Part shown: positions 1 through 64,000 of the stretch, piece by piece
How positions within the stretch are numbered: position 1 is the stretch's first letter
How the letters are laid out: every line of letters begins with the position of its first letter
Source of the DNA: Escherichia coli
GTDB lineage: Bacteria > Pseudomonadota > Gammaproteobacteria > Enterobacterales > Enterobacteriaceae
Strand: one strand, 5' to 3'
DNA: 64,000 nt
NCBI RefSeq assembly: GCF_024298765.1
Contig: NZ_CP101210.1
Position numbers and translations under genes: made by a program
Notes under the pieces: model-generated
Told to the model about the DNA's origin: nothing
Database searches by the model: none
Seen by the model: only the letters and a program-made list of their open reading frames with translations

Positions 1-814
1 CGTGGCCCAGCATATGCGTTGCCCAGTCCTGCGGTACGCCAGCGCCAATCAAACCGTTCAGCGCCTGCGTCGCCGCCCACATGACGTTGGCGCGCACATC
101 GTAGTTTTCTGGCTCTTTCAGGGCTTTCGGACCATCTTCGATCAGCGTCAGCAAAATGCCTTCTGCGAAACGGTCCTGAATTTTGGCATCAACCGGTTTG
201 GTAACATACTGTTCCACGGTGTGTACAAAGGCGTCCACTACGCCGTTAGCCACCTGACGCGGCGGCAGGGGGTAGGTATAAACCGGATCGAGCACGGCAA
301 ATACGGGCTGAACATGGGCAGAATGGAACGCCTGCTTATCGCCTGTGGTTTTACGGGAGATCACCGCACCGGCGTTGGATTCTGAACCGGTTGCTGGCAG
401 CGTCAGCACACAGCCCATCGGGATGGCGCTTTTAATCTCTTTACCGCCCGTTTGCAGAATGTGCCACGGATCGATATTTTCCGGATAGTTAGCCGCTGCG
501 GCGATAAATTTGGTGCCGTCCAGTACAGAACCGCCGCCAACCGCCAGCAGGAAAGTCACTTTCTGTTCACGAACCAGTTTCACGGTGTTCATCAGCGTTT
601 CATAAGCCGGGTTTGGCTCAATACCGCCAAATTCCAGCACGTCCATGCCTTTTAGGGCATCCAGAACTTGATCGAGAACGCCGGTTTTTTTCACGCTGCC
701 GCCACCGTAGGTAATCAATACGCGAGCATCGTGAGGAATTTGTTCGCGTAAACCAGCGATTGCGCCTTTACCAAACAGAATGCGGGTTGGGGTGTGCAGA
801 TTAAAGTTGTTCAT
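1..814 (-). CDS. yqhD: NADPH-dependent aldehyde reductase YqhD, 5' portion (3' end lies before window start)
   Basis: Reverse complement of 781-814 reads ATGAACAACTTTAATCTGCAC ([11 protein letters not shown]); Fe-ADH family sequence recognised; GGGAG RBS upstream on minus strand. Confidence 0.9.
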
Positions 815-950
815 TACTTGCTCCCTTTGCTGGGCCAATATGAGGGCAGAGAACGATCTGCCTGATGTTTTTCATTGTGATCGCCAGCGCCCTGGCTCTC
901 AATGCTCATTTCTGCCAATGTCTTGCCTATTTCTCCAGAGTGCTGGAGAA

Positions 951-1907
951 ATGCTACAAAATTGCGCACAATCATATTGCCGCATTATTCCTAAGAAATT
1001 ACGCGATATGAAACGTGAAGAGATTTGCCGCTTGCTGGCGGATAAAGTTAATAAACTGAAAAATAAAGAAAATAGTTTATCAGAACTGTTGCCCGATGTG
1101 CGTTTGTTGTATGGCGAGACGCCTTTCGCACGTACACCGGTGATGTACGAGCCTGGCATCATAATTCTCTTTTCCGGACATAAAATCGGTTATATCAATG
1201 AACGCGTGTTTCGTTATGATGCCAATGAATACCTGCTGCTGACGGTGCCGTTGCCGTTTGAGTGCGAAACCTATGCCACGTCAGAGGTGCCGCTGGCAGG
1301 GTTGCGTCTCAATGTCGATATTTTGCAGTTACAGGAACTGTTGATGGACATTGGCGAAGATGAGCATTTCCAGCCGTCGATGGCAGCCAGCGGGATTAAC
1401 TCCGCCACGTTATCAGAAGAGATTTTATGCGCGGCGGAGCGGTTACTCGACGTGATGGAGCGACCACTGGATGCGCGTATTCTCGGCAAACAGATCATCC
1501 GCGAAATTCTGTACTACGTGCTGACCGGACCTTGCGGCGGCGCGTTACTGGCGCTGGTCAGTCGCCAGACTCACTTCAGTCTGATTAGCCGCGTGCTGAA
1601 ACGGATTGAGAATAAATACACCGAAAACCTGAGCGTCGAGCAACTGGCGGCAGAAGCCAATATGAGCGTATCGGCGTTCCACCATAATTTTAAGTCTGTC
1701 ACCAGCACCTCGCCGTTGCAGTATTTGAAGAATTACCGTCTGCATAAGGCGCGGATGATGATCATCCATGACGGCATGAAGGCCAGCGCAGCAGCGATGC
1801 GCGTCGGCTATGAAAGCGCATCGCAATTTAGCCGTGAGTTTAAACGTTACTTCGGTGTGACGCCGGGGGAAGATGCGGCAAGAATGCGGGCGATGCAGGG
1901 GAATTAA
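951..1907 (+). CDS. yqhC: AraC-family transcriptional regulator
   Basis: In-frame ATG at 951 inside track ORF 780..1907; C-terminal AraC HTH region; divergent from yqhD. Confidence 0.8.
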
Positions 1908-1946
1908 ATACGTTCCCGGTACAGCAGCCGGGAACGGGGAAAATCG

Positions 1947-2606
1947 TCAGGCGTTACAGTATTTTTTTTTAATCACCACAAACAGCGTGCCTAACAAGCC
2001 AGCGGTTAACAAGGCAATTGGCAGGATCATCAGGAACGTCATTACCTGATCTTCATGGCGTTTAACGAACGGAATCATACTTAAGGCATAGCCGAAACTG
2101 GTTACCACGCTGACCCACAGCAATCCGCTTAACCAGTTGAAAAACTGGAAACGGCGGTTTGGCAGACCGGAAATTCCCGCCATGGTTGGCAGCAGCGTAC
2201 GGACAAATGCAAGAAAACGTCCAGCCAGCAGCGCCAGCAGACCGTGGCGGTCAAACATGCAGGTGGCGCGCTGGTGATATTTAGCAGGAAGCTGTGCCAG
2301 CCAGCCTTTCACCGTTTTGGTATTCCCTAACCAGCGCCCCTGAATATAACTTAGCCAGCAGCCCAGACTTGCTGCGGCGGTCAGAATCGCAATCGTAGGC
2401 AGAAAATCCATAACCCCTTGGGCAATCAATGCGCCTGCCAGTATCAACAAGCTGTCGCCTGGCAAAAATGAGGCGGGCAGCAGGCCGTTTTCTAAAAACA
2501 GCGTGGCAAACATGACAAAGTAAACAACGCTAACAATATGAGGATCCGCCAGCGCGGCAAAGTCGTGTTGCCAGAGCGCAGCGATGATATCTTGAATAAC
2601 AGCCAT
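1947..2606 (-). CDS. yghB: DedA-family inner membrane protein
   Basis: 219-aa hydrophobic ORF; synteny between yqhC and metC. Confidence 0.85.
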
Positions 2607-2745
2607 GGACTTTCCTGTGGAACAGCGTTTAAGCCTTTATGTGCCTATTGTACTCCTGAATCGTCCGGGACGCCTTGATCCCGGACGCAACAATTTAAGA
2701 CTTTTCACAATAAAATGTCTGCAAAATTGTCCAAAAGTGGCAATG

Positions 2746-3933
2746 TTATACAATCCGTGCAAAACCGGCGTCCAGATCGGCAATCAGATCGTCGACATCT
2801 TCCAGACCAATATGCAGGCGAATCAAGGTCCCGCTAAAATCGATCTCGCCTTGTGGGCGAATGGCGGCGATATGTTCTGGTTGATTTGCCAGGATCAACG
2901 ATTCATACCCGCCCCACGAGTAGGCCATGCTGAATAAACTGAAGTTATCCAGATAGTTCGCCAGCTCTTCATCATTGAGTTTTTTCTTAAGCACAAAGGA
3001 AAATAGCCCGCTGCTGCCTGTAAAGTCTCGTTTCCAGAATTCGTGTCCTTTACTGCCAGGCAGGGCAGGGTGGTTAACTCGCGCAACTTGCGGATGTTCT
3101 GCCAGCCATTCGGCCACTTTCAGACTGCTTTCATGATGTTGACGCAAACGCACACCTAATGTGCGCAGGCCACGGCTGGTTATATAGGCGGTATCGGCAT
3201 CGACCATCTGGCCCATCAGATAGGCATTTTCCCGTAGCTGCTCCCAGCAACGGGCATTGCACACGGCAGTGCCAATCATCGCATCTGAATGCCCAACCAG
3301 ATATTTGGTGGCGGCTTGAATAGAAACATCGATGCCAAAATCCAGCGCCTTAAACAGCACACCGGCTGCCCAGGTGTTGTCGATCATAATGATGGCATCC
3401 GGCACCACACTGCGCACGGCGGCAACAATCGCCGGAACGTCGTGGACTTCCATAGTGATGGAACCCGGCGATTCCAGAAACACGATTTTAGTGTTTGGCT
3501 GCAGATGCTTAACGATATCGGCACCAATCAGCGGATCAAACCACGATGTCGTTACGCCCAGTTTGCTGAGGATTTTGCTACAGAAATCCTGACTCGGTTC
3601 ATAGGCGGTGTTGGTCATCAACACATGATCGCCCTGTTCGACAAAAGCAAGAATCGAATTAGCAACCGCTGCCGCCCCGCAGGGAAATAGCGCGCAGCCT
3701 GCGCCACCTTCCAGTTCACACATCGCTTGTTGTAAGGAAAAATGGGTTAACGTTCCGCGCCGTCCATAGAACAACTCGCCATTGGCGCGATTGCGCGTCG
3801 CGTGCTTTTTGGCTTCCATACTCTCAAATACCAGCGAAGAAGCGCGCTGAATCACGCTATTTACCGCGCCGAGAGTGTATTTTTTGCTGCGTCCTGCATT
3901 CACCAGTTGAGTATCAAGCTTTTTGTCCGCCAT
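2746..3933 (-). CDS. metC: cystathionine beta-lyase (PLP-dependent)
   Basis: 395 aa from [15 protein letters not shown]; start codon = cat at 3931-3933; track ORF extends upstream from an alternative start. Confidence 0.9.
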
Positions 3934-4184
3934 GTCGGGATTCCTGTTTTTATACGTCTGGATGTCTAAACTAGCATGAATATTCGCGGGCGCATCCTGA
4001 AGAATTGGCATAAAGCAGAAAATTTTCGCAAATGGCGTGCTGGTGACTTTTTTACTGCGTAAACGCAAGGAAAAGAAAGCAAAGGTACGGCAGTATGCAA
4101 ATAGTAATGAGAACGACTATCAATTCGACGTAGTTTTGATATTATTATGCGCAGATTTTGTGACTTGCGTCCTGGAGATACACA

Positions 4185-4919
4185 GTGGGTAATAATTTAA
4201 TGCAGACGGACCTTTCCGTCTGGGGTATGTATCAGCACGCCGATATTGTCGTTAAGTGCGTGATGATTGGGCTTATTTTGGCCTCCGTAGTCACCTGGGC
4301 AATCTTCTTCAGTAAGAGCGTAGAGTTCTTCAATCAGAAGCGTCGCCTTAAGCGCGAGCAGCAACTGCTGGCTGAAGCGCGTTCCTTAAACCAGGCCAAC
4401 GATATCGCCGCTGATTTTGGTAGCAAAAGCTTAAGCCTGCATTTGCTCAATGAAGCGCAGAATGAGCTGGAACTGTCAGAAGGCAGCGACGATAACGAAG
4501 GTATTAAAGAACGTACCAGCTTCCGTCTGGAGCGTCGGGTCGCCGCAGTAGGTCGTCAAATGGGCCGTGGTAACGGCTATCTGGCAACCATCGGCGCGAT
4601 TTCGCCGTTCGTTGGGCTGTTTGGTACGGTCTGGGGCATCATGAACAGCTTTATTGGTATCGCGCAAACGCAGACTACTAACCTGGCAGTCGTTGCGCCG
4701 GGTATCGCAGAAGCTCTGTTAGCAACGGCAATCGGTCTGGTGGCAGCGATTCCGGCGGTCGTTATCTATAACGTATTCGCGCGTCAGATTGGCGGCTTTA
4801 AAGCGATGCTGGGTGATGTCGCAGCGCAGGTATTGTTGCTGCAAAGCCGTGACCTGGATCTGGAAGCCAGCGCCGCTGCGCATCCGGTTCGTGTCGCACA
4901 AAAATTACGCGCAGGATAA
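4185..4919 (+). CDS. exbB: TonB-system energiser ExbB
   Basis: 244-aa ORF with GTG start, MGNNLMQTDLSVWGMYQ; MotA/TolQ/ExbB family. Confidence 0.9.
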   Translation: MGNNLMQTDLSVWGMYQHADIVVKCVMIGLILASVVTWAIFFSKSVEFFNQKRRLKREQQLLAEARSLNQANDIAADFGSKSLSLHLLNEAQNELELSEGSDDNEGIKERTSFRLERRVAAVGRQMGRGNGYLATIGAISPFVGLFGTVWGIMNSFIGIAQTQTTNLAVVAPGIAEALLATAIGLVAAIPAVVIYNVFARQIGGFKAMLGDVAAQVLLLQSRDLDLEASAAAHPVRVAQKLRAG

Positions 4920-4925
4920 TGTCCG

Positions 4926-5351
4926 ATGGCAATGCATCTTAACGAAAACCTCGACGATAACGGCGAAATGCATGATATCAACGTGACGCCGTTTATCGAC
5001 GTGATGTTGGTTCTGCTGATTATCTTTATGGTGGCGGCACCGTTAGCGACGGTAGATGTGAAGGTTAACTTGCCTGCTTCTACCAGCACGCCGCAGCCGC
5101 GCCCGGAAAAACCGGTTTATCTGTCGGTGAAGGCAGACAACTCGATGTTTATCGGTAACGATCCGGTCACCGATGAAACAATGATTACGGCGTTGAATGC
5201 GTTAACCGAAGGCAAGAAAGACACCACCATCTTCTTCCGAGCGGATAAAACCGTCGATTACGAGACGTTGATGAAGGTAATGGATACGCTGCATCAGGCG
5301 GGTTACCTGAAGATAGGTCTGGTCGGCGAAGAAACCGCCAAAGCGAAATAA
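4926..5351 (+). CDS. exbD: TonB-system protein ExbD
   Basis: 141-aa ORF 7 nt after exbB; single TM segment. Confidence 0.9.
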   Translation: MAMHLNENLDDNGEMHDINVTPFIDVMLVLLIIFMVAAPLATVDVKVNLPASTSTPQPRPEKPVYLSVKADNSMFIGNDPVTDETMITALNALTEGKKDTTIFFRADKTVDYETLMKVMDTLHQAGYLKIGLVGEETAKAK

Positions 5352-5358
5352 AAATGAT

Positions 5359-5391
5359 GCCCGGTTGCTTTTCACAACCGGGCATTTTTTT
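5359..5391. terminator. rho-independent terminator between convergent exbD and yghA
   Basis: Hairpin gcccggttg / caaccgggc followed by attttttt. Confidence 0.6.
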
Positions 5392-6274
5392 AACCTAAAT
5401 GCTCGCCGCCGCACACGCCGTGCACTTCTGCGGTGACGTAGCTCGACTCCTGACTTGCCAGATAAACATATACAGGGGCCAGTTCCGCCGGTTGCCCCGC
5501 ACGTTTCATCGGCGTTTGCTGACCAAACTGCGGGATCTTATCCTGCGTTTGTCCGCCGGAAATTTGCAGTGCTGTCCAGATCGGGCCTGGCGCGACAATA
5601 TTCACCCGAATACCTTTCTCCGCGACCTGTTTTGCCAGGCCTCGGCTGTAGTTCAGAATCGCCGCCTTCGTAGCCGCATAGTCCAGTAAATGCGGACTTG
5701 GCTGGTATGCCTGGATTGACGAAGTGGTGATGATACTTGCACCTTTCGGTAGCAGGGGGATCGCTTCCTGGGTTAGCCAGAACAGCGCGAAAACGTTAAT
5801 GGCAAAGGTCTTTTGAAACTGTTCGCTGGTGAGGTCTGCAATATCAGGAATGGCAACCTGTTTCCCGGCGACCAGCGCCATAATATCCAGCCCGCCTAAC
5901 GCCTTGTGCGCTTCGTGAACCAGCGAACGGGCGAATTTCTCATCGCTTAAATCGCCTGGCAGCAGAACGGCTTTGCGTCCGCATTCTTCAATGATCTTTT
6001 TCACATCCTGAGCGTCTTCTTCTTCCACGGGAAGATAACTGATCGCCACGTCAGCCCCTTCACGCGCGTAAGCGATGGCGGCAGCGCGACCGATTCCGGA
6101 ATCGCCCCCTGTCACCAGGGCTTTACGATCTTTCAGGCGACCGCTACCAACATAGGTTTTCTCGCCGCAATCCGGTACCGGTGTCATCTTCGCCTGGATG
6201 CCTGGCGTCGGTTGTTTCTGTTTGGGATATTCACCAGTGTAATACTGCGTGGTCGGGTCTTTTAAATGAGACAT
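5390..6274 (-). CDS. yghA: short-chain dehydrogenase/reductase family oxidoreductase
   Basis: 294-aa [13 protein letters not shown]ossmann motif. Confidence 0.85.
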
Positions 6275-6395
6275 CGTTTTTCTCCCTTCAGGTTCAACGT
6301 CCTTTAAGGGTAGACGCTCTCGATGCGTTGATAAGGGAACCAGGAAGATCCCTAACCCTCAGAATTATGCGACAAAGGTTTAACGGATATGTTGA

Positions 6396-6959
<564 letters not shown>

Positions 6960-6998
6960 TCTGATTCGGGCGCGGTTCTCGCGCCCGTTATTAACAGG

Positions 6999-8039
6999 TC
7001 ATTTATCGGAAGACGCCTGCCACAGATTCAGCTCGCCATCGGCGATATGCTGATCAATCTGCGCCAGCTCCTCGGTGCTAAATGTCAGATTATTCAGCGC
7101 CTGCACGTTCTCCTCAAGTTGCTCCGCGCGGCTGGCACCAATCAATACCGACGTCACTCGCTCATCTTTCAGCAACCAGCTTAACGCCATTTGCGCCATT
7201 GATTGTCCACGCTGCTGTGCCATTTCATTCAATAAGCGCAGGCTGTTGAGGTTGGCTTCGGTGAGCATTTTCGGCGTCAGGCCACGAACTTTATTCCCTT
7301 CACGATGCATCCGTGAATCTTCAGGAATGCCGTTGAGATATTTTCCGGTCAGCAATCCCTGAGCCAGAGGAGTAAAGGCAATGCAGCCCACGCCGTTATT
7401 TTGCAGGGTATCCAGCAGGCCGCTTTTATCCACCCAGCGGTTTAGTAAATTGTACGAAGGTTGATGAATTAAAAGCGGAATTTTCCACTCGTGCAGCAAC
7501 TCGACCATTTTTTGCGTCCGCTCTGGCGAGTAAGAGGATATCCCGACATACAGCGCCTTACCGCTTTGTACCGCATGAGCCAGCGCAGAGGCGGTTTCTT
7601 CCATCGGCGTATTTTCATCGACGCGATGAGAGTAAAAGATATCGACATACTCAAGCCCCATACGCTTCAGGCTTTGGTCGAGGCTGGAGAGCAGGTATTT
7701 ACGTGAACCGCCAGAGCCGTAAGGGCCAAGCCACATATCGTAGCCAGCCTTGGTAGAGATAATCAGTTCATCGCGATAAGCGGCAAAATCCTCCCGCAGC
7801 AGGCGACCAAAGTTCTCTTCTGCGCTTCCTGGAGGCGGCCCGTAATTGTTGGCTAAATCAAAGTGCGTAATGCCCAAATCAAACGCTTTACGCAGGATCG
7901 CACGCTGTGATTCCAGCGCGTTAACGTGACCGAAATTGTGCCATAAACCGAGCGATAACGCGGGCAGGCGTAAACCGCTTTTTCCGCAATAGCGGTATTG
8001 CATCTGCCCGTAACGTTCGGGATTCGCTAACCAGACCAT
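6999..8039 (-). CDS. gpr: aldo-keto reductase (L-glyceraldehyde 3-phosphate reductase)
   Basis: 346-aa ORF, AKR family sequence; synteny. Confidence 0.85.
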   Translation of the reverse strand: MVWLANPERYGQMQYRYCGKSGLRLPALSLGLWHNFGHVNALESQRAILRKAFDLGITHFDLANNYGPPPGSAEENFGRLLREDFAAYRDELIISTKAGYDMWLGPYGSGGSRKYLLSSLDQSLKRMGLEYVDIFYSHRVDENTPMEETASALAHAVQSGKALYVGISSYSPERTQKMVELLHEWKIPLLIHQPSYNLLNRWVDKSGLLDTLQNNGVGCIAFTPLAQGLLTGKYLNGIPEDSRMHREGNKVRGLTPKMLTEANLNSLRLLNEMAQQRGQSMAQMALSWLLKDERVTSVLIGASRAEQLEENVQALNNLTFSTEELAQIDQHIADGELNLWQASSDK

Positions 8040-8195
8040 GACCTCTCCTTTCCACCGTTCAATTTCGAAACAATGTTTCTAGTTTAGCGATTCGCCAGCG
8101 CGTATCCCGTAGTCTGGCTCACAGAGTGACGAAAAACTGGGCAAAAACACGTGCTTATGCTTTGCTTAAAAAAACACCAACTGAGGAGTGCAACG

Positions 8196-9083
8196 ATGCC
8201 GCGTTTAACCGCCAAAGATTTCCCACAAGAGTTGCTGGATTACTACGACTATTACGCTCACGGGAAAATCTCGAAACGTGAGTTCCTCAACCTTGCGGCG
8301 AAGTATGCGGTAGGCGGGATGACGGCATTAGCGTTGTTTGATTTGCTCAAGCCAAATTATGCGCTGGCGACTCAGGTAGAGTTTACCGACCCGGAGATTG
8401 TTGCTGAGTACATCACGTATCCTTCGCCAAATGGTCACGGCGAGGTACGGGGTTATCTGGTGAAACCCGCAAGGATGAGCGGCAAAACGCCAGCCGTGGT
8501 GGTGGTGCATGAGAATCGTGGACTGAATCCGTATATCGAAGATGTGGCACGGCGAGTGGCGAAGGCGGGGTATATCGCCCTGGCACCTGACGGCTTAAGT
8601 TCCGTTGGAGGTTATCCGGGTAATGATGATAAAGGTCGTGAGCTGCAACAGCAGGTTGATCCAACCAAACTGATGAATGATTTCTTTGCCGCAATTGAGT
8701 TTATGCAACGCTATCCGCAAGCGACAGGCAAAGTGGGTATTACCGGATTTTGCTATGGCGGTGGCGTATCGAACGCGGCGGCTGTCGCGTATCCGGAACT
8801 GGCCTGCGCGGTGCCGTTTTATGGTCGTCAGGCACCCACTGCCGATGTGGCGAAGATTGAAGCGCCTTTACTACTCCACTTCGCGGAACTGGACACCCGA
8901 ATCAACGAGGGCTGGCCTGCTTACGAGGCGGCGTTGAAAGCCAATAATAAGGTTTATGAGGCGTATATCTATCCGGGGGTTAATCACGGATTCCATAATG
9001 ATTCCACGCCCCGTTATGACAAATCTGCCGCCGATCTTGCCTGGCAAAGGACACTGAAATGGTTCGATAAATATCTCTCCTGA
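8196..9083 (+). CDS. yghX: dienelactone hydrolase family protein (uninterrupted reading frame)
   Basis: ATG at 8196 preceded by GAGGAG; 295 aa, uninterrupted alpha/beta-hydrolase-like sequence. Confidence 0.7.
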   Translation: MPRLTAKDFPQELLDYYDYYAHGKISKREFLNLAAKYAVGGMTALALFDLLKPNYALATQVEFTDPEIVAEYITYPSPNGHGEVRGYLVKPARMSGKTPAVVVVHENRGLNPYIEDVARRVAKAGYIALAPDGLSSVGGYPGNDDKGRELQQQVDPTKLMNDFFAAIEFMQRYPQATGKVGITGFCYGGGVSNAAAVAYPELACAVPFYGRQAPTADVAKIEAPLLLHFAELDTRINEGWPAYEAALKANNKVYEAYIYPGVNHGFHNDSTPRYDKSAADLAWQRTLKWFDKYLS

Positions 9084-9201
9084 TAGGTTTATCTCTTACG
9101 GGATTACGTCTTAAACAAGCATGAAAAAATAGCGTGCGCAAAAGTCGTTCTTTGCCTAAAATATCGCTATATATGACAATATATAGCGAATGAGGTGAAC
9201 G

Positions 9202-9489
9202 ATGAATAACCATTTTGGTAAAGGCTTAATGGCGGGATTAAAAGCAACGCATGCCGACAGTGCGGTTAATGTGACAAAATTCTGTGCCGATTATAAACGC
9301 GGTTTTGTATTAGGCTACTCACACCGGATGTACGAAAAGACCGGAGATCGCCAGCTTAGCGCCTGGGAAGCGGGTATTCTGACGCGCCGCTATGGACTGG
9401 ATAAAGAGATGGTAATGGATTTCTTTCGTGAGAATAATTCCTGTTCTACGTTGCGCTTTTTTATGGCCGGTTATCGCCTCGAAAATTGA
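9202..9489 (+). CDS. yghW: small protein of unknown function
   Basis: 95-aa [17 protein letters not shown]; position immediately upstream of hyb operon. Confidence 0.7.
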
Positions 9490-9677
9490 TCAAACATACG
9501 TATTATCTTGCTTTAATTAATTACACTAATGCTTCTTCCCTTCGTTTTAGCGCCCCGCCGCAGTATCATGATATCGATAACCATAATAAATGTGTGGTAA
9601 ATGGCGCATCGATCGCATTATTGATTTTGCGATTGAGGCAAAATATATGCCAGGTCTTCGCAACGGAATAACTATAA

Positions 9678-10796
9678 ATGACTGGAGATAACACCCTCAT
9701 CCATTCTCACGGCATTAACCGTCGTGATTTCATGAAGCTTTGTGCAGCATTAGCCGCCACCATGGGGTTAAGTAGCAAAGCCGCTGCAGAGATGGCCGAA
9801 TCGGTTACTAACCCGCAGCGTCCGCCAGTTATCTGGATTGGCGCGCAGGAGTGCACCGGTTGTACGGAATCTCTGCTTCGTGCAACGCATCCAACGGTAG
9901 AAAACCTCGTACTGGAGACTATCTCTCTGGAGTATCACGAAGTGCTTTCCGCCGCCTTCGGTCATCAGGTCGAAGAGAACAAACATAACGCTCTCGAGAA
10001 GTACAAAGGGCAGTATGTGTTAGTGGTGGATGGTTCCATCCCATTAAAAGATAACGGTATTTATTGCATGGTTGCCGGTGAGCCGATTGTGGATCACATC
10101 CGCAAAGCGGCGGAAGGCGCAGCAGCCATTATCGCTATCGGTTCCTGCTCTGCGTGGGGCGGTGTTGCCGCAGCTGGAGTTAACCCAACTGGCGCAGTCA
10201 GCCTGCAAGAAGTTCTGCCAGGCAAAACCGTTATCAATATTCCGGGCTGCCCGCCGAACCCGCACAACTTCCTCGCGACCGTTGCGCACATCATCACTTA
10301 CGGCAAACCGCCGAAACTGGATGACAAAAACCGTCCGACCTTCGCCTATGGCCGTCTGATTCACGAACACTGTGAACGTCGCCCGCACTTCGATGCTGGT
10401 CGTTTTGCCAAAGAGTTCGGTGATGAAGGCCACCGCGAAGGCTGGTGCCTGTACCACCTCGGCTGTAAAGGGCCAGAAACTTACGGCAACTGCTCAACGC
10501 TGCAATTCTGCGATGTTGGCGGTGTGTGGCCGGTGGCGATTGGTCACCCGTGCTATGGCTGTAACGAAGAAGGTATCGGCTTCCATAAAGGCATCCATCA
10601 GCTTGCCAACGTCGAAAATCAGACTCCGCGTTCACAGAAACCGGATGTTAACGCTAAAGAGGGCGGCAACGTCTCTGCAGGCGCTATTGGTTTTCTCGGC
10701 GGTGTGGTTGGGCTGGTTGCCGGTGTCAGCGTGATGGCGGTGCGTGAACTGGGTCGTCAGCAAAAGAAAGATAACGCTGACTCACGGGGAGAATAA
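9678..10796 (+). CDS. hybO: hydrogenase 2 small subunit
   Basis: 372 aa; twin-arginine signal RRDFMK; Cys-rich Fe-S ligand motifs. Confidence 0.9.
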
Positions 10797-10798
10797 CC

Positions 10799-11785
10799 GT
10801 GAACAGACGTAATTTTATTAAAGCAGCCTCCTGCGGGGCATTGCTGACGGGCGCGCTGCCGTCTGTCAGTCATGCGGCTGCTGAAAACCGCCCGCCAATT
10901 CCGGGATCGCTGGGGATGTTGTACGACTCAACCTTGTGCGTAGGCTGCCAGGCTTGCGTCACCAAGTGTCAGGATATCAACTTCCCTGAACGTAACCCGC
11001 AAGGGGAACAGACCTGGTCGAACAACGACAAACTGTCGCCGTATACCAATAACATCATTCAGGTGTGGACCAGCGGCACAGGGGTCAACAAAGACCAGGA
11101 GGAGAACGGCTACGCGTACATTAAGAAACAGTGTATGCACTGCGTCGATCCGAACTGTGTCTCTGTGTGCCCGGTCTCTGCACTGAAAAAAGATCCGAAA
11201 ACCGGCATTGTCCATTACGACAAAGACGTGTGCACCGGCTGCCGTTACTGCATGGTCGCCTGCCCATACAACGTGCCGAAGTACGACTACAACAACCCGT
11301 TTGGTGCGCTACATAAGTGCGAGCTGTGCAACCAGAAAGGTGTGGAACGTCTCGATAAAGGCGGTCTGCCTGGCTGCGTAGAAGTGTGCCCGGCGGGCGC
11401 GGTGATTTTCGGTACGCGTGAAGAGCTGATGGCGGAGGCGAAAAAACGTCTGGCGCTGAAGCCTGGCAGCGAATACCACTATCCGCGTCAGACGCTGAAA
11501 TCTGGAGACACTTACCTGCATACGGTGCCGAAATATTATCCGCATCTGTACGGCGAGAAAGAGGGCGGCGGTACTCAGGTTCTGGTACTGACGGGTGTGC
11601 CTTATGAAAATCTCGACCTGCCGAAACTGGACGATCTTTCTACCGGTGCGCGTTCCGAAAATATTCAACACACCCTGTATAAAGGCATGATGCTACCACT
11701 GGCTGTGCTGGCGGGCTTAACCGTGCTGGTTCGTCGCAACACCAAAAACGACCATCACGACGGAGGAGACGATCATGAGTCATGA
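10799..11785 (+). CDS. hybA: hydrogenase 2 ferredoxin-type 4Fe-4S subunit
   Basis: 328 aa, GTG start; Tat signal RRNFIK; multiple CxxCxxCxxxCP motifs. Confidence 0.9.
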
Positions 11786-12953
11786 TCCAAAACCGCTGGG
11801 CGGCAAAATCATCAGTAAACCGGTCATGATTTTTGGACCGTTAATCGTCATCTGTATGCTCCTGATTGTGAAGCGTCTGGTGTTCGGTCTGGGCTCTGTC
11901 TCCGACCTGAACGGCGGCTTTCCGTGGGGCGTGTGGATCGCGTTTGACCTGCTGATTGGCACCGGCTTTGCCTGTGGCGGCTGGGCGCTGGCGTGGGCGG
12001 TATACGTCTTTAACCGTGGGCAATACCATCCGCTGGTGCGTCCGGCGCTGTTGGCGAGTCTGTTTGGTTACTCACTGGGTGGTTTGTCGATCACTATCGA
12101 CGTGGGTCGCTACTGGAACCTGCCGTACTTCTACATTCCGGGTCACTTCAACGTGAACTCGGTACTGTTCGAGACGGCGGTCTGTATGACCATCTACATC
12201 GGCGTGATGGCTCTGGAGTTTGTTCCGGCACTGTTTGAACGTCTGGGCTGGAAGGTGTCGCTACAGCGTCTGAACAAGGTGATGTTCTTCATCATCGCGC
12301 TCGGTGCGCTGCTGCCGACCATGCACCAGTCTTCAATGGGGTCGCTGATGATCTCGGCGGGCTACAAGGTGCATCCGCTGTGGCAGAGCTATGAAATGTT
12401 GCCGCTGTTCTCGCTGCTGACGGCGTTCATCATGGGCTTCTCGATTGTCATCTTTGAAGGTTCACTGGTGCAGGCGGGTCTGCGTGGCAACGGTCCGGAT
12501 GAAAAGAGCCTGTTCGTCAAGCTGACCAACACCATCAGTGTGTTGCTGGCGATTTTCATCGTGCTGCGCTTTGGCGAGCTTATCTATCGCGACAAGCTGT
12601 CGTTAGCGTTTGCCGGTGACTTCTACTCCGTGATGTTCTGGATTGAAGTCCTGCTGATGCTCTTCCCGCTGGTCGTTCTGCGTGTGGCGAAGCTGCGTAA
12701 TGATTCCCGCATGCTGTTCCTGTCAGCACTGAGCGCACTGTTAGGTTGTGCAACCTGGCGTCTGACCTATTCGCTGGTGGCATTCAACCCGGGCGGCGGT
12801 TACGCCTACTTCCCGACCTGGGAAGAACTGTTGATTTCTATTGGTTTTGTGGCTATTGAGATTTGCGCTTACATCGTACTCATTCGTCTACTGCCGATAC
12901 TTCCTCCTTTAAAACAAAACGATCATAATCGTCATGAGGCGAGCAAAGCATGA
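11775..12953 (+). CDS. hybB: hydrogenase 2 integral membrane subunit
   Basis: 392 aa polytopic ORF; start overlaps hybA stop. Confidence 0.9.
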
Positions 12954-14653
12954 GCCAGAGAATTACTATTGATCCGGTAACCCGTATTGAGGGGCATTTA
13001 CGCATCGATTGCGAAATCGAAAATGGCGTCGTTTCGAAAGCATGGGCTTCCGGTACCATGTGGCGCGGCATGGAAGAGATCGTGAAAAATCGCGATCCGC
13101 GCGATGCATGGATGATTGTGCAACGTATCTGTGGCGTATGTACTACCACTCACGCGCTGTCTTCCGTTCGTGCGGCAGAAAGTGCGCTGAATATCGACGT
13201 TCCGGTTAACGCGCAATACATCCGTAACATCATTCTGGCTGCGCACACCACGCATGACCATATCGTTCATTTCTATCAGCTCTCGGCGCTGGACTGGGTG
13301 GACATCACTTCTGCACTGCAAGCTGATCCAACCAAAGCCTCTGAAATGCTGAAAGGCGTTTCGACCTGGCATCTGAACAGTCCGGAAGAGTTCACCAAAG
13401 TTCAGAACAAGATTAAAGATCTGGTTGCCAGCGGTCAGTTGGGTATTTTCGCCAATGGCTACTGGGGTCACCCGGCGATGAAACTGCCGCCGGAAGTGAA
13501 CCTGATTGCGGTAGCGCACTACCTGCAGGCGCTGGAGTGCCAGCGTGACGCTAACCGCGTCGTGGCGCTGCTGGGCGGTAAAACGCCGCACATTCAGAAC
13601 CTGGCGGTAGGTGGTGTCGCGAACCCGATCAACCTCGACGGTTTGGGCGTGCTGAACCTTGAGCGCCTGATGTACATCAAGTCTTTCATCGACAAGCTGA
13701 GCGACTTTGTTGAACAGGTTTATAAGGTTGATACCGCAGTTATTGCTGCGTTCTACCCGGAATGGCTGACGCGCGGTAAAGGTGCGGTGAACTACCTGAG
13801 CGTGCCGGAATTCCCGACCGACAGTAAAAACGGCAGCTTCCTGTTCCCGGGCGGCTACATTGAGAATGCGGATCTGTCCTCGTATCGTCCGATCACTTCT
13901 CATTCCGATGAATACCTGATCAAAGGCATTCAGGAAAGCGCGAAGCACTCCTGGTATAAAGACGAAGCGCCGCAGGCACCGTGGGAAGGTACCACCATTC
14001 CGGCTTATGTTGGTTGGTCTGACGACGGGAAATATTCCTGGGTGAAATCACCGACTTTCTACGGCAAAACGGTAGAAGTGGGTCCGCTGGCTAATATGCT
14101 AGTGAAACTGGCGGCAGGACGCGAATCTACCCAGAACAAACTGAATGAAATCGTTGCGATTTATCAGAAACTGACTGGTAACACGCTGGAAGTGGCGCAA
14201 CTGCACTCTACGCTGGGCCGTATTATTGGTCGTACCGTTCACTGCTGTGAATTGCAGGATATCCTGCAAAACCAATACAGTGCACTGATCACCAATATCG
14301 GCAAAGGCGATCACACCACCTTTGTGAAGCCGAACATTCCGGCAACGGGTGAGTTCAAAGGTGTTGGCTTCCTCGAAGCGCCGCGCGGTATGCTCTCTCA
14401 CTGGATGGTTATTAAAGACGGTATCATCAGCAACTACCAGGCGGTTGTTCCATCAACCTGGAACTCTGGTCCGCGTAACTTCAATGATGACGTCGGTCCT
14501 TACGAGCAGTCGTTGGTGGGTACACCGGTTGCCGATCCGAATAAACCGCTGGAAGTGGTGCGTACCATTCACTCCTTCGACCCGTGCATGGCCTGTGCGG
14601 TACACGTAGTGGATGCTGACGGCAACGAAGTGGTTTCAGTGAAGGTTCTGTAA
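12950..14653 (+). CDS. hybC: hydrogenase 2 [NiFe] large subunit
   Basis: 567 aa; N-terminal RICGVCTTTH and C-terminal DPCMACAVH Ni-binding motifs. Confidence 0.92.
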   Translation: MSQRITIDPVTRIEGHLRIDCEIENGVVSKAWASGTMWRGMEEIVKNRDPRDAWMIVQRICGVCTTTHALSSVRAAESALNIDVPVNAQYIRNIILAAHTTHDHIVHFYQLSALDWVDITSALQADPTKASEMLKGVSTWHLNSPEEFTKVQNKIKDLVASGQLGIFANGYWGHPAMKLPPEVNLIAVAHYLQALECQRDANRVVALLGGKTPHIQNLAVGGVANPINLDGLGVLNLERLMYIKSFIDKLSDFVEQVYKVDTAVIAAFYPEWLTRGKGAVNYLSVPEFPTDSKNGSFLFPGGYIENADLSSYRPITSHSDEYLIKGIQESAKHSWYKDEAPQAPWEGTTIPAYVGWSDDGKYSWVKSPTFYGKTVEVGPLANMLVKLAAGRESTQNKLNEIVAIYQKLTGNTLEVAQLHSTLGRIIGRTVHCCELQDILQNQYSALITNIGKGDHTTFVKPNIPATGEFKGVGFLEAPRGMLSHWMVIKDGIISNYQAVVPSTWNSGPRNFNDDVGPYEQSLVGTPVADPNKPLEVVRTIHSFDPCMACAVHVVDADGNEVVSVKVL

Positions 14654-15147
14654 TGCGTATTTTAGTCTTAGGGGTCGGCAATATTTTGCTGACCGATGAA
14701 GCCATCGGTGTGCGGATTGTCGAAGCGTTAGAGCAACGATACATTCTGCCGGATTATGTTGAGATCCTCGATGGCGGCACGGCGGGAATGGAGCTGCTTG
14801 GCGACATGGCAAATCGCGATCATCTGATTATTGCGGATGCCATTGTGTCGAAGAAGAGCGCGCCGGGAACGATGATGATCCTGCGGGATGAAGAAGTTCC
14901 GGCGTTGTTTACCAACAAAATCTCTCCGCATCAGCTTGGCCTGGCCGACGTCTTGTCGGCCCTGCGCTTCACCGGCGAGTTTCCGAAAAAGCTGACCCTG
15001 GTCGGCGTAATTCCGGAATCACTGGAGCCGCACATCGGCTTGACGCCGACGGTCGAAGCGATGATTGAACCAGCGCTTGAGCAGGTTCTGGCTGCGCTGC
15101 GTGAATCTGGCGTGGAAGCCATCCCACGGGAGGCGATTCATGACTGA
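14653..15147 (+). CDS. hybD: hydrogenase 2 maturation endopeptidase
   Basis: 164 aa; TAATG overlap with hybC. Confidence 0.9.
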   Translation: MRILVLGVGNILLTDEAIGVRIVEALEQRYILPDYVEILDGGTAGMELLGDMANRDHLIIADAIVSKKSAPGTMMILRDEEVPALFTNKISPHQLGLADVLSALRFTGEFPKKLTLVGVIPESLEPHIGLTPTVEAMIEPALEQVLAALRESGVEAIPREAIHD

Positions 15148-15628
15148 AGAGATAGCAGGTTTCCAGACCTCCCCGAAGGCGCAAGTACAGGCAGCGTTTG
15201 AAGAAATTGCCCGGCGTTCGATGCACGATCTCTCTTTTCTGCATCCTTCAATGCCGGTGTATGTTTCTGATTTTACGCTGTTCGAAGGTCAGTGGACGGG
15301 GTGTGTGATCACCCCGTGGATGCTGAGTGCAGTTATCTTCCCCGGCCCGGATCAACTCTGGCCGCTGCGCAAAGTGAGTGAAAAAATCGGTCTGCAACTG
15401 CCGTATGGCACCATGACCTTTACCGTTGGCGAACTGGACGGTGTTTCGCAATACCTCTCCTGTTCGCTGATGTCACCGCTTTCGCACAGTATGTCGATTG
15501 AAGAGGGCCAACGCCTGACGGATGACTGCGCACGAATGATCCTTTCGCTGCCAGTCACGAATCCGGATGTACCACACGCAGGGCGTCGCGCCCTGCTGTT
15601 TGGTCGCAGGAGTGGCGAAAATGCATGA
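15140..15628 (+). CDS. hybE: hydrogenase 2-specific chaperone
   Basis: ATG at 15140 (MTEEIAGFQ), 162 aa; overlaps hybD 3' end. Confidence 0.8.
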   Translation: MTEEIAGFQTSPKAQVQAAFEEIARRSMHDLSFLHPSMPVYVSDFTLFEGQWTGCVITPWMLSAVIFPGPDQLWPLRKVSEKIGLQLPYGTMTFTVGELDGVSQYLSCSLMSPLSHSMSIEEGQRLTDDCARMILSLPVTNPDVPHAGRRALLFGRRSGENA

Positions 15629-15962
15629 GTTGTCGCTTTGCCAGAGTGCCGTTGAAATTATCCAACGGCAGGCGGAGCAGCACGATGTTAAGCGCGTCAC
15701 CGCCGTGTGGCTGGAAATTGGCGCGCTCTCCTGCGTTGAGGAGAGCGCCGTCCGTTTTAGTTTTGAAATTGTCTGCCACGGAACGGTGGCGCAAGGGTGC
15801 GATTTACATATCGTCTATAAACCCGCCCAGGCCTGGTGCTGGGATTGCAGCCAGGTGGTGGAGATTCATCAGCACGATGCGCAGTGTCCGCTCTGTCATG
15901 GCGAGCGGTTGCGTGTCGATACCGGCGATTCGCTGATCGTCAAAAGTATTGAAGTTGAATAA
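15621..15962 (+). CDS. hybF: hydrogenase nickel-incorporation protein (HypA-like)
   Basis: ATG at 15621 (MHELSLCQ), 113 aa; CxxC...CPxC zinc motif. Confidence 0.85.
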
Positions 15963-15973
15963 CCGGAGTTACA

Positions 15974-16222
15974 ATGTGTATTGGCGTTCCAGGCCAGGTG
16001 CTGGCTGTCGGTGAAGATATTCACCAGCTTGCGCAGGTTGAAGTATGTGGTATCAAGCGCGACGTGAATATCGCCCTGATTTGTGAAGGTAACCCTGCCG
16101 ATCTACTGGGCCAGTGGGTGCTGGTACACGTCGGATTTGCCATGAGCATCATCGACGAAGATGAAGCCAAAGCCACATTAGACGCGCTGCGCCAAATGGA
16201 TTACGACATTACCAGCGCGTGA
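15974..16222 (+). CDS. hybG: hydrogenase maturation factor (HypC-like)
   Basis: 82 aa beginning MCIGVP (conserved N-terminal Cys). Confidence 0.85.
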
Positions 16223-16229
16223 TGATTAG

Positions 16230-16320
16230 CTTTTGTAGGCCTGATAAGACGCGGCAGCGTCGCATCAGGCATTGTGCTCGATTGCCGGATGCGGCGTGAA
16301 CGCCTTATCCGGCCTGGATG
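16230..16320. repeat. REP/BIME-type extragenic palindromes
   Basis: gcctgataagacgcg...cgcatcaggc and gccggatgcggcg...cgccttatccggcc palindromic units between convergent hybG and yghU. Confidence 0.7.
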
Positions 16321-16344
16321 GCTTGCTGCGACGAATACCAACCC

Positions 16345-17211
16345 TTACCCCTGACGCTTATCTTCCGTATTCGTCTCGAAATCACTGGCGTCATGGCGTT
16401 CATGCAACTGCTCGTTCAGCGGTCCGTTGATGCGGTTAACAATACGCCCACGCTTCACTGCCGGACGTTCGCCCACTTCTTTCGCCCAGTGTTGTACGTG
16501 TTTATAACTTCCCGCATCCAGAAACTCTGCGGCATCATACACGCCGCCTAACACCACGTTGCCAAACCACGGCCAAATCGCCATATCCGCAATGGTGTAC
16601 TCATCGCCTGCAACAAACTTATGCTGCGCCAGTTGCTTATCCAGCACGTCGAGCAGGCGCTTGGCTTCCATGGTAAAGCGATTGATGGCGTACTCAATTT
16701 TCACCGGCGCGTAATGGTAAAAGTGACCAAAACCACCGCCGAGGAACGGTGCAGCCCCCTGTAGCCAGAACAGCCAGTTCATCGTTTCAGTACGCTTTGC
16801 CAGATCCTGCGGCAGGAAGTAGCCAAATTTCTCCGCCAGATAAAGCAGAATCGATCCAGACTCAAACACGCGGATCGGCGGATTATGCGTATGATCGCGC
16901 AGCGCCGGGATCTTCGAGTTTGGGTTCACTTCGACAAAGCCGCTGGAGAATTGATCGCCATCGCCAATACGAATCAGCCAGGCGTCGTACTCTGCACCAG
17001 TAACGCCCAGCGCCAGCAGCTCCTCAAGCATAATCGTTACTTTCTGACCGTTCGGCGTTCCCAGCGAATAAAGTTGCAATGGGTGTTTGCCAACGGGCAG
17101 CGTTTTTTCATGCGTCGGACCAGAAACCGGGCGATTGATATTGGCGAACGCGCCGCCGGCGGATTTGTCCCACGTCCAGACTTTCGCGGGCTGATAAGTG
17201 TTGTCTGTCAT
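16345..17211 (-). CDS. yghU: glutathione S-transferase-like protein
   Basis: ATG (MTDNTYQPAK) at 17211, 288 aa; GST-like sequence. Confidence 0.85.
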   Translation of the reverse strand: MTDNTYQPAKVWTWDKSAGGAFANINRPVSGPTHEKTLPVGKHPLQLYSLGTPNGQKVTIMLEELLALGVTGAEYDAWLIRIGDGDQFSSGFVEVNPNSKIPALRDHTHNPPIRVFESGSILLYLAEKFGYFLPQDLAKRTETMNWLFWLQGAAPFLGGGFGHFYHYAPVKIEYAINRFTMEAKRLLDVLDKQLAQHKFVAGDEYTIADMAIWPWFGNVVLGGVYDAAEFLDAGSYKHVQHWAKEVGERPAVKRGRIVNRINGPLNEQLHERHDASDFETNTEDKRQG

Positions 17212-17415
17212 AGTGAGTTGCCTTCTGAGTGGTAGTGTTGAAGCAGTGTAGCAGGTCACTTGCTGTACAGAATGTGAATTTTTTAACCCTTTGCGCCAGC
17301 CGCTGCGATGAGGTGTATGATTAGTCTGACCTCTGTCCGGTTAATGTCGCTGAGCAGGTAATCAGAGCACAACAATTACGCCAACTGCTTAGGTTGTATT
17401 GTTAAAGGTAAAGTG

Positions 17416-19275
17416 ATGAGCAAAGGAACGACCAGCCAGGATGCCCCGTTCGGGACATTATTGGGCTACGCCCCAGGTGGGGTAGCAATCTACTCTTCAG
17501 ATTACAGTTCTCTCGATCCGCAGGAATACGAAGATGACGCCGTATTCCGTAGCTATATCGACGACGAATATATGGGCCACAAATGGCAATGCGTTGAATT
17601 TGCTCGCCGTTTTCTCTTTCTGAATTACGGTGTGGTCTTCACTGACGTGGGTATGGCGTGGGAGATTTTCTCGCTGCGCTTCCTGCGTGAAGTGGTTAAT
17701 GACAACATCCTGCCATTGCAGGCATTTCCTAACGGCTCGCCGCGTGCGCCGGTCGCGGGTGCGCTTCTTATCTGGGATAAAGGCGGTGAATTTAAAGACA
17801 CTGGTCATGTCGCCATCATTACCCAATTGCATGGCAACAAAGTCCGTATTGCGGAACAGAACGTGATTCATTCCCCGTTACCGCAAGGGCAACAGTGGAC
17901 GCGCGAGCTGGAGATGGTGGTCGAAAACGGCTGCTATACCCTTAAAGACACTTTTGATGACACCACCATTCTCGGCTGGATGATCCAGACGGAAGATACT
18001 GAATACAGCTTACCGCAGCCGGAAATTGCAGGCGAGCTGTTGAAAATCAGCGGAGCGCGCCTGGAAAACAAAGGCCAGTTTGACGGTAAATGGCTGGATG
18101 AAAAAGATCCGCTACAAAACGCCTATGTGCAGGCCAACGGTCAGGTGATCAATCAGGATCCGTATCATTACTACACCATTACCGAGAGCGCAGAGCAGGA
18201 GCTGATTAAAGCCACCAACGAACTGCACCTGATGTATCTTCACGCAACCGACAAGGTGCTGAAAGATGACAACCTGCTGGCGCTGTTCGACATCCCAAAA
18301 ATCCTCTGGCCACGTTTGCGTCTCTCCTGGCAGCGTCGCCGTCACCATATGATCACCGGTCGTATGGATTTCTGTATGGACGAACGTGGCCTGAAGGTCT
18401 ACGAATACAACGCCGACTCCGCCTCCTGTCATACCGAAGCTGGCTTGATCCTCGAACGTTGGGCGGAGCAGGGCTATAAAGGCAACGGCTTCAATCCGGC
18501 GGAAGGGCTGATTAACGAACTGGCTGGTGCCTGGAAACACAGTCGTGCACGTCCGTTTGTCCATATCATGCAGGACAAAGATATCGAGGAAAACTATCAC
18601 GCGCAGTTTATGGAGCAGGCGCTGCACCAGGCGGGCTTTGAAACGCGTATCTTGCGCGGGCTGGATGAACTGGGCTGGGATGCTGCCGGGCAACTGATTG
18701 ATGGGGAAGGGCGACTGGTTAACTGCGTGTGGAAAACCTGGGCGTGGGAAACCGCGTTTGATCAGATTCGTGAAGTTAGCGACCGTGAGTTTGCTGCGGT
18801 GCCGATCCGTACCGGTCATCCGCAAAATGAAGTGCGTCTTATCGACGTATTGCTGCGCCCGGAAGTGCTGGTCTTTGAACCTCTGTGGACAGTGATCCCC
18901 GGCAACAAAGCGATTCTGCCGATCCTCTGGTCGCTGTTCCCGCACCATCGTTACCTGCTGGATACCGATTTCTCCGTGAATGATGAACTGGTGAAAACCG
19001 GTTATGCAGTGAAACCGATCGCCGGTCGCTGTGGCAGTAACATCGACCTCGTCAGCCATCATGAAGAGGTGCTGGACAAAACCAGCGGTAAATTTGCCGA
19101 GCAGAAAAACATCTATCAGCAACTGTGGTGTTTGCCGAAAGTGGACGGTAAATACATTCAGGTATGTACCTTCACCGTTGGCGGCAACTACGGTGGGACG
19201 TGTTTGCGCGGTGATGAATCACTGGTCATCAAAAAAGAGAGTGATATTGAACCGCTAATTGTGGTGAAAGAGTAA
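17416..19275 (+). CDS. gss: bifunctional glutathionylspermidine synthetase/amidase
   Basis: 619 aa MSKGTTSQDAPFG; N-terminal CHAP amidase Cys (WQCVEFARRF). Confidence 0.9.
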   Translation: MSKGTTSQDAPFGTLLGYAPGGVAIYSSDYSSLDPQEYEDDAVFRSYIDDEYMGHKWQCVEFARRFLFLNYGVVFTDVGMAWEIFSLRFLREVVNDNILPLQAFPNGSPRAPVAGALLIWDKGGEFKDTGHVAIITQLHGNKVRIAEQNVIHSPLPQGQQWTRELEMVVENGCYTLKDTFDDTTILGWMIQTEDTEYSLPQPEIAGELLKISGARLENKGQFDGKWLDEKDPLQNAYVQANGQVINQDPYHYYTITESAEQELIKATNELHLMYLHATDKVLKDDNLLALFDIPKILWPRLRLSWQRRRHHMITGRMDFCMDERGLKVYEYNADSASCHTEAGLILERWAEQGYKGNGFNPAEGLINELAGAWKHSRARPFVHIMQDKDIEENYHAQFMEQALHQAGFETRILRGLDELGWDAAGQLIDGEGRLVNCVWKTWAWETAFDQIREVSDREFAAVPIRTGHPQNEVRLIDVLLRPEVLVFEPLWTVIPGNKAILPILWSLFPHHRYLLDTDFSVNDELVKTGYAVKPIAGRCGSNIDLVSHHEEVLDKTSGKFAEQKNIYQQLWCLPKVDGKYIQVCTFTVGGNYGGTCLRGDESLVIKKESDIEPLIVVKE

Positions 19276-19290
19276 TACATGTTGTAGCAA

Positions 19291-19325
19291 CCCCGTACTG
19301 ATTATGAAGAATAATCAGTACGGGG
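19291..19325. terminator. perfect 15-bp-stem hairpin downstream of gss (terminator candidate)
   Basis: ccccgtactgattat-gaag-ataatcagtacgggg; no strong T-run follows on + strand. Confidence 0.45.
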
Positions 19326-19566
19326 ATTAATCAAAACATTCAACGTTTATATATTTCAATATTTATTTATTTAATATATGAATATATTAACCAGTGGAAT
19401 ACCTGTGTTTTGATTATTTCTAAAGATTTTGAATGAATGCTTATTGTCTGATACACAAGAAATAACACTCTTTTTATCGTTAAAAAAAGATATTTCACTT
19501 TGCCCATGCCGTTAAAGTCACTGATAATGCGTCCGTTCGTAAATTCAAAATGGCGTAATCTAATAT

Positions 19567-21066
19567 ATGCTAAATTTATTTGTTGGCCTTGATATATACA
19601 CGGGGCTTTTGTTATTACTTGCTCTGGCATTTGTGTTGTTCTACGAAGCAATCAATGGTTTTCATGACACGGCGAATGCGGTGGCAACCGTTATTTATAC
19701 TCGAGCCATGCAGCCACAGCTTGCCGTGGTGATGGCGGCATTTTTTAACTTTTTTGGCGTATTGCTAGGCGGACTTAGCGTTGCCTATGCCATTGTCCAT
19801 ATGTTACCAACCGATTTGTTGCTGAATATGGGGTCAACTCACGGCCTGGCGATGGTCTTTTCCATGCTGCTGGCGGCGATTATCTGGAACCTGGGAACGT
19901 GGTTCTTTGGTTTACCGGCCTCCAGTTCGCATACCTTGATTGGTGCGATTATCGGCATCGGTTTAACCAACGCGCTGTTAACCGGCTCATCGGTGATGGA
20001 TGCGTTAAACCTGCGTGAAGTGACCAAAATTTTCTCCTCGCTGATTGTTTCCCCTATCGTCGGCCTGGTCATTGCGGGAGGCCTGATATTCCTGCTGCGC
20101 CGCTACTGGAGCGGGACGAAAAAGCGTGACCGTATTCACCGCATTCCGGAAGATCGCAAAAAGAAAAAAGGCAAACGGAAGCCACCATTCTGGACGCGTA
20201 TTGCGCTGATTGTTTCCGCTGCGGGCGTGGCGTTTTCGCACGGTGCTAACGACGGGCAGAAAGGGATCGGCCTGGTGATGCTGGTACTGGTGGGGATTGC
20301 CCCTGCTGGTTTCGTCGTCAATATGAATGCGTCCGGCTATGAAATTACCCGTACCCGCGATGCCGTCACCAACTTCGAACACTACCTGCAACAGCATCCT
20401 GAACTGCCGCAGAAGTTGATTGCGATGGAACCTCCATTGCCTGCGGCATCGACTGATGGCACGCAAGTAACGGAGTTTCACTGTCATCCGGCAAATACCT
20501 TTGATGCGATTGCGCGCGTTAAAACGATGCTGCCAGGCAATATGGAAAGTTACGAGCCGTTAAGCGTGAGTCAGCGCAGCCAGCTGCGCCGCATTATGCT
20601 GTGCATCTCTGATACCTCCGCGAAGCTGGCGAAACTGCCAGGCGTCAGTAAAGAAGACCAGAACCTGCTGAAAAAACTGCGCAGCGATATGTTAAGCACC
20701 ATTGAGTACGCTCCGGTGTGGATCATCATGGCAGTAGCTCTGGCGCTCGGCATTGGCACCATGATTGGCTGGCGTCGTGTAGCGATGACCATCGGTGAGA
20801 AGATTGGTAAGCGCGGCATGACGTATGCGCAAGGCATGGCGGCACAAATGACGGCGGCAGTGTCTATCGGCCTTGCCAGTTATATTGGGATGCCCGTCTC
20901 CACAACACACGTCCTCTCGTCTGCGGTAGCAGGGACGATGGTGGTGGACGGCGGTGGGTTACAGCGTAAAACGGTAACCAGCATCCTGATGGCGTGGGTG
21001 TTTACTTTACCGGCGGCGATTTTTCTTTCTGGTGGGTTGTACTGGATAGCATTGCAGTTGATTTAA
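19567..21066 (+). CDS. pitB: low-affinity inorganic phosphate transporter
   Basis: 499 aa polytopic ORF of the PiT family. Confidence 0.88.
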
Positions 21067-21077
21067 CCTTCCTGAAA

Positions 21078-21112
21078 ATGCCCGGTCCTGGCGATCGGGC
21101 ATTTCCATTTTT
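21078..21112. terminator. bidirectional terminator between convergent pitB and yghT
   Basis: atgcccg...cgggcat hairpin followed by ttccatttttg. Confidence 0.55.
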
Positions 21113-21114
21113 GA

Positions 21115-21807
21115 CTAGTGATAACCACGCGCGGTCATAAAATCCGTAATCGCTTTTTCTGCATCAACCAGCACCTTTTCCAGTGGCTGATTGGCGTCGA
21201 TATCAACCAGTTGTGCACCGCCAAAGGTTAACTGTGGCGTTATGGCAATCTTCCTCGCCAGCGATTCCCGTTTATGGTCGGGTTTACGCGCGCAGGCAAC
21301 TTCAAGGTCAACATTGAGTTTGATGACCAGATCAGGCTTATGGCTCGCCATCCAGTGAAATGCTTTACGTTCCTGGCTTGCCAGCCATGAGACAAACCGG
21401 CCGCCTTCAACGTTAGGTGGGAACACCGTACCATCGTAAGCGCCAGGAATTTGGTCCTGAGGATAACGATCGGTTAAGACAATCAGCCCGCGACGACGAC
21501 AGGCGAGCATATGACGAAAGCGTAACAGTCGGCGGGCGACGAAAGCGGTGATCACCAGGGCCGGAACCGGACCCGGCAATTTTTTTGCCGTTTTCACTTC
21601 ATTTTTTTCAATAGTCTTGTGCAGAGACTTTCCCATCAACGGTAATTTTGTCACTGCACGACCGACATTTCCGGCCTGTTTTCCTAAATGAACTCTTTCG
21701 GCAGCACCATATTTTTCGACAACGGTAATAAGATGTTCACACACCGTTGACTTGCCTGAACCATCGCTACCAATAACGGCAATTAATGGAGGTGTTATTG
21801 ACTGCAT
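21115..21807 (-). CDS. yghT: P-loop NTPase-like protein (paralog 1 of 3)
   Basis: 230 aa; Walker [10 protein letters not shown]; shares DRYPQ and ARKPDH motifs with yghS and yghR. Confidence 0.8.
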
Positions 21808-21980
21808 GAATATATCCTTAAATTTAAATATCCATCCAAAATATTTATTTGATTAATATGTTTTTATGAAAGCGTAATTCAGGTTAATGTCACAATTAAC
21901 CATTGTCACAATAAGGTTGAACGGATATTCTGAGCACGGACCACGTAATATTCAATACATTATTTGCTGCCGGGTTTTTC

Positions 21981-22694
21981 GTGAATCAACGTAATATGTC
22001 AATAATTAATTCCACGCCAGTGCGTGTTATTGCCATTGTAGGATGTGATGGTTCAGGTAAATCGACCCTCACGGCAAGCCTGGTAAATGAACTGGCAGCA
22101 ACAATGCCAACAGAACACATTTATCTCGGGCAATCGTCCGGGCGAATTGGCGAATGGATTTCACAGCTCCCTGTTATTGGCGCACCTTTTGGGCGTTATC
22201 TGCGAAGTAAAGCGGCACATGTGCACGAAAAGCCCTCCACACCACCTGGCAATATTACTGCGCTGGTTATCTATCTGCTTTCCTGCTGGCGGGCGTACAA
22301 GTTTCGCAAAATGTTGTGTAAAAGCCAGCAAGGCTATCTGCTCATCACCGACCGCTACCCGCAGGTTGAAGTGCCGGGTTTTCGCTTTGATGGCCCGCAA
22401 TTGGCAAAAACCACGGGCGGTAACGGTTGGATAAAAATGTTAAGGCAGCGCGAGCTGAAGCTGTACCAATGGATGGCGTCTTATTTGCCCGTATTGTTGA
22501 TTCGTCTTGGCATTGATGAACAAACCGCGTTTGCGCGTAAACCTGACCACCAACTGGCGGCGTTACAGGAAAAAATCGCCGTTACGCCGCAACTGACATT
22601 TAATGGCGCAAAGATCCTTGAACTGGATGGTCGGCAACCCGCCGATGAAATTCTGCAAGCGTCACTACGCGCAATTCACGCCGCGCTTTCCTGA
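21981..22694 (+). CDS. yghS: P-loop NTPase-like protein (paralog 2 of 3)
   Basis: 237 aa from GTG (ATG alternative at 21996); Walker A GCDGSGKST. Confidence 0.8.
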   Translation: MNQRNMSIINSTPVRVIAIVGCDGSGKSTLTASLVNELAATMPTEHIYLGQSSGRIGEWISQLPVIGAPFGRYLRSKAAHVHEKPSTPPGNITALVIYLLSCWRAYKFRKMLCKSQQGYLLITDRYPQVEVPGFRFDGPQLAKTTGGNGWIKMLRQRELKLYQWMASYLPVLLIRLGIDEQTAFARKPDHQLAALQEKIAVTPQLTFNGAKILELDGRQPADEILQASLRAIHAALS

Positions 22695-22725
22695 TCACCA
22701 AAATGGATAGGGGATGATTTAACGA

Positions 22726-23484
22726 ATGGACGCACTACAAACACAAACTGTTAATAGTACAACCGCGCCGCAGCCCAACTACATTCCGGGGCTGATTGCG
22801 GTGGTCGGGTGTGATGGCACCGGTAAATCCACACTGACCACCGACCTGGTGAAATCGCTGCAACAACACTGGCAAACCGAGCGGCGCTATCTGGGGCTGC
22901 TCTCGGGCGAAGACGGCGACAAAATCAAACGATTGCCGTTGGTTGGCGTCTGGCTCGAACGGCGACTGGCGGCCAAATCCTCGAAAACCCAAAGCATGAA
23001 AACCAAATCTCCAGCGCTATGGGCGGCGGTGATTATGTACTGCTTCTCGCTGCGAAGAATGGCGAATCTACGCAAGGTTCAGCGACTGGCGCAAAGTGGC
23101 GTTCTGGTGGTCAGCGATCGCTTCCCGCAGGCTGAAATTTCGGGCTTTTATTATGACGGACCGGGGATCGGCGTCGAACGTGCGACCGGGAAAATCAGCA
23201 TGTTTCTGGCGCAGCGCGAACGGCGTTTATACCAACAAATGGCGCAATACCGTCCTGAATTAATCATTCGTTTGGGGATTGATATTGATACTGCCATCTC
23301 CCGCAAGCCTGACCATGACTATGCCGAGCTGCAGGACAAAATCGGCGTCATGTCGACGATTGGCTATAACGGCACAAAAATTCTTGAGATTGATTCCAGA
23401 GCGCCCTACAGCGAAGTGCTGGAACAGGCACAGAAGGCGGTTTCTCTGGTTGCCATCGTTTCTGACCGCCGAAGTTTAACTTAA
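22726..23484 (+). CDS. yghR: P-loop NTPase-like protein (paralog 3 of 3)
   Basis: 252 aa; Walker A GCDGTGKST; DRFPQ; SRKPDH. Confidence 0.8.
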   Translation: MDALQTQTVNSTTAPQPNYIPGLIAVVGCDGTGKSTLTTDLVKSLQQHWQTERRYLGLLSGEDGDKIKRLPLVGVWLERRLAAKSSKTQSMKTKSPALWAAVIMYCFSLRRMANLRKVQRLAQSGVLVVSDRFPQAEISGFYYDGPGIGVERATGKISMFLAQRERRLYQQMAQYRPELIIRLGIDIDTAISRKPDHDYAELQDKIGVMSTIGYNGTKILEIDSRAPYSEVLEQAQKAVSLVAIVSDRRSLT

Positions 23485-23529
23485 GGCTGGCGGGATACTT
23501 TTTACTATCAACGATAAGGTCAGGCTGAA

Positions 23530-24879
23530 TTGGCGGGTTTTAACATCAAACATTGGTTTGCAGATGGCGCGTTTCGCACCATTATTCGCAATAGCGCCTG
23601 GTTAGGCTCCAGTAATGTCGTGAGCGCTTTGCTGGGTCTGTTGGCGCTCTCGTGTGCCGGTAAAGGGATGACGCCCGCCATGTTTGGCGTACTGGTGATT
23701 GTACAATCGTACGCCAAGTCGATCAGCGATTTTATTAAGTTTCAGACATGGCAGCTGGTGGTTCAGTACGGAACACCAGCATTAACCAACAATAATCCGC
23801 AGCAATTCCGCAATGTCGTCTCATTTTCCTTCTCGCTGGATATCGTCAGCGGCGCGGTGGCGATTGTCGGCGGCATTGCCTTACTCCCTTTTCTTTCCCA
23901 TTCATTAGGTCTGGATGACCAAAGCTTTTGGCTGGCAGCGCTGTATTGCACGCTCATTCCTTCAATGGCTTCCTCCACGCCGACCGGCATTCTGCGTGCG
24001 GTAGATCGCTTCGATCTAATTGCTGTACAGCAAGCGACGAAACCTTTTCTGCGCGCAGCGGGGAGCGTCGTTGCCTGGTATTTTGACTTTGGTTTTGCGG
24101 GTTTTGTTATTGCCTGGTACGCCTCGAATCTTGTTGGCGGCACCATGTACTGGTGGTTTGCCGCACGTGAATTACGCCGCAGAAATATCCATAACGCGTT
24201 CAAATTGAATCTGTTTGAGTCTGCCCGACACATCAAAGGCGCGTGGAGTTTTGTCTGGTCAACCAACATTGCCCATTCCATCTGGTCGGCGCGTAATTCG
24301 TGCAGCACAGTGTTGGTGGGGATCGTGTTAGGACCCGCTGCCGCCGGGTTATTTAAAATCGCCATGACATTCTTCGACGCCGCCGGAACGCCAGCGGGTT
24401 TACTGGGCAAAAGTTTTTACCCAGAGGTGATGCGTTTAGATCCGCGTACCACCAGACCGTGGTTGTTAGGCGTGAAGTCAGGTTTACTGGCGGGCGGAAT
24501 CGGTATTCTGGTGGCGCTCGCGGTGTTGATTGTCGGCAAGCCGCTCATTTCGCTGGTGTTTGGCGTTAAGTATCTCGAAGCGTATGACCTGATTCAGGTG
24601 ATGCTGGGCGCAATTGTGATCTCGATGCTGGGCTTCCCTCAGGAGTCATTGCTATTGATGGCGGGAAAACAGCGCGCTTTTCTCGTGGCGCAAACCATCG
24701 CCTCAATCGGCTACATCGTATTGCTGTTCATGTTCTGTCATCTGTTTGGCGTGCTGGGAGCAGCGTTTGCTTATTTCGGTGGTCAATGTCTGGATGTGGT
24801 GCTTTCGCTAATTCCGACCTTAAAGGCATTTTTTCAGCGCCATTCCTTGCTTTATAACGCAGCCGGAGAGAAATCCTGA
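23530..24879 (+). CDS. yghQ: MOP/Wzx-like multi-pass membrane flippase-family protein (start uncertain)
   Basis: Long hydrophobic ORF; first in-frame ATG at 23668; frame open upstream to TTG at 23530. Confidence 0.65.
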   Translation: MAGFNIKHWFADGAFRTIIRNSAWLGSSNVVSALLGLLALSCAGKGMTPAMFGVLVIVQSYAKSISDFIKFQTWQLVVQYGTPALTNNNPQQFRNVVSFSFSLDIVSGAVAIVGGIALLPFLSHSLGLDDQSFWLAALYCTLIPSMASSTPTGILRAVDRFDLIAVQQATKPFLRAAGSVVAWYFDFGFAGFVIAWYASNLVGGTMYWWFAARELRRRNIHNAFKLNLFESARHIKGAWSFVWSTNIAHSIWSARNSCSTVLVGIVLGPAAAGLFKIAMTFFDAAGTPAGLLGKSFYPEVMRLDPRTTRPWLLGVKSGLLAGGIGILVALAVLIVGKPLISLVFGVKYLEAYDLIQVMLGAIVISMLGFPQESLLLMAGKQRAFLVAQTIASIGYIVLLFMFCHLFGVLGAAFAYFGGQCLDVVLSLIPTLKAFFQRHSLLYNAAGEKS

Positions 24880-25703
24880 TGATGAGAAAATATTTCCCGC
24901 TAGAGGCGAGCGAGCGTCTATTTGTTGCGATTGAAGAAGATGATGTCGTTGATGCACAGGTCAGTTTGCCGCCGACTATCGCACTAAGTTGTACCACCGA
25001 AATCATCCATGATAATTACGCGTTATGCCTGCAATTCTGGCTCAATGGCGTCAATCGCCAGGAGTTACTGCGTTTAATATGCAAACAGGCCAAAGGCGAT
25101 GAGCTGACTGCTGATGAGCGCAAACAATTTAAATACATGCGAGCGCGCTACAAGCACCTGCGTTTTGCGCAACGGCTGTATTTAAAGAAGCATCAGGCCG
25201 GATTTTTATTCGGCAAAACGACCGTTTTTTTGGGGCGTTTTCAGGACGGCTTTCGTAACGGTAAGAAAAATATTGTGTCGTATTACGGCAACCTGTTACG
25301 GGTTTATTTAAGCTCTCCGGTCTGGTCGTTGGTGAACTATTCATTACGCCATAGCCAGTTAGAAAGCGTAAGCGGTTTTATTGCCTATCGGCAAAAGCAA
25401 ATGCATACCCTGAAAGAGATAATTGCCAAACCGCGACTAACCGGCAGGGAATTTCATGATGTGCGAAAAATCATCAGCCAGCAGGTTTCTTATTACGACA
25501 CCCTAAGATCGCTTGATCCTGAAAATAAAGAAGCGTTACAGATTTCCCGCTTCCTCGCCGCCATTAATGGCCTGATGGGGGATAAACACGACGACATGGT
25601 GGCGGATGATATGGAAAACCGCCAGTCGTATGATGCACCGATGGCGCTGGATAGCGATATTCGCCAGCGCTTAGAACTGCTGATTTCGCGTTTTCCGCTA
25701 TAA
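24879..25703 (+). CDS. hypothetical cytoplasmic protein, 274 aa (island gene)
   Basis: ATG overlaps yghQ stop (TGATG); GGAGAG RBS at 24865-24870; no domain recognised. Confidence 0.6.
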   Translation: MMRKYFPLEASERLFVAIEEDDVVDAQVSLPPTIALSCTTEIIHDNYALCLQFWLNGVNRQELLRLICKQAKGDELTADERKQFKYMRARYKHLRFAQRLYLKKHQAGFLFGKTTVFLGRFQDGFRNGKKNIVSYYGNLLRVYLSSPVWSLVNYSLRHSQLESVSGFIAYRQKQMHTLKEIIAKPRLTGREFHDVRKIISQQVSYYDTLRSLDPENKEALQISRFLAAINGLMGDKHDDMVADDMENRQSYDAPMALDSDIRQRLELLISRFPL

Positions 25704-25711
25704 CCGGAGCA

Positions 25712-26275
25712 ATGATGTCATCTCGTTTGATTATTGCGCTGATTATCATGCTCTTAGCCCCGGGTGTGCAGGCACACAATTTCGTCACTGGCAAAACGGT
25801 TACCCCCGTTTATATCCAGGAAGGCGGCGAGCTGCTTCGGAATAGCGACGACGAAATTCACTACCAAAAGTGGAACAGCACCCAATTGGCGGGAAAAGTT
25901 CGCATTATTCAGTATATCGCCGGGCGTAAGTCGGCGAAGAAAAAGAACTCACTGTTAATTAAAGCAGTTGAAGCGGCAAACTTTCCGCAGGATCGTTTTC
26001 AGCCCACCACCATTGTGAACACTGATGATGCCATCTTTGGTACCGGCTATTTTGTCGTTGGCAAAATCGAAAAAAATAAACGCCGCTATCCATGGGCGCA
26101 ATTCGTTATTGACGGCAATGGACAGGGACGCGTTGCCTGGCACTTGCAGGAGCAGAGTTCAACCATTCTGGTGCTGAATAAAACCGGGCAAATTCAGTGG
26201 GCAAAGGACGGCAGCCTGACGCCGGAAGAGGTAGATCATGTCATTGCGCTGGCGCAGAAGCTGATCAATGAATAA
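25712..26275 (+). CDS. YtfJ-family secreted/periplasmic protein paralog
   Basis: 187 aa; signal peptide MMSSRLIIALIIMLLAPGVQA; strong resemblance to E. coli YtfJ as recalled (KVRxxQHIAGR, TTIVNTDDAI, VQWAKDGxLTPEEV). Confidence 0.65.
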   Translation: MMSSRLIIALIIMLLAPGVQAHNFVTGKTVTPVYIQEGGELLRNSDDEIHYQKWNSTQLAGKVRIIQYIAGRKSAKKKNSLLIKAVEAANFPQDRFQPTTIVNTDDAIFGTGYFVVGKIEKNKRRYPWAQFVIDGNGQGRVAWHLQEQSSTILVLNKTGQIQWAKDGSLTPEEVDHVIALAQKLINE

Positions 26276-26304
26276 AAATTCAAAGGATTGAGGGCGTTAG
26301 TGAG

Positions 26305-27375
26305 ATGAAGCTGGTTGAACACTACATCATGCGTGGTACGCGCCGTCTGGTGCTGATTATCGTCGGTTTTCTGATCTTTATTTTCGCCAGCTACTCCGCA
26401 CAGCGTTATCTGACCGAAGCGGCAAATGGGACATTAGCTCTTGATGTTGTGCTGGATATCGTTTTCTACAAAGTGCTGATTGCACTGGAGATGTTGTTAC
26501 CTGTTGGACTGTATGTGTCAGTTGGCGTGACGCTAGGGCAGATGTATACCGACTCGGAAATTACCGCTATCTCTGCGGCGGGGGGCAGTCCGGGACGCTT
26601 GTACAAAGCCGTTCTTTATCTGGCGATACCGCTAAGTATTTTTGTCACCCTTCTGTCGATGTATGGTCGTCCGTGGGCTTATGCGCAGATTTATCAACTG
26701 GAGCAACAGTCACAGTCGGAGCTGGATGTTCGCCAGTTGCGGGCAAAGAAATTTAACACTAACGATAACGGACGAATGATCCTTTCGCAGACGGTTGATC
26801 AGGATAATAATCGCCTGACTGATGCGCTGATTTATACTTCTACTGCTAATCGAACCCGCATTTTCCGCGCCCGTTCGGTTGATGTGGTTGACCCATCACC
26901 TGAGAAACCGACCGTTATGTTGCATAACGGGACCGCCTATCTTCTCGATCATCAGGGGCGTGACGACAACGAACAGATCTACCGTAATCTGCAATTACAT
27001 CTGAATCCGCTGGATCAAAGCCCTAACGTCAAACGCAAAGCAAAATCGGTCACGGAGCTGGCGCGCTCCGCCTTTCCTGCCGATCATGCCGAACTGCAAT
27101 GGCGACAAAGCCGTGGCCTGACAGCATTGTTGATGGCGCTGCTGGCCATTTCATTAAGTCGGGTAAAACCGCGGCAAGGGCGATTTTCAACGTTATTGCC
27201 ACTGACGTTGCTGTTTGTTGCCATTTTTTATGGCGGCGACGTCTGCCGTACGCTGGTGGCTAACGGCGCGATTCCCCTCATTCCTGGTTTGTGGTTAGTA
27301 CCCGGACTCATGCTAATGGGCCTGCTGATGTTGGTCGCACGCGACTTCTCTTTGCTGCAGAAATTTTCCCGATGA
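26305..27375 (+). CDS. LptF-like permease (YjgP/YjgQ family) paralog
   Basis: 356 aa; 6-TM pattern with large periplasmic loop; YTDSEIT and KPRQGRF motifs resembling LptF. Confidence 0.7.
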   Translation: MKLVEHYIMRGTRRLVLIIVGFLIFIFASYSAQRYLTEAANGTLALDVVLDIVFYKVLIALEMLLPVGLYVSVGVTLGQMYTDSEITAISAAGGSPGRLYKAVLYLAIPLSIFVTLLSMYGRPWAYAQIYQLEQQSQSELDVRQLRAKKFNTNDNGRMILSQTVDQDNNRLTDALIYTSTANRTRIFRARSVDVVDPSPEKPTVMLHNGTAYLLDHQGRDDNEQIYRNLQLHLNPLDQSPNVKRKAKSVTELARSAFPADHAELQWRQSRGLTALLMALLAISLSRVKPRQGRFSTLLPLTLLFVAIFYGGDVCRTLVANGAIPLIPGLWLVPGLMLMGLLMLVARDFSLLQKFSR

Positions 27376-28451
27376 ATGTTTTCAGTCGCTATTTAATCCG
27401 TCATCTCTTTCTCGGTTTTGCCGCCGCCGCAGGGCTATTGCTGCCGCTTTTTACCACCTTCAACCTGATTAACGAACTGGATGATGTCAGCCCGGGTGGT
27501 TATCGCTGGACTCAGGCGGTGCTGGTGGTGCTGATGACCTTACCGCGCACACTGGTCGAACTTTCGCCGTTTATCGCCTTATTGGGAGGGATTGTCGGCC
27601 TGGGGCAGTTATCGAAAAACAGTGAGCTTACCGCCATTCGCAGCACGGGGTTTTCTATCTTCCGTATTGCACTGGTGGCGCTGGTTGCCGGGATATTGTG
27701 GACTGTTTCATTAGGCGCGATAGATGAGTGGGTGGCGTCGCCATTGCAGCAACAGGCGCTGCAAATCAAATCGACTGCCACTGCGTTGGGGGAGGACGAT
27801 GACATTACCGGCAATATGCTGTGGGCCAGGCGTGGTAATGAATTTGTGACGGTGAAATCGCTGAACGAGCAGGGCCAGCCGGTGGACGTGGAGATATTTC
27901 ATTACCGCGATGATCTCTCGCTCGAATCCTACATTTATGCGCGCAGTGCTACCATTGAAGACGACAAAACGTGGATCCTGCATGGTGTGAATCATAAAAA
28001 ATGGCTGAATGGCAAAGAAACGCAGGAAACATCTGATAATCTTCCCTGGCAATCGGCCTTCACCAGTATGAATCTTGAAGAGTTATCGATGCCGGGAAAT
28101 ACTTTTTCTGTCCGTCAACTTAATCATTACATCCATTATTTGCAGGAAACCGGGCAACCCAGCAGCGAATACCGCCTTGCACTGTGGGAAAAACTGGGAC
28201 AACCCATCTTGACCCTGGCGATGATTTTGCTGGCTGTGCCGTTTACCTTTAGCGCCCCGCGTTCGCCTGGGATGGGTAGCCGTCTCGCTGTAGGCGTCAT
28301 CGTTGGCTTACTCACCTGGATCAGCTATCAAATCATGGTCAATCTGGGATTGTTATTTGCGTTGAGCGCACCTGTTACCGCGCTCGGTTTACCGGTAGCG
28401 TTTGTGCTGGTGGCGTTGAGCCTGGTGTATTGGTATGACAGACAACATTAA
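27372..28451 (+). CDS. LptG-like permease (YjgP/YjgQ family) paralog
   Basis: ATG at 27372 overlaps upstream stop (ATGA); MNVFSRYLIRHLF N-terminus typical of LptF/G family; 359 aa. Confidence 0.7.
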   Translation: MNVFSRYLIRHLFLGFAAAAGLLLPLFTTFNLINELDDVSPGGYRWTQAVLVVLMTLPRTLVELSPFIALLGGIVGLGQLSKNSELTAIRSTGFSIFRIALVALVAGILWTVSLGAIDEWVASPLQQQALQIKSTATALGEDDDITGNMLWARRGNEFVTVKSLNEQGQPVDVEIFHYRDDLSLESYIYARSATIEDDKTWILHGVNHKKWLNGKETQETSDNLPWQSAFTSMNLEELSMPGNTFSVRQLNHYIHYLQETGQPSSEYRLALWEKLGQPILTLAMILLAVPFTFSAPRSPGMGSRLAVGVIVGLLTWISYQIMVNLGLLFALSAPVTALGLPVAFVLVALSLVYWYDRQH

Positions 28452-28485
28452 ACCCGCCGTGGCGCAACACCACAGCGGGCTCACA

Positions 28486-29658
28486 TTACTGCTTCAGAGT
28501 AGCAAATGCCTGAATGATGGCATCGATTTGCTCACGACTGTGGGCAGCGTTTACGCTACAGCGCAGCAGCGTGATGCCTGCAGGCGCGGCAGGTGGCAGG
28601 ATAAGATTCACATAAACGCCCAGCGAAATAAGCTCGCGCCAGATGCGTAAACCTTCCTCTTTCGAACCGATTATTACTGGCACTACCGGGCTAATATGTG
28701 AACTTAACTCATAACCCAGTTTTTGCAGACCGTCATACAGATGGTTGGCGTTATCCATCAGTTTTTGCCGCAGCTCTGGTTGTGTGGAAATGGTTCTTAA
28801 CGACGAGCGCACGGTCGCAATGCAGGACGGAGAAGGAGAGGCGGTAAAAATATACGGGCGGCTGCCGTAGCGCAGCACTTCCATCGCTTCTGAACCCACG
28901 GCAAAACCACCAATGGAAGCCAAACTTTTACTGAAGGTGCCGACGATAATATCCACGTCGTCTTCAACGCCAACGGCTTCAACCAGTCCGCGGCCTGTTG
29001 CGCCTAACACGCCAAACGAATGTGCTTCATCGACAATCAAATAACCACCGAGACGACGTTTGATATCAACAATTTCTGCCAGCGGCGCAACGTCACCGAG
29101 CATACTGTAGATGCCTTCAACGATAATAATCGCCTCTTTCGCCCGTTCACCGAGGCGGACCATGCGCCGTTCCAGATCGTTGACGTCATTATGGCGGAAA
29201 CGAATAATCTCTGCGCCGCCGAGAGAACAGGCGTCATAAATACTGGCGTGGCTGTCGGCATCCAGTAACACCACGGCGTTATGGTCGGCAAGTGCGCTGA
29301 TGACACCTAAATTAGCGGTATAACCGGTTGAAAAAACGATAGCGGTAGGGCGATTGAAAAACTCGGCAATCTCTTTCTCTAACGCCAGATGCGGCGCATA
29401 ACTGCCGTTTGCCATACGAGAACCGGTGGTGCCAGTGCCTTGGGCCGCTAACGCTGCCTGACCTTCGCGGATAGCATCATGATTAAAGGTTAAACCGAGA
29501 TAATTATTGGTCCCGGCCAGAATCACTTTTTTATTGCCGATCCGGCCTTCGGTGGCGGAATACACTTCATCAATACAGGTGCCAAATGGTGTTAACCCGT
29601 TGTCACTAAATTGCAGGCGCTCGCCAGCAAGGCGCGCATATTTATCGTATAGCCCCAT
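28486..29658 (-). CDS. alpha-oxoamine synthase, serine palmitoyltransferase-like (PLP-dependent)
   Basis: 390 aa; DEAHSFG and GTFSKSLAS motifs (Lys244 codon at 28927-28929) typical of SPT/KBL/AONS family. Confidence 0.75.
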   Translation of the reverse strand: MGLYDKYARLAGERLQFSDNGLTPFGTCIDEVYSATEGRIGNKKVILAGTNNYLGLTFNHDAIREGQAALAAQGTGTTGSRMANGSYAPHLALEKEIAEFFNRPTAIVFSTGYTANLGVISALADHNAVVLLDADSHASIYDACSLGGAEIIRFRHNDVNDLERRMVRLGERAKEAIIIVEGIYSMLGDVAPLAEIVDIKRRLGGYLIVDEAHSFGVLGATGRGLVEAVGVEDDVDIIVGTFSKSLASIGGFAVGSEAMEVLRYGSRPYIFTASPSPSCIATVRSSLRTISTQPELRQKLMDNANHLYDGLQKLGYELSSHISPVVPVIIGSKEEGLRIWRELISLGVYVNLILPPAAPAGITLLRCSVNAAHSREQIDAIIQAFATLKQ

Positions 29659-29906
29659 TATTTATTCTCCAGCCATGGAAGTAGAGTTTCCATTAATTGC
29701 GCAGGGGTTTTGACATCCAGCAGAATATTAATAGGAATGGAAATATCGAATCTGTCTTCCAGCATCATTAAGAGATCCATCACTTTGATCGACTCCAGGC
29801 CAAGATCGTTGACGAGATCGCTGTCGGGCTTAATTTCCACACCGTTTTCGACCAAATCCTGTAAACAGGAAAGGATGTAATCCATTACTATTTCACGATT
29901 TACCAT
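29658..29906 (-). CDS. dedicated acyl carrier protein
   Basis: 82 aa; DLGLESIKVMDLLMMLEDRF helix-2 region with candidate phosphopantetheine Ser; stop overlaps AOS start (TAATG). Confidence 0.65.
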   Translation of the reverse strand: MVNREIVMDYILSCLQDLVENGVEIKPDSDLVNDLGLESIKVMDLLMMLEDRFDISIPINILLDVKTPAQLMETLLPWLENK

Positions 29907-29937
29907 AGAAACGTTAACACACCTTTAAACAAGACAA

Positions 29938-30852
29938 TCAAAATAGCCCGTTGCGTAATGCGTGTTCCAGGCTAATCCCGGGAAACCAATTAATATCTTC
30001 AGAAATACGGTTATTATTTGCCGACCAGTCGGCGTGGGTTAATTCACGAATTTTCGAGCGGGTCAGCATAGGTTCTTTACCTGCCAGGCGACTCAACGCA
30101 GTACTGATATCCGCAAGGCAGGTGAGTAGCGGCAGAGGAATGCCAACCATCCGCACAGAACCACAACGGGCTTCGGCGGCAAGCTGTCGTACGCGTTGCC
30201 AGTCATAGCCGCCAGCGACGCCATCGCATAATTCATAGGTTTGCGTCTGTACAGTTTCGGCGTTTAACCACTGACCCACTGCTTGCGCAAAATCGGTGAC
30301 GTGCAGGAAAGAGAGTTGTGTATCTGGCGCACCAAGTCGTGGCAGCAGGCCGCGCAGCATCCAGTCAAACAGCGGTTTTAACTCTTTATCGCCGGGACCA
30401 TACACGGCTGTCGGGCGAAAAATGCCCAGCGTAATTTCGTCAGCCATTGCGATCAGTCGTTGTTCGGCGACGTGTTTGGAATTTGCGTACCAGGAGAGTT
30501 CGGGATGGCGCGCCGCCAGCGAAGAGATAAACAGAAAACGTTGGCAAAAGCCGCTCTCTTTTGCCGCTTGCATCAGGCGCAGGCTGCCGTCAACGTTACA
30601 GCGGGTAAAAATCTCTTCTTTGTGTCCGCGCACTTGTCCGGCGCAATGGACCACCGCGCTGGCTCCGGCAACCAGTTCGCTAAGCGAATGTGTATCTTCC
30701 AGCGAACCGCGCACCCAGATGAGATTATCATTGACGTGAGCGCGGGCAGTACGCGTCAATGTGCGAACGTGAAAGCCGCGGGCGAGCAGGTTATCGATAA
30801 TATATTTACCGATAAACCCGGTAGCGCCCGTCACCGCGACAGTTTGATTCAT
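29938..30852 (-). CDS. NAD(P)-dependent epimerase/dehydratase-fold reductase
   Basis: ATG at 30852 (MNQTVAVTGATGFIGKYI), 304 aa; YANSK catalytic dyad; track ORF has an N-terminal extension overlapping the upstream gene. Confidence 0.7.
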   Translation of the reverse strand: MNQTVAVTGATGFIGKYIIDNLLARGFHVRTLTRTARAHVNDNLIWVRGSLEDTHSLSELVAGASAVVHCAGQVRGHKEEIFTRCNVDGSLRLMQAAKESGFCQRFLFISSLAARHPELSWYANSKHVAEQRLIAMADEITLGIFRPTAVYGPGDKELKPLFDWMLRGLLPRLGAPDTQLSFLHVTDFAQAVGQWLNAETVQTQTYELCDGVAGGYDWQRVRQLAAEARCGSVRMVGIPLPLLTCLADISTALSRLAGKEPMLTRSKIRELTHADWSANNNRISEDINWFPGISLEHALRNGLF

Positions 30853-32573
30853 GCCAGGGATTCCTGCACATGAAGGCTTGCAGCATAAGCCTTCTGATAA
30901 CGTTTTTTCGCTTCCGCACGGGCAGGCTTGCCGGAGGACGTTCGGGGAATACTGTGGGGCGGCAACAGATCGATAGCCGCGGTCACGCCAAATTCGCTTT
31001 GGATCCGTGCTACCAGTGCGTGGATAAGCTGCCCACGACGTTCTTCGTCGCTGATCCGACACTGGATCTGCAAAATGATTTTTTCCTGGGCGGTAACAAA
31101 AGCAATCGCATCGCCAGAATGAATTTCCGGTTCCTGTTCCGCAATGTATTCAATATCCTGCGGCCAGATATTACGGCCACGAATAATAATCAGATCTTTA
31201 ATGCGTCCGGTGACATACAGATAACCGTCCAGCAGATAACCGAGGTCGCCGGTGTCTAACCAGCCCGTCGCGGCAATCTCGTCTTGCGAAACCTGGTCGC
31301 CAAAGTACCCGCTCATCAGGCTGGGGCCGGAGATGCAAATATGGCCTACCACACGTTCCGCGACAGGTATATCTGCTTCATTGCGGATTTCAATGCCATG
31401 TTCCGGCAACGCTTTACCGCAGTTGACGAAAGTCGATACGGCGCGTGTTTCAGCACCCGGCGCGACGGCTTTACCCTGGTATTCGAGGATGTCGCGATCC
31501 ACTTCGTTAACCACAACCCCGCAGGCTTCATCAGAGAAGCTGACAGCCAGCGCATTTTCTGCCAGTCCGTAGCACGGCATGAAAGTTTTATCGTCAAAGT
31601 TAACCTGACGAAAACATTCAGCGAATTGATGGAGTTGTTCTGCGGAGATCGGTTCTGCTCCAATACCAGCGACGCGCCAGCAGGAAAGATCCAGTTCAGC
31701 GAGATCTTTTTCATTCACGCGGCGCTGGCACAATTCATAGCCAAACGGCGGTGCAACGGAAACGGTGCCGCGATTTTTACTGATCAATTTAAGCCATTGC
31801 AGAGGACGCATGGCAAAATCCTGAGTGCGCAAATAATCTACTGAAAGCTGCGTGGCGACGGGGGTCAGGAGAAAGCCGACCAGTCCCATATCATGGTAGA
31901 AAGGCAGCCAGGAGACGCAGCGGTCGCCAGGGCGTAATTTAATGCCATCGTGGCTTATAGCACGTAGATTAGCCATCACTTCGTGATGGGTGATAATGAC
32001 GCCACGGGGAAAACGGGTGCTGCCGGAGGTGTACTGGAGGTAGGCGATATCGTTCGGAACTGGACGCTGGAGCGCAACATCGGCTTCCGGTAATGCCTTA
32101 AACCAGGCGTGGCTTAAAACATGTAATTCGGGGTTGTTGTTATGCGTCGCGGCATTGACCAGCGGTAACCACTCATCACCAGTGATAATGGCTGCGGGCT
32201 GGCAACTTGCCAGTAAACCCTGCAGTTTGGCGCTCCAGGAATCCCGCTGACCGACGCCCATTGGAATCGCCAACGGGACGGCGACTAAGCCGGCACACTG
32301 GCAGGAAAAAAAAGCCTCTACAAACCCGCTACTCGTTTCGGCAATCAGCGCCACGCGATCGCCTTTTTTCAGGTTCAGCGATAACAACCGCTTCGCACCA
32401 GCTTCGGCACGCGCTTTTAACGTCTGATATTCCAGTTGATCTTCAAGTTGGCAACGTCTGTCATAAAAATTCATTCCGGCGCTACTCAGAGCGGCGTAGT
32501 CCAAAGCATCAACCAGCGTTGGAAAATCGGCATAGCGCATAGGTAGGGAATGCGTAAAGATTTTATTAGACAT
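30849..32573 (-). CDS. fatty acyl-AMP ligase / acyl-ACP synthetase-like adenylating enzyme
   Basis: About 574 aa from ATG at 32573; YTSGSTRFPRG core motif; GRIKDLIIIRGRNIWPQDIE; stop overlaps next start. Confidence 0.7.
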   Translation of the reverse strand: MSNKIFTHSLPMRYADFPTLVDALDYAALSSAGMNFYDRRCQLEDQLEYQTLKARAEAGAKRLLSLNLKKGDRVALIAETSSGFVEAFFSCQCAGLVAVPLAIPMGVGQRDSWSAKLQGLLASCQPAAIITGDEWLPLVNAATHNNNPELHVLSHAWFKALPEADVALQRPVPNDIAYLQYTSGSTRFPRGVIITHHEVMANLRAISHDGIKLRPGDRCVSWLPFYHDMGLVGFLLTPVATQLSVDYLRTQDFAMRPLQWLKLISKNRGTVSVAPPFGYELCQRRVNEKDLAELDLSCWRVAGIGAEPISAEQLHQFAECFRQVNFDDKTFMPCYGLAENALAVSFSDEACGVVVNEVDRDILEYQGKAVAPGAETRAVSTFVNCGKALPEHGIEIRNEADIPVAERVVGHICISGPSLMSGYFGDQVSQDEIAATGWLDTGDLGYLLDGYLYVTGRIKDLIIIRGRNIWPQDIEYIAEQEPEIHSGDAIAFVTAQEKIILQIQCRISDEERRGQLIHALVARIQSEFGVTAAIDLLPPHSIPRTSSGKPARAEAKKRYQKAYAASLHVQESLA

Positions 32574-32600
32574 ATACACCACGAAAAAATTGGATATCAA

Positions 32601-32943
32601 AAATAAAATGACAATAATGCGGTGGATTATATAGGCATAAAAGATAAATGAGATAGTATTTTCATCAGTGTGAAAATGAACATTGATTTAAATAATGAGT
32701 TTGAGTTTTTTTGTTTTTATTGTGAATGATATTTAATTTATGAATATATTAAGAAGAAGCCTTGTCCGGTCGCCTTAAATCGACAAAAGGCATTGTGGCG
32801 CTTCTGTGTAGTCTCTGACCTTATCGTAATCATTAATAATACTATTTATTCGTCGTTTGTATTCATTGGGTTGATTGTTAAGGTGCCGTTCGTTGCTGTT
32901 GCAACCTGTTTGTCACCGTTAATTATTTGTTACCCACAGAACT
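32601..32943. promoter_or_regulatory. AT-rich divergent intergenic region (promoters for lipid operon and yghO)
   Basis: About 340 bp markedly AT-rich with A/T tracts, flanked by divergent start codons. Confidence 0.5.
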
Positions 32944-34086
32944 ATGGAATGCGATCTGCTGATGATTAAAATTGAAAAAGTAATTAATAAAAATGACCTT
33001 AAGGCATTTATCGCTTTTCCGTCATCACTTTATCCCGACGATCCAAACTGGATACCCCCTTTATTCATTGAACGCAACGAGCATTTGTCTGCGAAAAATC
33101 CGGGGACGGACCATATCATCTGGCAGGCGTGGGTGGCAAAAAAAGCGGGGCAGATAGTTGGGCGTATTACCGCGCAAATCGATACCTTGCACCGCGAGCG
33201 TTACGGCAAAGATACCGGTCATTTCGGCATGATTGACGCCATTGATGATCCGCAGGTTTTTGCCGCGTTGTTTGGCGCAGCGGAAGCGTGGTTGAAGTCA
33301 CAAGGTGCAAGTAAGATCAGCGGTCCTTTCAGCCTGAATATCAATCAGGAAAGCGGATTACTGATTGAAGGTTTCGATACACCACCCAGTGCGATGATGC
33401 CACACGGTAAACCGTGGTATGCCGCGCATATTGAACAACTGGGTTATCACAAAGGCATTGATTTACTGGCGTGGTGGATGCAGCGAACCGATCTCACTTT
33501 CTCTCCGGCGCTAAAAAAACTGATGGATCAGGTGCGCAAAAAAGTGACCATTCGCTGCATCAATCGCCAGCGGTTTGCCGAAGAGATACAGATCCTGCGT
33601 GAGATTTTCAATTCTGGCTGGCAGCACAACTGGGGATTTGTGCCGTTTACCGAACATGAATTCGCGACCATGGGCGATCAACTTAAATATCTGGTGCCGG
33701 ACGATATGATCTACATCGCTGAGATTGATTCTGCACCCTGCGCGTTTATTGTTGGCTTGCCGAACATCAACGAGGCGATTGCCGATCTGAACGGATCGCT
33801 CTTTCCCTTCGGCTGGGCAAAATTGCTGTGGCGTTTGAAAGTCAGCGGTGTGCGAACTGCGCGAGTGCCGCTGATGGGCGTGCGGGACGAGTATCAGTTC
33901 AGCCGCATCGGCCCGGTAATTGCGCTGTTATTGATTGAAGCCTTACGCGATCCGTTTGCCCGTCGGAAGATCGATGCGCTGGAGATGTCATGGATCCTCG
34001 AAACCAATACAGGCATGAATAACATGCTGGAACGCATTGGGGCGGAGCCGTACAAGCGTTACCGATTGTATGAAAAGCAGATTTGA
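32944..34086 (+). CDS. yghO: GNAT-fold acyltransferase-like protein (uninterrupted reading frame)
   Basis: 380-aa ORF from ATG 32944 (alternative ATG 32962); divergent from lipid operon. Confidence 0.65.
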   Translation: MECDLLMIKIEKVINKNDLKAFIAFPSSLYPDDPNWIPPLFIERNEHLSAKNPGTDHIIWQAWVAKKAGQIVGRITAQIDTLHRERYGKDTGHFGMIDAIDDPQVFAALFGAAEAWLKSQGASKISGPFSLNINQESGLLIEGFDTPPSAMMPHGKPWYAAHIEQLGYHKGIDLLAWWMQRTDLTFSPALKKLMDQVRKKVTIRCINRQRFAEEIQILREIFNSGWQHNWGFVPFTEHEFATMGDQLKYLVPDDMIYIAEIDSAPCAFIVGLPNINEAIADLNGSLFPFGWAKLLWRLKVSGVRTARVPLMGVRDEYQFSRIGPVIALLLIEALRDPFARRKIDALEMSWILETNTGMNNMLERIGAEPYKRYRLYEKQI

Positions 34087-34092
34087 TGGCAG

Positions 34093-34857
34093 TCACCCCT
34101 GCTTCATCTCCAGCGGCACCGCCGAGCGAATCAAATGGTGGCCTTCCAGCTCGATATCGTGGAGATTCTTTTTCACGGTCCGCACATGATCACGTGCTGC
34201 GCGCTGGGCGACGTGCGGCAGCCGCTGCAACACCGCGTTGTAGATCCGCGCATGCTGGCGATCGATCTGCTTTTTTTGCTGTGGTCGATGGTAGAGATTA
34301 TTTACGCTGGCAAACACTGAATTAAACATCAGATCGGTCAATGATTGCAGCGTAAACACCAGCACCTGATTGTGAGAAGCCTGACAAATGGCGAGATGGA
34401 AAGCGTGATCCAACTGCGCATGTTCGATCAGCGAAATCTCTTTGTTGTTCTCACTGGCGGCGAGCATTTTTTCATAACAGCGGGTTATCACAACAAAATC
34501 AGCCTGGGTTCCCAGCGTTGCCGCCAGCCTTGCCGATTCGCCCTCCAGTAATGCGCGAACGTCGAGCAGATCGTACAGCGTTCGCGGCTGCGTACTGAAC
34601 AGATGGATCAGCGGGCTGGCGTCCTGCACCCGATTAAGCCGTGCGACACGAGAATCGCGACCCTGCGCCGTTTCAATAATCCCGCGCCCGCGCAGCACGG
34701 TCAGCCCTTCACGCAGTGCGGAGCGTGAGAAGCCGAGCTTTTCACACAGTCGACGTTCCGAGGGAAGCGGCTGACCGACCTTCAACACGCCGTCGATAAT
34801 TAACCGTTCGATACTCTCTGCAACCACTTCGCAAATAGGGCGACGTTCATCTTTCAT
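34093..34857 (-). CDS. glcC: GntR-family glycolate operon activator
   Basis: ATG (MKDERRPICEVVAE) at 34857, 254 aa; N-terminal wHTH, FadR-like C-terminal domain. Confidence 0.85.
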   Translation of the reverse strand: MKDERRPICEVVAESIERLIIDGVLKVGQPLPSERRLCEKLGFSRSALREGLTVLRGRGIIETAQGRDSRVARLNRVQDASPLIHLFSTQPRTLYDLLDVRALLEGESARLAATLGTQADFVVITRCYEKMLAASENNKEISLIEHAQLDHAFHLAICQASHNQVLVFTLQSLTDLMFNSVFASVNNLYHRPQQKKQIDRQHARIYNAVLQRLPHVAQRAARDHVRTVKKNLHDIELEGHHLIRSAVPLEMKQG

Positions 34858-35107
34858 TCCCGGACCTCGTGCACAGGTAGGACCAATTTTTCTGTTCTTA
34901 ACTCGCAAAACACGCACATCACGCAAGTGATTATGTTACATCAATTTAACATTAAGTTAACCAAGGCAAGGTCACAGAGCTGGAAAAAAAATGGTCTGAC
35001 CGGTAGCTAAAGAGATAGACGAAAACGAAAAGCCCGCTTAATAACTGTTCACAGAAGCAGCGCGCAAAAATCAGCTGCCACACAACACAACAAAGCGAAG
35101 CCTATTC

Positions 35108-36607
35108 ATGAGCATCTTGTACGAAGAGCGTCTTGATGGCGCTTTACCCGATGTCGACCGCACATCGGTACTGATGGCACTGCGTGAGCATGTCCCTGGA
35201 CTTGAGATCCTGCATACCGATGAGGAGATCATTCCTTACGAGTGTGACGGGTTGAGCGCGTATCGCACGCGTCCATTACTGGTTGTTTTGCCAAAGCAGA
35301 TGGAACAGGTGACGGCGATTCTGGCTGTCTGCCACCGCCTGCGTGTACCGGTCGTGACCCGTGGTGCAGGCACCGGGCTTTCTGGTGGCGCGCTGCCTCT
35401 GGAAAAAGGTGTGTTGTTGGTGATGGCGCGCTTTAAAGAGATCCTCGACATTAACCCCGTTGGTCGCCGCGCGCGCGTGCAGCCGGGCGTGCGTAACCTG
35501 GCGATCTCCCAGGCCGTTGCGCCGCATAATCTCTATTACGCGCCGGATCCTTCCTCACAAATCGCCTGTTCAATTGGCGGCAATGTGGCGGAAAATGCCG
35601 GTGGCGTTCACTGCCTGAAATATGGTCTGACCGTACAGAACCTGCTGAAAATTGAAGTGCAAACGCTGGACGGCGAGGCGCTGACGCTGGGATCGGATGC
35701 GCTGGATTCGCCTGGTTTTGACCTGCTGGCGCTGTTCACCGGATCGGAAGGTATGCTCGGCGTGACCACCGAAGTGACGGTAAAACTGCTGCCGAAGCCG
35801 CCCGTGGCGCGGGTTCTGTTAGCCAGCTTTGACTCGGTAGAAAAAGCCGGACTTGCGGTTGGTGACATCATCGCCAATGGCATTATCCCCGGCGGGCTGG
35901 AGATGATGGATAACCTGTCGATTCGCGCGGCGGAAGATTTTATTCATGCCGGTTATCCCGTCGATGCCGAAGCGATTTTGTTATGCGAACTGGACGGCGT
36001 GGAGTCTGACGTACAGGAAGACTGCGAGCGAGTTAACGACATCTTGTTGAACGCGGGTGCGACTGACGTCCGTCTGGCACAGGACGAAGCAGAGCGAGTA
36101 CGTTTCTGGGCCGGTCGCAAAAATGCGTTCCCGGCGGTAGGACGTATCTCCCCGGATTACTACTGCATGGATGGCACCATCCCGCGCCGCGCCCTGCCTG
36201 GCGTACTGGAAGGCATTGCCCGTTTATCGCAGCAATATGATTTACGCGTTGCCAACGTCTTTCATGCCGGAGACGGCAACATGCACCCGTTAATCCTTTT
36301 CGATGCCAACGAACCCGGTGAATTTGCCCGCGCGGAAGAACTGGGCGGGAAGATCCTCGAACTCTGCGTTGAAGTTGGCGGCAGCATCAGTGGGGAACAT
36401 GGCATCGGGCGCGAAAAAATCAATCAAATGTGCGCCCAGTTCAACAGCGATGAAATCACGACCTTCCATGCGGTCAAGGCGGCGTTTGACCCCGATGGTT
36501 TGCTGAACCCAGGAAAAAACATTCCCACGCTACACCGCTGTGCTGAATTTGGTGCCATGCATGTGCATCACGGTCATTTACCTTTTCCTGAACTGGAGCG
36601 TTTCTGA
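35108..36607 (+). CDS. glcD: glycolate oxidase FAD-binding subunit
   Basis: 499 aa; FAD-binding PCMH-type sequence. Confidence 0.9.
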   Translation: MSILYEERLDGALPDVDRTSVLMALREHVPGLEILHTDEEIIPYECDGLSAYRTRPLLVVLPKQMEQVTAILAVCHRLRVPVVTRGAGTGLSGGALPLEKGVLLVMARFKEILDINPVGRRARVQPGVRNLAISQAVAPHNLYYAPDPSSQIACSIGGNVAENAGGVHCLKYGLTVQNLLKIEVQTLDGEALTLGSDALDSPGFDLLALFTGSEGMLGVTTEVTVKLLPKPPVARVLLASFDSVEKAGLAVGDIIANGIIPGGLEMMDNLSIRAAEDFIHAGYPVDAEAILLCELDGVESDVQEDCERVNDILLNAGATDVRLAQDEAERVRFWAGRKNAFPAVGRISPDYYCMDGTIPRRALPGVLEGIARLSQQYDLRVANVFHAGDGNMHPLILFDANEPGEFARAEELGGKILELCVEVGGSISGEHGIGREKINQMCAQFNSDEITTFHAVKAAFDPDGLLNPGKNIPTLHRCAEFGAMHVHHGHLPFPELERF

Positions 36608-37659
36608 TGCTACGCGAGTGTGATTACAGCCAGGCGCTGCTGGAGCAGGTGAATCAGGCGATTAGCGATAAAACGCCGCTGGTGATTCAGGGCAGCAATA
36701 GCAAAGCCTTTTTAGGTCGCCCTGTCACCGGGCAAACGCTGGATGTGCGTTGTCATCGCGGCATTGTTAATTACGACCCGACCGAGCTGGTGATAACCGC
36801 GCGTGCCGGAACGCCGCTGGTGGCGATTGAAGCAGCGCTGGAGAGCGCCGGGCAAATGCTCCCCTGCGAGCCGCCGCATTATGGTGAAGAAGCCACCTGG
36901 GGCGGGATGGTCGCTTGCGGGCTGGCGGGGCCGCGTCGCCCGTGGAGTGGTTCGGTCCGCGATTTTGTCCTCGGCACGCGCATCATTACCGGCACTGGAA
37001 AACATCTGCGTTTTGGTGGCGAAGTGATGAAAAACGTTGCCGGATACGATCTCTCACGGTTAATGGCCGGAAGCTACGGTTGTCTTGGCGTGCTCACTGA
37101 AATCTCGATGAAAGTGTTACCGCGACCACGCGCCACCCTGAGTCTGCGTCGGGAAATCAGCCTGCAAGAAGCCATGAATGAAATCGCCCAGTGGCAACTC
37201 CAGCCATTACCCATTAGTGGCTTATGTTACTTCGACAATGCGTTGTGGATCCTCCTTGAGGGCGGCGGTGGATCGGTAAAAGCAGCGCGTGAACTGCTGG
37301 GGGGCGAAGAGGTTGCGGGTCAGTTCTGGCAGCAATTGCGTGAACAACAACTGCCGTTCTTCTCGTTACCAGGTACCTTATGGCGCATTTCCTTACCCAG
37401 CGATGCGCCGATGATAGATTTACCCGGCGAGCAACTGATCGACTGGGGCGGGGCGCTACGCTGGCTGAAATCGACAGCCGATGACAATCAAATCCATCGC
37501 ATCGCCCGCAACGCTGGCGGTCATGCGACCCGCTTTAGTGCCGGAGATGGTGGTTTTGCCCCGCTACCGGCTCCTTTATTCCGCTATCACCAGCAGCTTA
37601 AACAGCAGCTCGACCCTTGCGGCGTGTTTAACCCCGGTCGCATGTACGCGGAACTTTGA
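36607..37659 (+). CDS. glcE: glycolate oxidase subunit GlcE
   Basis: 350 aa; ATG overlaps glcD stop. Confidence 0.88.
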   Translation: MLRECDYSQALLEQVNQAISDKTPLVIQGSNSKAFLGRPVTGQTLDVRCHRGIVNYDPTELVITARAGTPLVAIEAALESAGQMLPCEPPHYGEEATWGGMVACGLAGPRRPWSGSVRDFVLGTRIITGTGKHLRFGGEVMKNVAGYDLSRLMAGSYGCLGVLTEISMKVLPRPRATLSLRREISLQEAMNEIAQWQLQPLPISGLCYFDNALWILLEGGGGSVKAARELLGGEEVAGQFWQQLREQQLPFFSLPGTLWRISLPSDAPMIDLPGEQLIDWGGALRWLKSTADDNQIHRIARNAGGHATRFSAGDGGFAPLPAPLFRYHQQLKQQLDPCGVFNPGRMYAEL

Positions 37660-37669
37660 GGAGCAGGCT

Positions 37670-38893
37670 ATGCAAACCCGATTAACAGAAGAGATGCGGC
37701 AGAACGCGCGCGCGCTGGAAGCCGACAGCATCCTGCGCGCCTGTGTTCACTGCGGATTTTGTACCGCAACCTGCCCAACCTATCAGCTTCTGGGCGATGA
37801 ACTGGACGGGCCGCGCGGGCGCATCTATCTGATTAAACAGGTACTGGAAGGCAACGAAGTCACGCTTAAAACACAGGAGCATCTCGATCGCTGTCTCACT
37901 TGCCGCAATTGTGAAACCACCTGTCCTTCTGGTGTGTGTTATCACAATTTGCTGGATATCGGGCGTGATATTGTCGAGCAGAAAGTGAAACGCCCACTGC
38001 CGGAGCGAATGCTGCGCGAAGGATTGCGCCAGGTAGTGCCGCGTCCGGCGGTCTTCCGTGCGCTGACGCAGGTAGGGCTGGTGCTGCGACCGTTTTTACC
38101 GGAACAGGTCAGAGCAAAACTGCCTGCTGAAACCGTGAAAGCTAAACCGCGTCCACCGCTGCGCCATAAGCGTCGGGTTTTAATGCTGGAAGGCTGCGCC
38201 CAGCCTACGCTTTCGCCCAACACCAACGCGGCAACTGCGCGAGTGCTGGATCGTCTGGGGATCAGCGTCATGCCAGCTAACGAAGCAGGCTGTTGTGGCG
38301 CGGTGGACTATCATCTTAATGCGCAAGAGAAAGGGTTAGCGCGGGCGCGCAATAATATTGATGCCTGGTGGCCCGCGATTGAAGCAGGTGCCGAGGCAAT
38401 TTTGCAAACCGCCAGCGGTTGCGGCGCGTTCGTTAAAGAGTATGGGCAGATGCTGAAAAACGATGCGTTGTATGCCGATAAAGCGCGTCAGGTCAGTGAG
38501 CTGGCGGTCGATTTAGTCGAACTTCTGCGCAAGGAACCACTGGAAAAACTGGCAATTCGCGGTGATAAAAAACTGGCCTTCCACTGCCCGTGTACCCTAC
38601 AACATGCGCAAAAGCTGAACGGCGAAGTGGAAAAAGTGTTATTTCGTCTTGGATTTACCTTAACGGACGTTCCCGACAGCCATCTGTGCTGCGGTTCAGC
38701 GGGAACATATGCGTTAACGCATCCCGATCTGGCACGCCAGCTGCGGGATAACAAAATGAATGCGCTGGAAAGCGGCAAACCGGAAATGATCGTCACCGCC
38801 AACATTGGTTGCCAGACGCATCTGGCGAGCGCCGGTCGTACCTCTGTGCGTCACTGGATTGAAATTGTAGAACAAGCCCTTGAAAAGGAATAA
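37670..38893 (+). CDS. glcF: glycolate oxidase iron-sulfur subunit
   Basis: ATG at 37670 (MQTRLTEEMRQ), 407 aa; CxxCxxCxxxCP clusters. Confidence 0.88.
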   Translation: MQTRLTEEMRQNARALEADSILRACVHCGFCTATCPTYQLLGDELDGPRGRIYLIKQVLEGNEVTLKTQEHLDRCLTCRNCETTCPSGVCYHNLLDIGRDIVEQKVKRPLPERMLREGLRQVVPRPAVFRALTQVGLVLRPFLPEQVRAKLPAETVKAKPRPPLRHKRRVLMLEGCAQPTLSPNTNAATARVLDRLGISVMPANEAGCCGAVDYHLNAQEKGLARARNNIDAWWPAIEAGAEAILQTASGCGAFVKEYGQMLKNDALYADKARQVSELAVDLVELLRKEPLEKLAIRGDKKLAFHCPCTLQHAQKLNGEVEKVLFRLGFTLTDVPDSHLCCGSAGTYALTHPDLARQLRDNKMNALESGKPEMIVTANIGCQTHLASAGRTSVRHWIEIVEQALEKE

Positions 38894-38897
38894 CAAA

Positions 38898-39302
38898 ATG
38901 AAAACTAAAGTCATTCTTAGCCAGCAAATGGCGAGTGCAATTATTGCCGCAGGTCAGGAAGAGGCGCAGAAAAACAACTGGTCTGTTTCCATTGCTGTTG
39001 CCGATGACGGCGGTCATCTGCTGGCGTTAAGTCGCATGGACGATTGCGCGCCGATTGCGGCTTACATCTCCCAGGAGAAAGCGCGTACCGCCGCGCTGGG
39101 GCGTCGTGAAACTAAGGGCTATGAAGAGATGGTGAACAACGGACGTACCGCGTTCGTGACTGCGCCGTTACTGACGTCGCTGGAAGGCGGCGTACCGGTT
39201 GTTGTTGATGGGCAAATTATTGGTGCCGTGGGCGTTTCTGGTTTAACCGGAGCACAGGATGCGCAGGTCGCGAAAGCGGCAGCAGCGGTGTTGGCGAAAT
39301 AA
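38898..39302 (+). CDS. glcG: GlcG protein (haem-degrading-like, DUF336)
   Basis: ATG at 38898 (MKTKVILSQQ), 134 aa. Confidence 0.85.
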   Translation: MKTKVILSQQMASAIIAAGQEEAQKNNWSVSIAVADDGGHLLALSRMDDCAPIAAYISQEKARTAALGRRETKGYEEMVNNGRTAFVTAPLLTSLEGGVPVVVDGQIIGAVGVSGLTGAQDAQVAKAAAAVLAK

Positions 39303-39323
39303 GCGAAAACGAGGAGAGAAACA

Positions 39324-41495
39324 ATGAGTCAAACCATAACCCAGGGCCGTTTACGCATTGACGCCAATTTTAAACGTTTTGTGGATGAAGAAGTTTTGCC
39401 GGGCGTGGAACTGGACGCTGCCGCGTTCTGGCGCAATGTTGATGAGATCGTTCACGATCTGGCGCCAGAGAATCGTCAGTTGCTGGCAGAGCGTGATCGC
39501 ATTCAGGCGGCGCTTGATGAGTGGCATCGCAGCAATCCGGGGCCGGTAAAAGATAAAGCGGCCTATAAATCTTTCCTGCGTGAACTGGGCTACCTGGTGC
39601 CACAGCCTGACCACGTTACGGTGGAAACCACGGGCATCGACAGCGAAATCACCAGTCAGGCGGGGCCACAGCTGGTGGTTCCGGCGATGAACGCCCGCTA
39701 CGCGCTGAACGCGGCGAACGCTCGCTGGGGCTCACTGTACGATGCGTTATACGGCAGTGACATCATCCCGCAGGAAGGGGCGATGGTCAGCGGCTACGAT
39801 CCGCAGCGTGGTGAGCAGGTTATCGCCTGGGTTCGGCGTTTCCTCGATGAATCACTACCGCTGGAAAACGGCAGCTATCAGGATGTGGTGGCGTTTAAGG
39901 TGGTCGATAAACAATTACGCATCCAGTTGAAAAATGGTAAAGAAACCACGTTACGTACTCCAGCACAGTTTGTCGGTTACCGTGGCGATACTGCTGCGCT
40001 GACCTGCATTTTGCTGAAAAATAACGGCCTGCATATTGAGCTACAAATCGATGCCAACGGGCGGATTGGCAAAGACGATTCGGCGCACATCAACGATGTT
40101 ATCGTCGAAGCGGCCATCAGTACCATTCTCGACTGCGAAGATTCGGTTGCGGCGGTTGATGCGGAAGATAAAATCCTGCTGTACCGCAACCTGCTGGGCC
40201 TGATGCAGGGGACTCTGCAAGAGAAAATGGAGAAGAACGGTCGGCAAATCGTGCGTAAACTGAATGACGATCGTCAGTACACTGCCGCCGATGGATCTGA
40301 AATTTCTCTGCACGGACGCTCGTTGCTGTTTATCCGCAACGTGGGTCATTTGATGACCATTCCTGTGATTTGGGACAGCGAAGGCAATGAAATCCCGGAA
40401 GGCATTCTTGATGGCGTCATGACTGGCGCGATTGCCCTCTATGATTTAAAAGTGCAGAAAAACTCGCGCACTGGCAGCGTCTATATTGTGAAACCGAAAA
40501 TGCACGGTCCGCAGGAAGTGGCGTTCGCCAACAAACTGTTTTCCCGCGTTGAGACAATGCTCGGTATGGCACCGAATACCCTGAAAATGGGCATTATGGA
40601 TGAAGAACGCCGGACCTCGCTGAACTTGCGTAGCTGTATCGCTCAGGCGCGCAACCGCGTGGCGTTCATCAATACCGGTTTCCTCGACCGTACCGGCGAT
40701 GAAATGCATTCGGTGATGGAAGCGGGCCCGATGCTGCGTAAAAACCAGATGAAATCGACGCCGTGGATCAAAGCCTACGAACGTAATAACGTGCTTTCCG
40801 GTCTGTTCTGTGGGCTACGTGGAAAAGCGCAAATCGGTAAAGGCATGTGGGCAATGCCGGACCTGATGGCAGACATGTACAGCCAGAAGGGCGACCAATT
40901 GCGTGCCGGGGCAAACACGGCCTGGGTTCCGTCGCCAACTGCCGCTACGCTCCATGCGCTACACTACCACCAAACCAACGTACAGAGCGTGCAAGCCAAC
41001 ATTGCCCAGACCGAGTTCAATGCTGAATTTGAACCGCTGCTGGACGATCTGCTGACTATTCCGGTTGCTGAAAACGCTAATTGGTCGGCGCAAGAGATCC
41101 AACAAGAGCTGGATAACAACGTGCAGGGGATTCTGGGGTACGTGGTGCGTTGGGTGGAGCAGGGGATTGGTTGTTCAAAAGTGCCGGATATTCACAACGT
41201 GGCGTTGATGGAAGACCGCGCAACGCTGCGTATTTCCAGCCAGCATATCGCCAACTGGTTACGTCACGGTATTCTGACCAAAGATCAGGTGCAGGCGTCG
41301 CTGGAGAATATGGCGAAAGTGGTTGATCAGCAAAACGCTGGCGATCCGGCTTATCGTCCAATGGTGGAGAATTTCGCTAACTCGTGTGCTTTTAAAGCTG
41401 CCTGCGATTTGATCTTCCTCGGAGTGAAACAGCCAAACGGCTATACCGAACCGTTATTACACGCATGGCGTTTACGCGAAAAAGAAAATCATTAA
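39324..41495 (+). CDS. glcB: malate synthase G
   Basis: 723-aa ORF; sequence recognised. Confidence 0.9.
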
Positions 41496-41850
41496 TAGCG
41501 TCAAAAAAAGCCCCGGCAAGATTTATTGTCGGGGCTATGATAGTAACTGCGGTAGTACATTTATCCCGGAAATAACCGGAGCGATTATCAGGGGTTAACA
41601 ATATTAAATACCCGTAGCGCATCACTAGCGGGATTAAAACAACAATATGGACATCTTAACGATACTCTGCGCCTGCGTGTGCGGAACAGAAACCCTTACC
41701 CGATATACTTGTTATGCCAGAGGTAGCAATTGCGTTAGCGGCGTACTGTTGCTGTAAAGTATAACGCCTATATTTTACAGTTCAGTCCTCTTTTGCTTAT
41801 TACAACCTTAAGTATATCAAGCATATAAAGATAATAAGAGACTGAACAAT

Positions 41851-43533
41851 ATGGTTACCTGGACCCAAATGTATATGCCGATGGGAGGACTGGGGCTATC
41901 CGCTCTGGTCGCCCTGATCCCAATAATATTCTTCTTCGTTGCACTCGCGGTATTACGTCTGAAAGGACATGTCGCTGGAGCAATAACCCTTATATTATCT
42001 ATTCTGATTGCGATATTCGCCTTTAAAATGCCGATTGATATGGCATTTGCTGCTGCGGGCTATGGCTTTATTTATGGTTTATGGCCTATTGCGTGGATTA
42101 TTGTCGCGGCGGTATTCCTGTATAAATTAACCGTTGCCAGCGGCCAGTTCGATATTATCCGCAGCTCGGTTATCTCCATCACCGACGATCAGCGTTTGCA
42201 GGTGTTACTGATTGGTTTCTCCTTTGGTGCGCTGCTGGAAGGGGCGGCTGGCTTTGGCGCGCCGGTGGCGATTACCGGTGCGCTGCTGGTGGGCCTGGGC
42301 TTCAAACCGTTATACGCGGCGGGGCTGTGTCTGATTGCCAATACTGCGCCGGTGGCGTTTGGTGCGTTGGGCGTGCCGATTCTGGTCGCCGGTCAGGTAA
42401 CGGGAATCGATCCGTTCCACATTGGCGCAATGGCGGGACGTCAGTTACCGTTCCTGTCGGTTCTTGTACCGTTCTGGCTGGTAGCAATGATGGACGGCTG
42501 GAAAGGGGTGAAAGAGACGTGGCCAGCGGCGCTGGTTGCTGGGGGAAGCTTCGCTGTCACGCAGTTCTTTACCTCTAACTATATTGGTCCGGAACTGCCG
42601 GATATTACTTCGGCGCTGGTGAGTATCGTCTCACTCGCTTTATTCCTTAAAGTCTGGCGGCCGAAAAATACCGAAACGGCAATCAGCATGGGACAATCCG
42701 CAGGAGCGATGGTGGTGAATAAACCATCTTCTGGCGGTCCCGTGCCTTCAGAATATAGTCTGGGGCAAATCATTCGTGCGTGGTCACCGTTTTTAATCTT
42801 AACGGTGCTGGTCACCATCTGGACCATGAAGCCGTTTAAAGCGTTATTTGCTCCGGGCGGCGCGTTTTATTCACTGGTGATTAATTTCCAGATCCCTCAT
42901 TTGCATCAACAAGTGTTGAAAGCGGCACCCATTGTCGCCCAACCAACGCCAATGGATGCGGTGTTTAAATTCGACCCTCTCTCGGCTGGCGGCACCGCTA
43001 TTTTTATTGCGGCGATTATCTCTATCTTCATCCTCGGCGTGGGCATCAAGAAAGGGATTGGCGTCTTTGCCGAAACGCTAATTAGTCTGAAGTGGCCGAT
43101 ATTGTCGATTGGCATGGTGCTGGCGTTCGCCTTCGTCACCAACTATTCCGGTATGTCCACCACGCTGGCGCTGGTACTGGCAGGTACAGGCGTGATGTTC
43201 CCGTTCTTTTCGCCATTCCTCGGCTGGCTGGGGGTATTCCTTACCGGCTCGGACACCTCCTCTAACGCCCTGTTTGGTTCACTGCAATCGACCACGGCGC
43301 AGCAAATCAACGTCTCTGACACACTGCTGGTGGCAGCAAATACCAGCGGCGGCGTAACTGGCAAGATGATCTCCCCGCAATCTATCGCCGTGGCCTGCGC
43401 CGCGACGGGCATGGTGGGCCGGGAATCTGAACTGTTCCGCTACACCGTGAAGCACAGTCTGATTTTTGCCAGCGTTATCGGCATTATCACGCTGTTGCAG
43501 GCGTATGTGTTTACTGGGATGTTAGTCTCGTAA
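41851..43533 (+). CDS. glcA: glycolate/lactate permease
   Basis: 560 aa polytopic LctP-family ORF. Confidence 0.88.
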
Positions 43534-43542
43534 ATCAATAAT

Positions 43543-43575
43543 GCCGGATGATCGTTAATATCATCCGGCTTCATT
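43543..43575 (+). terminator. rho-independent terminator downstream of glcA
   Basis: gccggatgat...atcatccggc hairpin followed by T-rich stretch. Confidence 0.5.
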
Positions 43576-56281: not shown

Positions 56282-56845
56282 GTGCCTGAACGCGGATTCA
56301 CTCTTCTGGAAATCATGCTGGTGATTTTCCTTATCGGCCTTGCCAGTGCGGGCGTGGTACAGACGTTTGCGACCGATTCTGAATCGCCCGCGAAAAAAGC
56401 GGCGCAGGATTTTCTGACTCGCTTTGCGCAGTTTAAAGACAGGGCAGTGATCGAAGGGCAGACACTCGGTGTACTAATCGACCCGCCGGGATACCAGTTT
56501 ATGCAGCGTCGTCAGGGGCAGTGGTTGCCCGTTTCTGCGACCCGGTTATCGGCACAGGTTACGGTGCCGAAACAGGTGCAGATGCTGTTACAACCCGGAA
56601 GTGATATCTGGCAGAAGGAATATGCGCTGGAGCTGCAGCGTCGCCGCCTGACGCTGCACGATATTGAACTGGAGCTGCAAAAAGAGGCGAAAAAGAAGAC
56701 ACCGCAGATCCGTTTTTCGCCTTTTGAACCCGCCACGCCGTTTACGCTGCGCTTCTACTCGGCGGCGCAAAACGCATGTTGGGCGGTAAAGCTGGCGCAC
56801 AATGGCGTGTTATCCCTCAATCAATGTGATGAGAGGATGCCATGA
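56282..56845 (+). CDS. gspH: type II secretion minor pseudopilin H
   Basis: GTG start; MPERGFTLLEIMLV prepilin signature. Confidence 0.8.
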   Translation: MPERGFTLLEIMLVIFLIGLASAGVVQTFATDSESPAKKAAQDFLTRFAQFKDRAVIEGQTLGVLIDPPGYQFMQRRQGQWLPVSATRLSAQVTVPKQVQMLLQPGSDIWQKEYALELQRRRLTLHDIELELQKEAKKKTPQIRFSPFEPATPFTLRFYSAAQNACWAVKLAHNGVLSLNQCDERMP

Positions 56846-57213
56846 AGCGCGGATTTACCTTGCTGGAAGTGATGCTCGCGCTGGCGATTTTTGCGTTGGC
56901 CGCCATGGCGGTGTTACAGATTGCCAGCGGTGCGCTGAGTAATCAGCAGATTCTTGAGGAGAAAACGGTAGCGGGCTGGGTAGCTGAAAACCAGACCGCG
57001 CTGCTTTACCTGATGACCCGTGAACAACGAGCGGTCAGGCACCAGGGCGAGAGTGATATGGCAGGAAGCCGCTGGTACTGGCGAACCACACCGCTGAGTA
57101 CAGGCAACGCGCTGCTCCAGGCGGTGGATATTGAAGTCAGCCTTCACGAAGACTTTTCGCCGGTGATTCAGTCACGACGCGCCTGGTTTAGCGCCGTGGG
57201 AGGCCAACAGTGA
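56842..57213 (+). CDS. gspI: type II secretion minor pseudopilin I
   Basis: MKRGFTLLEVMLA; overlaps gspH stop. Confidence 0.85.
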   Translation: MKRGFTLLEVMLALAIFALAAMAVLQIASGALSNQQILEEKTVAGWVAENQTALLYLMTREQRAVRHQGESDMAGSRWYWRTTPLSTGNALLQAVDIEVSLHEDFSPVIQSRRAWFSAVGGQQ

Positions 57214-57815
57214 GAAGGACTCGCGCTGGTTTCACGTTACTGGAAATACTGGTGGCGATAGCCATTTTTGCCTCGCTGGCACTGATGGCGCAGCAGGTGA
57301 CTAACGGCGTCGCACGCGTGAATAGCGCCGTCGCCGATCACGATCAAAAACTAAACCTCATGCAGCAAACGATGAGTTTTCTGACCCACGATCTGACCCA
57401 AATAATGCCGCGTCCGGTAAGAAGCGATCAGGGCCAGCGTGAACCAGCGTTACTGGCTGGCCCTGGCGTGCTGGCGTCTGAGAGTGGAGGAATGCGTTTT
57501 GTGCGCGGCGGTGTGGTTAACCCGTTGATGCGTCTGCCACGCAGCAATCTGCTCACCGTCGGTTACCGCATTCATGACGGCTATCTCGAACGGTTAGCCT
57601 GGCCGCTGACCGACGCAGCAGGCAGCGTGAAGCCGACAATGCAAAAGTTGATTCCGGCGGATTCGCTCCGCTTGCAGTTCTACGACGGCACGCGCTGGCA
57701 GGAGAGCTGGTCGTCAGTACAGGCGATCCCTGTGGCAGTGCGCATGACCCTGCATTCGCCGCAATGGGGCGAGATTGAACGCATCTGGTTGTTACGCGGG
57801 CCGCAATTATCATGA
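57210..57815 (+). CDS. gspJ: type II secretion minor pseudopilin J
   Basis: GTG start; RAGFTLLEILVA prepilin signature. Confidence 0.8.
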   Translation: MRRTRAGFTLLEILVAIAIFASLALMAQQVTNGVARVNSAVADHDQKLNLMQQTMSFLTHDLTQIMPRPVRSDQGQREPALLAGPGVLASESGGMRFVRGGVVNPLMRLPRSNLLTVGYRIHDGYLERLAWPLTDAAGSVKPTMQKLIPADSLRLQFYDGTRWQESWSSVQAIPVAVRMTLHSPQWGEIERIWLLRGPQLS

Positions 57816-58789
57816 TCACCTCACCACCAAAACGCGGAATGGCACTGGTCGTGGTGCTGGTATTGCTGGCGGTTATGATGCTGGTGACCATCACGCTTTC
57901 CGGGCGAATGCAGCAACAACTTGGGCGAACGCGCAGCCAGCAGGAGTACCAGCAGGCGCTGTGGTACAGCGCCAGTGCGGAAAGCCTGGCGTTGAGCGCA
58001 CTCAGTCTGAGCCTGAAAAATGAAAAGCGCGTGCATCTGGCGCAGCCGTGGGCTTCCGGCCCTCGTTTTTTCCCACTGCCGCAGGGGCAAATTGCCGTCA
58101 CCCTGCGTGACGCCCAGGCCTGCTTTAACCTGAATGCCCTCGCTCAGCCGACAACGGCGTCGCGTCCTATCGCGGTACAACAACTGATTGCCCTGATCTC
58201 GCGCCTGGATGTGCCTGCTTATCGGGCCGAACTGATAGCCGAAAGCCTGTGGGAGTTTATTGACGAGGACCGCAGCGTGCAGACGCGTCTGGGGCGTGAA
58301 GACAGCGAGTATCTCGCCCGCTCGGTGCCGTTCTACGCCGCCAATCAACCGCTGGCCGATATCAGTGAGATGCGCGTGGTACAGGGAATGGACGCCGGAC
58401 TTTATCAAAAACTGAAACCGCTGGTCTGTGCGCTGCCGATGACCCGCCAGCAAATCAACATCAATACCTTAGACGTCACGCAAAGTGTGATTCTTGAGGC
58501 GCTGTTTGACCCGTGGTTAAGCCCTGTTCAGGCGCGGGCGTTATTACAACAACGTCCGGCGAAGGGCTGGGAAGATGTCGATCAGTTTCTTGCTCAGCCG
58601 CTACTTGCAGACGTCGATGAGCGTACTAAAAAACAGCTAAAAACCATCCTGAGCGTGGACAGCAATTACTTCTGGCTGCGTTCAGATATCACCGTGAATG
58701 AGATTGAACTGACGATGAATTCGTTAATTGTCCGCATGGGCCCACAACACTTTTCTGTTCTCTGGCATCAGACAGGAGAAAGTGAGTGA
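57812..58789 (+). CDS. gspK: type II secretion minor pseudopilin K
   Basis: 325 aa; N-terminal TM helix; overlaps gspJ stop. Confidence 0.85.
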   Translation: MITSPPKRGMALVVVLVLLAVMMLVTITLSGRMQQQLGRTRSQQEYQQALWYSASAESLALSALSLSLKNEKRVHLAQPWASGPRFFPLPQGQIAVTLRDAQACFNLNALAQPTTASRPIAVQQLIALISRLDVPAYRAELIAESLWEFIDEDRSVQTRLGREDSEYLARSVPFYAANQPLADISEMRVVQGMDAGLYQKLKPLVCALPMTRQQININTLDVTQSVILEALFDPWLSPVQARALLQQRPAKGWEDVDQFLAQPLLADVDERTKKQLKTILSVDSNYFWLRSDITVNEIELTMNSLIVRMGPQHFSVLWHQTGESE

Positions 58790-59964
58790 GTTCCATGCTT
58801 GAGATTTTTTTCCCGCTTTGCGCCGCTGATCCCATCCGTTGGCAGCGCCATACACCCGACGTGGAGCACGGTATCTGGCCTGACGTTGCTGACGAACGTC
58901 TCCAGCAATGGCTGCAAACTGATGCGATTCGACTCTACATTCCCGGCGAATGGATCAGCGTCTGGCAGGTTGAACTGCCTGATGTGCCCCGCAAGCAGAT
59001 ACCGACGATTCTGCCCGCCTTGCTGGAAGAAGAGCTGAACCAGGATATCGATGAACTGCATTTCGCCCCGTTGAAAATCGACCAGCAACTGGCAACCGTA
59101 GCTGTGATTCACCAGCAGCATATGCGCAACATTGCGCAGTGGTTGCAGGCAAACGGCATCGCCCGCGCTACCGTCGCGCCGGACTGGATGTCCATTCCTT
59201 GTGGGTTTATGGCTGGCGATGCGCAACGGGTTATCTGCCGTATCGATGAATGCCGGGGATGGAGCGCCGGGCGGGCGCTGGCTCCGGTCATGTTCCGCGC
59301 ACAGCTCAATGAGCAGAATTTACCGATTTCACTAACTGTGGTCGGCATTGCACCGGAAGAACTGTCTGCATGGGCTGGTGCGGACGCCGAACGCCTGACC
59401 GTTACGGCTCTGCCCGCCATTACCACTTATGGCGAACCGGAAGGGAACCTGCTAACAGGGCCGTGGCAGCCTCGTGTTAGCTACCGAAAACAGTGGGCGC
59501 GCTGGCGGGTGATGATTCTGCCGATATTGCTGATTCTGGTTGCGCTGGTAGTGGAACGGGGCGTGACGTTATGGAGCGTCAGCGAACAGGTGGCGCAAAG
59601 CCGCACCCAGGCGGAGAAACAGTTCTTAACGCTATTCCCGGAGCAGAAGCGGATTGTGAATTTACGCTCGCAGGTGACGATGGCGCTGAAAAAATATCGC
59701 CCACAGGCTGATGATACCGATCTGCTTGCCGAGTTGTCTGCGATCGCCAGTACCCTGAAATCCGCATCACTTTCCGACATTGAGATGCGTGGTTTCACCT
59801 TTGATCAAAAACGCCAGACGCTTCACCTCCAGCTACGGGCTGCGAACTTTGCCAGCTTCGACAAACTGCGTAGCGCACTGGCGGTAGATTATGTTGTGCA
59901 ACAGGACGCGTTACAGAAAGAGGGTGATGCGGTTTCCGGCGGCGTAACGTTGCGGAGGAAATAA
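58786..59964 (+). CDS. gspL: type II secretion system protein L
   Basis: 392 aa (GTG 58786 or ATG 58795); single TM near residue 250. Confidence 0.8.
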   Translation: MSSMLEIFFPLCAADPIRWQRHTPDVEHGIWPDVADERLQQWLQTDAIRLYIPGEWISVWQVELPDVPRKQIPTILPALLEEELNQDIDELHFAPLKIDQQLATVAVIHQQHMRNIAQWLQANGIARATVAPDWMSIPCGFMAGDAQRVICRIDECRGWSAGRALAPVMFRAQLNEQNLPISLTVVGIAPEELSAWAGADAERLTVTALPAITTYGEPEGNLLTGPWQPRVSYRKQWARWRVMILPILLILVALVVERGVTLWSVSEQVAQSRTQAEKQFLTLFPEQKRIVNLRSQVTMALKKYRPQADDTDLLAELSAIASTLKSASLSDIEMRGFTFDQKRQTLHLQLRAANFASFDKLRSALAVDYVVQQDALQKEGDAVSGGVTLRRK

Positions 59965-59965
59965 C

Positions 59966-60502
59966 ATGTTACGCGATAAATTTATTCACTATTTTCAGCA
60001 ATGGCGTGAACGCCAGTTAAGCCGTGGCGAACACTGGCTGACACAACACCTGGCGGGGCGTTCGCCGCGTGAAAAGGGCATGTTACTGGCAGCGGCGGTG
60101 TTTCTGTTTAGCGCCGGATATTACGTCCTCATCTGGCAGCCTTTGAGCGAACGGATTGAGCAACAGGAGACGATGTTGCAACAGATGGTGGCGATGAACG
60201 CGCGACTGAAGAGCGCCGCGCCGGATATTATTGCGGCGCGAAAATCCGCCACAACAACGCCTGCACAGGTATCGCGGGTCATCAGCGATAGTGCTTCTGC
60301 GCACTCAGTGGTTATCAAGCGGATAGCCGAGCGCGGGGAGAATATTCAGGTCTGGATAGATCCGGTGGTGTTTAATGACCTGCTGAACTGGTTAAAAGCA
60401 CTGGATGAAAAGTATGCGCTGCGGGTGACACAAATTGATGTCAGCGCAGGTGAGAAGCCTGGAATGGTGAATGTGCAGCGGCTGGAATTTGGACGGGGAT
60501 AA
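59966..60502 (+). CDS. gspM: type II secretion system protein M
   Basis: 178 aa; N-terminal TM; last gene of operon. Confidence 0.8.
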   Translation: MLRDKFIHYFQQWRERQLSRGEHWLTQHLAGRSPREKGMLLAAAVFLFSAGYYVLIWQPLSERIEQQETMLQQMVAMNARLKSAAPDIIAARKSATTTPAQVSRVISDSASAHSVVIKRIAERGENIQVWIDPVVFNDLLNWLKALDEKYALRVTQIDVSAGEKPGMVNVQRLEFGRG

Positions 60503-60615
60503 AGTATCAGGAGATTAATATCAATAAAATTACTCTCGTTAACGTGGCGAGAGTAATTCCCCCAGACTTTATAAGCTAATTTTTTTCGTGAAGGTTATTG
60601 TCAGAGCCAAAAGCA

Positions 60616-60645
60616 AAAACCCGCCTTGTGGCGGGTTCTTAAGAA
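60616..60645 (-). terminator. rho-independent terminator (minus strand)
   Basis: cccgcc-ttgt-ggcggg stem-loop; on the minus strand it is followed by tttttgctttt. Confidence 0.6.
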
Positions 60646-60649
60646 TTAG

Positions 60650-60668
60650 TGGTGCCCGGACTCGGAAT
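60650..60668 (-). other. 19-nt tRNA-Phe 3'-end fragment (att-site direct-repeat remnant; island boundary)
   Basis: tggtgcccggactcggaat equals reverse complement of tRNA-Phe 3' end (...ATTCCGAGTCCGGGCACCA); no full tRNA present. Confidence 0.7.
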
Positions 60669-60915
60669 GAAACTGGTTATATAACCAATTGTTTTGTATC
60701 GACTGTTTTATCCTTGTTCTTTTTGAGGCCACCAATGAGGCCCCCATGTGCAATTCGAATTCTTTTGACGCTATAATCCCTCTTTCTTGTGGTTTGTTGT
60801 AATCATTTTGTCTGGTTCGATATGCTGAATCGCGGAATCGAAGTGACAACAAAATACAGAGATTTATAAAATACCTGGCTACCTGTGTTAGGGAGCGTTA
60901 ACGCACAGATTTTGT

Positions 60916-61242
60916 TTATGGCTGCCAGAAATGATCTGATGGTTTGTCGTCTGGCTCTGCAAGTACCCTGTTGATATCCCGGGAACCATGAACGATACGT
61001 TCGATACGAACTTCAGTATCCAGTACCCTGAACAGCAGAAGGTAACGACCATACGAACAACCTCTGATCCCAGCCCCTAACTCGGGTCTTTCTCTGTAGA
61101 GTACTGGCGATTCGGCTATCAACAGACATTGTTGGTAAAGCTCTTCGGTAAAACTGATTGCACGGACAGGATTATCCTGAGCGATCCAGTCACCTATAGC
61201 TTCAAGATCGTGTTCTGCTAATGGTGAAACAGTCAGTTTCAT
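60916..61242 (-). CDS. ParE/RelE-family type II toxin
   Basis: 108 aa; 4-nt overlap with upstream antitoxin gene; ParE-like sequence. Confidence 0.7.
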   Translation of the reverse strand: MKLTVSPLAEHDLEAIGDWIAQDNPVRAISFTEELYQQCLLIAESPVLYRERPELGAGIRGCSYGRYLLLFRVLDTEVRIERIVHGSRDINRVLAEPDDKPSDHFWQP

Positions 61243-61502
61243 ATTGGCTGTTCACCTTCTGCCATCTTTTTGTATTTGTGCGTCAGTCGCCCGAATACCT
61301 CTTCAGCACTTTTACTTTCACCGCTGTTGATGCCTGCGGCCACGGCGCTCTGGAGTGATTCAAGCTTTATCTGCTGTTCCCGTTCTTCCAGAGCACGAAG
61401 TCCGGCACGAATGACTTCACTTGTATTGTTGTACCGACCACTTTCTATTTGTTCGCGGATAAACGTTTCAAAGTAAGGACTGAGGGATACACTGGTAGGC
61501 AT
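61239..61502 (-). CDS. ParD-like type II antitoxin
   Basis: 87 aa; ribbon-helix-helix-like N-terminus; immediately upstream of the toxin. Confidence 0.7.
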   Translation of the reverse strand: MPTSVSLSPYFETFIREQIESGRYNNTSEVIRAGLRALEEREQQIKLESLQSAVAAGINSGESKSAEEVFGRLTHKYKKMAEGEQPI

Positions 61503-61573
61503 GGTTATTTTCTCGCCGATTGATTACTATCAATTAATAATAGTTAATATTCGCGAATTGTAAAATACCTCTT

Positions 61574-62440
61574 TTATGCCTTGCGGCTTTTGTTCACTGT
61601 GCTTGCCAGGGCTTCCGGGTAGTGTCTGGCAATAATATCATTAAGCCTGTCAACCAGCTCTGGTTTCCTGAACGTGATGTGCGCGGAGCCCTTCTTAAAG
61701 TATCTGATGCTGAACATCTCATCTTCATAGTCCTCTTTACCCTGAACAGACTGGATGTGATCATCCAGATGAATGGTGATGTTTTCCCGGTTGTCGGGGA
61801 TCGGTTTGCCGCTGAACAGGTGCAGCATTCTTTCCAGATCGGCAAGTCGATCGGCCTGTTGTCCGGTGATAAGATGAAACCCCCACCGGTCCCACCTCAC
61901 CAGATTGTTGACGATAATTTTACTGCCAAATTTGCAGGGTGAATTGGTTTTGTAATTCCAGCTCAGTCCTCTGAAAACGTTGAGCACCCCTCGCTCAAAC
62001 ACTTCATCTTTGTTCTGGTGCAGTTGTTCAAACGTGCTCAGGATATTTGCTTCGCTGATTTCCGGAAAATTATCGTACTCCAGTGACCGGTACCATGTAT
62101 CACGGGCTTGTGCATCCATTAATGACAGCATCCCTGAACGTTGCATCAGATCACGCCAGATTTCGCGGTCAAGGTTGCGGGTGATGGCTTTCATTGCGGT
62201 TTCCGGTTTTTCCATCAGCCAGCAACCGCAGCGAAAATCCTGTTTCATGGCCCAGTCCAGTGCAGTTTTACCTCCGATGCTTTCCGTCAGCACCGAGATT
62301 TCTGCCAGTTGCCGGATAAGTGTGTCGATTTGCAGCAGCGCACTCTTTCGTACAGCCAGAATGTGGCGGATGCTGGTTGAGCCGATAACGTCCGTATGCC
62401 CGTTGACCACTTCCGGACGGGGGGCTGTGATTTCAGACAT
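61574..62440 (-). CDS. hypothetical protein, 288 aa (island cargo)
   Basis: Long ORF with no conflicting frame; function not recognisable. Confidence 0.55.
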   Translation of the reverse strand: MSEITAPRPEVVNGHTDVIGSTSIRHILAVRKSALLQIDTLIRQLAEISVLTESIGGKTALDWAMKQDFRCGCWLMEKPETAMKAITRNLDREIWRDLMQRSGMLSLMDAQARDTWYRSLEYDNFPEISEANILSTFEQLHQNKDEVFERGVLNVFRGLSWNYKTNSPCKFGSKIIVNNLVRWDRWGFHLITGQQADRLADLERMLHLFSGKPIPDNRENITIHLDDHIQSVQGKEDYEDEMFSIRYFKKGSAHITFRKPELVDRLNDIIARHYPEALASTVNKSRKA

Positions 62441-62524
62441 AATCGATATTCCTTTTTGCAGATAAATGAAAACGCCAGCCCTGTTCAGGCTGGCGTCAGT
62501 GGAATGAAGTCTGGTGAGTAAGAC

Positions 62525-62767
62525 TCACCGGTTCTGTTGCAGAAGCTGCAACTGGCGCAGGATACGGATATCCTCCCTGGCCTGTTCGATACAGGGCAAC
62601 AGTGCTGCCGAATCCGTTCTATCCTCATCGTTGTCAAAGATAATTCCCGATTCGCAGTCGATATTGTCCTGTAGCCACGCAATCAGAATATCCAGTGCGG
62701 TTTCCGTGGTTAATGATTTCATGTTGTTCCTGGTTACCAGTCGAAAGTGGGCAGGTCCGGCAGACAT
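62525..62767 (-). CDS. hypothetical small protein, 80 aa
   Basis: ORF only; partially overlaps the next ORF. Confidence 0.35.
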   Translation of the reverse strand: MSAGPAHFRLVTRNNMKSLTTETALDILIAWLQDNIDCESGIIFDNDEDRTDSAALLPCIEQAREDIRILRQLQLLQQNR

Positions 62768-63225
62768 TCAGCGCTGGCATCCAGATGAATGAGACTGACG
62801 CCATAACGTCGGGTAAGTGTGACAACCAGACGACGGAACGTTTTTGACAGGCCCAGGCGCTTAAGCCGCAGAACCGGGTATGACCACGCATCGGTACGTA
62901 ACAGATATCCGCTACCTGTGAAATGAATCCATTCTGATTCGCCGGTGCCATTCGTCTGATGTGACAGCGAGTACAGCCAGGCGTTGTCCTTTGCCGTGAT
63001 ATGCGCGGTACTGCAGCGTATGCCGGTAAGGGCCGCCGCAGATGATGGCGTGCGCTCTGCTGATGTCCGGTCAGATTCATCAACAACACGAAGGGAGTAA
63101 CCGTTATCGCAGACCACGTTAATCAGTTCAGCGAGAGTAACACCATCGACGTCAACGACAATGCGCCCCATGTTCAGTGCCTGCACGTTAATGCTGTCGG
63201 CTTCCAGCGTCAGGGCCAGTTTCAT
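62734..63225 (-). CDS. hypothetical protein downstream of CbtA-like toxin (YeeW-position gene)
   Basis: 163-aa ORF; start overlaps toxin stop by 4 nt. Confidence 0.5.
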   Translation of the reverse strand: MKLALTLEADSINVQALNMGRIVVDVDGVTLAELINVVCDNGYSLRVVDESDRTSAERTPSSAAALTGIRCSTAHITAKDNAWLYSLSHQTNGTGESEWIHFTGSGYLLRTDAWSYPVLRLKRLGLSKTFRRLVVTLTRRYGVSLIHLDASAECLPDLPTFDW

Positions 63226-63599
63226 TGTTTCGCCCCCGGATGTTTACCCAGGGTAATGTTATTTACCGTTCTGTAATTGTCGCGGGCCATCAGGCCGGTT
63301 GCCCGGCGGGCCCGGAGGATATCAATACTGTTTATTAACTGAGAACGGGTACAGGCGCTGAATCCTGGCTGGTCGGTACGTACCAGTGCGTATTTTTCAA
63401 CGAGAAAGTTCACCGCATCGCACAGTGAAATGCCTGCCTCAATATGCTGCTCAATCACACGTTCATCAGCGAACGGTGTGTCATTCAGTGTGAGGCCGTA
63501 ATGCTGGTCCAACAGTCGGGTGAGCAGTGTCTGCCAGATGGTGACGGGAGACGGGCAGCGCGATGCCTCCCGTACGTGTGTGTCAGGTAATGTTTTCAT
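63222..63599 (-). CDS. CbtA/YeeV-family type IV toxin (cytoskeleton-binding)
   Basis: ATG at 63599 (MKTLP...), 125 aa; near-identical to the CbtA/YkfI/YpjF family as recalled. Confidence 0.8.
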   Translation of the reverse strand: MKTLPDTHVREASRCPSPVTIWQTLLTRLLDQHYGLTLNDTPFADERVIEQHIEAGISLCDAVNFLVEKYALVRTDQPGFSACTRSQLINSIDILRARRATGLMARDNYRTVNNITLGKHPGAKQ

Positions 63600-63645
63600 C
63601 TTAAGTTCTCTGTAACTGGTAGTGCTAAAGGTGAGATATTCGGGG

Positions 63646-64000
63646 TTATGAGGTGGTTGCGGGTGCCAGTGTCGGATAAACAGCCATATAAACGTAACCA
63701 CAGCTGCCGAGGGTGTCGGCTTCGCAGGTCAGCCCTCTGGCATACAGCGTGACGGTATGCTGATGGCGGGGATTCAGTTCACCGCTGGTGAGCATGAGTT
63801 CCAGTTGTTTCATCAGCAGCGGAAAGGCCTGGTCCAGATGATACGCATCCGCGTCGCTAAACTGCCCCCTGATACCGGCGCGGTCGGCAAGGTAATGCAA
63901 CCGGTTACCCTCCTGCACCAGACGTGCCCCGAAACAGGGCGTCACGGTGCAGGGGAGCCCCCACCAGGGGCGGTCGTTGTTGTTGTCGGGATGCGTTGTC
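63646..64000 (-). CDS. CbeA/YeeU-family antitoxin, 3' portion (5' end beyond window end)
   Basis: Frame stays open to the window edge (…DNNNDRPWWGLPCTVTPCFGARL…); matches CbeA/YfjZ family. Confidence 0.75.
   Translation of the reverse strand, partial: TTHPDNNNDRPWWGLPCTVTPCFGARLVQEGNRLHYLADRAGIRGQFSDADAYHLDQAFPLLMKQLELMLTSGELNPRHQHTVTLYARGLTCEADTLGSCGYVYMAVYPTLAPATTS

Follow-up and report, generated by a model that had tools for sequence, protein, structure and literature searches.

The Escherichia coli chromosome carries, between the flippase-like gene yghQ and a pair of LPS-permease paralogues, two adjacent genes for a 274-aa protein and a secreted relative of YtfJ, and we asked what these two genes do at a lipid locus. 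The window, the whole stretch of DNA that was analysed, comprises 64,000 nucleotides of E. coli contig NZ_CP101210.1. RefSeq labels the two ORFs 'hypothetical protein' and 'YtfJ family protein', and the initial annotation was right that neither has an assigned function in E. coli. Its linkage of both genes to lipid genes was also borne out: the locus that holds them is a bacterial ceramide/sphingolipid cluster, in which spt scores well above its family cut-off. As in rhodobacterial ceramide clusters, spt lies in the window beside acpR, aasR, cerR and cerS. The locus runs yghT, then yghS-yghR-yghQ-[274 aa]-[YtfJ-like]-lptF2-lptG2, then spt-acpR-cerR-aasR, and then yghO (cerS); below, the 274-aa gene is called CHAD-like and the YtfJ-like gene YtfJ2.

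21115..21807, minus strand: yghT, thymidylate-kinase-like (Tmk-like) P-loop protein (ORF and RefSeq annotation)
21981..22694, plus strand: yghS, Tmk-like P-loop paralogue (ORF and RefSeq annotation)
22726..23484, plus strand: yghR, Tmk-like P-loop paralogue (ORF and RefSeq annotation)
23530..24879, plus strand: yghQ, full-length, 449 aa, MOP/Wzx-like flippase-family membrane protein
24879..25703, plus strand: CHAD-like gene, 274 aa, basic and cytoplasmic, predicted to form two four-helix bundles
25712..26275, plus strand: YtfJ2 gene, 187 aa, YtfJ-family paralogue with a predicted Sec signal peptide, a thioredoxin fold and no cysteine
26305..27375, plus strand: lptF2, paralogue of the LPS permease gene lptF (TIGR04407, 319.8 bits)
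27372..28451, plus strand: lptG2, its start overlapping the lptF2 end (TIGR04408, 310 bits; RefSeq coordinates)
28449..28483, no strand: 16-bp GC-rich hairpin where lptG2 and spt converge (consensus scan only)
28486..29658, minus strand: spt, serine palmitoyltransferase (NF047599, 598.6 bits against a cut-off of 500)
29658..29906, minus strand: acpR, specialised acyl carrier protein (RefSeq annotation; PMC9386255)
29938..30852, minus strand: cerR/epi, SDR-type reductase (HMM and RefSeq annotation)
30849..32573, minus strand: aasR, fatty acyl-AMP ligase / acyl-AcpR synthetase (NF006624, 860.9 bits)
32944..34086, plus strand: yghO, bacterial ceramide synthase (aca/bCerS) homologue (PMC9386255 assignment; annotation)

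The plus-strand operon probably begins with yghS, upstream of which a promoter-like site at 21903-21931 was seen as a consensus match only. Judged from its sequence, the hairpin at 28449..28483 likely ends both transcription units, on the lptG2 side and on the spt side. Promoter and terminator consensus counts in the region showed no excess over shuffles, and Rfam and repeat scans of the region returned no family and no notable repeats. Enzymes of the cluster from BL21 have been tested biochemically, including an assay of Spt, and the BL21 orthologues ECD_02850-02854 are characterised or assigned, ECD_02850 (yghO) being the homologue of CC_1154 (PMC9386255). Extracts of BL21 with empty vector gave no 3-oxo-sphinganine, and the locus appears to be silent in BL21 under laboratory conditions. 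Sphingolipid transport in Caulobacter requires the LptF2/LptG2 homologues (preprint 10.64898/2026.04.12.717747).

The term 'island' used in the initial annotation did not survive comparison across genomes; the locus is ancestral and not a strain-specific acquisition. Escherichia, Pseudocitrobacter, Hafnia and Citrobacter all carry it at one and the same place on the chromosome, and comparison with K-12 showed that this strain lacks it through an IS5-associated deletion, with yghQ truncated there by IS5. GC content (47.5-48.4% for the pair, ~51% for the locus) gave no sign of a recent island. The CHAD-like and YtfJ2 genes were found together in 4115 of 5426 complete E. coli genomes (~76%, at least 80% coverage), a prevalence nearly identical to that of lptF2G2 (4105) and spt-acpR (4080).

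Both ORFs lie at the positions first reported and are genuine genes, not chance ORFs: homologues of each protein number in the hundreds and show clear patterns of conservation. The TGA stop of yghQ (24877-24879) and the ATG of the 274-aa ORF (from 24879) share one nucleotide, as had been noted (TGATG), and a GGAGAG lies 8 nt 5' of this start. Co-transcription with yghQ had been proposed from the overlap, and the overlap and conserved adjacency together support it. Using a 25-sequence subset of an 80-sequence alignment of the CHAD-like family, we gathered 79 related loci from Enterobacterales, Rhodanobacteraceae, Sphingomonadales and Acetobacteraceae. In 70 of them the CHAD-like gene lies directly 3' of yghQ, at an extrapolated median gap of 10 nt and in several gene orders, and in 70 it adjoins yghR/S/T-like genes. 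A spt gene was present within 10 kb in 44 of the 79, and the taxa that carry such co-located loci are known sphingolipid producers. Rhodanobacteraceae have an independent arrangement, aasR-cerR-acpR-spt-yghQ-CHAD-like, on one strand. The closest partners of the 274-aa gene are thus yghQ and the yghR/S/T kinases, rather than spt itself. Orphan CHAD-like copies occur in Pluralibacter in a context unrelated to the lipid locus, and distant family members are secreted and have heterogeneous contexts; a common theme sought among the contexts and fusions of these distant members (PAP2, flagellar genes, an APH-kinase fusion, TonB, GT4) did not emerge.

YghQ itself gave weak matches to MOP flippase HMMs. 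The three proteins YghR, YghS and YghT are paralogues whose genes accompany yghQ and the CHAD-like gene, and they carry the motifs GxDGSGKST, DR[YF]PQ and ARKPDH. The dTMP-kinase HMM matched the yghT product weakly, below cut-off, and neither PDB sequence searches with YghT and YghS nor a Pfam search with YghT gave an informative match. An assignment of the three as PPK2-type polyP kinases was dropped for want of HMM support. In published work, yghQ and yghR/S/T come up as the truncated K-12 gene or merely as entries in a screen table, and these papers were not informative.

What, then, is the 274-aa protein? It had been described as unknown, which is correct insofar as it reaches no family threshold; from its model and a broad profile, however, it is recognisable as a divergent CHAD-fold protein. 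It is all-helical, has no signal peptide and was predicted by AF2 (pLDDT 92.3, pTM 0.89) to fold into a pair of four-helix bundles of the 'long' (~270-300 aa) type, in the pseudo-twofold arrangement of CHAD domains. A test for an internal repeat was marginal (P 0.016). The best PDB sequence match of the 80-sequence profile was the CHAD structure 6qv5 (E 0.003). In that alignment R88/K92/R95 and H193/R196 fall on the CHAD H-x-x-R...K-R-x-R motifs and N230-G-x-M-G-x-x-H-D on L-G-x-x-x-D, and G119..D123 and G234..D238 take the L-G..D positions; the columns of the CHAD motif are the invariant or near-invariant ones of the family. The motif is retained in part, since bundle 1 lacks a conserved His and in bundle 2 the second basic position of the motif has become S200. 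PF05235 was the sole recurrent Pfam family among the 80 members, reached by 17 at E<=0.1 and by one at E<=1e-3, and UniProt names the alphaproteobacterial orthologues 'CHAD domain-containing protein'. The link emerged only with this broader profile: PF05235 matched neither the E. coli protein nor any of 23 Enterobacterales members, Pfam (single protein and 23-sequence alignment), NCBIfam and PHROGs returned nothing for the 274-aa protein, and PDB sequence searches with the protein alone or with the Enterobacterales profile gave no match.

Compared with established CHAD domains (PF05235: RcCHAD 6QV5 from Ricinus, CtCHAD 3E0S from Chlorobium, Streptomyces PptA 6RN5 and the C-terminal domain of E. 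coli YgiF, 5A61), the 274-aa protein has the same predicted two-bundle fold, is basic overall (pI 9.2; family median 9.28) and has co-linear motifs, namely R/K-x-x-x-K-x-L-R-F in bundle 1, H-x-x-R-K in bundle 2 and G-x-x-Q/H-D after each. Unlike them, its family has a conserved N-terminal extension of ~40 residues (A..DD.VD....LP), its sequence stays below the Pfam and NCBIfam thresholds with the motif partly lost, and its gene sits beside Tmk-like kinase genes and a gene of MOP flippase type. CHAD genes ordinarily keep company with PPK, PPX and CYTH/TTM genes. We found none of these near the CHAD-like gene, whose neighbours in 70 of the 79 loci were yghQ and Tmk-like kinases; the only kinase fusions seen, to a domain of the APH type, were in distant family members that are secreted.

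These basic residues are the ones that bind polyphosphate in CHAD domains of known structure, and characterised CHAD domains do so specifically (PMC6537752). With fold and motifs both present in the 274-aa protein, it could be an ordinary polyphosphate-granule protein ('phosin') that has no lipid role and follows yghQ by accident, and the Pluralibacter orphans outside any lipid locus would fit. We consider this decidedly improbable: alpha- and gammaproteobacteria alike show the tight adjacency to or overlap with yghQ, in 70 of 79 loci and in several gene orders, PPK/PPX/TTM genes are absent nearby, and in E. coli the CHAD-like gene was lost along with the lipid genes. Translational coupling and conserved adjacency to yghQ would equally suit a structural or regulatory YghQ subunit (a plug, assembly factor or gate) that kept the fold and gave up binding of a phosphate-rich ligand. 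The CHAD-like protein is also far removed from canonical CHAD, with no Pfam match, and is among the fastest-evolving of the locus. Against this stand the basic CHAD positions R88, H193 and R196 (together with K92, R95 and K197), which are invariant in 80 sequences down to ~20% identity. Invariance of exactly these positions argues for a retained anion-binding site, and we regard the subunit reading as unlikely.

Turning to the second gene, the resemblance to YtfJ that had been noted was confirmed. YtfJ2 scored 212.5 bits against TIGR01626 over residues 2-185 (cut-off 151.1) and matched the full-length YtfJ-family model PF09695 at E 1.4e-59, so by sequence it is a true member of the YtfJ family; a PDB sequence search with it gave no match. 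Since it is 54% identical to K-12 YtfJ and ytfJ (b4216) is present at its own locus, YtfJ2 is a paralogue and not an orthologue of that gene. RefSeq starts it one codon later, at 25715 (186 aa), which fits better to the GGAG at 25706-25709 and is likely the true start. Its N-terminus, MMSSRLIIALIIMLLAPGVQA followed after the cut by HNF, has a basic n-region, 12 hydrophobic residues and V-Q-A ahead of the cut. The signal peptide reported initially is accordingly of the classical Sec type as judged from these features, and a periplasmic location is predicted. A21 and H22 are invariant in 21 homologues, and the residues just before them vary.

YtfJ2 has an alpha/beta thioredoxin fold and zero cysteines, and thus neither a CxxC nor a peroxidatic Cys; the lack of cysteine in the mature protein excludes thiol-disulfide and peroxidase chemistry. 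Its identity to TlpA, DsbE/CcmG, ResA, Bcp and Tpx is 6-17%. The protein instead has an invariant basic segment, I-A-G-R-x-S-A-K-K-K-N, of which G-R-x-S-A-K-K-K-N lies between the strand at 63-70 and the helix at 75-89. From how the secondary-structure elements succeed one another, and not from aligned residues, we infer that this segment sits at the CxxC position of the related oxidoreductases. In its full-length match, signal peptide and invariant I-A-G-R-x-S-A-K-x-K-N, YtfJ2 resembles E. coli YtfJ (b4216) and Haemophilus HI0045. Unlike core YtfJ, it is a second copy located elsewhere, carried by ~76% of genomes and co-inherited with the sphingolipid genes.

The initial annotation had reasoned that genes found widely without the lipid operon would speak against the link. 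That applies to the YtfJ family as a whole, core ytfJ being present in 5417 of 5426 E. coli genomes, K-12 included, but not to the locus copy, which taken alone occurs in 4115-4172 of the 5426. Locus copies from other genera are as near to K-12 YtfJ as they are to YtfJ2 of the window (55-72% identity). Together with core ytfJ in locus-less K-12, this closeness suggests that the biochemistry of the family is probably not sphingolipid-specific. YtfJ2 might therefore be a redundant or diverging duplicate of the housekeeping protein with the general family function and no specific sphingolipid role; the invariant motifs are common to both copies, and YtfJ2 is the least conserved protein of the locus. 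We think this rather unlikely, yet a reading to be taken seriously. The YtfJ2 gene directly follows the CHAD-like gene, with short gaps, in 44 of 46 Enterobacterales loci from genera with ~50% protein divergence, holds this place where lptF2G2 have relocated, and was lost with the locus in E. coli. Its link to the locus was seen only in Enterobacterales.

A predicted periplasmic protein whose gene lies immediately 5' of lptF2-lptG2 in 30 loci might also stand in for the missing LptC2/LptA-type bridge of an LptB2F2G2 sphingolipid extractor, the more so as lptC2 is restricted to Caulobacter. This appears very improbable, as YtfJ2 is thioredoxin-like and lacks the beta-jellyroll of LptC, LptA and the LptF/G periplasmic domains, and where a locus is rearranged it parts from lptF2G2 and remains beside yghQ and the CHAD-like gene. 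Either protein as the missing LptC2 itself was rejected because of its fold, the CHAD-like protein being all-helical without a signal peptide and YtfJ2 a thioredoxin. In Caulobacter crescentus, the sphingolipid model studied in most depth, the locus CC_1152-CC_1168 shares with E. coli the genes for ceramide synthesis, the LptF2/G2 paralogues and a flippase candidate of the MOP type (CC_1166). By published descriptions it has no CHAD-like gene, YtfJ or Tmk-like kinase trio, whereas the E. coli locus is without the cpgA/B/C-type head-group genes and lptC2 that Caulobacter has (CpgABC, LptC2).

We tentatively favor, at a little below an even chance, that both genes have accessory roles in the sphingolipid locus of Enterobacterales and work as follows. 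The CHAD-like protein would be translated together with the MOP-family flippase-like YghQ and would bind a phosphate-rich anionic ligand through R88, K92, R95, H193, R196 and K197. This ligand may be a (pyro/oligo)phosphorylated head group made by the thymidylate-kinase-like YghR/S/T or, alternatively, polyphosphate serving as phosphate donor. By presenting or retaining it at the cytoplasmic face of YghQ, the CHAD-like protein would allow an anionic lipid, presumably a ceramide derivative, to be completed and flipped. In the periplasm, YtfJ2 would then act on the same lipid, binding or modifying its head group, either before or in parallel with the LptB2F2G2-type extractor that the two following genes encode. 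The analysis shows that the genes are real, what folds and families they belong to, their localisation signals, their operon-like spacing and their conserved neighbourhood; the ligand, contact with YghQ or LptF2G2 and the role in sphingolipid chemistry or transport are what we infer.

Several observations count against this mechanism: the E. coli CHAD-like protein reaches no Pfam or NCBIfam threshold and has no PPK/PPX/CYTH/TTM neighbours, YghR/S/T give no PPK2 signal, S200 marks a lost basic residue, the Caulobacter locus has neither gene, and there are Pluralibacter orphans and secreted distant relatives. The apparently silent BL21 locus is a further point against it, and core YtfJ in K-12 and the thioredoxin fold count against a lipid role of YtfJ2. 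To our knowledge, the thioredoxin fold is not a known lipid-carrier fold.

A bolder version, which we hold to be quite improbable, makes YghR/S/T, YghQ and the CHAD-like protein a conserved alpha/gammaproteobacterial machine for the assembly and flipping of a lipid whose head group contains pyro- or oligophosphate, such as a phospho-glyco-ceramide or ceramide di/triphosphate. Phosphates would be added one after another by the three NMP-kinase-like enzymes, and the CHAD-like protein, a recycled polyphosphate-binding module, would hold the phosphate chain or deliver a polyP donor at the flippase. YtfJ2 would be the Enterobacterales periplasmic factor, receiving the anionic sphingolipid at the flippase and handing it on to LptB2F2G2.

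A complete sphingolipid locus is present in roughly three of every four E. coli genomes, including those of pathogens and BL21, and its accessory genes have never been studied because K-12 lacks it. Work in the field has so far identified the enzymes of ceramide synthesis and, as a very recent addition, the extractors LptF2/G2, and in the literature searched no paper joins CHAD or Ybl138 to sphingolipids. Our analysis offers two conserved candidates for the gap that the field has named, the flippase and periplasmic steps of bacterial sphingolipid transport: a CHAD-fold protein tied to YghQ and three orphan kinases, and a secreted, cysteine-free thioredoxin-fold protein. On sequence grounds both genes are good candidates for making or exporting a charged sphingolipid. 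The CHAD fold, until now associated with polyP enzymes and polyphosphate granules, is thereby placed in a setting of membrane lipids, and the long-orphan YtfJ family gains a first functional lead. If the conserved phosphorylating and flipping machine exists, it would mean a new class of E. coli lipid and the first role of the CHAD fold outside polyP granules.

The window matches E. coli strain 104 at 100% identity, and its locus is the form that the proteobacterial ceramide cluster takes in E. coli. The RefSeq gene order is as follows:

pitB
yghT, minus strand, Tmk-like kinase gene
yghS and yghR, plus strand, Tmk-like kinase genes
yghQ, plus strand, MOP flippase-like gene
24879..25703, plus strand, 274-aa gene, 'hypothetical protein'
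25712..26275, plus strand, YtfJ-like gene (187 aa; product YtfJ2), 'YtfJ family protein'
26305-28451, plus strand, lptF and lptG
spt, ACP, SDR and fatty acyl-AMP ligase genes, all minus strand
yghO, then glcC

NCBIfam identifies the PLP enzyme as serine palmitoyltransferase (598.6 versus a curated cut-off of 500) and places both permeases above cut-off as LptF and LptG equivalogs. Because of this NCBIfam/RefSeq naming, two lptF/lptG pairs are annotated in most E. coli genomes, and lptF2/lptG2 are apt names for the sphingolipid-locus copies. Work on BL21(DE3) assigned ECD_02851-02854 as aasR, epi/cerR, acpR and spt, and ECD_02850 (yghO) as a ceramide-synthase homologue, and included assays of AasR, AcpR and Spt (PMC9386255). 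The E. coli CerR homologue (29938-30852), as annotated, begins at the Rossmann G-x-x-G-x-x-G motif with no signal peptide seen, whereas Caulobacter CerR is reported as periplasmic (PMC11087976). The longer upstream ORF (374 aa), which overlaps aasR, does not resemble a signal sequence either.

The initial annotation placed the two ORFs at these positions and had the first start on the yghQ stop codon. Both claims hold: the stop TGA (24877-24879) and the ATG from 24879 overlap as TGATG, and GGAGAG lies 8 nt 5′ of the start. RefSeq begins the second gene at 25715, one codon after 25712, with a better spacing to GGAG (25706-25709). Rfam and repeat scans of the interval spanning the pair returned no family match and no significant repeat. 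From yghS to lptG2, the plus-strand gaps are 31, 45, -1, 8 and 29 nt, followed by a 4-nt overlap, and the first strong hairpin along these genes lies at 28449-28483, 3′ of lptG2. These short gaps and the hairpin position suggest that yghS to lptG2 forms a single operon.

Of 5426 complete E. coli genomes, 4115 carry the pair at ≥80% coverage, compared to 4105 for lptF2G2 and 4080 for spt-acpR; the three segments are therefore retained or lost as one block. Plasmid-classed records accounted for one of the 4177 pair matches, and for a single match of spt-acpR and of lptF2G2. In K-12 MG1655 (3130146-3131340), IS5 (IS5LO/insH9) lies between a truncated yghQ and yghO, in place of the yghQ 3′ end, the pair, lptF2, lptG2, spt, acpR, cerR and aasR (window ~24600-32900), which explains why neither gene of the pair has a y-name. 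K-12 'yghQ' (355 aa) is thus a leftover fragment, which bears on how its reported phenotypes should be interpreted. Base composition does not mark the locus as a foreign island (GC 47.5-48.4% in the pair and ~51% overall), and it occupies the same chromosomal site in other Escherichia species, Pseudocitrobacter, Hafnia and Citrobacter. AT-rich stretches (GC ~0.40) on either side, at 32600-33399 (aasR/yghO divergent intergenic) and 19000-19799 (upstream of pitB), are candidate regulatory regions.

The 274-aa protein had no match in Pfam, NCBIfam, PHROG or PDB sequence searches, and no signal peptide was found. It is nevertheless a member of a real family, with 343 clusters at 90% identity in a word-indexed search and 300 representatives at 50% identity (E≤1e-3). 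All clusters are named 'hypothetical' except one 'CHAD domain-containing' and one 'TPR repeat protein, clustered with yghQ'. An AlphaFold2 model built with 23 Enterobacterales sequences is all-helical (pLDDT 92.3, pTM 0.89). Across 80 sequences, the invariant or near-invariant columns (R88, K92, R95, H105, G119, D123, F192, H193, R196, K197, N230, M233, G234, H237, D238 and Y251) take in the CHAD signature positions of both bundles. In solved CHAD domains, the equivalent basic residues line the polyphosphate-binding surface and pore, and mutation of H-x-x-R-x-x-x-R abolishes binding (PMC6537752). The E. coli protein has a pI of 9.2 (family median 9.28). Foldseek searches against AFDB50 retrieved orthologues labelled 'CHAD domain-containing protein' in UniProt from Sphingomonas, Zymomonas, Acetobacter, Komagataeibacter, Commensalibacter and Pseudomonas veronii, and E. 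coli entries named 'Ybl138' or 'Uncharacterized'. We conclude that it is a divergent CHAD-fold protein, with the fold and motifs of CHAD, a score below the HMM threshold and putative ligand binding. That it is a generic polyP-granule phosin, as polyphosphate binding by CHAD domains might suggest, appears improbable to us.

Pattern scanning across GTDB species, with a single genome for each, gave 143 relatives that were confirmed; 79 loci were retained, and their neighbours were called by tblastn with all locus proteins. yghQ lies directly 5′ on the same strand in 70/79 loci, at an extrapolated median gap of 10 nt (mostly -10 to +17), and 70/79 loci contain between one and three yghR/S/T-like genes. 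These counts identify a conserved core of Tmk-like kinases, flippase-like protein and CHAD-like protein in sphingolipid-making taxa. spt lies within 10 kb in 44/79 loci (Enterobacterales 39/46, Rhodanobacteraceae 5/5) and in none of 20 Sphingomonadales or 6 Acetobacteraceae loci, groups known to have dispersed sphingolipid genes. The Rhodanobacteraceae order on one strand, aasR-cerR-acpR-spt-yghQ-CHAD-like, is independent of the enterobacterial layout. YghR/S/T are paralogues (34-36% identical) with G-x-D-G-S/T-G-K-S-T, D-R-Y/F-P-Q and A-R-K-P-D-H motifs, a weak likeness to thymidylate kinase and none to PPK2. Such tight coupling could also mean that the CHAD-like protein is a structural YghQ subunit without ligand, which we regard as unlikely; yghQ is absent at a few CHAD-like loci.

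Several loci depart from this layout. A GT4 glycosyltransferase gene (34-75% identity between Sphingobium, Sphingomonas, Acetobacteraceae and a betaproteobacterial MAG) adjoins the module in some alphaproteobacterial loci and one betaproteobacterial locus (L055, L079, L073-L076), hinting that its product is glycosylated there; the E. coli locus has no such gene. Pluralibacter (L019, L025) carries an orphan CHAD-like gene (57-60% identical) between BCCT transporter and amidohydrolase genes, with no yghQ, kinase or spt gene nearby, and ~3 kb downstream of an OlsC/LpxO-like lipid hydroxylase gene. Luteibacter (L042, L049) has a tandem duplicate 3′ of yghQ, and P0242 (564 aa) is a fusion of two CHAD-like units. 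Signal peptides occur in 20/80 sampled members, all distant and in heterogeneous contexts. They include ~980-aa secreted proteins (P0352, P0355; L084/L085) that carry a signal peptide and have an APH/protein-kinase-like domain (HGDLKPxN) fused to two CHAD-like domains, which combines kinase and CHAD-like units outside the cytoplasm. A 'Martelella alba' BGMRC 2031 scaffold (L035), attributed to an alphaproteobacterium, has a full enterobacterial-type locus in Serratia-like order (proteins 61-78% identical to E. coli); the assembly is probably contaminated or misassigned.

The YtfJ2 gene lies 3′ of the CHAD-like gene in 44/46 Enterobacterales loci (median gap 39.5 nt) and is absent from all non-enterobacterial CHAD-like loci. 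Where lptF2G2 has moved upstream in opposite orientation (Sodalis, Rosenbergiella, Erwinia and others), the two genes still adjoin. Locus copies of other genera share 55-72% identity with K-12 YtfJ, so the split from core YtfJ is shallow and the biochemical activity is probably the same in locus and core copies and not sphingolipid-specific. YtfJ2 may then be merely a redundant duplicate, a doubtful but real possibility. For the fold and family of both proteins, taken alone, our confidence is high. In Caulobacter, sphingolipid transport needs the LptF2/LptG2 paralogues of the locus, which use the housekeeping LptB (preprint 10.64898/2026.04.12.717747). That preprint also depicts the E. coli UTI89 locus, notes lptC2 in Caulobacter alone, and describes the periplasmic and outer-membrane steps as unknown. 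An LptC/LptA substitute is a very improbable role for YtfJ2, as its fold speaks against it.

The ceramide genes and LptF2/G2 are already known, and the CHAD label on distant orthologues is automatic. An earlier paper of the preprint's group says that a flippase had yet to be identified (PMC11087976), and neither gene of the pair is mentioned there, in PMC9386255 or in 10.64898/2026.04.12.717747. In the literature searched, we did not find the E. coli 'hypothetical/Ybl138' protein described as CHAD-like, nor any mention that it is coupled almost universally to yghQ and the yghRST kinases or that the YtfJ paralogue dedicated to the locus is cysteine-free; the resulting transport/modification hypothesis was not found there either.

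Of the proteins of the locus, the CHAD-like protein and YtfJ2 evolve fastest (identity of 90% and 87% among Escherichia species, versus 94-99% for most neighbours; cerR 92%); relaxed constraint, diversifying selection and allelic recombination are possible causes. Within the 90-95% DNA identity band, we counted 510 E. coli genomes for the pair (24879-26275), 2 for spt-acpR and none for lptF2G2. This rapid evolution is a weakness of the mechanism that we propose, as are the seemingly silent BL21 locus under laboratory conditions and Caulobacter, which, unlike E. coli, has neither gene. Built on observed folds, motifs, localisation signals, operon-like spacing and conserved neighbourhoods, the mechanism as a whole is tentative, with slightly less than an even chance of being correct. 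In it, the CHAD-like protein would bind an anionic ligand rich in phosphate where YghQ faces the cytoplasm. This ligand may be a phosphorylated head group made by YghR/S/T, since NMP-kinase-type enzymes phosphorylate phosphate acceptors and pyrophosphate-linked lipids are the typical cargo of MOP flippases, or, alternatively, polyP as donor. After flipping, YtfJ2 would bind or modify the head group in the periplasm, prior to extraction by LptB2F2G2.

Follow-up and report, generated by a model that had tools for sequence, protein, structure and literature searches.

A second LptF/LptG-type permease pair inside the sphingolipid gene cluster of Escherichia coli

What do two permease genes of the lipopolysaccharide (LPS) exporter family do at a site where no gene for an LptB-like ATPase lies beside them? 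The question is raised by a 64-kb stretch of the E. coli chromosome, called the window here, to which all coordinates refer. The original prediction described two overlapping genes joined by an ATGA at 27372, and the coordinates of the open reading frames confirm this arrangement:

lptF2, 26305-27375, + strand: LptF-type permease of 356 amino acids, with NCBIfam, PDB and AF2 matches
lptG2, 27372-28451, + strand: LptG-type permease of 359 amino acids, counted from its ATG

The names LptF2 and LptG2 follow Olea-Ozuna 2024. At the junction (27372-27375), the lptG2 ATG (27372-27374) is interleaved with the lptF2 TGA (27373-27375); a longer lptG2 frame with a GTG start at 27291 is also present in the open reading frame listing. 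The overlap is kept in every orthologous locus compared for synteny, an arrangement that suggests translational coupling.

Both proteins belong to the YjgP/YjgQ family of LptF/LptG-like permeases (PF03739), as had been proposed, and each exceeds the curated NCBIfam cut-off of its own subfamily. In profile searches, LptF2 scores 319.8 bits on the LptF model TIGR04407 (cut-off 230) and LptG2 scores 310.1 bits on the LptG model TIGR04408 (cut-off 240), while the cross-scores on the opposite models are only 68.9 and 88.1 bits. A phmmer search against the PDB aligns both end to end with LptF/LptG chains of solved structures; residues 3-351 of LptG2, for example, match E. coli LptG (6mhu_G) with an E value of 3.8e-41. 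Identity to the K-12 proteins is 28.5% between LptF2 and LptF and 27.7% between LptG2 and LptG. Genome annotation by PGAP names both products LPS export permeases LptF/LptG.

The likeness to LptF and LptG extends to the periplasmic β-jellyroll, as judged from an AF2 model for LptF2 and from alignment for LptG2. The LptF2 model (pLDDT 93.8) has a TM score of 0.83 to LptF chain 9dok_F. It contains six transmembrane helices (residues 2-40, 46-82, 96-138, 258-284, 297-319 and 328-355), with the jellyroll strands (150-232) placed between the third and the fourth. Structure comparison of the model finds this jellyroll intact and also matching LptA.

A YtfJ-like gene lies upstream of the pair and lipid genes lie downstream, as the original prediction held, but the two genes do not stand alone between them. 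They are the last two of a seven-gene operon, yghS-yghR-yghQ-hyp274-ytfJ2-lptF2-lptG2. This operon converges on aasR-cerR-acpR-spt, which adjoins yghO (bCerS), and the whole is the E. coli sphingolipid cluster. The pair is thus a real, intact second copy of LptF/LptG located inside that cluster. Its neighbours are as follows:

yghT, 21115-21807, - strand: P-loop kinase-like protein, the third of the paralogues, oriented divergently to yghS
yghS, 21981-22694, + strand: dTMP-kinase-like P-loop protein, first gene of the operon
yghR, 22726-23484, + strand: dTMP-kinase-like P-loop protein, following yghS
yghQ, 23530-24879, + strand: MOP-family flippase, by a weak NCBIfam match and the K-12 annotation
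hyp274, 24879-25703, + strand: protein of 274 amino acids whose start overlaps the yghQ stop
ytfJ2, 25712-26275, + strand: YtfJ-family protein (TIGR01626, 212.5 bits)
hairpin, 28449-28483, no strand assigned: GC-rich, in the 34-nt gap between lptG2 and spt (terminator scan: 16 pairs, -15.9 kcal/mol, z -2.25)
spt, 28486-29658, - strand: serine palmitoyltransferase (equivalog NF047599, 596 bits, cut-off 500)
acpR, 29658-29906, - strand: specialised acyl carrier protein, by acyl carrier protein family matches
cerR/epi, 29938-30852, - strand (PGAP coordinates): NAD-dependent reductase, presumed to be the 3-keto reductase, by SDR/epimerase matches
aasR, 30849-32573, - strand: fatty acyl-AMP ligase loading AcpR (NF006624, 861 bits)
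yghO, 32944-34086, + strand: homologue of bacterial ceramide synthase (aca/bCerS)

The hairpin between the convergent operons is likely a bidirectional terminator, with a weak T-tail. A scan for promoters was uninformative, because sigma-70-like sites are no more common than in shuffled sequence. The dTMP kinase matches of yghS and yghR are weak, falling far under the cut-off, and neither protein carries an ABC signature. YghQ, whose gene is truncated by IS5 in K-12, is a candidate flippase for the cluster's lipid. The hyp274 product has no family match in Pfam or NCBIfam; its gene is syntenic in all Enterobacterales loci, with a dN/dS of about 0.07. YtfJ2, a periplasmic protein, has a signal peptide but lacks cysteine, and the motif AGRKSAKKKNS is invariant across its ortholog alignment. 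Its model, of low confidence (pLDDT 63), is thioredoxin-like and matches folds of the ResA/CcmG type.

The lipid genes have been studied in strain BL21. In that study (PMC9386255), the spt orthologue ECD_02854 is enzymatically active, AcpR and AasR (ECD_02851) are characterised and active, and epi and aca are assigned to ECD_02852 and to yghO (ECD_02850). Homologues of YghO that are 47-64% identical occur in other spt loci.

The pair is accessory, as predicted. Among 5426 complete E. coli genomes, 4131 (76%) carry it, 4105 of them at a coverage of at least 80%; it is absent from K-12 and from about 24% of such genomes. The K-12 lineage lost the sphingolipid cluster through an IS5-associated deletion, and did so without consequence; the pair has neither the universality nor the essentiality of LptFG. 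The housekeeping lptFG genes are present in 5425 of the 5426 genomes and coexist with the second pair. Where the pair is present, it is maintained. Comparison with three genera gives lptF2 a dN/dS of 0.06-0.09 and lptG2 one of about 0.05, which indicates strong purifying selection. The main protein cluster, of 356 amino acids, has 5440 members, and shorter lptF2/lptG2 variants also exist, such as fragments of 238-243 amino acids in Shigella boydii and others. By these measures the genes are intact and under selection in related genomes, and not the pseudogenes that would have undermined the prediction. Gene order across the 13-gene cluster is shared by Escherichia species and Pseudocitrobacter. 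In Mangrovibacter the pair is syntenic, the spt module has moved but remains adjacent, and the 21 kb examined there revealed no homologue of yghO.

No LptB-like ATPase is encoded nearby, and here, too, the original prediction agrees with two views of the locus. A six-frame scan of the whole 64 kb finds no Walker A motif with an ABC signature after it. Strain 104 has an identical region, in which PGAP annotates no ABC ATPase. The only P-loops in the window belong to yghT, yghS, yghR and gspE. YghR, YghS and YghT were considered as the missing ATPase and set aside as dTMP-kinase-like P-loop proteins that have no ABC signature. A search for LptC-, LptA- or LptB-like proteins in the cluster was likewise unproductive: BLASTP of K-12 LptA, LptB and LptC against all cluster proteins returned nothing, YtfJ2 is thioredoxin-like rather than a jellyroll, and hyp274 has no family match.

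The lack of an adjacent lptB is no peculiarity of this pair, because the housekeeping lptFG genes of E. coli are themselves 1.14 Mb from the single lptB. In a search that recovers near-identical DNA, lptB is present as a single copy in 5425 of 5426 complete genomes and is at least 99% identical in 5394.

The coupling helix of LptF2 spans approximately residues 85-91, and its glutamate, at the position of LptF E84, is Glu85 (nucleotides 26557-26559); the glutamate corresponding to LptG E88 is also Glu85 in LptG2. All 127 LptF-type representatives and all F2/G2 proteins examined have the glutamate. Its conservation fits docking of LptF2 and LptG2 on LptB.

Other positions have changed. The position of LptF R212 is occupied by Ala211 in LptF2 (nucleotides 26935-26937; profile alignment, top posterior probability) and that of Y230 by a leucine (Leu229). 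In LptG2, the positions of LptG K34, K40, K41 and R133 hold N, D, D and L. Cavity positions that stay basic are LptF R33 and K317 and LptG K62, all of them Arg, and LptG R136, which is Lys or Arg. In LptG of the LPS exporter, the K34E substitution is lethal (PMC6744409), and the LPS-phosphate contacts K34, K40, K41 and R133 were examined as substrate discriminators. They are silent on substrate, because the LptG proteins of the pepA-linked housekeeping locus L026 and of Pseudomonas aeruginosa differ there too.

Position 212 of LptF divides the relatives in two. Pairs linked to pepA carry an arginine here and are of the housekeeping type, whereas those from spt clusters have other residues and are of the LptF2 type. 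Both Arg212-type representatives with readable DNA (L026 and L027) are linked to pepA, like lptFG of K-12. A divergent upstream pepA is found neither at the window pair nor at six other F2 loci; the window pair has neither the Arg212 nor the pepA context of housekeeping LptFG. The non-Arg212 types, E. coli LptF2 among them, form one clade in a neighbour-joining tree that carries no bootstrap values and is used only jointly with the gene-context checks. Among the nearest non-enterobacterial relatives (30-55% identity), four of six informative lineages have aasR-cerR-acpR-spt-bCerS clusters and the other two share accessory genes; the contigs of P0127 and P0129 are too short to reveal gene context. 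The F2 clade includes other gammaproteobacterial pairs, from metagenomic loci L017, L019, L021 and L024 and from Methylomarinovum (L020), which resemble the E. coli pair in their 30-55% identity, their overlapping or adjacent genes and their aasR-cerR-acpR-spt and bCerS neighbours. Unlike E. coli, these five loci use an MsbA-like ABC exporter in place of a MOP flippase. Their head-group genes encode a DAGK_cat kinase, a CDP-alcohol phosphatidyltransferase, a sulfotransferase, an Asp/Arg hydroxylase and a metallophosphatase.

The closest precedent is the sphingolipid locus of Caulobacter crescentus, which contains LptF2 and LptG2 (CCNA_01214/CCNA_01213, or CC_1156/CC_1155). A recent preprint (Uchendu/Isom/Klein 2026, bioRxiv 10.64898/2026.04.12.717747) reports that the two proteins co-purify, also with LptB, and that their genes can be deleted only when anionic sphingolipid synthesis is absent, a case of synthetic lethality. 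This evidence, from a preprint, consists of binding and genetics. In the published model, an LptB2-F2G2 complex exports the sphingolipid made by the locus (PMC11324152; bioRxiv 10.64898/2026.04.12.717747).

The E. coli locus shares the main features of this system. A second LptF/LptG pair lies inside an spt/acpR/cerR/aasR/bCerS locus, with homology drawn in Fig. 2B of the preprint, which depicts the locus of E. coli UTI89. The linkage to spt is close in the window (a gap of 34 nt) and recurs in three genera and in four of six distant lineages. A putative Wzx/MOP-type flippase is encoded alongside (CC_1166 in Caulobacter and YghQ in E. coli), housekeeping LptFG coexists, and neither system has a dedicated lptB, in E. 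coli as judged from the window and from the search for near-identical DNA. Unlike Caulobacter, E. coli lacks LptC2 and the CpgABC head-group genes; YghR, YghS, YghT, hyp274 and YtfJ2 are found instead, and its head group is therefore probably different. The housekeeping LptB2FGC complex (LptF b4261, LptG b4262) resembles the second pair in protein families, six-helix and β-jellyroll architecture, overlapping genes, coupling-helix glutamates and separation from lptB. It differs in sequence (about 28% identity), in gene context (pepA-holC versus the spt cluster), in R212 and Y230 (Ala and Leu in LptF2) and in being universal.

We consider it probable that LptF2 and LptG2 are the transmembrane halves of a second Lpt-type extractor that acts on the cluster's ceramide-based lipid and is driven by housekeeping LptB. 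Which lipid is carried, that LptB powers the step and where the lipid goes next are inferred from the Caulobacter experiments and from gene linkage. In such a pathway, AasR, AcpR and Spt would generate 3-oxosphinganine, which CerR and YghO (bCerS) would convert to ceramide. YghR, YghS, YghT, hyp274 and possibly YtfJ2 may modify or handle the head group, and flipping by YghQ would bring the lipid to the periplasmic leaflet. A heterodimer of LptF2 and LptG2 would then dock through its coupling helices on the housekeeping LptB dimer, and ATP hydrolysis would drive extraction of the lipid from the inner membrane into the LptF2-LptG2 β-jellyroll. From there it would probably pass to the outer membrane over a shared bridge, LptA-LptDE. 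The original proposal, extraction of a locus-specific lipid by means of a borrowed ATPase, is supported to this extent by sequence, given LptB binding in Caulobacter and the invariant coupling-helix glutamates. The finding is correct but already known, because the same interpretation has been published for Caulobacter (Olea-Ozuna 2024 and Uchendu/Isom/Klein 2026).

One detail is new: a residue other than arginine at the R212 position is natural across the whole F2 clade. In LptF, R212 lies at the LptC interface and determines LptC dependence, and the substitutions R212G, R212S and R212C bypass LptC (PMC9972910). The LptF2 clade has small or aliphatic residues at this site. A speculative and rather unlikely reading is that E. 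coli LptF2G2 is therefore naturally LptC-independent, with its jellyroll feeding straight into LptA to form a six-protein bridge, and that it competes with LptFGC for LptB and for LptA-LptDE.

Other explanations would change the cargo, the energy source or the destination of the lipid, or would deny the pair any function. The equivalog scores and PGAP names, together with the cavity positions that are still basic in LptF2 (R33, K317) and LptG2 (K62, R136), could mean that the pair extracts LPS rather than exporting a sphingolipid, either redundantly or under particular conditions, perhaps acting on an altered lipid A or core. This is very unlikely. Housekeeping lptFG is kept irrespective of the second pair, which argues against redundancy; the sequences are only 28% identical to LptF/LptG, genes of the F2 clade accompany spt clusters in distant lineages and never pepA, and the Caulobacter paralogues become dispensable once sphingolipid synthesis is abolished. 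Nor is the pair likely to be a decaying or unexpressed remnant without function in present E. coli, an idea to which we give the least credence. The lack of the pair in K-12 and in some 24% of the complete genomes and the shortened variants of 238-243 amino acids are compatible with decay, and the BL21 study uses empty-vector BL21 extracts as the control in its SPT assays (PMC9386255), which may mean that the native cluster is silent in laboratory growth. Against this stand the low dN/dS values across three genera, the thousands of well-covered copies (4105 genomes; 5440 members of the 356-residue cluster) and conservation of the ATGA overlap and of the whole operon.

An energy source other than LptB, either YghR/S/T or an ABC ATPase elsewhere in the accessory genome, would account for three conserved P-loop proteins encoded in or next to the operon, two homologues of which recur in another spt locus. 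It is nevertheless improbable, since these proteins resemble dTMP or nucleoside kinases, the glutamate that contacts the LptB groove is invariant, F2G2 loci of other lineages have no YghRST-like genes, and the Caulobacter proteins pull down LptB. There is a similarly small chance that the lipid, once extracted, goes not to the Lpt bridge but to a periplasmic acceptor specific to the locus, for example YtfJ2. The position of ytfJ2 directly upstream of lptF2, conserved with it in Enterobacterales, and the lack of an LptC, LptA or LptD paralogue in the locus would suit such a route. However, the low-confidence YtfJ2 model is a thioredoxin-like α/β fold rather than a lipid-carrying β-jellyroll, non-enterobacterial F2G2 loci have no YtfJ-like genes, and the jellyroll of LptF2 is intact and LptA-like.

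Extraction of the cluster's lipid with the help of shared LptB bears on a broader problem. The route of bacterial sphingolipids to the outer membrane was open until recently, when the Caulobacter work supplied a model based on LptF2/G2 and shared LptB. The module is carried in intact and selected form by about three quarters of E. coli genomes, BL21 (PMC9386255) and UTI89 (preprint Fig. 2B) among them. The model is therefore testable in an organism for which all Lpt tools, structures and inhibitors exist. The orphan genes yghO, yghQ, yghR, yghS and yghT of K-12 are leftovers of a sphingolipid pathway. The pipeline label 'LPS export permease LptF/LptG' probably assigns the wrong function to lptF2 and lptG2, and LptF position 212 together with pepA linkage can readily distinguish such pairs from housekeeping LptF/LptG. 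If the LptC-independent reading is true, E. coli would offer a ready-made system in which two lipid classes share one trans-envelope bridge.

The two permease genes of the original prediction are present as open reading frames at their predicted positions, and the start codon of lptG2 (ATG) and the stop codon of lptF2 (TGA) overlap in an ATGA junction (27372-27375).

26305-27375, plus strand: lptF2, LptF-type permease of 356 aa (TIGR04407)
27372-28451, plus strand: lptG2, LptG-type permease of 359 aa (TIGR04408)
28449-28483: hairpin at the operon end, common to the convergent operon aasR-cerR-acpR-spt

LptF2 scores 319.8 bits against the NCBIfam LptF equivalog model TIGR04407 (cut-off 230), and LptG2 scores 310.1 bits against the LptG model TIGR04408 (cut-off 240). 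Scores are much lower when the models are swapped. Identity to the K-12 counterparts is 28.5% for LptF2 and 27.7% for LptG2, and both proteins can be aligned over their full length to all solved LptF or LptG chains in the PDB. An AlphaFold2 model of LptF2, built from a 96-sequence alignment (mean pLDDT 93.8), is made up of six long helices together with a beta-sandwich (residues 150-232) and a short coupling helix (85-91), and superposes on P. aeruginosa LptF (9dok_F) with a TM score of 0.83. The beta domain also matches LptA, so that the periplasmic jellyroll proposed for comparison is found in the model.

The window comes from the E. coli chromosome, and strain 104 is among those that match it at 100% identity. 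The permease region is flanked by pitB-yghT on one side and glcC on the other. Gene order and spacing define a plus-strand operon of yghS (21981), yghR, yghQ, hyp274 (encoding a 274-aa protein), ytfJ2 (for a periplasmic protein of the YtfJ family), lptF2 and lptG2, with gaps of -4 to 45 nt. The third gene, yghQ, encodes a MOP flippase. The ceramide synthase homologue yghO lies next after aasR-cerR-acpR-spt, on the plus strand. AasR, AcpR and Spt (serine palmitoyltransferase) of BL21(DE3), orthologues of the window genes, have been characterised biochemically, and the other two dihydroceramide genes have been assigned as the reductase and yghO (Padilla-Gomez et al. 2022, PMC9386255). This identifies the locus as the sphingolipid cluster already known in E. 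coli.

If the reductase gene used its longest reading frame (29938-31062, 374 aa from a GTG), it would run ~210 nt into aasR, and family matches start at residue 73 of that frame. PGAP instead starts the gene at an ATG at 30852, giving 304 aa and a 4-nt overlap with the aasR stop; this shorter version is likely to be the real gene. Further right (44000-64000), the window carries sslE, pppA, a complete T2SS-beta gsp operon and then a prophage-like remnant with ParDE and CbtA/CbeA toxin-antitoxin genes, none of it related to the permease pair.

K-12 has an IS5 element between yghO and a truncated yghQ, and the stretch from the yghQ 3' end through aasR is absent. This element (IS5LO) occupies the place of 3' yghQ, hyp274, ytfJ2, lptF2, lptG2, spt, acpR, cerR and aasR (4044-9824 of the K-12 locus L014 compared with 21115-34086 of the window). 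The orphan genes yghO, truncated yghQ, yghR, yghS and yghT of K-12 are remnants of the cluster.

Truncated alleles of the pair occur occasionally. The pseudogene reading is nevertheless rejected, because the pair is prevalent, the cluster is syntenic, dN/dS is low and orthologues extend across genera. Of 5426 complete E. coli genomes, 4131 have the pair (4105 at >=80% coverage) and 5425 have housekeeping lptFG, with or without the second pair. Synteny of all 13 genes of the cluster extends to E. whittamii, other Escherichia lineages and Pseudocitrobacter. Mangrovibacter has the spt module on the opposite side, still adjacent, and no yghO homologue was found within the 21 kb retrieved. Nei-Gojobori comparisons of the window genes with Escherichia, Pseudocitrobacter and Mangrovibacter relatives give dN/dS values of 0.06-0.09 for lptF2 and ~0.05 for lptG2, similar to those of the biosynthetic genes. 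Orthologues of 65-76% identity are present in Citrobacter, Hafnia, Shimwellia, Sodalis, Serratia, Erwinia and Raoultella. A 241-bp contig (coverage 0.9) of a Falsirhodobacter assembly, NZ_JAQMHV010000051.1, is 99% identical to residues 227-305 of E. coli LptF2 and is almost certainly E. coli contamination.

The claimed lack of a nearby LptB-like ATPase also holds. Scanning the window in all six frames gives no Walker A motif with a following ABC signature, in agreement with the annotation, which lists no ABC ATPase in the region. A second LptF/LptG pair without an adjacent ATPase is thus confirmed. This separation is not peculiar to the second pair, since the housekeeping lptF-lptG genes of K-12 (4486218-4488400) also lie 1.14 Mb from lptB (3343944-3344669). 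Among the 5426 complete genomes, 5425 have one copy of lptB, and in 5394 of these its identity is >=99%. The glutamates that couple LptF (E84) and LptG (E88) to LptB correspond to Glu85 in both LptF2 and LptG2, and this coupling-helix residue is invariant in 127/127 aligned LptF-type representatives and in every LptG2 orthologue.

The only P-loops found by the scan are those of yghT, yghS, yghR and gspE. YghR/S/T were rejected as ABC ATPases; they weakly match dTMP or nucleoside kinases. These three paralogous dTMP-kinase-like proteins (21115-23484; mutual identity 33-44%) are kept with the cluster, and a metagenomic spt locus (L017 57-1707) has two homologues of 38-43% identity. They may be head-group kinases. 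The hyp274 product (24879-25703, its start overlapping the yghQ stop) has no Pfam or NCBIfam match, signal peptide or TM segment; the gene is kept in all enterobacterial versions of the cluster (dN/dS ~0.07). YtfJ2 (25712-26275) has a signal peptide, no cysteine and an invariant basic motif, AGRKSAKKKNS. The model of this protein, of low confidence (pLDDT 63), resembles thioredoxin folds of the ResA/CcmG type and not a jellyroll. The protein looks like a redox-dead thioredoxin fold in this model, and may bind an anionic ligand.

Residues that contact LPS phosphates or core are LptG K34, K40, K41, K62, R133 and R136 and LptF R33, K317 and K322, and K34E is lethal (Tang et al. 2019). LptG2 has N, D, D, R, L and K at the LptG positions, and LptF2 has R, R and N at those of LptF. 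These residues were rejected as evidence of substrate, because the lysine cluster is also missing from a pepA-linked housekeeping LptG (locus L026) and from P. aeruginosa LptG.

An exhaustive search of 1.84 billion representatives with LptF2 gives 150 matches, all above 134 bits; E. coli's own LptF, at 93.7 bits, falls below all of them. In a neighbour-joining tree (no support values) of 127 full-length matches and four locus-derived LptF2 proteins, with K-12 LptF as outgroup, a basal set has Arg at the LptF R212 position, and a large nested clade that includes E. coli LptF2 does not. Gene context on the non-Arg side could be examined for six lineages (L017/L018, 55% identical; L019; L020, from Methylomarinovum; L021; L024; L025). 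Four carry aasR-cerR-acpR-spt and a YghO-like gene within 10 kb, the remaining two have the same accessory genes (metallophosphatase, Asp/Arg hydroxylase, CDP-alcohol phosphatidyltransferase and sulfotransferase), and pepA is absent from the loci of all six. On the Arg side, pepA is divergently upstream in both representatives with readable DNA (L026 and L027), and L026 also has holC and valS, the E. coli housekeeping arrangement. Position 212 and pepA linkage distinguish LptF2 from the housekeeping kind. These contexts agree with a preprint according to which many sphingolipid loci in Alpha- and Gammaproteobacteria include lptF2/lptG2 (bioRxiv 10.64898/2026.04.12.717747).

In profile alignment, LptF R212 pairs with LptF2 Ala211 at the highest posterior probability, and the equivalent residue across the clade is A, L, V, I, S or G. 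No suppressors other than R212G, R212S and R212C are known to allow E. coli to live without LptC; they make possible a bridge of six proteins, with LptA in direct contact with LptF (PMC9972910). LptC2 is confined to Caulobacter (bioRxiv 10.64898/2026.04.12.717747), and comparison of the K-12 proteins with those of the E. coli cluster finds nothing there that resembles LptC or LptA. Together with this one aligned position, these points suggest that F2 extractors may be naturally LptC-independent. The non-Arg212 marker is possibly a new detail. Divergently upstream of the F2-type lptFG of L025, which has no spt within 10 kb, is a 110-aa reading frame (9478-9810) with a weak LptD_N (OstA-like, LptA/LptC-type) match. 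Some F2G2 loci may have their own jellyroll partner, as Caulobacter has LptC2.

The proposal that the pair extracts the locus-specific lipid and borrows a housekeeping ATPase is supported, and corresponds to a published model. Caulobacter CC_1168, CC_1156 and CC_1155 have been named LptC2, LptF2 and LptG2 and proposed, with the flippase CC_1166, to supply the outer membrane with phosphosphingolipids (Olea-Ozuna et al. 2024, PMC11324152). These lpt genes can be deleted only in an spt or cpgB deletion, LptF2 co-purifies with LptG2 and both with the sole LptB, and the E. coli UTI89 locus is drawn beside the Caulobacter and Sphingomonas loci in Fig. 2B of the same preprint (Uchendu, Isom and Klein, bioRxiv 10.64898/2026.04.12.717747). 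E. coli has the putative head-group genes YghR/S/T, hyp274 and YtfJ2, whereas Caulobacter has CpgABC, so the exported lipid is probably a different one. Non-enterobacterial sphingolipid clusters encode an MsbA-like fused ABC exporter (L017 1682-3406, L019 434-2128, L021 13532-15301) in place of the MOP/Wzx-type flippase of E. coli and Caulobacter. Flipping thus seems to be an interchangeable step, and the LptF2G2 step a constant one.

Through the equivalog models TIGR04407 and TIGR04408, PGAP gives the pair, across thousands of genomes, the name 'LPS export ABC transporter permease LptF/LptG', and this label is probably over-transferred. This annotation caveat, with the Arg212 marker and pepA linkage, is a small addition to the known picture. 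The pair would no longer surprise specialists, but it offers a good opening for experiments in a model organism.

Follow-up and report, generated by a model that had tools for sequence, protein, structure and literature searches.

An Escherichia coli gene for a very probably acyl-AcpR-using serine palmitoyltransferase, and the conserved 13-gene module around it

The window, meaning the whole stretch of DNA that was analyzed, comprises 64,000 nucleotides of an Escherichia coli contig (NZ_CP101210.1, assembly GCF_024298765.1). The gene of interest, spt, is an uninterrupted minus-strand open reading frame at 28486..29658, with an ATG start and 390 residues; it corresponds to RefSeq spt WP_000524954.1, a serine palmitoyltransferase (SPT). 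A script search of the translation placed the motif DEAHSFG at residues 210-216 and GTFSKSLAS at residues 240-248. Lys244, the PLP Schiff-base lysine, is encoded by the AAA codon at 28927..28929 (minus strand) and corresponds to Lys265 of S. paucimobilis SPT in an alignment to structure 2jg2. An earlier note on this DNA had picked out both motifs and this lysine codon, and we found every one of its coordinates to be right.

Three genes precede spt on the same strand. The nearest, acpR (29658..29906), encodes a dedicated acyl carrier protein of 82 aa, recognized from ACP-family matches. Next is cerR, also termed epi (29938..30852), for a 304-aa reductase of the NAD-dependent epimerase/dehydratase family according to its SDR/epimerase matches and the RefSeq annotation. 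Then comes aasR (30849..32573), for the fatty acyl-AMP ligase that loads AcpR; AasR scores 860.9 bits with model NF006624, whose cut-off is 600. That score accords with the reported inability of AasR to make acyl-CoA. The TAA stop codon of acpR overlaps the ATG of spt by one base (TAATG), and the start codon of cerR overlaps the stop codon of aasR (ATGA); these overlaps fit a co-translated operon aasR-cerR-acpR-spt. Transcribed divergently from aasR is yghO (32944..34086, plus strand), named so in RefSeq and matched by published BLAST to the Caulobacter ceramide synthase, the N-acyltransferase CC_1154. Pfam and NCBIfam scans and a PDB sequence search with YghO returned nothing significant. The five genes of the ceramide set (aasR, cerR, acpR, spt and the CC_1154-type N-acyltransferase gene yghO) are thus adjacent, with spt joined by the genes at 29658-34086 and preceded by acpR. 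The earlier note had pointed to a dedicated acyl carrier protein and an acyl-AMP ligase nearby and to a lack of biotin or threonine dehydrogenase neighbors. Both observations hold, with none of the latter genes annotated within about 10 kb.

On its other side spt converges on an lptG paralog across a 34-bp gap, where a consensus scan found a 16-bp GC-rich hairpin (28449..28483, minus strand) that is terminator-like with a weak T-tail. The paralog, lptG2 (27372..28451), and the genes beyond it as far as yghS lie on the plus strand. LptG2, from a second lptG copy, scores 310.1 bits with TIGR04408 (cut-off 240), and LptF2, from a second lptF copy (26305..27375), scores 319.8 bits with TIGR04407 (cut-off 230). 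The gene at 25715..26275 encodes a member of the YtfJ family (TIGR01626, 212.5 bits, cut-off 151) whose N terminus resembles a signal sequence. Adjoining it is a gene for a 274-aa all-helical protein (24879..25703) that is found mainly in Enterobacterales and for which Pfam, NCBIfam and PDB sequence searches gave no match. Its AlphaFold model has a pLDDT of 90, and the best meaningful Foldseek alignments of this model were to the CHAD domains 6qv5 and 3e0s, with probabilities of 0.98 and 0.87, E values of 0.095 and 0.35, and a TM score of about 0.45; from the model we tentatively suggest a weak resemblance to CHAD domains. The 449-aa product of yghQ (23530..24879) is a MOP/Wzx-type flippase-like membrane protein, with a weak MOP flippase match of its own and Pfam Polysacc_synt in its orthologs.

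Three P-loop, dTMP-kinase-like paralogs complete this side. YghR (22726..23484) has weak matches to TIGR00041, under the cut-off. YghS (21981..22694) has weak P-loop and dTMP-kinase matches, and a PDB sequence search and a Pfam scan with it gave nothing significant. YghT, encoded on the minus strand at 21115..21807, where the conserved module ends on this side, has weak dTMP-kinase similarity. All three share the motifs DR[YF]PQ and ARKPDH. We considered whether they might be ceramide kinases of the CpgB type; Caulobacter CpgB has the LCB5/DAG-kinase fold and carries a GGDG motif (PMC10331486). This was rejected, as only weak P-loop and dTMP-kinase matches were seen. Also dropped was the idea that the flanking genes form an anti-phage defense system, the PADLOC P-loop matches being marginal, with E values of 2e-4 or weaker. 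Literature searches on yghQRST found nothing relevant.

Together these genes make up a 13-gene module, yghT to yghO, in which yghO is divergent from aasR-cerR-acpR-spt, and this operon in turn is convergent with lptG2-lptF2-ytfJ-like-274aa-yghQ-yghR-yghS, followed by yghT. Beyond the module the window holds gss, pitB, glcC and glcDEFGB, neighbors belonging to the E. coli chromosome. Many RefSeq genomes match a 14-kb stretch here at 100% identity, and in them our reading frame is annotated "spt: serine palmitoyltransferase" and is flanked in order by genes for an acyl carrier protein, an NAD-dependent epimerase/dehydratase family protein, a fatty acyl-AMP ligase and protein YghO.

[quoted passage not shown] Caulobacter LptF2/LptG2 have been proposed to serve sphingolipid export (PMC11324152). 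Since that proposal already links the second LptF/LptG copies and a flippase to sphingolipid genes, the association is not new here. The two clusters differ in their remaining genes. The Caulobacter head-group genes, namely those for the LCB5-type ceramide kinase CC_1160, for CofC-like, LicD-like and CDP-alcohol-transferase-like enzymes and for LptC2, are without counterpart in the E. coli module, which has in their place the three P-loop dTMP-kinase-like paralogs, the YtfJ-family protein and the 274-aa helical protein.

The placement of Spt relative to BioF, Kbl, ALAS and CqsA was judged by curated HMM cut-offs together with a score ranking of PDB chains. Spt scored 598.6 bits with NF047599, the NCBIfam equivalog for serine palmitoyltransferase (cut-off 500), over model positions 1-390 of 394. 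This was the sole curated NCBIfam equivalog cut-off that it passed. Scores with the two other SPT models were below their cut-offs, at 429 bits for the alphaproteobacterial model NF047603 (cut-off 670) and 340 bits for the Bacteroidetes-type model (cut-off 640). Below cut-off as well were the BioF model TIGR00858 (335.8 bits against 426.45), the Kbl models NF005394 (299.2 against 460) and TIGR01822 (249 against 493), the CqsA model NF005526 (226 against 428) and the ALAS model (219 against 339). Among all PDB chains, the S. paucimobilis and S. wittichii SPTs (2jg2, 2x8u) topped the ranking at 374-377 bits. Lower scores went to Sphingobacterium (S. multivorum) SPT (265 bits), cysteate acyltransferase (28eh, 7u7h; 209 bits), E. 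coli Kbl (1fc4; 185 bits), E. coli BioF (1bs0; 180 bits) and CqsA (127 bits). Chance matching is excluded by E values of 4e-180 for the NCBIfam SPT model and 1e-111 for the Sphingomonas SPT structures.

Residues of Spt were mapped by alignment to 2jg2, in native S. paucimobilis SPT (SpSPT) numbering, and in a 25-sequence alignment. The functional roles of the SpSPT catalytic residues have been summarized (PMC6148460). The His159-Ala-Ser segment of SpSPT corresponds to H137-A138-S139 of Spt, Asp231 to D210, His234 to H213, Lys265 to K244 and Arg390 to R366; R366 is invariant in the 25 aligned sequences. Of the relatives with solved structures, the Sphingomonas SPT ranks first, scoring 377 bits with about 47% full-length identity. 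Like Spt, it has an architecture of the soluble homodimeric type, and the catalytic His, Asp, His, Lys and Arg are common to both. It differs in the Arg378 of its mobile loop, a Leu in Spt, and in that Spt falls in NF047599 ("BetaP") and below the NF047603 cut-off.

The same locus has been studied in E. coli BL21(DE3) by Padilla-Gómez et al. (2022, Front Microbiol; PMC9386255). We equated old and new BL21(DE3) locus tags by identical gene order. In BL21(DE3) the genes for Spt, AcpR and AasR occupy the same chromosomal locus as in the window, between glcC/yghO and yghQ, again in the same order. Spt is identical to ECD_02854 at 384 of 390 residues (98%). The six substitutions (window to BL21: R64S, V159A, N160K, V226A, S291A, E335D) leave the catalytic residues unaffected. 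AcpR is identical to ECD_02853 at all 82 residues, and AasR is 97% identical to ECD_02851.

In those assays, cell extracts with ECD_02854 (SPT-Ec) converted L-[14C]serine to a lipid migrating as 3-oxo-sphinganine, and palmitoyl-AcpR gave far more product than palmitoyl-CoA or palmitoyl-AcpP, the AcpR of this in vitro preference assay being the Caulobacter protein, not that of E. coli (PMC9386255). The E. coli AcpR (ECD_02853) carries 4'-phosphopantetheine, and co-expression of AasR-Ec, AcpR-Ec and SPT-Ec yielded 3-oxo-sphinganine in vivo (PMC9386255). AasR-Ec did not serve Caulobacter AcpR, and the pairing of AasR with its cognate AcpR was shown (PMC9386255). Published BLAST comparisons of Caulobacter with BL21(DE3) proteins gave 4e-144 and 53% identity for CC_1162 (Spt) against ECD_02854, 7e-38 and 34% identity for CC_1164 (reductase) against ECD_02852, and 1e-107 and 44% identity at 98% coverage for CC_1154 (ceramide synthase) against ECD_02850 (YghO) (PMC9386255 supplement).

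With a probability that we put at roughly 0.93, the reading frame at 28486..29658 encodes the Spt of E. coli, a serine palmitoyltransferase that is soluble, depends on PLP, belongs to the proteobacterial subfamily NF047599 and uses acyl-AcpR. The earlier note had seen an enzyme of the Spt/Kbl/BioF/CqsA family, Spt-like within it, and this agrees with the equivalog cut-off that Spt alone passes, with its closest structures being bacterial SPTs, and with the retained catalytic residues. Its further proposal, an acyl-ACP-dependent long-chain amino-ketone synthase, is established by the published assays on the near-identical BL21(DE3) enzyme (PMC9386255). The finding is already known: spt is named in RefSeq, and the enzyme, its carrier protein and the loading ligase were characterized from E. 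coli BL21(DE3) in 2022.

The reaction would proceed as follows. AasR would load free fatty acid onto AcpR, and the resulting acyl-AcpR, rather than acyl-CoA, would be the preferred acyl donor. PLP would be held by Lys244 as an internal aldimine, from which L-serine would displace it to form the external aldimine. Binding of the long-chain acyl thioester would then trigger deprotonation, Claisen condensation and decarboxylation, releasing 3-oxo-sphinganine. In Caulobacter, five genes (aasR, cerR, acpR, spt and the ceramide synthase gene) suffice for dihydroceramide synthesis, and aasR-cerR-acpR-spt with the divergent yghO supplies such a five-gene set in E. coli. We infer that E. coli also carries out the reduction and N-acylation steps and makes a sphingolipid in vivo.

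If Spt is a genuine SPT, its cluster in E. coli could still be silent, an evolutionary remnant that yields no physiologically relevant lipid. Extracts of empty-vector BL21(DE3) showed no detectable 3-oxo-sphinganine although the cluster is chromosomal there (PMC9386255), and our searches of a literature library for sphingolipid in wild-type E. coli or enterobacteria found no report. K-12 offers a further point on that side. In MG1655 an IS5 element (IS5LO) lies between yghO and a truncated yghQ, and everything from aasR through the 3' part of yghQ is gone, so that eight module genes are lost, with no obvious harm, and yghQ persists as a remnant of 355 aa. Moreover, about a quarter of complete E. 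coli genomes are without spt. Against a silent remnant stands the prevalence itself, spt being carried by 4134 of the 5426 complete genomes and nearly always at 95-99% identity. All thirteen module genes are intact in the window, with dN/dS values of 0.02-0.20 in the comparison with BL21(DE3); relative to other genera, dN/dS does not exceed 0.21 in pairs with unsaturated dS. These ratios indicate that the 13-gene module is under purifying selection. The block and its gene order are also kept in Hafnia, Shimwellia blattae and Citrobacter amalonaticus, at chromosomal sites with different flanking genes. We take prevalence, intactness, low dN/dS and block retention as signs of selection for function, and consider a silent remnant unlikely.

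It is possible, if doubtful, that in most natural E. coli and in Hafnia, Shimwellia, Citrobacter amalonaticus and related Enterobacterales the yghT-yghO module makes a sphingolipid and exports it to the outer membrane. Its head group would be of a non-Caulobacter kind (not ceramide phosphoglycerate), built by YghR, YghS and YghT with the CHAD-like 274-aa protein; YghQ would flip the lipid and a complex of LptF2 and LptG2 would extract it; and K-12 would have hidden all this through the IS5 deletion of eight genes. That deletion makes the pathway unfamiliar from K-12 work, and means that the K-12 workhorse strains are without a lipid pathway that, by the dN/dS ratios, some three quarters of sequenced E. 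coli appear to keep under purifying selection. Should a sphingolipid indeed reach the outer membrane of E. coli in the gut, this would bear on envelope biology, on polymyxin and detergent sensitivity and on host sphingolipid signaling.

The native amino-acid substrate of Spt might be not serine but, for example, glycine, alanine or cysteate, and the product an amino-ketone lipid resembling a sphingolipid, or else a signal molecule, instead of a true sphingoid base. The published work leaves some room for this, as L-serine was the only amino-acid substrate assayed, 3-oxo-sphinganine was assigned from a product that ran with a standard on TLC, and several more SPT-dependent labelled lipids were left unassigned (PMC9386255). 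Cysteate acyltransferase and CqsA belong to the same superfamily as Spt. There is also the difference in the mobile loop. Arg378 of SpSPT swings in and forms a salt bridge with the serine carboxylate, and the corresponding residue of Spt is Leu354, so this arginine is not kept. Yet every NF047599-type sequence of the 25-sequence alignment has L, V or I there. Because all NF047599-type sequences examined are hydrophobic there, Leu354 is a subfamily trait and not an anomaly, and we dropped it as a mark of changed amino-acid specificity. Judged by this alignment, Arg378 marks the Sphingomonas group, not SPT overall. Serine is further favored by the incorporation of its 14C label into the lipid migrating as 3-oxo-sphinganine (PMC9386255), by the SPT equivalog score, by the much lower PDB scores of cysteate acyltransferase and CqsA (209 and 127 bits against 377 for SPT), and by the CerR and ceramide synthase homologs in the cluster. 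A native amino acid other than serine is highly improbable.

That Spt is instead a redundant paralog of BioF (8-amino-7-oxononanoate synthase) or Kbl (glycine C-acetyltransferase), a reading that the names in many older database entries imply, can be practically dismissed: several records do file identical or near-identical proteins as "8-amino-7-oxononanoate synthase" or "7-keto-8-aminopelargonate synthetase-like", and the common fold and motifs produce substantial scores on both family models, but those scores are under the curated cut-offs of both families, E. coli BioF and Kbl reach less than half the score of the Sphingomonas SPT, bio and tdh neighbors are absent, and formation of a long-chain product has been shown experimentally (PMC9386255). 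What Spt has in common with E. coli BioF and Kbl is the alpha-oxoamine synthase fold, the PLP lysine and the DxxH motif; it differs from them in substrates and genomic context, and they score 180-185 bits where SPT scores 377. Nesting of Spt with BioF or Kbl had been set beforehand as an outcome that would count against the assignment, and cut-offs and structure ranking alike favored SPT.

Serine palmitoyltransferase as the identity of Spt also fits its wider relatives. Close clusters were few among the 1.84 billion cluster representatives searched. The nearest full-length 50%-cluster representatives, at 45-55% identity to Spt, likewise passed NF047599, and the next tier of relatives, at 37-41% identity, scored best with the Bacteroidetes-type SPT model.

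The ceramide genes sit inside a 13-gene block running from yghT to yghO (21115–34086 in the window). Gene order within the block is the same in Hafnia, Shimwellia and Citrobacter amalonaticus; the genes flanking it differ. Every gene of the block is under purifying selection. Comparison of the K-12 MG1655 locus (3130146–3131340) with 24000–32900 of the window showed that an IS5 element has taken the place of aasR, the 3′ part of yghQ and everything between them. Following this replacement K-12 MG1655 keeps a 355-aa YghQ, and the end of yghO is altered there. In Hafnia, a gene for an Sfp-type 4′-phosphopantetheinyl transferase (Pfam 4PPT_N and ACPS; L004 4570–5226) adjoins yghO; E. coli lacks a gene of this type at the locus.

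Within Spt, Leu354 (28597–28599) is the counterpart of Arg378 in Sphingomonas serine palmitoyltransferase. That arginine lies in a loop and binds the serine carboxylate, whereas a hydrophobic residue holds the position throughout the subfamily to which Spt belongs. The spt gene and the lptG paralogue are convergent, and a GC-rich hairpin of 16 bp (28449–28483) occupies precisely the interval that separates them; judging from its sequence, it may serve as a bidirectional terminator. Complete E. coli genomes yielded 4138 copies of spt, one of them plasmid-borne, and a few genomes carried two copies.

Among Spt-related database proteins, P0244, a 794-aa representative, has ∼398 additional N-terminal residues fused to the Spt domain, and P0264 lacks the PLP lysine. 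P0048, called as an ACP–Spt fusion (97% identical) in a eukaryote dataset, is probably E. coli contamination.

YghT, YghS and YghR (21115–23484) are three paralogous P-loop proteins that have in common the motifs DR[YF]PQ and ARKPDH. RefSeq labels two of them 'dTMP kinase'; against the dTMP kinase model these proteins scored 25–31 bits, far under the cutoff of 83.

The 274-aa protein encoded at 24879–25703 on the plus strand is all-helical, with five invariant histidines, and is distributed mainly in Enterobacterales. It matched no family in Pfam or NCBIfam. Its AlphaFold model is confident, and bears a weak likeness to CHAD domains, which bind polyphosphate.

Follow-up and report, generated by a model that had tools for sequence, protein, structure and literature searches.

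The four genes at 28486-32573 of this window, the 64,000-nucleotide stretch of Escherichia coli chromosome analyzed here, very probably constitute the aasR-epi(cerR)-acpR-spt operon of E. coli, with which a bacterial ('rhodobacterial') sphingolipid pathway begins. The operon itself is already known, as ECD_02851-02854 of E. coli BL21(DE3) (Padilla-Gomez 2022, PMC9386255). Gene order in the window runs pitB-yghTSRQ ... yghO-glcCDEFGB, and the four open reading frames, all on the minus strand, lie where an earlier note made from the sequence alone had placed them. The relevant features are:

30849..32573, minus strand: aasR (EcFAAL), fatty acyl-AMP ligase (acyl-AcpR synthetase), 574 aa; from NF006624, PDB 3PBK and the BL21 match
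29938..30852, minus strand: epi (cerR-like), extended-SDR reductase, 304 aa; from motifs, NDUFA9-type PDB relatives and the BL21 match
29658..29906, minus strand: acpR, dedicated acyl carrier protein, 82 aa; from the BL21 match
28486..29658, minus strand: spt, serine palmitoyltransferase (alpha-oxoamine synthase), 390 aa; from NF047599, 2JG2 and the BL21 match
30849..30852, minus strand: ATGA stop/start overlap of ligase and reductase, read from the sequence
29656..29660, minus strand: TAATG stop/start overlap of ACP and SPT, read from the sequence
28449..28483, no strand assigned: 16-bp, 9-GC hairpin between the convergent spt and lptG2
32574..32943, no strand assigned: divergent aasR/yghO intergenic region, 370 bp, 68% A+T, presumed promoter region
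32944..34086, plus strand: yghO, homologue of the Caulobacter N-acyltransferase / bacterial ceramide synthase CC_1154
26305-27375, plus strand: lptF2, second copy of an LPS-exporter permease gene (TIGR04407, 319.8 bits)
27372-28451, plus strand: lptG2, second copy of an LPS-exporter permease gene (TIGR04408, 310.1 bits)
23530-24879, plus strand: yghQ-type MOP flippase
24879-25703, plus strand: 274-aa protein without a known domain
25712-26275, plus strand: YtfJ-family secreted protein
21115..23484: yghT (minus), yghS (plus) and yghR (plus), three P-loop NMP-kinase-like paralogues

The two stop/start overlaps from which co-translation had been predicted are both present. The ligase stop TGA (30851-30849) overlaps the reductase ATG (30852-30850) in an ATGA arrangement (...CTGGCATGAATCAA), and the ACP stop TAA (29660-29658) shares one base with the synthase ATG (29658-29656) in a TAATG (...AATAAATAATGGGG). 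Such overlaps are frequent among bacterial operons and are therefore unremarkable on their own. The remaining junction, from reductase to ACP, is a 31-nt spacer containing AAAGGTG. The ATGA overlap recurs in Citrobacter amalonaticus and Hafnia alvei and gives way to a 4-nt gap in Erwinia sorbitola, and the ACP/SPT overlap is 14 nt long in all three species. Terminator-like sites inside the four-gene operon number 7, against 5.8 expected from shuffling, and none is prominent; the 16-bp hairpin found directly 3' of the synthase stop (28483-28449) is likely the operon terminator. Overlaps and very short spacers that are kept in relatives, together with the lack of an internal terminator, indicate that aasR-epi-acpR-spt would be read as one mRNA whose cistrons are translated in tight linkage. 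A sigma-70 consensus search of the aasR/yghO intergenic region gave no convincing match above chance.

We propose that the pathway would begin with adenylation of a free fatty acid by AasR (= EcFAAL), whose blocked CoA pocket would leave the phosphopantetheine arm of its dedicated carrier, AcpR, as the sole acceptor of the acyl group. Assays of the Caulobacter enzyme used palmitate. The PLP enzyme Spt would form 3-oxo-sphinganine by decarboxylative condensation of acyl-AcpR and L-serine; the divergently transcribed YghO, a bCerS/Aca homologue, would N-acylate the sphingoid base; and the SDR reductase would reduce the 3-keto group before or after that acylation. The adenylation, ACP loading and condensation foreseen in the earlier note are documented in the literature for these E. 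coli genes (PMC8460268, PMC9386255), and both AasR/AcpR loading and Spt condensation are experimentally established for near-identical E. coli proteins. The reduction that completed that prediction, like the N-acylation by YghO, is a step that in E. coli we infer from how the genes cluster and from their Caulobacter homologues. The yghO product, which matches nothing in Pfam or NCBIfam, is identical to BL21 YghO (ECD_02850) at 378 of 380 residues (99.5%), and ECD_02850 shares 44% identity with CC_1154 (E 1e-107; Table S2, PMC9386255).

The reductase carries the motifs reported for it, TGATGFIG at residue 8 and YANSK at residue 122, and its catalytic set is completed by FISS at 108, with the serine at ~109-110. 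These are the TGxxGxxG NAD(P) site and the S...YxxxK residues of an extended-SDR, NDUFA9-like protein of the CerR/Epi kind. Among solved structures in the PDB it comes closest to NDUFA9-type subunits and NAD-dependent epimerases, and in NCBIfam it matched epimerase/reductase families below threshold only. It is identical to BL21 ECD_02852 at 290 of 304 residues (95.4%), and that protein in turn shares 34% identity with Caulobacter CC_1164 (CCNA_01222; E 7e-38, 94% coverage; Table S2, PMC9386255), where its role in E. coli is only suggested.

What this reductase acts on is contested in Caulobacter, where one group places a 3-ketosphinganine reductase ahead of N-acylation and the other has CerR act after it, on oxidised ceramide and from the periplasmic side (PMC11087976). 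If the latter, Klein-lab order holds in E. coli, the enzyme is not a 3-ketosphinganine reductase: N-acylation of 3-oxo-sphinganine by YghO would take place in the cytoplasm, the resulting oxidised ceramide would be flipped across the membrane, and reduction would occur at the periplasmic face. We give this order a real chance, somewhat short of even. Deletion of cerR in Caulobacter causes oxidised ceramide to build up, CerR behaves there as a periplasmic, inner-membrane-associated protein and is likewise NDUFA9-like (PMC11087976), and the E. coli genes have neighbours that encode LptF2/G2 and a flippase-like MOP protein. A periplasmic location is, however, difficult to reconcile with the N-terminus, which enters a Rossmann strand straight away (MNQTVAVTGATGFIG) and so leaves no space for a classical signal peptide; the periplasm also lacks free NAD(P)H, a difficulty raised by the authors themselves (PMC11087976). 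In addition, BL21 expressing SPTs gives a spot that runs like sphinganine besides one that runs like ceramide, which the authors credit to ECD_02852 and ECD_02850 (PMC9386255).

The four-gene operon belongs to a larger unit. The same 13-gene module (yghO; aasR-red-acpR-spt; lptG2-lptF2-ytfJ-like-274aa-MOP flippase-yghR-yghS; yghT) occurs in Citrobacter, Hafnia and Erwinia in differing chromosomal contexts, with equally tight junctions and the common order aasR-red-acpR-spt, and also on a Rahnella megaplasmid. The MOP flippase, 274-aa and YtfJ-family genes adjoin the operon in those three genera too, and yghT/yghS/yghR, whose products reach just 25-31 bits on dTMP-kinase models (cutoff 83), are kept together with the module there. 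LptF2/G2 of sphingolipid loci are needed for sphingolipid transport in Caulobacter (bioRxiv 10.64898/2026.04.12.717747), which makes lptF2/lptG2 a candidate sphingolipid exporter here. We tentatively suggest, as a possibility well short of an expectation, that the operon is the front end of an Enterobacterales module that natively makes an undescribed sphingolipid in about three-quarters of E. coli strains under non-laboratory conditions and exports it to the outer membrane, perhaps through an LptB2F2G2 machine; YghR/S/T, the P-loop kinase-like proteins, could be what modifies its head group.

No native E. coli sphingolipid is reported in the literature searched, and BL21(DE3) with empty vectors makes no 3-oxo-sphinganine despite its chromosomal cluster (PMC9386255), which suggests a silent operon under laboratory conditions. 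That silence, the 68% A+T of the upstream region, which may be of the kind typical of silenced loci, and the absence of the operon from K-12 and ~25% of complete E. coli genomes would all suit a cryptic, essentially unexpressed remnant that is competent if over-expressed and makes no physiologically relevant lipid. The K-12 loss adjoins an IS5 and has no known consequence. We consider a remnant unlikely, however, as 4067 of the 5426 complete E. coli genomes carry the operon with its reading frames intact, all genes are under purifying selection (dN/dS 0.04-0.2 within E. coli and 0.02-0.24 against Citrobacter), and the whole module is kept across Enterobacterales in such varied contexts.

The assignment of the carrier and synthase to a sphingolipid operon draws on both sequence and published biochemistry. 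AcpR, a PP-binding type ACP with its phosphopantetheine serine at Ser39 (DLGLES(39)I), falls below the cutoff of every housekeeping ACP model in NCBIfam (at most 35.6 bits against 71) and is for that reason a specialised carrier distinct from AcpP; that it bears 4'-phosphopantetheine rests on its identity (82/82, 100%) to ECD_02853, for which beta-alanine labelling demonstrated the modification (PMC9386255). The synthase, already named spt in RefSeq, scores 598.6 bits against the equivalog NF047599 (cutoff 500) and aligns with Sphingomonas SPT 2JG2 at E 1e-111, sharing the active-site motifs DSH(137)AS, D(210)EAH(213)S, TFSK(244)S (with the PLP lysine) and LLR(366)CS expected of a PLP fold type I SPT. 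It is identical to BL21 ECD_02854 at 384 of 390 residues (98.5%), and AasR_Ec, AcpR_Ec and SPT_Ec together produce 3-oxo-sphinganine in vivo (PMC9386255). The genes also show the arrangement of the AasR/AcpR/Spt tripartite system, in the order aasR-red-acpR-spt on one strand with acpR immediately 5' of spt.

It is improbable that this synthase natively makes some other alpha-oxoamine, such as a deoxy-sphingoid, a capnine-like compound or a signalling aminoketone, by using a different amino acid or short-chain acyl groups, and hence stands outside any sphingolipid pathway. Such a reading can draw on the C12 and C14 acyl-adenylates held in EcFAAL crystals (PMC11837247), on the relaxed substrate specificity of rhodobacterial SPTs named in a section heading of PMC9386255, and on a native product that has never been observed. 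Yet SPT_Ec converts L-[14C]serine to a product that co-migrates with 3-oxo-sphinganine (PMC9386255), the BioF, Kbl, CqsA-type and ALAS models each score under their cutoffs while the SPT equivalog passes its own, and homologues of ceramide synthase and CerR lie in the same cluster.

The ligase contains YTSGSTRFPRG at residue 181 and GRIKDLIIIRGRN at residue 456, both as described in the earlier note. With these ANL adenylation core motifs it scores 861 bits against the NCBIfam fatty acyl-AMP ligase model NF006624 (cutoff 600), and every acyl-CoA ligase model there falls below its cutoff. It aligns with PDB 3PBK, 'Fatty Acyl-Adenylate Ligase', over all 574 residues (1276 bits, ~98% identity) with one single-residue gap at query N146, and residues ~350-390 align gapless and near-identical. 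The FAAL-specific insertion described for EcFAAL between the N- and C-terminal domains blocks acyl-CoA formation (PMC8460268, PMC11837247). Because it aligns with 3PBK along its full length, the window ligase has the EcFAAL fold, this insertion and the alternative phosphopantetheine pocket. EcFAAL and AasR_Ec are two names for one gene. In BL21(DE3), ECD_RS14830 is identical at 548 of 562 aligned residues (97.5%); the start codon chosen by RefSeq varies among strains (574 against 562 aa). Separately, the FAAL literature searched handles EcFAAL as a generic FAAL, and a 2025 FAAL review mentions neither sphingolipids nor AasR.

The prediction that this ligase loads an ACP is borne out by EcFAAL, which loads holo-EcACP and rejects CoA, as FAALs do (Patil et al. 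2021, eLife, PMC8460268). An ordinary acyl-CoA synthetase feeding a synthase that uses acyl-CoA as eukaryotic SPT does, with the ACP irrelevant, can thus be set aside with little hesitation: SPTs of Caulobacter, E. coli and Sphingomonas give a minor product from palmitoyl-CoA in vitro, but the Caulobacter AasR acylates neither CoA nor AcpP, SPT_Ec strongly favours acyl-AcpR over acyl-CoA (PMC9386255), and the published assays contradict the acyl-CoA synthetase reading (PMC8460268, PMC9386255). In vivo, the E. coli system depends on AasR_Ec and AcpR_Ec, and AasR_Ec does not serve the Caulobacter AcpR (PMC9386255).

The closest known system is ECD_02850-ECD_02854 of BL21(DE3) (yghO/aca, aasR, epi, acpR, spt; PMC9386255), the same locus with the same gene order and the same flanks, glcC-yghO on one side and lptG2 on the other. 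The proteins are 95.4-100% identical and differ only allelically (~3% at the DNA level, with 14 reductase substitutions and a one-codon length difference in the ligase), and the ligase is ~98% identical over 574 residues to the crystallized EcFAAL (PDB 3PBK; Zhang et al. 2011). Caulobacter crescentus clusters the same five enzyme types (CC_1162-CC_1165 and CC_1154: spt, acpR, epi/cerR, aasR, aca/bcerS), likewise with acpR directly upstream of spt, second copies of LptF and LptG (LptF2/G2) and a flippase (CC_1166), although its reductase, ligase and acyltransferase are only 34-44% identical to those of E. coli (PMC9386255). Unlike Caulobacter, the E. coli window lacks CpgABC-type head-group genes and LptC2 and instead has the YtfJ-like, 274-aa and YghR/S/T P-loop proteins.

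In the eukaryotic de novo sphingolipid pathway (SPT-KDSR-CerS), serine and an acyl thioester yield 3-ketosphinganine, which is then reduced and N-acylated. The chemistry is the same as that proposed for the E. coli operon, whereas the parts differ: eukaryotes use an acyl-CoA donor, a membrane-bound heteromeric SPT and unrelated KDSR and CerS enzymes, and E. coli uses an ACP-bound acyl donor, an NDUFA9-like reductase and, judging by homology to 2JG2, a soluble homodimer-type SPT. Mycobacterial FAAL-PKS couples (e.g. FadD32-Pks13) likewise deliver a FAAL acyl-adenylate to the phosphopantetheine arm of a carrier protein, not to CoA. In E. coli, by contrast, a stand-alone ACP accepts the acyl group, which is then consumed by a PLP-dependent alpha-oxoamine synthase and not by a polyketide synthase.

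The ligase, reductase, acyl carrier protein (ACP) and synthase genes (aasR, epi or cerR, acpR and spt) follow one another in tandem on the minus strand, as read from the ORF list and the junction sequence.

30849-32573, minus strand, fatty acyl-AMP ligase (AasR), 574 aa, ATG at 32573
29938-30852, minus strand, SDR reductase (epi, CerR-like), 304 aa, ATG at 30852
29658-29906, minus strand, ACP (AcpR), 82 aa
28486-29658, minus strand, synthase (Spt), 390 aa

Both overlaps described in the earlier note can be read directly from the sequence: the ligase stop and reductase start share ATGA at 30852-30849, and the ACP stop and synthase start share TAATG at 29660-29656. A 31-nt spacer with AAAGGTG separates the reductase from the ACP, and the protein motifs that the note quoted were all found at sensible positions. 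Ligase starts differ in RefSeq, giving 574 aa or, as in BL21, 562 aa. The reductase ORF is open in frame upstream to a GTG at 31062 (29938-31062, minus strand), and a 374-aa form, which would overlap the ligase by 210 nt, is annotated in some genomes, such as that of E. coli S88 (protein P0003). We dropped this form in favor of the 304-aa one because the ATG start is conserved in other genera, whereas the GTG start is not.

Overlaps of this type are common and are no proof of the co-translation that they had been taken to indicate, yet they are conserved between genera. Gene order is identical in Citrobacter amalonaticus, Hafnia alvei and Erwinia sorbitola, and reductase orthologues across Enterobacterales stand at 63–77% identity. 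The ATGA overlap is retained in C. amalonaticus and H. alvei and is replaced by a 4-nt gap in E. sorbitola; in all three relatives the ACP/synthase overlap is 14 nt and the spacer 5' of the ACP is similar, about 30 nt long and AGGT-containing. When 28300-33000 was scanned for promoter and terminator consensus sequences, the sole exception to background was a 16-bp hairpin 3' of spt. Promoter counts in that interval were no higher than in shuffled sequence, with none assignable, and terminator-like sites inside the operon were no more numerous than shuffling would predict. With Rfam, which was run over the whole window, no RNA element was found inside or adjoining the operon; elsewhere the scan placed the C0719 sRNA downstream of glcB (41551-41772, minus strand, 294 bits) and naRNA4 (CssrE), a nucleoid-associated RNA/REP-type element, at 16238-16314, with matches on both strands. 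Purifying selection acts on all of the genes (dN/dS 0.04–0.20 versus BL21 and 0.02–0.24 versus Citrobacter).

The ligase scores 861 bits against the NCBIfam fatty acyl-AMP ligase (FAAL) model (cutoff 600), fails every acyl-CoA ligase model and matches PDB 3PBK, the crystallized E. coli FAAL, over its full length (1276 bits). EcFAAL and the AasR_Ec of the sphingolipid literature are the same protein. The synthase exceeds the cutoff of the serine palmitoyltransferase equivalog NF047599 (598.6 bits, cutoff 500) and falls under those for BioF, Kbl, ALAS and CqsA-type models; its closest solved relatives are the Sphingomonas SPTs (E 1e-111), and the PLP lysine and the His, Asp and Arg residues are kept. 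AcpR, a divergent carrier protein, scores below all NCBIfam cutoffs for housekeeping ACPs. The reductase belongs to the extended SDRs and has only weak HpnA/OleD-type NCBIfam matches, and its best solved relatives are NDUFA9-type proteins, to which Caulobacter CerR has also been reported to be related (PMC11087976).

Published work on the same E. coli genes already covers these functions, including ACP loading and condensation, and spt already bears its name in RefSeq. Padilla-Gomez et al. (2022; PMC9386255) studied the BL21(DE3) genes aasR (ECD_02851), epi (ECD_02852), acpR (ECD_02853), spt (ECD_02854) and aca, which is yghO (ECD_02850). Our AcpR is identical to its BL21(DE3) counterpart at 82 of 82 residues, Spt at 384 of 390, AasR at 548 of 562, the reductase at 290 of 304 and YghO at 378 of 380. 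AcpR_Ec carries 4'-phosphopantetheine, and co-expression of AasR_Ec, AcpR_Ec and SPT_Ec yields 3-oxo-sphinganine; AasR_Ec serves its own AcpR but not that of Caulobacter, and SPT_Ec strongly favors acyl-AcpR over acyl-CoA or acyl-AcpP (PMC9386255). Patil et al. (2021; PMC8460268) likewise reported transfer of the acyl-adenylate to holo-EcACP by EcFAAL, along with the structural reason for FAAL rejection of CoA. The loading assay proposed in the earlier note has thus been done twice (PMC9386255, PMC8460268), and these assays exclude the refuting case that the note had named, a ligase that forms acyl-CoA and leaves the ACP unloaded; the family models, the 3PBK match and the FAAL work (PMC8460268) rule out acyl-CoA synthetase identity as well. 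A 2025 FAAL review mentions neither sphingolipids nor AasR (PMC11837247), which indicates two literatures and two names for one protein.

For near-identical proteins it has been demonstrated that AasR converts a fatty acid and ATP into an acyl-AMP and passes the acyl group to holo-AcpR, and that Spt condenses acyl-AcpR with L-serine to 3-oxo-sphinganine, in line with the pathway that the earlier note had predicted. The SDR is expected to reduce the 3-keto group, and YghO to N-acylate the base, on the strength of 34% identity to Caulobacter CC_1164 and 44% identity to CC_1154, respectively (PMC9386255). The order of these two steps is disputed between groups. The scheme of the Geiger group places reduction first and acylation second (PMC9386255), whereas the Klein group places acylation first in Caulobacter because a cerR mutant accumulates oxidized ceramide and CerR lies at the periplasmic face (PMC11087976). 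The N-terminus of the E. coli reductase is directly the Rossmann motif, with no space for a classical signal peptide.

The window is E. coli chromosomal DNA, and the operon lies within a 10.6-kb stretch (23500-34100) that is 95–100% identical to thousands of complete E. coli genomes. RefSeq orders the region as pitB, yghT, yghS, yghR, "lipopolysaccharide biosynthesis protein" (a yghQ-type MOP flippase), a hypothetical gene, a YtfJ-family gene, lptF, lptG, spt, acyl carrier protein, NAD-dependent epimerase/dehydratase, fatty acyl-AMP ligase, yghO, glcC and glcD. Among 5426 complete E. coli genomes, 4067 carry the four-gene operon (at least 80% coverage), nearly always on the chromosome. In K-12 MG1655 (3130146-3131340), an IS5 separates yghO from a truncated yghQ and the intervening genes are gone, which removes the spt operon, lptF2/G2, the ytfJ-like gene and the gene for a 274-aa protein. 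Across the operon (28486-32573), most E. coli genomes are 96.7–97.4% identical to the window, 95 records reach at least 99%, and dS relative to BL21 is 0.08–0.16, values that suggest two or more fairly deep allele lineages within the species. A 467-kb Rahnella aquatilis plasmid carries the four genes at 71% DNA identity (CP042359.1, 392602-396665), a clue that hints at movement of the module between Enterobacterales.

The surrounding 13-gene module is kept in Citrobacter, Hafnia and Erwinia, and its chromosomal neighborhoods differ. It encodes a YtfJ-family protein and a second LptF/LptG pair (26305-28451, plus strand; genes overlapping by 4 nt), which RefSeq calls lptF and lptG, "LPS export ABC transporter permease", because the NCBI equivalog cutoffs are exceeded (319.8 bits, cutoff 230; 310.1 bits, cutoff 240). 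By context the pair are the sphingolipid-locus paralogues LptF2/G2, and the RefSeq name is probably an over-annotation; Caulobacter LptF2/G2 are needed for sphingolipid transport and bind LptB (bioRxiv 10.64898/2026.04.12.717747). The 274-aa protein (24879-25703, plus strand), whose gene start overlaps the flippase stop, is encoded between the MOP flippase and YtfJ-like genes in all four genera (274–281 aa); neither it nor YghO has a Pfam or NCBIfam match. In H. alvei, a 4'-phosphopantetheinyl transferase gene (PF01648; locus L005, 5011-5736) adjoins the yghO homologue, which suggests a dedicated AcpR activator there; none adjoins the E. coli module.

Three P-loop kinase-like paralogues, YghT, YghS and YghR (21115-23484), accompany the sphingolipid module in Citrobacter, Hafnia and Erwinia. 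Their partial RefSeq label, "dTMP kinase", was dropped, as they score 25–31 bits against dTMP kinase models, far under the cutoff of 83. Nor do they fit a ceramide kinase of the CpgB type, since CpgB belongs to the LCB5/DAG-kinase family and is not a P-loop NMP kinase. A sequence search found no solved-structure relative of YghS. We regard the three as candidate head-group or lipid kinases.

Taken together, the observation is confirmed, its interpretation is supported, and the system was already on record in both the biochemical literature and genome annotation. The main use of this result is that it shows the reasoning from sequence to have been sound; it is no new discovery. The value of the locus is that in most natural E. 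coli strains the sphingolipid module is intact and subject to purifying selection, whereas K-12 is without it. Empty-vector BL21(DE3) showed no 3-oxo-sphinganine (PMC9386255), and literature searches for a native sphingolipid of E. coli or other Enterobacteriaceae turned up only heterologous-expression work and unrelated reviews. Caulobacter head-group genes, such as that for CpgB, have no counterpart in the E. coli module; the head group of any mature E. coli sphingolipid is probably different from that of Caulobacter.

Follow-up and report, generated by a model that had tools for sequence, protein, structure and literature searches.

The window analyzed is a 64,000-nucleotide stretch of Escherichia coli DNA (assembly GCF_024298765.1, contig NZ_CP101210.1), in which the spacer between aasR and yghO is flanked on both sides by genes of a five-gene dihydroceramide cluster, with aasR-cerR-acpR-spt transcribed leftwards and yghO rightwards. 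The first gene of the leftward operon, aasR (30849-32573, minus strand), encodes a fatty acyl-AMP ligase or specialised acyl-ACP synthetase (NCBIfam NF006624, 861 bits, subfamily level) and its counterpart in BL21(DE3) is ECD_02851 (PMC9386255). It is followed by cerR, also named epi (29938-30852, minus strand), whose product belongs to the NAD-dependent epimerase/dehydratase family and is the presumptive keto-sphinganine/oxo-ceramide reductase, acpR (29658-29906, minus strand), which encodes a specialised acyl carrier protein, and spt (28486-29658, minus strand), which encodes a serine palmitoyltransferase (NCBIfam equivalog NF047599, 598.6 bits with a cut-off of 500). On the other side, yghO (32944-34086, plus strand) is a homologue of aca/bCerS, the N-acyltransferase of the ceramide pathway; this identification rests on the literature (PMC9386255, legend of Fig. 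9), because YghO gave no match in Pfam, NCBIfam or PDB sequence searches. All five ORFs are intact. The flanking genes have a G+C content of 50-54%, with the exception of acpR (40.6%), and a GC3 of 0.48-0.57 versus 0.59-0.62 in neighboring genes.

The genes ECD_02850-02854 have been assigned to dihydroceramide synthesis, and the aasR/epi(cerR)/acpR/spt set together with the aca/bCerS homologue yghO has been described as one dihydroceramide pathway (PMC9386255). The same five functions (spt, acpR, epi/cerR, aasR and aca/bCerS) are found in Caulobacter crescentus, encoded by CC_1162-CC_1165 and CC_1154, and according to the authors all five genes are clustered only in Caulobacter and E. coli BL21 (PMC9386255). 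In Caulobacter the acyltransferase gene lies several genes off, whereas the Enterobacterales always have it directly beside aasR in divergent orientation, and a single spacer therefore controls the whole pathway. No literature on the regulation of the E. coli ceramide locus was found.

The divergent intergenic region has 370 bp (32574-32943) with 31.9% G+C, and is delimited by the ATG of aasR/FAAL at 32573 (minus strand) and the ATG of yghO at 32944 (plus strand), gene starts that were taken from the RefSeq annotation of near-identical genomes. The first-pass annotation had placed this region at 32601-32943; its right end agrees with the yghO ATG, but the left end has to be moved to 32574, because the earlier start follows directly on the longest possible ORF (TTG at 32600). 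Its description as a control region from which a lipid operon and yghO diverge is borne out by the annotation and the published gene set: both sides of the spacer belong to the ceramide pathway, an arrangement of divergent genes of related function as in bidirectional promoter regions. The spacer is single-copy in each genome, contains no annotated feature in 60 sampled RefSeq records, and a repeat search retrieved only short repeats at chance level.

Between 32601 and 32943, the G+C content is 32.1% compared to a window mean of 52.1%, which is about 3.9 SD under the mean and within the lowest 0.9% of all 343-bp windows (mean 52.1%, SD 5.1%). Furthermore, the spacer shows nine runs of at least four A/T, or 24 per kb versus 9.6 per kb in the window. 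Both the strong AT-richness relative to the flanking coding DNA and the poly-A/T tracts reported previously were thus confirmed. The A+T is unevenly spread: a sliding 100-bp profile delimits an AT-rich core (32549-32773) of 72-80% A+T that extends into the first aasR codons, and the yghO-proximal half has only 59-64% A+T. Intergenic G+C in the window averages 41.1 +/- 8.2% (17 regions of at least 100 bp), and the aasR-yghO spacer is the fourth lowest of the 17, 1.1 SD under their mean and above the gss-pitB (28.9%), glcA-sslE (29.5%) and yghT-yghS (30.1%) regions. The AT-richness is real, yet the spacer is no outlier among the intergenic regions of the window; it is a real but ordinary bacterial AT-rich divergent control region.

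The full 1.5-kb junction is present in 4090 of 5426 complete E. coli genomes (about 75%) and some match is found in 84%. The ceramide locus adjoins glcC in every Escherichia clade sampled, cryptic clades included. Across about 40 fetched loci, two of Pseudomonas and the others from species and metagenome bins of Enterobacterales, yghO is always divergent from aasR and the G+C of the spacer is 7-27 points under that of its flanks. The distribution of the cluster across Enterobacterales is patchy, which hints at an ancient transfer. The earlier proposal that this is xenogeneic DNA is poorly supported, given the 50-54% G+C of the flanks (except acpR) and the presence of the junction in about 75% of genomes; because all sampled Escherichia clades share one site for the locus, the term fits only in deep time.

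Loss or disruption mediated by insertion sequences recurs in K-12, FORC_082, APEC 102026, Ec-RL2-1X and OkiPb01679. Strain K-12 does not have the stretch from the 3' end of yghQ through codon 13 of yghO, whole spacer included, as a result of an IS5-linked deletion; according to junction sequences, the IS5 junction (TTAA) of this lineage is at 32981-32984. FORC_082 shows an IS1 junction at 32905 and a deletion that extends from gss, which is retained, up to this position. APEC 102026 carries ISKpn26, of the IS5 family, with a target duplication (TTAG) at 32566-32569, in aasR codons 2-3. These three independent events therefore have their breakpoints at 32566, 32905 and 32981. Of some 6 rearrangement breakpoints sampled, only 3-4 map to the AT-rich third of the 1.5-kb query, a share that does not reach significance, and few genomes of the population carry an insertion (about 30 of 4160 at most).

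When 10 Escherichia sequences are aligned, the aasR-proximal block of the spacer (32574-32700) proves to be under purifying selection. It diverges by 5.5-8.7%, while the four-fold sites of the aasR, yghO and spt genes of these genomes diverge by 15-29%, with block to four-fold rate ratios of 0.24-0.36 (Fisher p 2e-3 to 2e-7). These 127 bp are thus 3-4 times more conserved than four-fold sites, a constraint which is reported here for the first time. The middle segment (32701-32835), which includes an island richer in G+C (about 32766-32820), changes as fast as neutral sites or faster: its divergence in the two most distant clades is 30-40% versus 22-29% at four-fold sites, and the right part of the spacer diverges at about the neutral rate in these clades. 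In addition, the ST131-type allele differs at 16% in the middle segment.

A hexamer scan predicted a candidate -10 for the aasR operon, TATAAT, on the minus strand at 32626-32631, 52 nt from the ATG, from which transcription would start near 32619, with a leader of some 46 nt. This TATAAT falls in the invariant block, where it is the sole perfect -10 of the spacer, and Pseudocitrobacter shows a TATATT/ATATAA counterpart at similar distance. The best -35 has only 3 of 6 matches (ATCTCA) at a spacing of 17 nt, and the combination of a perfect -10 and a poor -35 suggests that the aasR promoter depends on an activator. Several further candidates match 8-9 of 12 consensus positions and no promoter exceeds 9 of 12; furthermore, a standard promoter scan returned one plus-strand site versus 3.5 expected and fewer promoter-like sites than shuffled sequences. 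The putative -10 of yghO is TATCGT on the plus strand at 32822-32827 (TATCAT in O103:H2), whose position matches that of GATAAT in other genera, and the predicted yghO start lies near 32834. The T-A-T-x-x-T pattern is kept in nine of the 10 aligned Escherichia sequences, and E. whittamii has TACCGT.

Scans with 21 regulator consensus patterns gave their best result with an ArcA-box-like direct repeat, GTTAATTATTTGTTA, on the plus strand at 32918-32932, 12-26 nt upstream of the yghO ATG. It matches 13 of 15 consensus positions (P=0.013, uncorrected), is largely invariant in Escherichia, and is taken as a lead only. A FadR-like site matches 10 of 13 positions (P=0.03), and neither of the two survives multiple-test correction. 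Consensus scans for CRP, FNR, Fur, CpxR, PmrA, RcsAB, EvgA, FabR, IHF, Lrp, SlyA, marbox, PhoB, PhoP, OmpR, NagC, LexA, sigma-E and sigma-54 remained at chance level (P>=0.09). A motif common to this spacer and the neighboring yghT-yghS spacer was also sought and rejected, as the best shared words equal the maxima of shuffled sequences.

Orthologous spacers of relatives outside Escherichia are longer, 600-800 bp versus 370 bp, and 240-440-nt untranslated stretches separate a conserved module from either gene. In Serratia (seven loci), Klebsiella indica, Pantoea brenneri and Tatumella (two loci), this module contains on the aasR strand a predicted PhoP box, TGTTTA-N5-TGTTTA, with 12 of 12 matches, whose hexamers do not vary but whose N5 does. 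These spacers match the direct repeat (T/G)GTTTA-N5-(T/G)GTTTA of PhoP-activated promoters of the mgtA, phoP and pagP type, but those of Escherichia do not: across the Escherichia clades, E. coli included, no sequence matches at more than 9 of 12 positions, the modal best of shuffled sequences. In the other genera, no -10 was found at the canonical 12-nt distance from the box. The putative PhoP box of these orthologous spacers is new here, and it would fit the role of PhoPQ in outer-membrane lipid remodelling. A candidate conserved small protein after the Serratia PhoP box was discarded, as it is not kept in Klebsiella, Pantoea and Tatumella and tblastx matches appear in all frames.

Searches with blastn-short found no homology of the spacer outside Escherichia, and MAFFT alignment of the E. 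coli spacer to the cross-genus module was unconvincing. Weak local alignment related TGTGAAAATGAACATTGATTTAA (32669-32691, plus strand) to the AAAAGTGAA-N5-TCATTTAA motif of the other-genera module, with P=0.01 for Tatumella and P=0.035 for Serratia versus shuffled sequences (uncorrected, eight comparisons). By sequence comparison, GCATTGTGGCG (32790-32800, plus strand) may be what is left, after decay, of the GCATTAAGTGGTAAA core conserved in other genera, although by itself it is not significant (P=0.58).

Concerning H-NS, the spacer has the A+T content of H-NS-bound DNA: 68% for the 370 bp as a whole and 72-80% in a core of about 225 bp, compared to 48% in the window. In ETEC, for which H-NS ChIP-seq data from strain H10407 are public (Haycocks et al. 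2015), H-NS occupancy follows low G+C, and stretches of enterobacterial DNA longer than 200 bp with 70-80% A+T are as a rule associated with H-NS; an AT-rich promoter fragment of 93 bp that had no AT-rich flanks failed to recruit H-NS in vivo (PMC4287617). The closest comparison is the promoter of sslE (yghJ)-gsp, which is located in the same window (43534-44017) and has 29.5% G+C versus 31.9% in the spacer, with matching frequencies of A/T tracts, TpA and pure-A/T 8-mers: A+T is 70.5 and 68%, TpA 10.4 and 9.2%, and pure-A/T 8-mers 7.3 and 7.4%, respectively. Purified H-NS binds the sslE promoter, and hns mutants show a 2-3.5-fold derepression of it at 22 C (PMC5012682, PMC2094087). It likewise precedes an accessory envelope-related operon that is partly lost in K-12. 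However, the sslE region is unidirectional, with tandem genes, whereas the aasR-yghO region is divergent, and sslE is set apart from it by a start site that has been mapped, by Fis sites and by direct evidence for H-NS.

H-NS-template 10-mers (at least 7 of 10 matches) occur at 32 per kb in the spacer versus 7.7 per kb in the window, with no enrichment beyond composition (P=0.36 versus composition-matched shuffles); this test has little power because the positive control is not enriched either. The spacer has no match to the H-NS consensus TCGATAAATT with fewer than two mismatches, and one match with at most two mismatches (32735-32744) to the motif tCGATAAATT (Lang et al. 2007). A-tract phasing was not detected, as shuffled sequences have just as much AA/TT periodicity at 10-11 bp (P about 0.5), and the flanking genes (50-54% G+C, acpR 40.6%) do not show the deviant low G+C of a horizontally acquired H-NS target. 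The spacer resembles bgl and proU, classical H-NS-silenced AT-rich regulatory stretches, in its AT-richness, and as at bgl, IS5/IS1 insertions or junctions are found in and beside the AT-rich stretch (PMC11677980); H-NS-bound DNA is also known to capture IS5-family elements (PMC11335895). In bgl and proU, high-affinity tCGATAAATT-type sites lie amid AT-rich DNA, upstream and downstream (PMC2094087), whereas the sites of the spacer reach 8 of 10 at best and are as dense as composition predicts, and the genes downstream of it are not rich in AT.

We found no literature on H-NS, ChIP or expression at the ceramide locus, which K-12 does not have. BL21(DE3) carries the cluster and yet shows the lipid profile of the empty vector, and 3-oxo-sphinganine was detected only when plasmids supplied aasR, acpR and spt, all three; on expression, the E. 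coli enzymes are therefore functional (PMC9386255). The same authors considered that the chromosomal cerR and yghO products may be active as "intrinsic enzymes" (PMC9386255), which argues against complete silence of the locus. The first-pass suggestion that the locus may be cryptic in the laboratory is therefore partly supported, by the indirect evidence that BL21(DE3) makes no 3-oxo-sphinganine without plasmid genes. H-NS silencing of the spacer is plausible but unproven.

The explanation that we favor, with roughly even confidence, is a bidirectional control region shared by the ceramide genes, with a constrained 127-bp block, an activator-dependent aasR promoter and probable H-NS coating. 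According to this model, the spacer would act as the common regulatory region of the leftward aasR-cerR-acpR-spt operon and the rightward yghO, and its working part would be the AT-rich aasR-proximal block under purifying selection (32574-32700). This block most likely holds the activator-dependent aasR promoter (TATAAT at 32631-32626, with its poor -35) as well as regulator sites. Since the core, about 225 bp long, has 72-80% A+T, it is probably coated by H-NS, which would hold the promoters low in ordinary laboratory culture, and the pathway would be nearly silent until relieved by some signal or activator. Gene context, composition and selective constraint are direct observations in this model, while promoter positions, H-NS occupancy and silencing are predictions from the sequence. 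Counted against it were the shortness of the AT-rich patch and its 50-54% G+C flanking genes, the H-NS template matches fully explained by composition, the lack of A-tract periodicity and the non-significant clustering of breakpoints.

The spacer could also be an ordinary AT-rich divergent promoter in which H-NS is unimportant and low expression is due to a missing activator or signal, related to envelope, lipid or oxygen. We consider this a serious contender, held with less than even confidence. Its G+C, only 1.1 SD under the intergenic mean and fourth of 17, would be expected, as would, for promoter and transcription-factor sites, the coincidence of the AT-rich core with the constrained block; composition explains the H-NS motif density, no curvature signal was found, the perfect -10 with a poor -35 suggests the need of an activator, and the orthologous spacers elsewhere carry a specific regulator site, the predicted PhoP box. 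However, enterobacterial DNA of such A+T content and length is usually H-NS-associated (PMC4287617), the sslE promoter of equal composition is H-NS-regulated, and none of the 21 regulators has a convincing site, the best being the ArcA-like repeat.

A further model, which we regard as unlikely, extends the favored one to the family: the cluster would be a PhoP-controlled envelope-remodelling module in Enterobacterales, and Escherichia would have lost the box, shortened the spacer and rewired the pathway to an H-NS-silenced 127-bp element. Under this model, the majority of natural E. coli would have a latent capacity for ceramide, and the sphingolipid would be made only on de-silencing.

It is highly improbable that the spacer is decaying DNA beside a dispensable cluster that is being lost, with its AT-richness caused by mutational drift. 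The repeated IS-mediated loss or disruption in the five strains named above would be in line with decay, as would the middle and right parts evolving at or above the neutral rate and a PhoP box and core element of other genera that are absent or degenerate in E. coli; nevertheless, the left block is strongly constrained, the five ORFs are intact, the junction is complete in 4090 of 5426 genomes and in all cryptic Escherichia clades, and the enzymes are active on expression. It is close to excluded that the cluster is controlled by a small protein or a structured RNA (a riboswitch, a leader or a small RNA) encoded in the spacer, since, despite the length of the spacer, its constrained 127-bp block, the 240-440-nt untranslated stretches of relatives and an 18-codon ORF inside the block (32683-32627, minus strand), Rfam returned only noise in E. 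coli (E of about 2-3 in a search to E<=5) and nothing at the gathering threshold in nine related loci, the putative aasR leader (z-score +0.17), the conserved block (-0.94) and the yghO-proximal part (+0.33) fold no better than shuffled sequences, and the only ORFs of at least 20 residues are two implausible ones of 31 and 58 aa. The 18-codon ORF was itself rejected, having no Shine-Dalgarno sequence and between-clade substitutions that are all non-synonymous.

E. coli is regarded in the textbook view as free of sphingolipids. About three quarters of complete E. coli genomes hold an intact five-gene ceramide pathway that K-12 has deleted, and the 370-bp spacer is the sole place for switching on the whole pathway. 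Learning whether its silence is due to H-NS, to a missing activator or to both would guide the search for native E. coli ceramide, with hns mutants, low temperature, low Mg2+, envelope stress and anaerobiosis as candidate conditions. It would also reveal whether this lipid affects outer-membrane properties, phage or polymyxin sensitivity, or host interaction, and the predicted PhoP box of the relatives provides a concrete regulatory hypothesis for enterobacterial sphingolipids.

The window is E. coli chromosomal DNA of a non-K-12 strain. The leftward genes of the ceramide cluster are aasR, encoding a fatty acyl-AMP ligase (FAAL; 30849-32573, NCBIfam subfamily match of 861 bits), an epimerase/dehydratase-family reductase gene (29938-30852), an acyl carrier protein gene (29658-29906) and a serine palmitoyltransferase (SPT) gene (28486-29658, NCBIfam equivalog with 598.6 bits, cut-off 500); yghO starts at 32944 (+) and is read rightwards. 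The same set is found in BL21(DE3) as ECD_02851-02854 and yghO/ECD_02850, named aasR, epi, acpR, spt and aca; together they make up the five structural genes of dihydroceramide synthesis, and Caulobacter and E. coli BL21 are alone in having them clustered (Padilla-Gomez et al., PMC9386255). NCBIfam matches and this gene set agree with the first-pass annotation, which had placed the region between a divergent lipid operon and yghO. The aasR|yghO spacer is the only non-coding DNA able to control the whole pathway; it is a real and correctly placed bidirectional control region of a known ceramide cluster whose regulation is unstudied and, as a type of sequence, an ordinary AT-rich divergent promoter region.

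The true bounds of the spacer are 32574-32943 (370 bp, 31.9% G+C), because RefSeq annotation of near-identical genomes starts the FAAL gene at 32573 (-) and yghO at 32944 (+); the left edge previously set at 32601 is the end of the longest possible ORF. For identical sequence, RefSeq records differ in the aasR start, giving 574 (ATG 32573) or 562 (ATG 32540) amino acids, and 32573 is the likelier start, judging from a GGTG ribosome-binding site and from the relatives. Most YghO homologues align only from residue 5-7 onward, which suggests that the true yghO start may be ATG 32962. The operon at 23530-28451, directly convergent on the ceramide operon, includes a second lptF/lptG-like permease pair, a YtfJ-family protein, a hypothetical protein and yghQ, an "LPS biosynthesis" (flippase-like) gene, and is a candidate sphingolipid export system. 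The right end of the window (60916-64000) carries toxin-antitoxin genes (relE/parD-like, cbtA/cbeA) and DUF4942, DUF957 and DUF5983 genes, a set typical of a CP4-type prophage remnant and unrelated to the spacer.

Windowed analysis bore out the strong AT-richness first noticed by eye: 32601-32943 has 32.1% G+C vs 52.1% for the window, about 3.9 SD under the mean and within the lowest 0.9% of all its 343-bp windows. The poly-A/T tracts were also recovered, with nine A/T runs of at least 4 in the spacer (24 per kb vs 9.6 per kb window-wide). The A+T profile reaches 72-80% in 32549-32773 and 59-64% in the yghO-proximal half. This outlier status is qualified by the AT-richness of intergenic DNA in the window in general, since the 17 regions of at least 100 bp have a mean G+C of 41.1 +/- 8.2% and the aasR|yghO spacer is the fourth lowest. 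Equally AT-rich are the spacers gss|pitB (19276-19566, 28.9% G+C) and yghT|yghS (21808-21980, 30.1% G+C), in which matches of at least 8/10 to the H-NS high-affinity site template of Lang et al. exceed the composition expectation (P=0.02-0.03).

The spacer matches no Rfam family, its folding is not unusual, and it contains neither a repeat or mobile element nor a credible small ORF. No motif common to it and the neighbouring yghT|yghS spacer was found. When 21 consensus patterns for regulators and sigma factors were tried in an exploratory scan, just two results stood out, neither significant after multiple-test correction: an ArcA-box-like direct repeat, GTTAATTATTTGTTA, at 32918-32932 (13/15, uncorrected P=0.013), which closely precedes the yghO start and varies little within Escherichia, and a FadR-like site (uncorrected P=0.03).

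The DNA had also been described as xenogeneic, and this label is weakly supported. The cluster genes have 50-54% G+C (acpR, 40.6%), with GC3 slightly under that of their neighbours, and the cluster adjoins glcC in cryptic Escherichia clades too; therefore, "xenogeneic" fits an ancient transfer at most, and the locus is not a compositionally foreign island. Of 5426 complete E. coli genomes, 4562 match the 1.5-kb junction, 4090 of them over its full length, and 4160 contain the spacer; in every record sampled the spacer occurs once and carries no annotation. A plasmid record, not a chromosome, holds one of the junction's 4575 matching places. Besides Escherichia, about 15 Enterobacterales genera and Pseudomonas have yghO relatives, as shown by a scan of a single genome from each species. 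The divergent five-gene order is kept in every locus with enough flank, outside Escherichia not beside glcC, and the spacers of these relatives range between 270 and 1095 bp, with G+C 7-27 points under the flanking genes in all of them. A 430-bp low-coverage contig of Macrococcus sp. DPC7161 has 99% identity to E. coli yghO and almost certainly reflects contamination of that assembly with E. coli DNA.

Losses or disruptions of the cluster seen in two fetched loci (L052 and L003) and two database matches (H129 and H135) were counted as independent. FORC_082 (L052) has an IS1-linked deletion from gss, which is retained, to 38 bp upstream of yghO; APEC 102026 (L003) has ISKpn26 inside aasR codons 2-3; and breakpoints are found at ~33070, within yghO, in Ec-RL2-1X and at ~32062, within aasR, in OkiPb01679. 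K-12 lacks the DNA from the yghQ 3' end through yghO codon 13, with an IS5 end abutting TTAA at 32981-32984, and its data sets are silent on the spacer because this deletion removes it. The truncated yghQ remnant is the sole part of the 23530-28451 operon retained in K-12.

H-NS silencing, and with it a cryptic locus, had been proposed from the base composition. The closest comparison is the glcA|sslE spacer (43534-44017), the known H-NS/Fis-regulated sslE promoter (PsslE), taken as positive control, whose composition is near-identical to that of the aasR|yghO spacer. It binds purified H-NS, and derepression of 2.2-3.5-fold occurs in hns mutants at 22 C (PMC5012682; PMC2094087). Among the long spacers of the window, this one (484 bp, 29.5% G+C) has the highest A+T content; it shows an 11/12 PhoP-box-like repeat, TGTTAATTTTTTGTTTA, at 43818-43834. 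In ETEC, H-NS occupancy follows low G+C (PMC4287617), and IS5-family elements are captured by H-NS-bound DNA (PMC11335895). Three independent IS junctions lie within the AT-rich stretch or at its edges: ISKpn26 (32566-32569, TTAG duplicated), IS1 (32905) and IS5 (at the TTAA). IS insertions at the spacer are rare in the population, and the sampled breakpoints show no significant concentration in the AT-rich patch. Sites that fit the Lang et al. template occur at four times the window-average density, which equals the composition expectation (P=0.36), and neither an H-NS consensus site with fewer than two mismatches nor A-tract phasing was found in the spacer. The patch is short and flanked by genes of normal G+C; in ETEC, a short AT-rich promoter fragment without AT-rich flanks failed to recruit H-NS (PMC4287617). 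A literature search found no H-NS occupancy or hns-mutant data for this locus. On general grounds H-NS binding is likely, and by analogy with PsslE the spacer is probably H-NS-associated.

The one relevant experiment found on expression is indirect. BL21(DE3), a carrier of the locus, has an empty-vector lipid profile: 3-oxo-sphinganine appeared only with AasR, AcpR and SPT all plasmid-expressed, SPT alone being insufficient, and the authors suspect further conversion of the product by chromosomal ECD_02852 and yghO (PMC9386255). This result fits weak native expression of the aasR operon but is no proof that it is fully silent. Both silencing by H-NS and crypticity are reasonable, testable hypotheses with indirect support only.

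Alignment of ten Escherichia sequences across phylogroups and cryptic clades shows that the aasR-proximal 127 bp (32574-32700) are almost invariant, diverging by 5.5-8.7%; for these genomes, four-fold degenerate positions in aasR, yghO and spt diverge by 15-29% (ratio 0.24-0.36, Fisher p 2e-3 to 2e-7). In the two most distant clades, 32701-32835 and 32836-32943 evolve at the neutral rate or slightly above. The ST131-type allele (strain MNCRE44), present in ~425 complete genomes, has a spacer 80-90% identical to that of the window, differing mainly in 32701-32943, with at least 95% identity in the flanking 1.5 kb; this pattern suggests either recombination or a regulatory allele that has diverged. 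E. whittamii is the opposite case, with spacer and yghO near-identical to E. coli and 34% divergence at aasR four-fold sites. The constrained block falls on the AT-rich core and contains the sole perfect -10 of the spacer, a TATAAT on the minus strand (32631-32626) that is 52 nt away from the aasR ATG and whose best -35 matches 3/6 only. Pseudocitrobacter has a similar -10-like element at a similar distance. We read the block as a predicted activator-dependent aasR promoter, which would also hold regulator sites.

Spacers outside Escherichia show no blastn-level similarity to that of E. coli; the long ones share a conserved module of ~100 nt with three parts. The first, on the aasR strand, is a PhoP box, TGTTTA-N5-TGTTTA. 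Pantoea sp. A4 has an 11/12 version of it, and seven Serratia loci, Klebsiella indica, Pantoea brenneri and two Tatumella carry the perfect form. The box lies at 5602-5618 of L013 (Serratia bockelmannii) and 5625-5641 of L022 (K. indica), with equivalent sites in L014-L016, L018, L020, L038, L039, L044, L045 and L047, at 347-372 nt from yghO. Boxes of at least 11/12 occur in 15 of 43 loci vs 1.0 expected from shuffles. Alignment columns within the two hexamers do not vary (majority fraction 1.00 and 0.98), and the fraction falls to 0.69 in the N5 and 0.67-0.73 in the flanks, the signature expected of a genuine binding site. The second part is the motif AAAAGTGAA-N5-TCATTTAA. The third is a 15-nt core, GCATTAAGTGGTAAA, seen in 24 of the 34 loci outside Escherichia, from ~10 genera (L013:5675-5689 and its counterparts in the 23 others). 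It mostly lies 261-360 nt upstream of yghO and has a GATAAT-like hexamer 34 nt downstream of it; the core may serve as a site for an activator or as a promoter of unusual type. The core is often followed by the complementary AATGC (short hairpin or palindrome). No Rfam family matches the core or the nine related loci searched.

In Escherichia no PhoP box was found, the best match (9/12) being the modal best score of shuffles. Escherichia keeps at most weak remnants of the two non-PhoP elements: one candidate lies at 32669-32691 (local-alignment P=0.01-0.035) and another, not significant, at 32790-32800. A literature search found no paper tying PhoP to enterobacterial sphingolipid genes. From the perfect boxes in relatives, the ceramide pathway looks PhoP-controlled in other Enterobacterales. 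In Escherichia the control region may have become shorter, with control transferred to a conserved block specific to this lineage; the constrained 127 bp, and the PhoP box of relatives vs none in Escherichia, slightly raise the interest of this spacer.

Follow-up and report, generated by a model that had tools for sequence, protein, structure and literature searches.

YghO of Escherichia coli, encoded divergently from a sphingolipid operon, is predicted to be a bacterial ceramide synthase of the bCerS type

The window analyzed in this work is a stretch of 64,000 nucleotides of E. coli DNA in which the gene of interest, yghO, lies between an operon for lipid synthesis and the gene glcC, the latter being downstream of yghO and convergent with it (Table 1). 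The listing of open reading frames in the window contains yghO as an uninterrupted frame of 380 codons that opens with an ATG. The earlier note was therefore right to describe a continuous reading frame, and also right in placing it divergent from the lipid operon, which is read from the minus strand across an intergenic region of 370 bp. The DNA of the gene is 100% identical to that of E. coli strain 104, whose annotation calls it 'protein YghO', and the GC content gives no sign of a recent foreign origin. In other genera yghO starts at the equivalent of Met7 (position 32962 here), which gives a protein of 374 aa, and this start is preceded by a conserved TAAGG Shine-Dalgarno sequence and, outside Escherichia, often by an in-frame stop just 5' of it. 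Because the homologues elsewhere begin at this position, the six additional N-terminal codons are specific to Escherichia. A change from TAAGG to TATGG in E. coli (32944-32962) accounts for the additional upstream ATG and also weakens the Shine-Dalgarno sequence.

Table 1. Genes and features of the yghO locus, with positions in the 64,000-nucleotide window
Feature	Position	Strand	Remarks
yghT	21115-21807	-	P-loop 'dTMP kinase-like'
yghS	21981-22694	+	P-loop 'dTMP kinase-like'
yghR	22726-23484	+	P-loop 'dTMP kinase-like'
yghQ-like MOP flippase	23530-24879	+	Co-travels with the cluster in Enterobacterales
274-aa protein	24879-25703	+	No Pfam or NCBIfam match; conserved inside the cluster across Enterobacterales
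YtfJ-family protein	25712-26275	+	Signal-peptide-like N-terminus; conserved inside the cluster across Enterobacterales
LptF2/LptG2 paralogues, candidate sphingolipid extractor	26305-27375 and 27372-28451	+	Pass the NCBIfam LptF and LptG models
spt, serine palmitoyltransferase	28486-29658	-	NF047599 equivalog, 598.6 bits against a cut-off of 500
acpR, dedicated acyl carrier protein	29658-29906	-	
epi, CerR-like NAD(P)-dependent reductase	29938-30852	-	Annotated as NAD-dependent epimerase/dehydratase
aasR, fatty acyl-AMP ligase / specialised acyl-ACP synthetase	30849-32573	-	NF006624, 861 bits against a cut-off of 600; ECD_02851 orthologue (PMC9386255)
Divergent intergenic region aasR/yghO	32574-32943	.	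370 bp, AT-rich, ~41% GC; presumed shared control region, lost in K-12
yghO, predicted bCerS-type ceramide synthase	32944-34086	+	380 aa from the first ATG; the Met7 start at 32962 gives 374 aa
N-terminal GNAT-like half of YghO, degenerate	32962-33501	+	Residues 1-180 (Met7 numbering); lacks the beta4-alpha3 pyrophosphate-binding loop
C-terminal GNAT half of YghO	33544-34083	+	Residues 195-374; PDB-profile GNAT matches at 301-380, conservation map

Several of the neighboring genes have been characterized by others: E. coli AcpR carries 4'-phosphopantetheine, E. coli Spt forms in vivo a product that migrates like 3-oxosphinganine, and the reductase ECD_02852 has 34% identity to CC_1164 (E=7e-38; PMC9386255). 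The reductase encoded in the window opens directly with the Rossmann motif MNQTVAVTGATGFIG, with no signal peptide seen and no room for one, unlike the Caulobacter CerR, which is reported to be periplasmic, so that an order of steps deduced from cellular compartments may not carry over to E. coli. The second LptF/LptG pair scores above the NCBIfam equivalog cut-offs, which is why PGAP calls the two genes plain lptF and lptG; they are probably sphingolipid transporters (LptF2/G2) misnamed as housekeeping genes, a connection for which there is genetic support in Caulobacter in a preprint that also draws the locus of E. coli UTI89 (10.64898/2026.04.12.717747). The three paralogues YghR, YghS and YghT are encoded together with the spt/yghO cluster in Serratia, Mangrovibacter, Erwinia, Rosenbergiella and Cedecea, weaker homologues adjoin YghO homologues in Pseudomonas bohemica, Methylotenera and one betaproteobacterium, and the three proteins may be head-group enzymes. 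We considered them as equivalents of the Caulobacter ceramide kinase CpgB and rejected the idea, as CpgB has an LCB5/DAG-kinase domain and the YghR/S/T proteins are P-loop dTMP-kinase-like. A scan for promoters and terminators in the intergenic region between aasR and yghO returned 3 sites against 3.0 expected, which is the level of chance, and the inverted repeats in it are weak and AT-rich.

YghO is a soluble protein of ~43 kDa, and its predicted structure has a mixed alpha/beta core fold and consists of two GNAT domains fused to each other, which together cover the whole chain at pLDDT >90 and leave no helix-turn-helix domain. YghO has no transmembrane segment (the maximum Kyte-Doolittle 19-residue mean is 1.36), and neither this nor its fold agrees with the multi-pass membrane TLC domain of the Lag1/CerS proteins. 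The earlier note had spoken of a GNAT-like acyltransferase character and had looked to profile searches for the signature. Taken literally, that check went against it: the single sequence of YghO had no match in Pfam even at E<=10, PF00583 and its relatives included, none in NCBIfam, and only chance-level matches when compared with the PDB by phmmer. The GNAT character stands nonetheless, because of the predicted structure and of weak Pfam matches among relatives, PF00583 being found in 6 of 76 diverse family members at E<=0.001 and in 25 at E<=0.1. In addition, a profile of the YghO family gave weak GNAT matches in the PDB (best E=0.007), the best ones aligning to profile positions 301-380 and to the last ~70 residues.

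An exhaustive search returned 6479 cluster representatives of the YghO family at E<=0.001, nearly all of them single proteins of 370-400 aa, and Foldseek retrieved the family from AFDB at TM 0.95-0.99. A few members are fusions: P0121 (784 aa) has two YghO-like stretches, and P0131 (630 aa) and P0191 (940 aa) have additional N- or C-terminal regions of ~250-560 residues. Neither Pfam nor NCBIfam has a model of its own for bCerS, and the public labels of the family are inconsistent, ranging over 'DNA-binding transcriptional regulator', 'DNA-binding protein', 'dATP pyrophosphohydrolase', 'virulence-associated protein VagC' and 'N-acetyltransferase'. We consider the label 'dATP pyrophosphohydrolase' an annotation artefact. 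The older annotation in some UniProt and NCBI entries would have YghO bind DNA and regulate transcription of the divergent operon, and a divergent gene arrangement is indeed typical of regulators; with two GNAT domains filling the chain and no DNA-binding family found in the Pfam or NCBIfam searches, we give this reading practically no credence and consider the regulator label an artefact as well.

The conservation within the family is concentrated in the C-terminal half, at R301, G306, Q312...G317, E341, W344, N349, K365 and Y367, and a Trp/Lys-rich helix conserved specifically in this family spans G284-S295 (GWAKLLWRLKVS). The stretch V307-R-D-E-Y-Q312-F-S-R-I-G317 keeps the GNAT motif A (Q/R-x-x-G-x-G/A after beta4) only in part, as a variant in which the Q and the last G are conserved across the family and the middle G is not, and its loop is ~4 residues longer than that in 3tt2. 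The C-terminal half is likely to be the acyl-thioester-binding and catalytic domain, and the degenerate N-terminal half is likely to form part of the pocket for the lipid acceptor. When the two halves were compared by HH, they matched only marginally (E=0.003, probability 11%), and the internal duplication is therefore backed by structure and not by sequence.

To examine the genomic neighborhood of yghO in other organisms, we scanned 100,044 species representatives with a 12-sequence query alignment and examined the best 80 loci, which are mainly from gamma- and betaproteobacteria and do not include Caulobacter. Among these 80, aasR is divergent and adjacent in 38 of the 61 assessable loci, and all four operon genes (spt, acpR, the cerR-like reductase and aasR) are likewise present in 38 of 61. 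The arrangement of the window, with yghO divergent from aasR-epi-acpR-spt, recurs in Serratia liquefaciens and Pluralibacter gergoviae, and the other flank differs (dgkA and usp, respectively). In Nitrosomonas and many other proteobacterial loci an LptF/LptG-like pair directly follows the YghO homologue instead, and the Pseudomonas loci are linked in the same manner. Taken together, 57 of the 58 loci among the best 80 that could be assessed on both sides have a gene of the spt operon or an LptF/LptG-like gene beside the YghO homologue, which places YghO by synteny in the bCerS family, the direct divergence of yghO from spt, acpR, the cerR-like reductase and aasR in the window being an instance of the same association. 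The sole exception is a second copy in Shimwellia that sits in an unrelated context. This yghO paralogue (Shimwellia pseudoproteus L021, 10001-11152; 74% identical) is preceded by hisS, bamB and der and followed by an enterochelin-esterase-like gene and one for a fused MsbA-like ABC exporter; sphingolipid genes are absent from its surroundings, and the genome contains the full cluster as well (L008). One source names a member of the YghO family 'Hypothetical protein associated with Serine palmitoyltransferase'.

This linkage bears on the reading of YghO as a short-chain acetyltransferase that has a small molecule or a protein as its target, for which the lipid operon would be an incidental neighbor. 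The closest solved structures found by structure comparison are acetyltransferases of sugars or thiols (GlmA, MshD), and the databases apply the label 'N-acetyltransferase'; the same comparison also brings up long-chain acyl and aminoacyl transferases, namely N-myristoyltransferase (14.3) and FemX (14.7). The 57 of 58 loci linked to spt or LptF2/G2 belong to gamma-, beta- and deltaproteobacterial lineages, and the Caulobacter orthologue is a long-chain N-acyltransferase. Furthermore, when 25 K-12 GNATs including YghO were over-expressed, eight of them (plus YfiQ) gave acetylated bands and YghO, with no band of lysine acetylation, was not among these (PMC6199490), a result obtained with the K-12 allele, whose N-terminus is chimeric. 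We therefore hold the short-chain reading to be very improbable.

The connection with Caulobacter comes through the published allele of E. coli BL21(DE3). The YghO of the window is identical to ECD_02850 at 378 of 380 positions, and Padilla-Gómez et al. 2022 (PMC9386255 Table S2) reported that ECD_02850 shares 44% identity with CC_1154 at E=1e-107, with 98% of its length covered, so that the proposed homology of YghO and CC_1154 is taken from the published table and a chain of 99% identity through ECD_02850. CC_1154 (AAK23138.1) is the same gene as CCNA_01212 and encodes bCerS, which others have shown to be needed for ceramide formation and to N-acylate 3-oxosphinganine or sphinganine (PMC11324152 and its supplement; PMC9393093). 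The Caulobacter enzyme is cytoplasmic and associated peripherally with the membrane (PMC11087976), and the lack of transmembrane segments in YghO matches this location. Padilla-Gómez et al. named ECD_02850 the likely N-acyltransferase, and in BL21(DE3) expressing Spt, AcpR and AasR they saw ceramide-like spots on TLC, formed, in their words, 'possibly by intrinsic enzymes' (PMC9386255). The suggestion in the earlier note that yghO fits the N-acylating, ceramide-synthase-like step is thus supported both by the synteny and by the published identity of the BL21 allele, and we predict, with good confidence, that YghO is the E. coli orthologue of bCerS (CC_1154/CCNA_01212). Our search of the literature found TLC co-migration as the only support for ceramide in E. 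coli, with no rigorous identification, and no enzymatic or genetic test of YghO itself.

A variant of this prediction is that YghO is the N-acyltransferase of the cluster, with a product other than a standard ceramide, such as an aminolipid acylated on a 1-deoxy or other non-serine long-chain base or on an amino head group. The enterobacterial cluster does contain yghR/S/T, the 274-aa protein and the YtfJ-family protein, which are undescribed for the Caulobacter locus, no cpgABC-type head-group genes were seen within the window, and the literature has the same set of enzymes giving 1-deoxyceramides with alanine as the substrate. On the other hand, Spt passes the curated equivalog for serine palmitoyltransferase, its product in vivo migrated as mentioned above, and the full-length identity to bCerS favors the same reaction. 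On balance we think a different aminolipid improbable and keep to the prediction of a ceramide synthase.

In the pathway that we propose, AasR would load a fatty acid onto the dedicated carrier AcpR, and Spt would condense the acyl-AcpR with serine to give 3-oxosphinganine. YghO would then acylate the C2 amine of 3-oxosphinganine or of sphinganine with a second long chain taken from an acyl-thioester; in Caulobacter the acyl donor of bCerS is acyl-CoA. The CerR-like reductase would reduce the 3-keto group, either before or after the acylation by YghO, to yield dihydroceramide, and the candidate proteins for export of the lipid are the MOP flippase and the LptF2/G2 paralogues. Of the two GNAT halves of YghO, the C-terminal one is probably where the acyl donor binds and the transfer is catalysed, and the degenerate N-terminal one probably contributes to the acceptor pocket, in a manner comparable to MshD and GlmA, which are tandem GNATs; the conserved amphipathic helix may keep YghO at the membrane. 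The fold, the synteny, the purifying selection and the lack of transmembrane segments are results of this analysis, and the activities of E. coli AcpR and Spt and of Caulobacter bCerS are results of others, whereas we infer the substrates and the catalytic residues of YghO and the order of the steps.

The state of the gene differs among E. coli strains. In a K-12-type genome (one K-12 derivative was examined) IS5 stands in place of a stretch that runs from the middle of yghQ through codon 13 of yghO, and this IS5-associated deletion of ~8 kb took the operon, the yghO promoter and the first 13 codons, so that both the native promoter and the native N-terminus are gone in K-12. RefSeq calls a 378-aa CDS there, with a start derived from IS5 and native sequence only from residue 14, and gives it no pseudogene flag. 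The earlier note had described yghO as only a pseudogene in K-12, and this is partly right, and right in substance: K-12 has lost the whole lipid operon along with the promoter and N-terminus of yghO, but the annotated gene is kept as an unflagged coding sequence. The intact state is the norm in the species, the yghO region being present in 4550 of 5426 complete E. coli genomes. The adjacent operon is found at >=80% coverage in 4066 of the same 5426, which leaves about a quarter of the genomes without an intact copy. The cluster has been a repeated target of insertion sequences, with IS5 found in K-12, IS1 interrupting yghO of strain 23CRST031 and ISKpn26 interrupting the spt operon of APEC 102026. 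Comparisons of yghO within E. coli and with other genera gave a dN/dS of 0.04-0.07, and the gene is accordingly under strong purifying selection.

These numbers weigh on both sides of another possibility, namely that YghO is biochemically competent and the cluster is silent in E. coli, with no physiological role under known conditions. The papers that we found report no sphingolipids from the lipidome of E. coli, the control region between aasR and yghO is AT-rich, the insertion sequences have struck repeatedly, and an intact operon is missing from about a quarter of the genomes. Against this, a dN/dS this low, also within E. coli, together with the retention of the operon in ~75% of the genomes points to selection for function somewhere in the life cycle. 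We regard a silent cluster as unlikely, although less so than any of the alternatives discussed above.

The assignment of yghO as a ceramide-forming enzyme has been in print since 2022 (PMC9386255) and the locus has been published too. A broader reading, which we offer tentatively and consider possible though somewhat less likely than not, is that a ceramide-based envelope lipid, undetected to date, is made by the majority of natural E. coli and by many other Enterobacterales (Serratia, Pluralibacter, Erwinia, Hafnia, Citrobacter), with YghO as the ceramide synthase, a dedicated LptF2/G2 route for export and a head group specific to the Enterobacterales, possibly added by means of YghR/S/T. 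Such a lipid would have been overlooked because K-12 lost the locus to IS5. Sphingolipids have roles in outer-membrane integrity, in sensitivity to polymyxin and phage and in host signalling. If the ceramide synthase prediction is true, a long-standing y-gene of E. coli gains a function and E. coli outside the K-12 lineage has the full capacity for sphingolipids. The value that remains is experimental, E. coli B and pathogenic strains being easy hosts for the biochemistry of bCerS and for the order of acylation and reduction.

Among known systems, the closest is bCerS of Caulobacter, which is said to be the 'Aca' of Olea-Ozuna et al. 2021 and reportedly appears in Stankeviciute et al. 2022 as well. 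It has in common with YghO the family, a length of ~375-390 aa, solubility and the linkage to spt, acpR, a cerR-like reductase, aasR and LptF2/G2 paralogues. The arrangement differs, as E. coli has the five ceramide genes within ~5.6 kb with yghO directly divergent, whereas in Caulobacter bcerS adjoins lptG2/lptF2 and is several genes away from spt, and the accessory genes are yghR/S/T and those for the YtfJ and 274-aa proteins in E. coli and cpgABC in Caulobacter. The tandem-repeat GNATs MAB_4324 (7q3a), GlmA (5kf1), clavulanate ORF14 (2wpw) and MshD (1ozp) have only 13-14% sequence identity to YghO; they transfer acetyl groups to soluble sugars or thiols, whereas YghO presumably transfers long acyl chains to a lipid acceptor, and YghO differs from them by its longer beta4-alpha3 loop and by the conserved Trp/Lys-rich helix at residues 284-295. 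The eukaryotic ceramide synthases (Lag1/CerS, TLC domain) perform the same step that is predicted for YghO, the N-acylation of a sphingoid base. They are multi-pass ER membrane proteins, in contrast to the soluble GNAT architecture predicted for YghO, and since the two folds are unrelated the function would be convergent; unlike the eukaryotic enzymes, the bacterial one may act on the 3-keto base before it is reduced.

Follow-up and report, generated by a model that had tools for sequence, protein, structure and literature searches.

Genes and features near the right end of the window

The window analysed here is the whole 64-kb stretch of Escherichia coli DNA, near the right end of which a secretion operon, a predicted terminator, a tRNA fragment and a run of island genes lie side by side. 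The last backbone gene before the island is gspM/yghD (59966..60502, plus strand), which is preceded by gspL and closes an intact T2SS-beta (type II secretion) operon. Its 178-aa ORF carries a GspM family annotation in the closely related strain 104, and is 93% identical to K-12 YghD, which likewise has 178 aa. An earlier note on this DNA had pheV of K-12 directly neighbouring a gspM remnant; pheV does adjoin yghD there, but 'remnant' is inexact, as the truncation in K-12 affects the operon and not the yghD gene, which is full length. Beginning 28 nt past the gspM stop, at 60531-60558, is a perfect 9-bp inverted repeat (TTACTCTCG-N9-CGAGAGTAA) that is kept in K-12; it has no T-tract and was not called by our terminator scan, and may be a 3' hairpin of the gsp operon.

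A rho-independent terminator is predicted on the minus strand at 60604..60641, where the pattern scan identified a stem-loop (60641..60614; 12-pair stem including 6 G-C pairs) followed by a T-tract (tail TTTTTGCTTTT). The terminator strand folds at -26.1 kcal/mol (z = -3.9 relative to shuffles), and scan and fold together bear out the minus-strand terminator that the earlier note had placed next to the tRNA fragment. Directly 3' of pheV, K-12 has the same terminator, its loop differing by 1 nt. In the window it shares the strand of parE, 275 nt downstream of that gene, and is convergent with gspM; a terminator so placed may shield the backbone from transcripts that leave the island.

To the right of the tRNA fragment all genes are on the minus strand, as is typical of the distal end of tRNA-associated islands in E. 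coli. The fragment is followed by a non-coding right arm (60669..60915, no strand assigned), which by comparison with strains 104, HB37, HNSQ2209, SMS-3-5 and CFT073 we take as the attP-derived P' side of the island; it is identical in strain 104, HB37 and HNSQ2209, nearly so in SMS-3-5, and about 90% identical in CFT073. Within it, the block TTTTTGAGGCCACCAATGAGGCCCCCATGTGCAATTCGAATTCTTTTGACGCTATAATCCCTC (60724-60785) is the same, base for base, in the window and at the island end of CFT073, whereas the DNA between this block and the tRNA fragment has diverged by more than 10%; SMS-3-5 differs within the block at two positions. The block may be a functional site of the right arm.

The last island gene encodes a toxin of the RelE/ParE family (60916..61242, minus strand; RefSeq WP_000779483.1, with NCBIfam RelE_StbE scoring below cut-off), and is followed by the gene for a ParD-family antitoxin (61239..61502, minus strand; assigned by annotation and by NCBIfam TIGR02606, at 96.8 bits where the cut-off is 46.2). 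Next is an ORF for a DUF4942 protein of a CP4-like 'yee' module (61574..62440, minus strand; strain 104 annotation). The ORFs at 62525..64000 (minus strand) correspond, by annotation of the collinear strain 104 region, to DUF957, DUF5983, the CbtA toxin and the start of the CbeA antitoxin; together they make up the distal 'yee' module that tRNA-integrated islands of E. coli typically carry, and this module extends past the window end. Over the last 3.7 kb the window differs from strain 104 by 16 mismatches, all of them inside cbeA (yeeU-like; 63703-63984), a region with up to 18 matching places per genome, and this clustering suggests patchy gene conversion among the paralogous 'yee' modules of the genome.

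The 19-nt repeat and the breakpoint

Once reverse-complemented, the 19-mer TGGTGCCCGGACTCGGAAT at 60650-60668 is identical to the final 19 nt of annotated K-12 pheV, in keeping with the earlier note, which had read it as a tRNA-Phe 3' end; in the K-12 interval (L004) it matches 3424-3442 on the minus strand, inside the tRNA at 3367-3442. All 19 nt also match the 3' end of annotated pheV in strain 104, SMS-3-5, CFT073 and HB37. ARAGORN found no tRNA gene in the whole 64-kb window, in agreement with the note's remark that a full tRNA is missing, and an Rfam scan of 59900-64000 found no partial tRNA or small RNA.

We mapped the breakpoint by three-way alignment of the window with the pheV-yghD interval of K-12 and the stretch from integrase to pheV in the closest relative, and tabulated every copy of the 19-mer with its flanks. 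In K-12, attB consists of the backbone flank (terminator...GAATTAG), the 19-mer and then the tRNA body (CGAACCAAGGACA...). The window combines a K-12-like backbone flank with the 19-mer and island sequence (GAAACTGGTTATATAACC...), so that the region around 60616-60690 reads ...AAAAACCCGCCTTGTGGCGGGTTCTTAAGAATTAG-TGGTGCCCGGACTCGGAAT-GAAACTGGTTATATAACC...; attL of strains 104 and SMS-3-5 combines the integrase-side island flank (...GGAAGTGAAAG) with the 19-mer and the tRNA body. The K-12 order of yghD, terminator and pheV is collinear with the window through 60668, where homology ends, K-12 continuing into the tRNA body and the window into island DNA. Across the junction GC content passes from about 0.55 to 0.41-0.47. 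The comparison with the K-12 junction that the note had proposed thus places the 19-mer at the breakpoint between K-12-like backbone and island DNA, the position expected of the distal att repeat that it had described. Together, the alignment and the flank table show that the predicted terminator at 60604-60641 is pheV's own, kept beside the old 3' end of the gene.

The perfect repeat common to both island ends is slightly longer than the tRNA match. In strain 104 it measures 21 nt, since the AG at window positions 60648-60649, two bases beyond the CCA, is also shared by attL and attR. We accordingly delimit the attR core, a direct repeat of the pheV 3' end, as 60648..60668 (minus strand), of which 60650-60668 is tRNA sequence.

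Could the 19-mer be a chance match to tRNA-Phe without biological meaning? Its short length is the one point in favour of this, and a chance 19-mer lacking a matching second copy was what the earlier note had said would count against its own reading. The window contains one copy, even with three mismatches permitted, where shuffles give an expectation of 0.01; the copy sits exactly at the breakpoint defined by K-12, beside pheV's own terminator; and the same junction recurs in hundreds of genomes. With the expected count and the flank table both against it, we give chance practically no weight.

The breakpoint is nucleotide-identical in the window, strain 104, HB37 and HNSQ2209, and is the same in CFT073 and SMS-3-5 save for point substitutions, one within the CFT073 19-mer and one at the first island base of SMS-3-5. 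A 161-nt query spanning the window junction was covered over at least 80% of its length in 769 of 5426 complete E. coli genomes, and in many genomes the match is confined to the query's backbone half, with tRNA-Phe found where it stops.

We conclude that the repeat at 60650-60668 and the stranded terminator very probably represent attR of a large island in pheV, of the SMS-3-5/int394 type of GI-pheV. This reading sets the right-hand limit of the genome's pheV island precisely, with island DNA starting at 60669 and everything from there to the window end horizontally acquired, and it accounts for both an orphan terminator and an orphan tRNA fragment. The feature is already documented and common, being present in hundreds of complete genomes, and the phenomenon is a textbook one; the value of the result is mainly as annotation. 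The perfect repeat is worth recording: pheV islands carry many virulence and fitness genes of E. coli, and the integrity of the repeat is thought to affect island stability (PMC11537424).

The far end of the island in the closest relatives

Among complete genomes we found none identical to the window; the avian strains 104 and E166 come closest, both at 99.9% identity over the last 25 kb. Window positions equal positions in the strain 104 region (L001) plus 40299, and from 40300 to 63700 the two sequences differ by three mismatches only. Over the 40 kb to the left (1-40299) identity is 99.16%, with 337 mismatches and one 1-nt indel, and a recombination boundary is predicted near glcB/glcA. At about 22700-32600 of the window, by collinearity with strain 104 (L011 22726-32573), lies a cluster between yghS and yghO, annotated with a serine palmitoyltransferase (spt), an acyl carrier protein, an epimerase, a fatty acyl-AMP ligase, extra copies of lptF/lptG and an LPS-biosynthesis protein, and thus by annotation an unusual lipid-synthesis-like locus.

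In strain 104, the second copy of the 19-mer forms the 3' end of an intact annotated tRNA-Phe, 72,009 bp away and in direct orientation. At the far end of the island the order is a 394-aa tyrosine integrase, the intact tRNA-Phe (pheV), yqgA and speC. The earlier note had expected an integrase and a complete tRNA-Phe with the same repeat beyond the window end, and in the closest complete genome this is what is found. The integrase has P4-type architecture, with the domains Arm-DNA-bind_3 (1.7e-26), Phage_int_M (2.5e-30) and Phage_integrase (7.7e-26); against NCBIfam PRK09692 it scores 309 bits, below the cut-off of 434 bits. Its ORF is intact and 99-100% conserved in strains 104, SMS-3-5 and HB37, and a junction of int394-type integrase and tRNA-Phe occurs in 529 of the 5426 complete E. 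coli genomes. The genome of the window probably has the same far end, with integrase and intact pheV beyond the window.

Between its ends, the strain 104 island contains the yee module, IS elements, a type I R-M system, a phosphoethanolamine transferase and a sugar module of raffinose/sucrose type. The island is mosaic in structure and includes several IS elements as well as an integrase fragment in its interior; parts of it have therefore arrived or been rearranged after integration. No further 19-mer copies, which would be evidence of tandem accretion, were found inside it with up to three mismatches.

Two further observations concern the integrase end. In strain 104, GAGTTC(A/G)G is repeated four to five times in direct orientation between the integrase start and pheV (L003 2133-2308), and these copies are candidates for arm-type sites of the integrase; a search for arm-type motifs common to the integrase-side arm and the right arm of the window yielded nothing beyond chance 8-mers. 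In addition, a record counted as a plasmid (NZ_CP137739.1, HNSQ2209, 187,535 bp) carries an int394-type integrase and tRNA-Phe at 35955-37404 with 99.4% identity, which points either to a copy of the attL junction on a plasmid or to a fault in assembly or classification.

These far-end data bear on a second explanation, in which an event without site specificity, such as a deletion or an IS-mediated insertion, destroyed a pheV gene and left the 19-mer as its stump, with no second copy or cognate integrase to be expected. The many IS fragments in the island of the closest relative lend this some plausibility, as does the report that one third of GI-pheV islands are without attR, having lost it through deletions (PMC11537424). 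Against it, the nearest genomes have an intact pheV with the same direct 19-mer at the other end, beside an intact P4-type integrase; the breakpoint is nearly invariant across strains, as described above; and no IS end abuts the 19-mer in the window. We judge destruction of pheV by such an event to be very improbable, and retain attR as the reading of the repeat.

Tandem arrays in HB37 and HNSQ2209

Strains HB37 and HNSQ2209 have the same 19-mer and island end as the window (100% identity over 101 nt) on a different left flank: where the window has gspM, they have the flank from the integrase side of a CFT073-type island, complete with the terminator that this island brings. In HB37 (NZ_CP053080.1 1020000-1128500) the order is a UPEC-type island, the 19-mer, a window-type island, an integrase, pheV and yqgA. 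The UPEC-type island contains cdiA, pgt and pap and terminates in an intP4.1-type (CFT073-type) integrase; the window-type island is 54 kb long and also carries sul2/ISCR2, and the pheV-proximal integrase is 99% identical to that of strain 104.

With the left flank changed and the 19-mer and island end kept, these arrays show what appears to be a true site-specific boundary. By the same comparison, HB37 shows an apparent integration of the window-type island, independently, into an already occupied pheV, the predicted unit being bounded by the repeat and moving as a unit.

HB37 also bears on a separate candidate origin for the window attR, namely a CFT073-type integrase that has since been lost. 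This had been suspected since the TPR gene of strain 104, which is homologous to the integrase-adjacent gene of CFT073, ends at an IS1. It was dropped because the TPR gene of HB37 directly adjoins the int394-type integrase, so that TPR is a conserved integrase-proximal gene of both island types. In strains 104 and SMS-3-5 the sugar-utilisation module and IS1 are apparently inserted between TPR and the integrase.

A further question is whether the window retains a working attachment site or a fossil scar, that is, a true attR of a now-fixed island on which the cognate integrase no longer acts. The mosaic, IS-ridden structure of the strain 104 island is compatible with a fossil, and GI-pheV islands have been described as co-evolving stably with their lineages (PMC11537424). 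On the other side stand the perfect repeat of 19 to 21 nt, the intact and conserved integrase ORF, and the tandem array of HB37, in which the unit has integrated behind a pre-existing island. We regard a fossil scar as possible, though somewhat less likely than an attR on which the integrase may still act.

Proposed mechanism of integration

The general mechanism of tyrosine-recombinase islands has been summarised (PMC7545054). Applied to the present locus, a P4-family tyrosine integrase would recombine attP on a circular form of the island with attB, the 3' end of chromosomal pheV. An intact pheV would be rebuilt at attL, the integrase end, from island-borne sequence, and the displaced original 3' end of pheV would become attR, left with its native terminator beside gspM/yghD. 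An int394-type integrase probably made this junction, and the perfect repeat together with the intact integrase may keep the island excisable.

At attL of the int394 type, a pattern scan detected no terminator separating pheV from int. This raises the idea that transcription from the strong promoters of pheV, a gene now cut off from its native terminator, might continue into the co-oriented int and so keep islands of this family more active than usual. Such read-through would be consistent with the perfect repeat, with an integrase that is intact and conserved, and with insertion in tandem behind older islands, yet we consider it unlikely.

Comparison with known systems

The island resembles P4 and the CP4-type cryptic prophages of K-12 in several respects. 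Its integrase, as seen in strain 104, belongs to the P4 family of tyrosine integrases and has an Arm-DNA-binding domain at the N terminus, and as in those elements the 3' end of a tRNA gene is targeted, the gene is regenerated and a short direct repeat results. P4 itself targets leuX; the island differs from P4 and the CP4 elements in having pheV, rather than leuX or others, as its tRNA target. Neither the window nor its annotated relatives showed genes for phage structure or replication. The distal yee/cbtA-cbeA module is as in CP4-44 (PMC11537424).

PAI I-CFT073 and other intP4.1-type GI-pheV islands of UPEC share the pheV insertion site and the crossover region with the window island (PMC11537424). 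The CFT073 island also keeps the native pheV terminator at attR, and it has a similar right arm and the same 'yee' module. Its attR starts TTTCATTCCGA..., the CFT073-type attR being TTTCATTCCGATTCCGGGCACCA, and unlike that of the window it has one substitution in the 19-mer (G to T, in tRNA sense). The two types differ further in their integrases, the pheV integrase of CFT073 having only 43% protein identity to that of strain 104; in the terminator that the CFT073 island brings directly after pheV (L008 811-836), which the int394 type is without; and in the last genes of the island, which are DUF6088 and AbiEii in CFT073 and ParD/ParE in the window.

The closest counterpart is GI-pheV of SMS-3-5, one of the islands tabulated in 41 genomes by PMC11537424 (Table 1, PLoS Genet 2024), in which it is listed as 91,940 bp with attR TTTTATTCCGAGTCCGGGCACCA and its integrase is the most divergent. 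In the same notation, the attR of the window is TTTCATTCCGAGTCCGGGCACCA. The two differ at the base just past the 19-mer, where the window reads TTTC... and SMS-3-5 TTTT...; in the backbone beyond the terminator, which is an IS110 fragment and the kps capsule locus in SMS-3-5 and gspM in the window; and in island size, 72 kb in strain 104 compared with 92 kb in SMS-3-5. They are alike in their perfect 19-nt repeat and in the ParD/ParE-DUF4942-CbtA organisation of the right end; and strain 104 shares with SMS-3-5 the integrase-proximal sugar genes (alpha-galactosidase, MFS transporter, GH32 and porin) and the integrase itself, which is the same protein (WP_001218742.1) in both strains.
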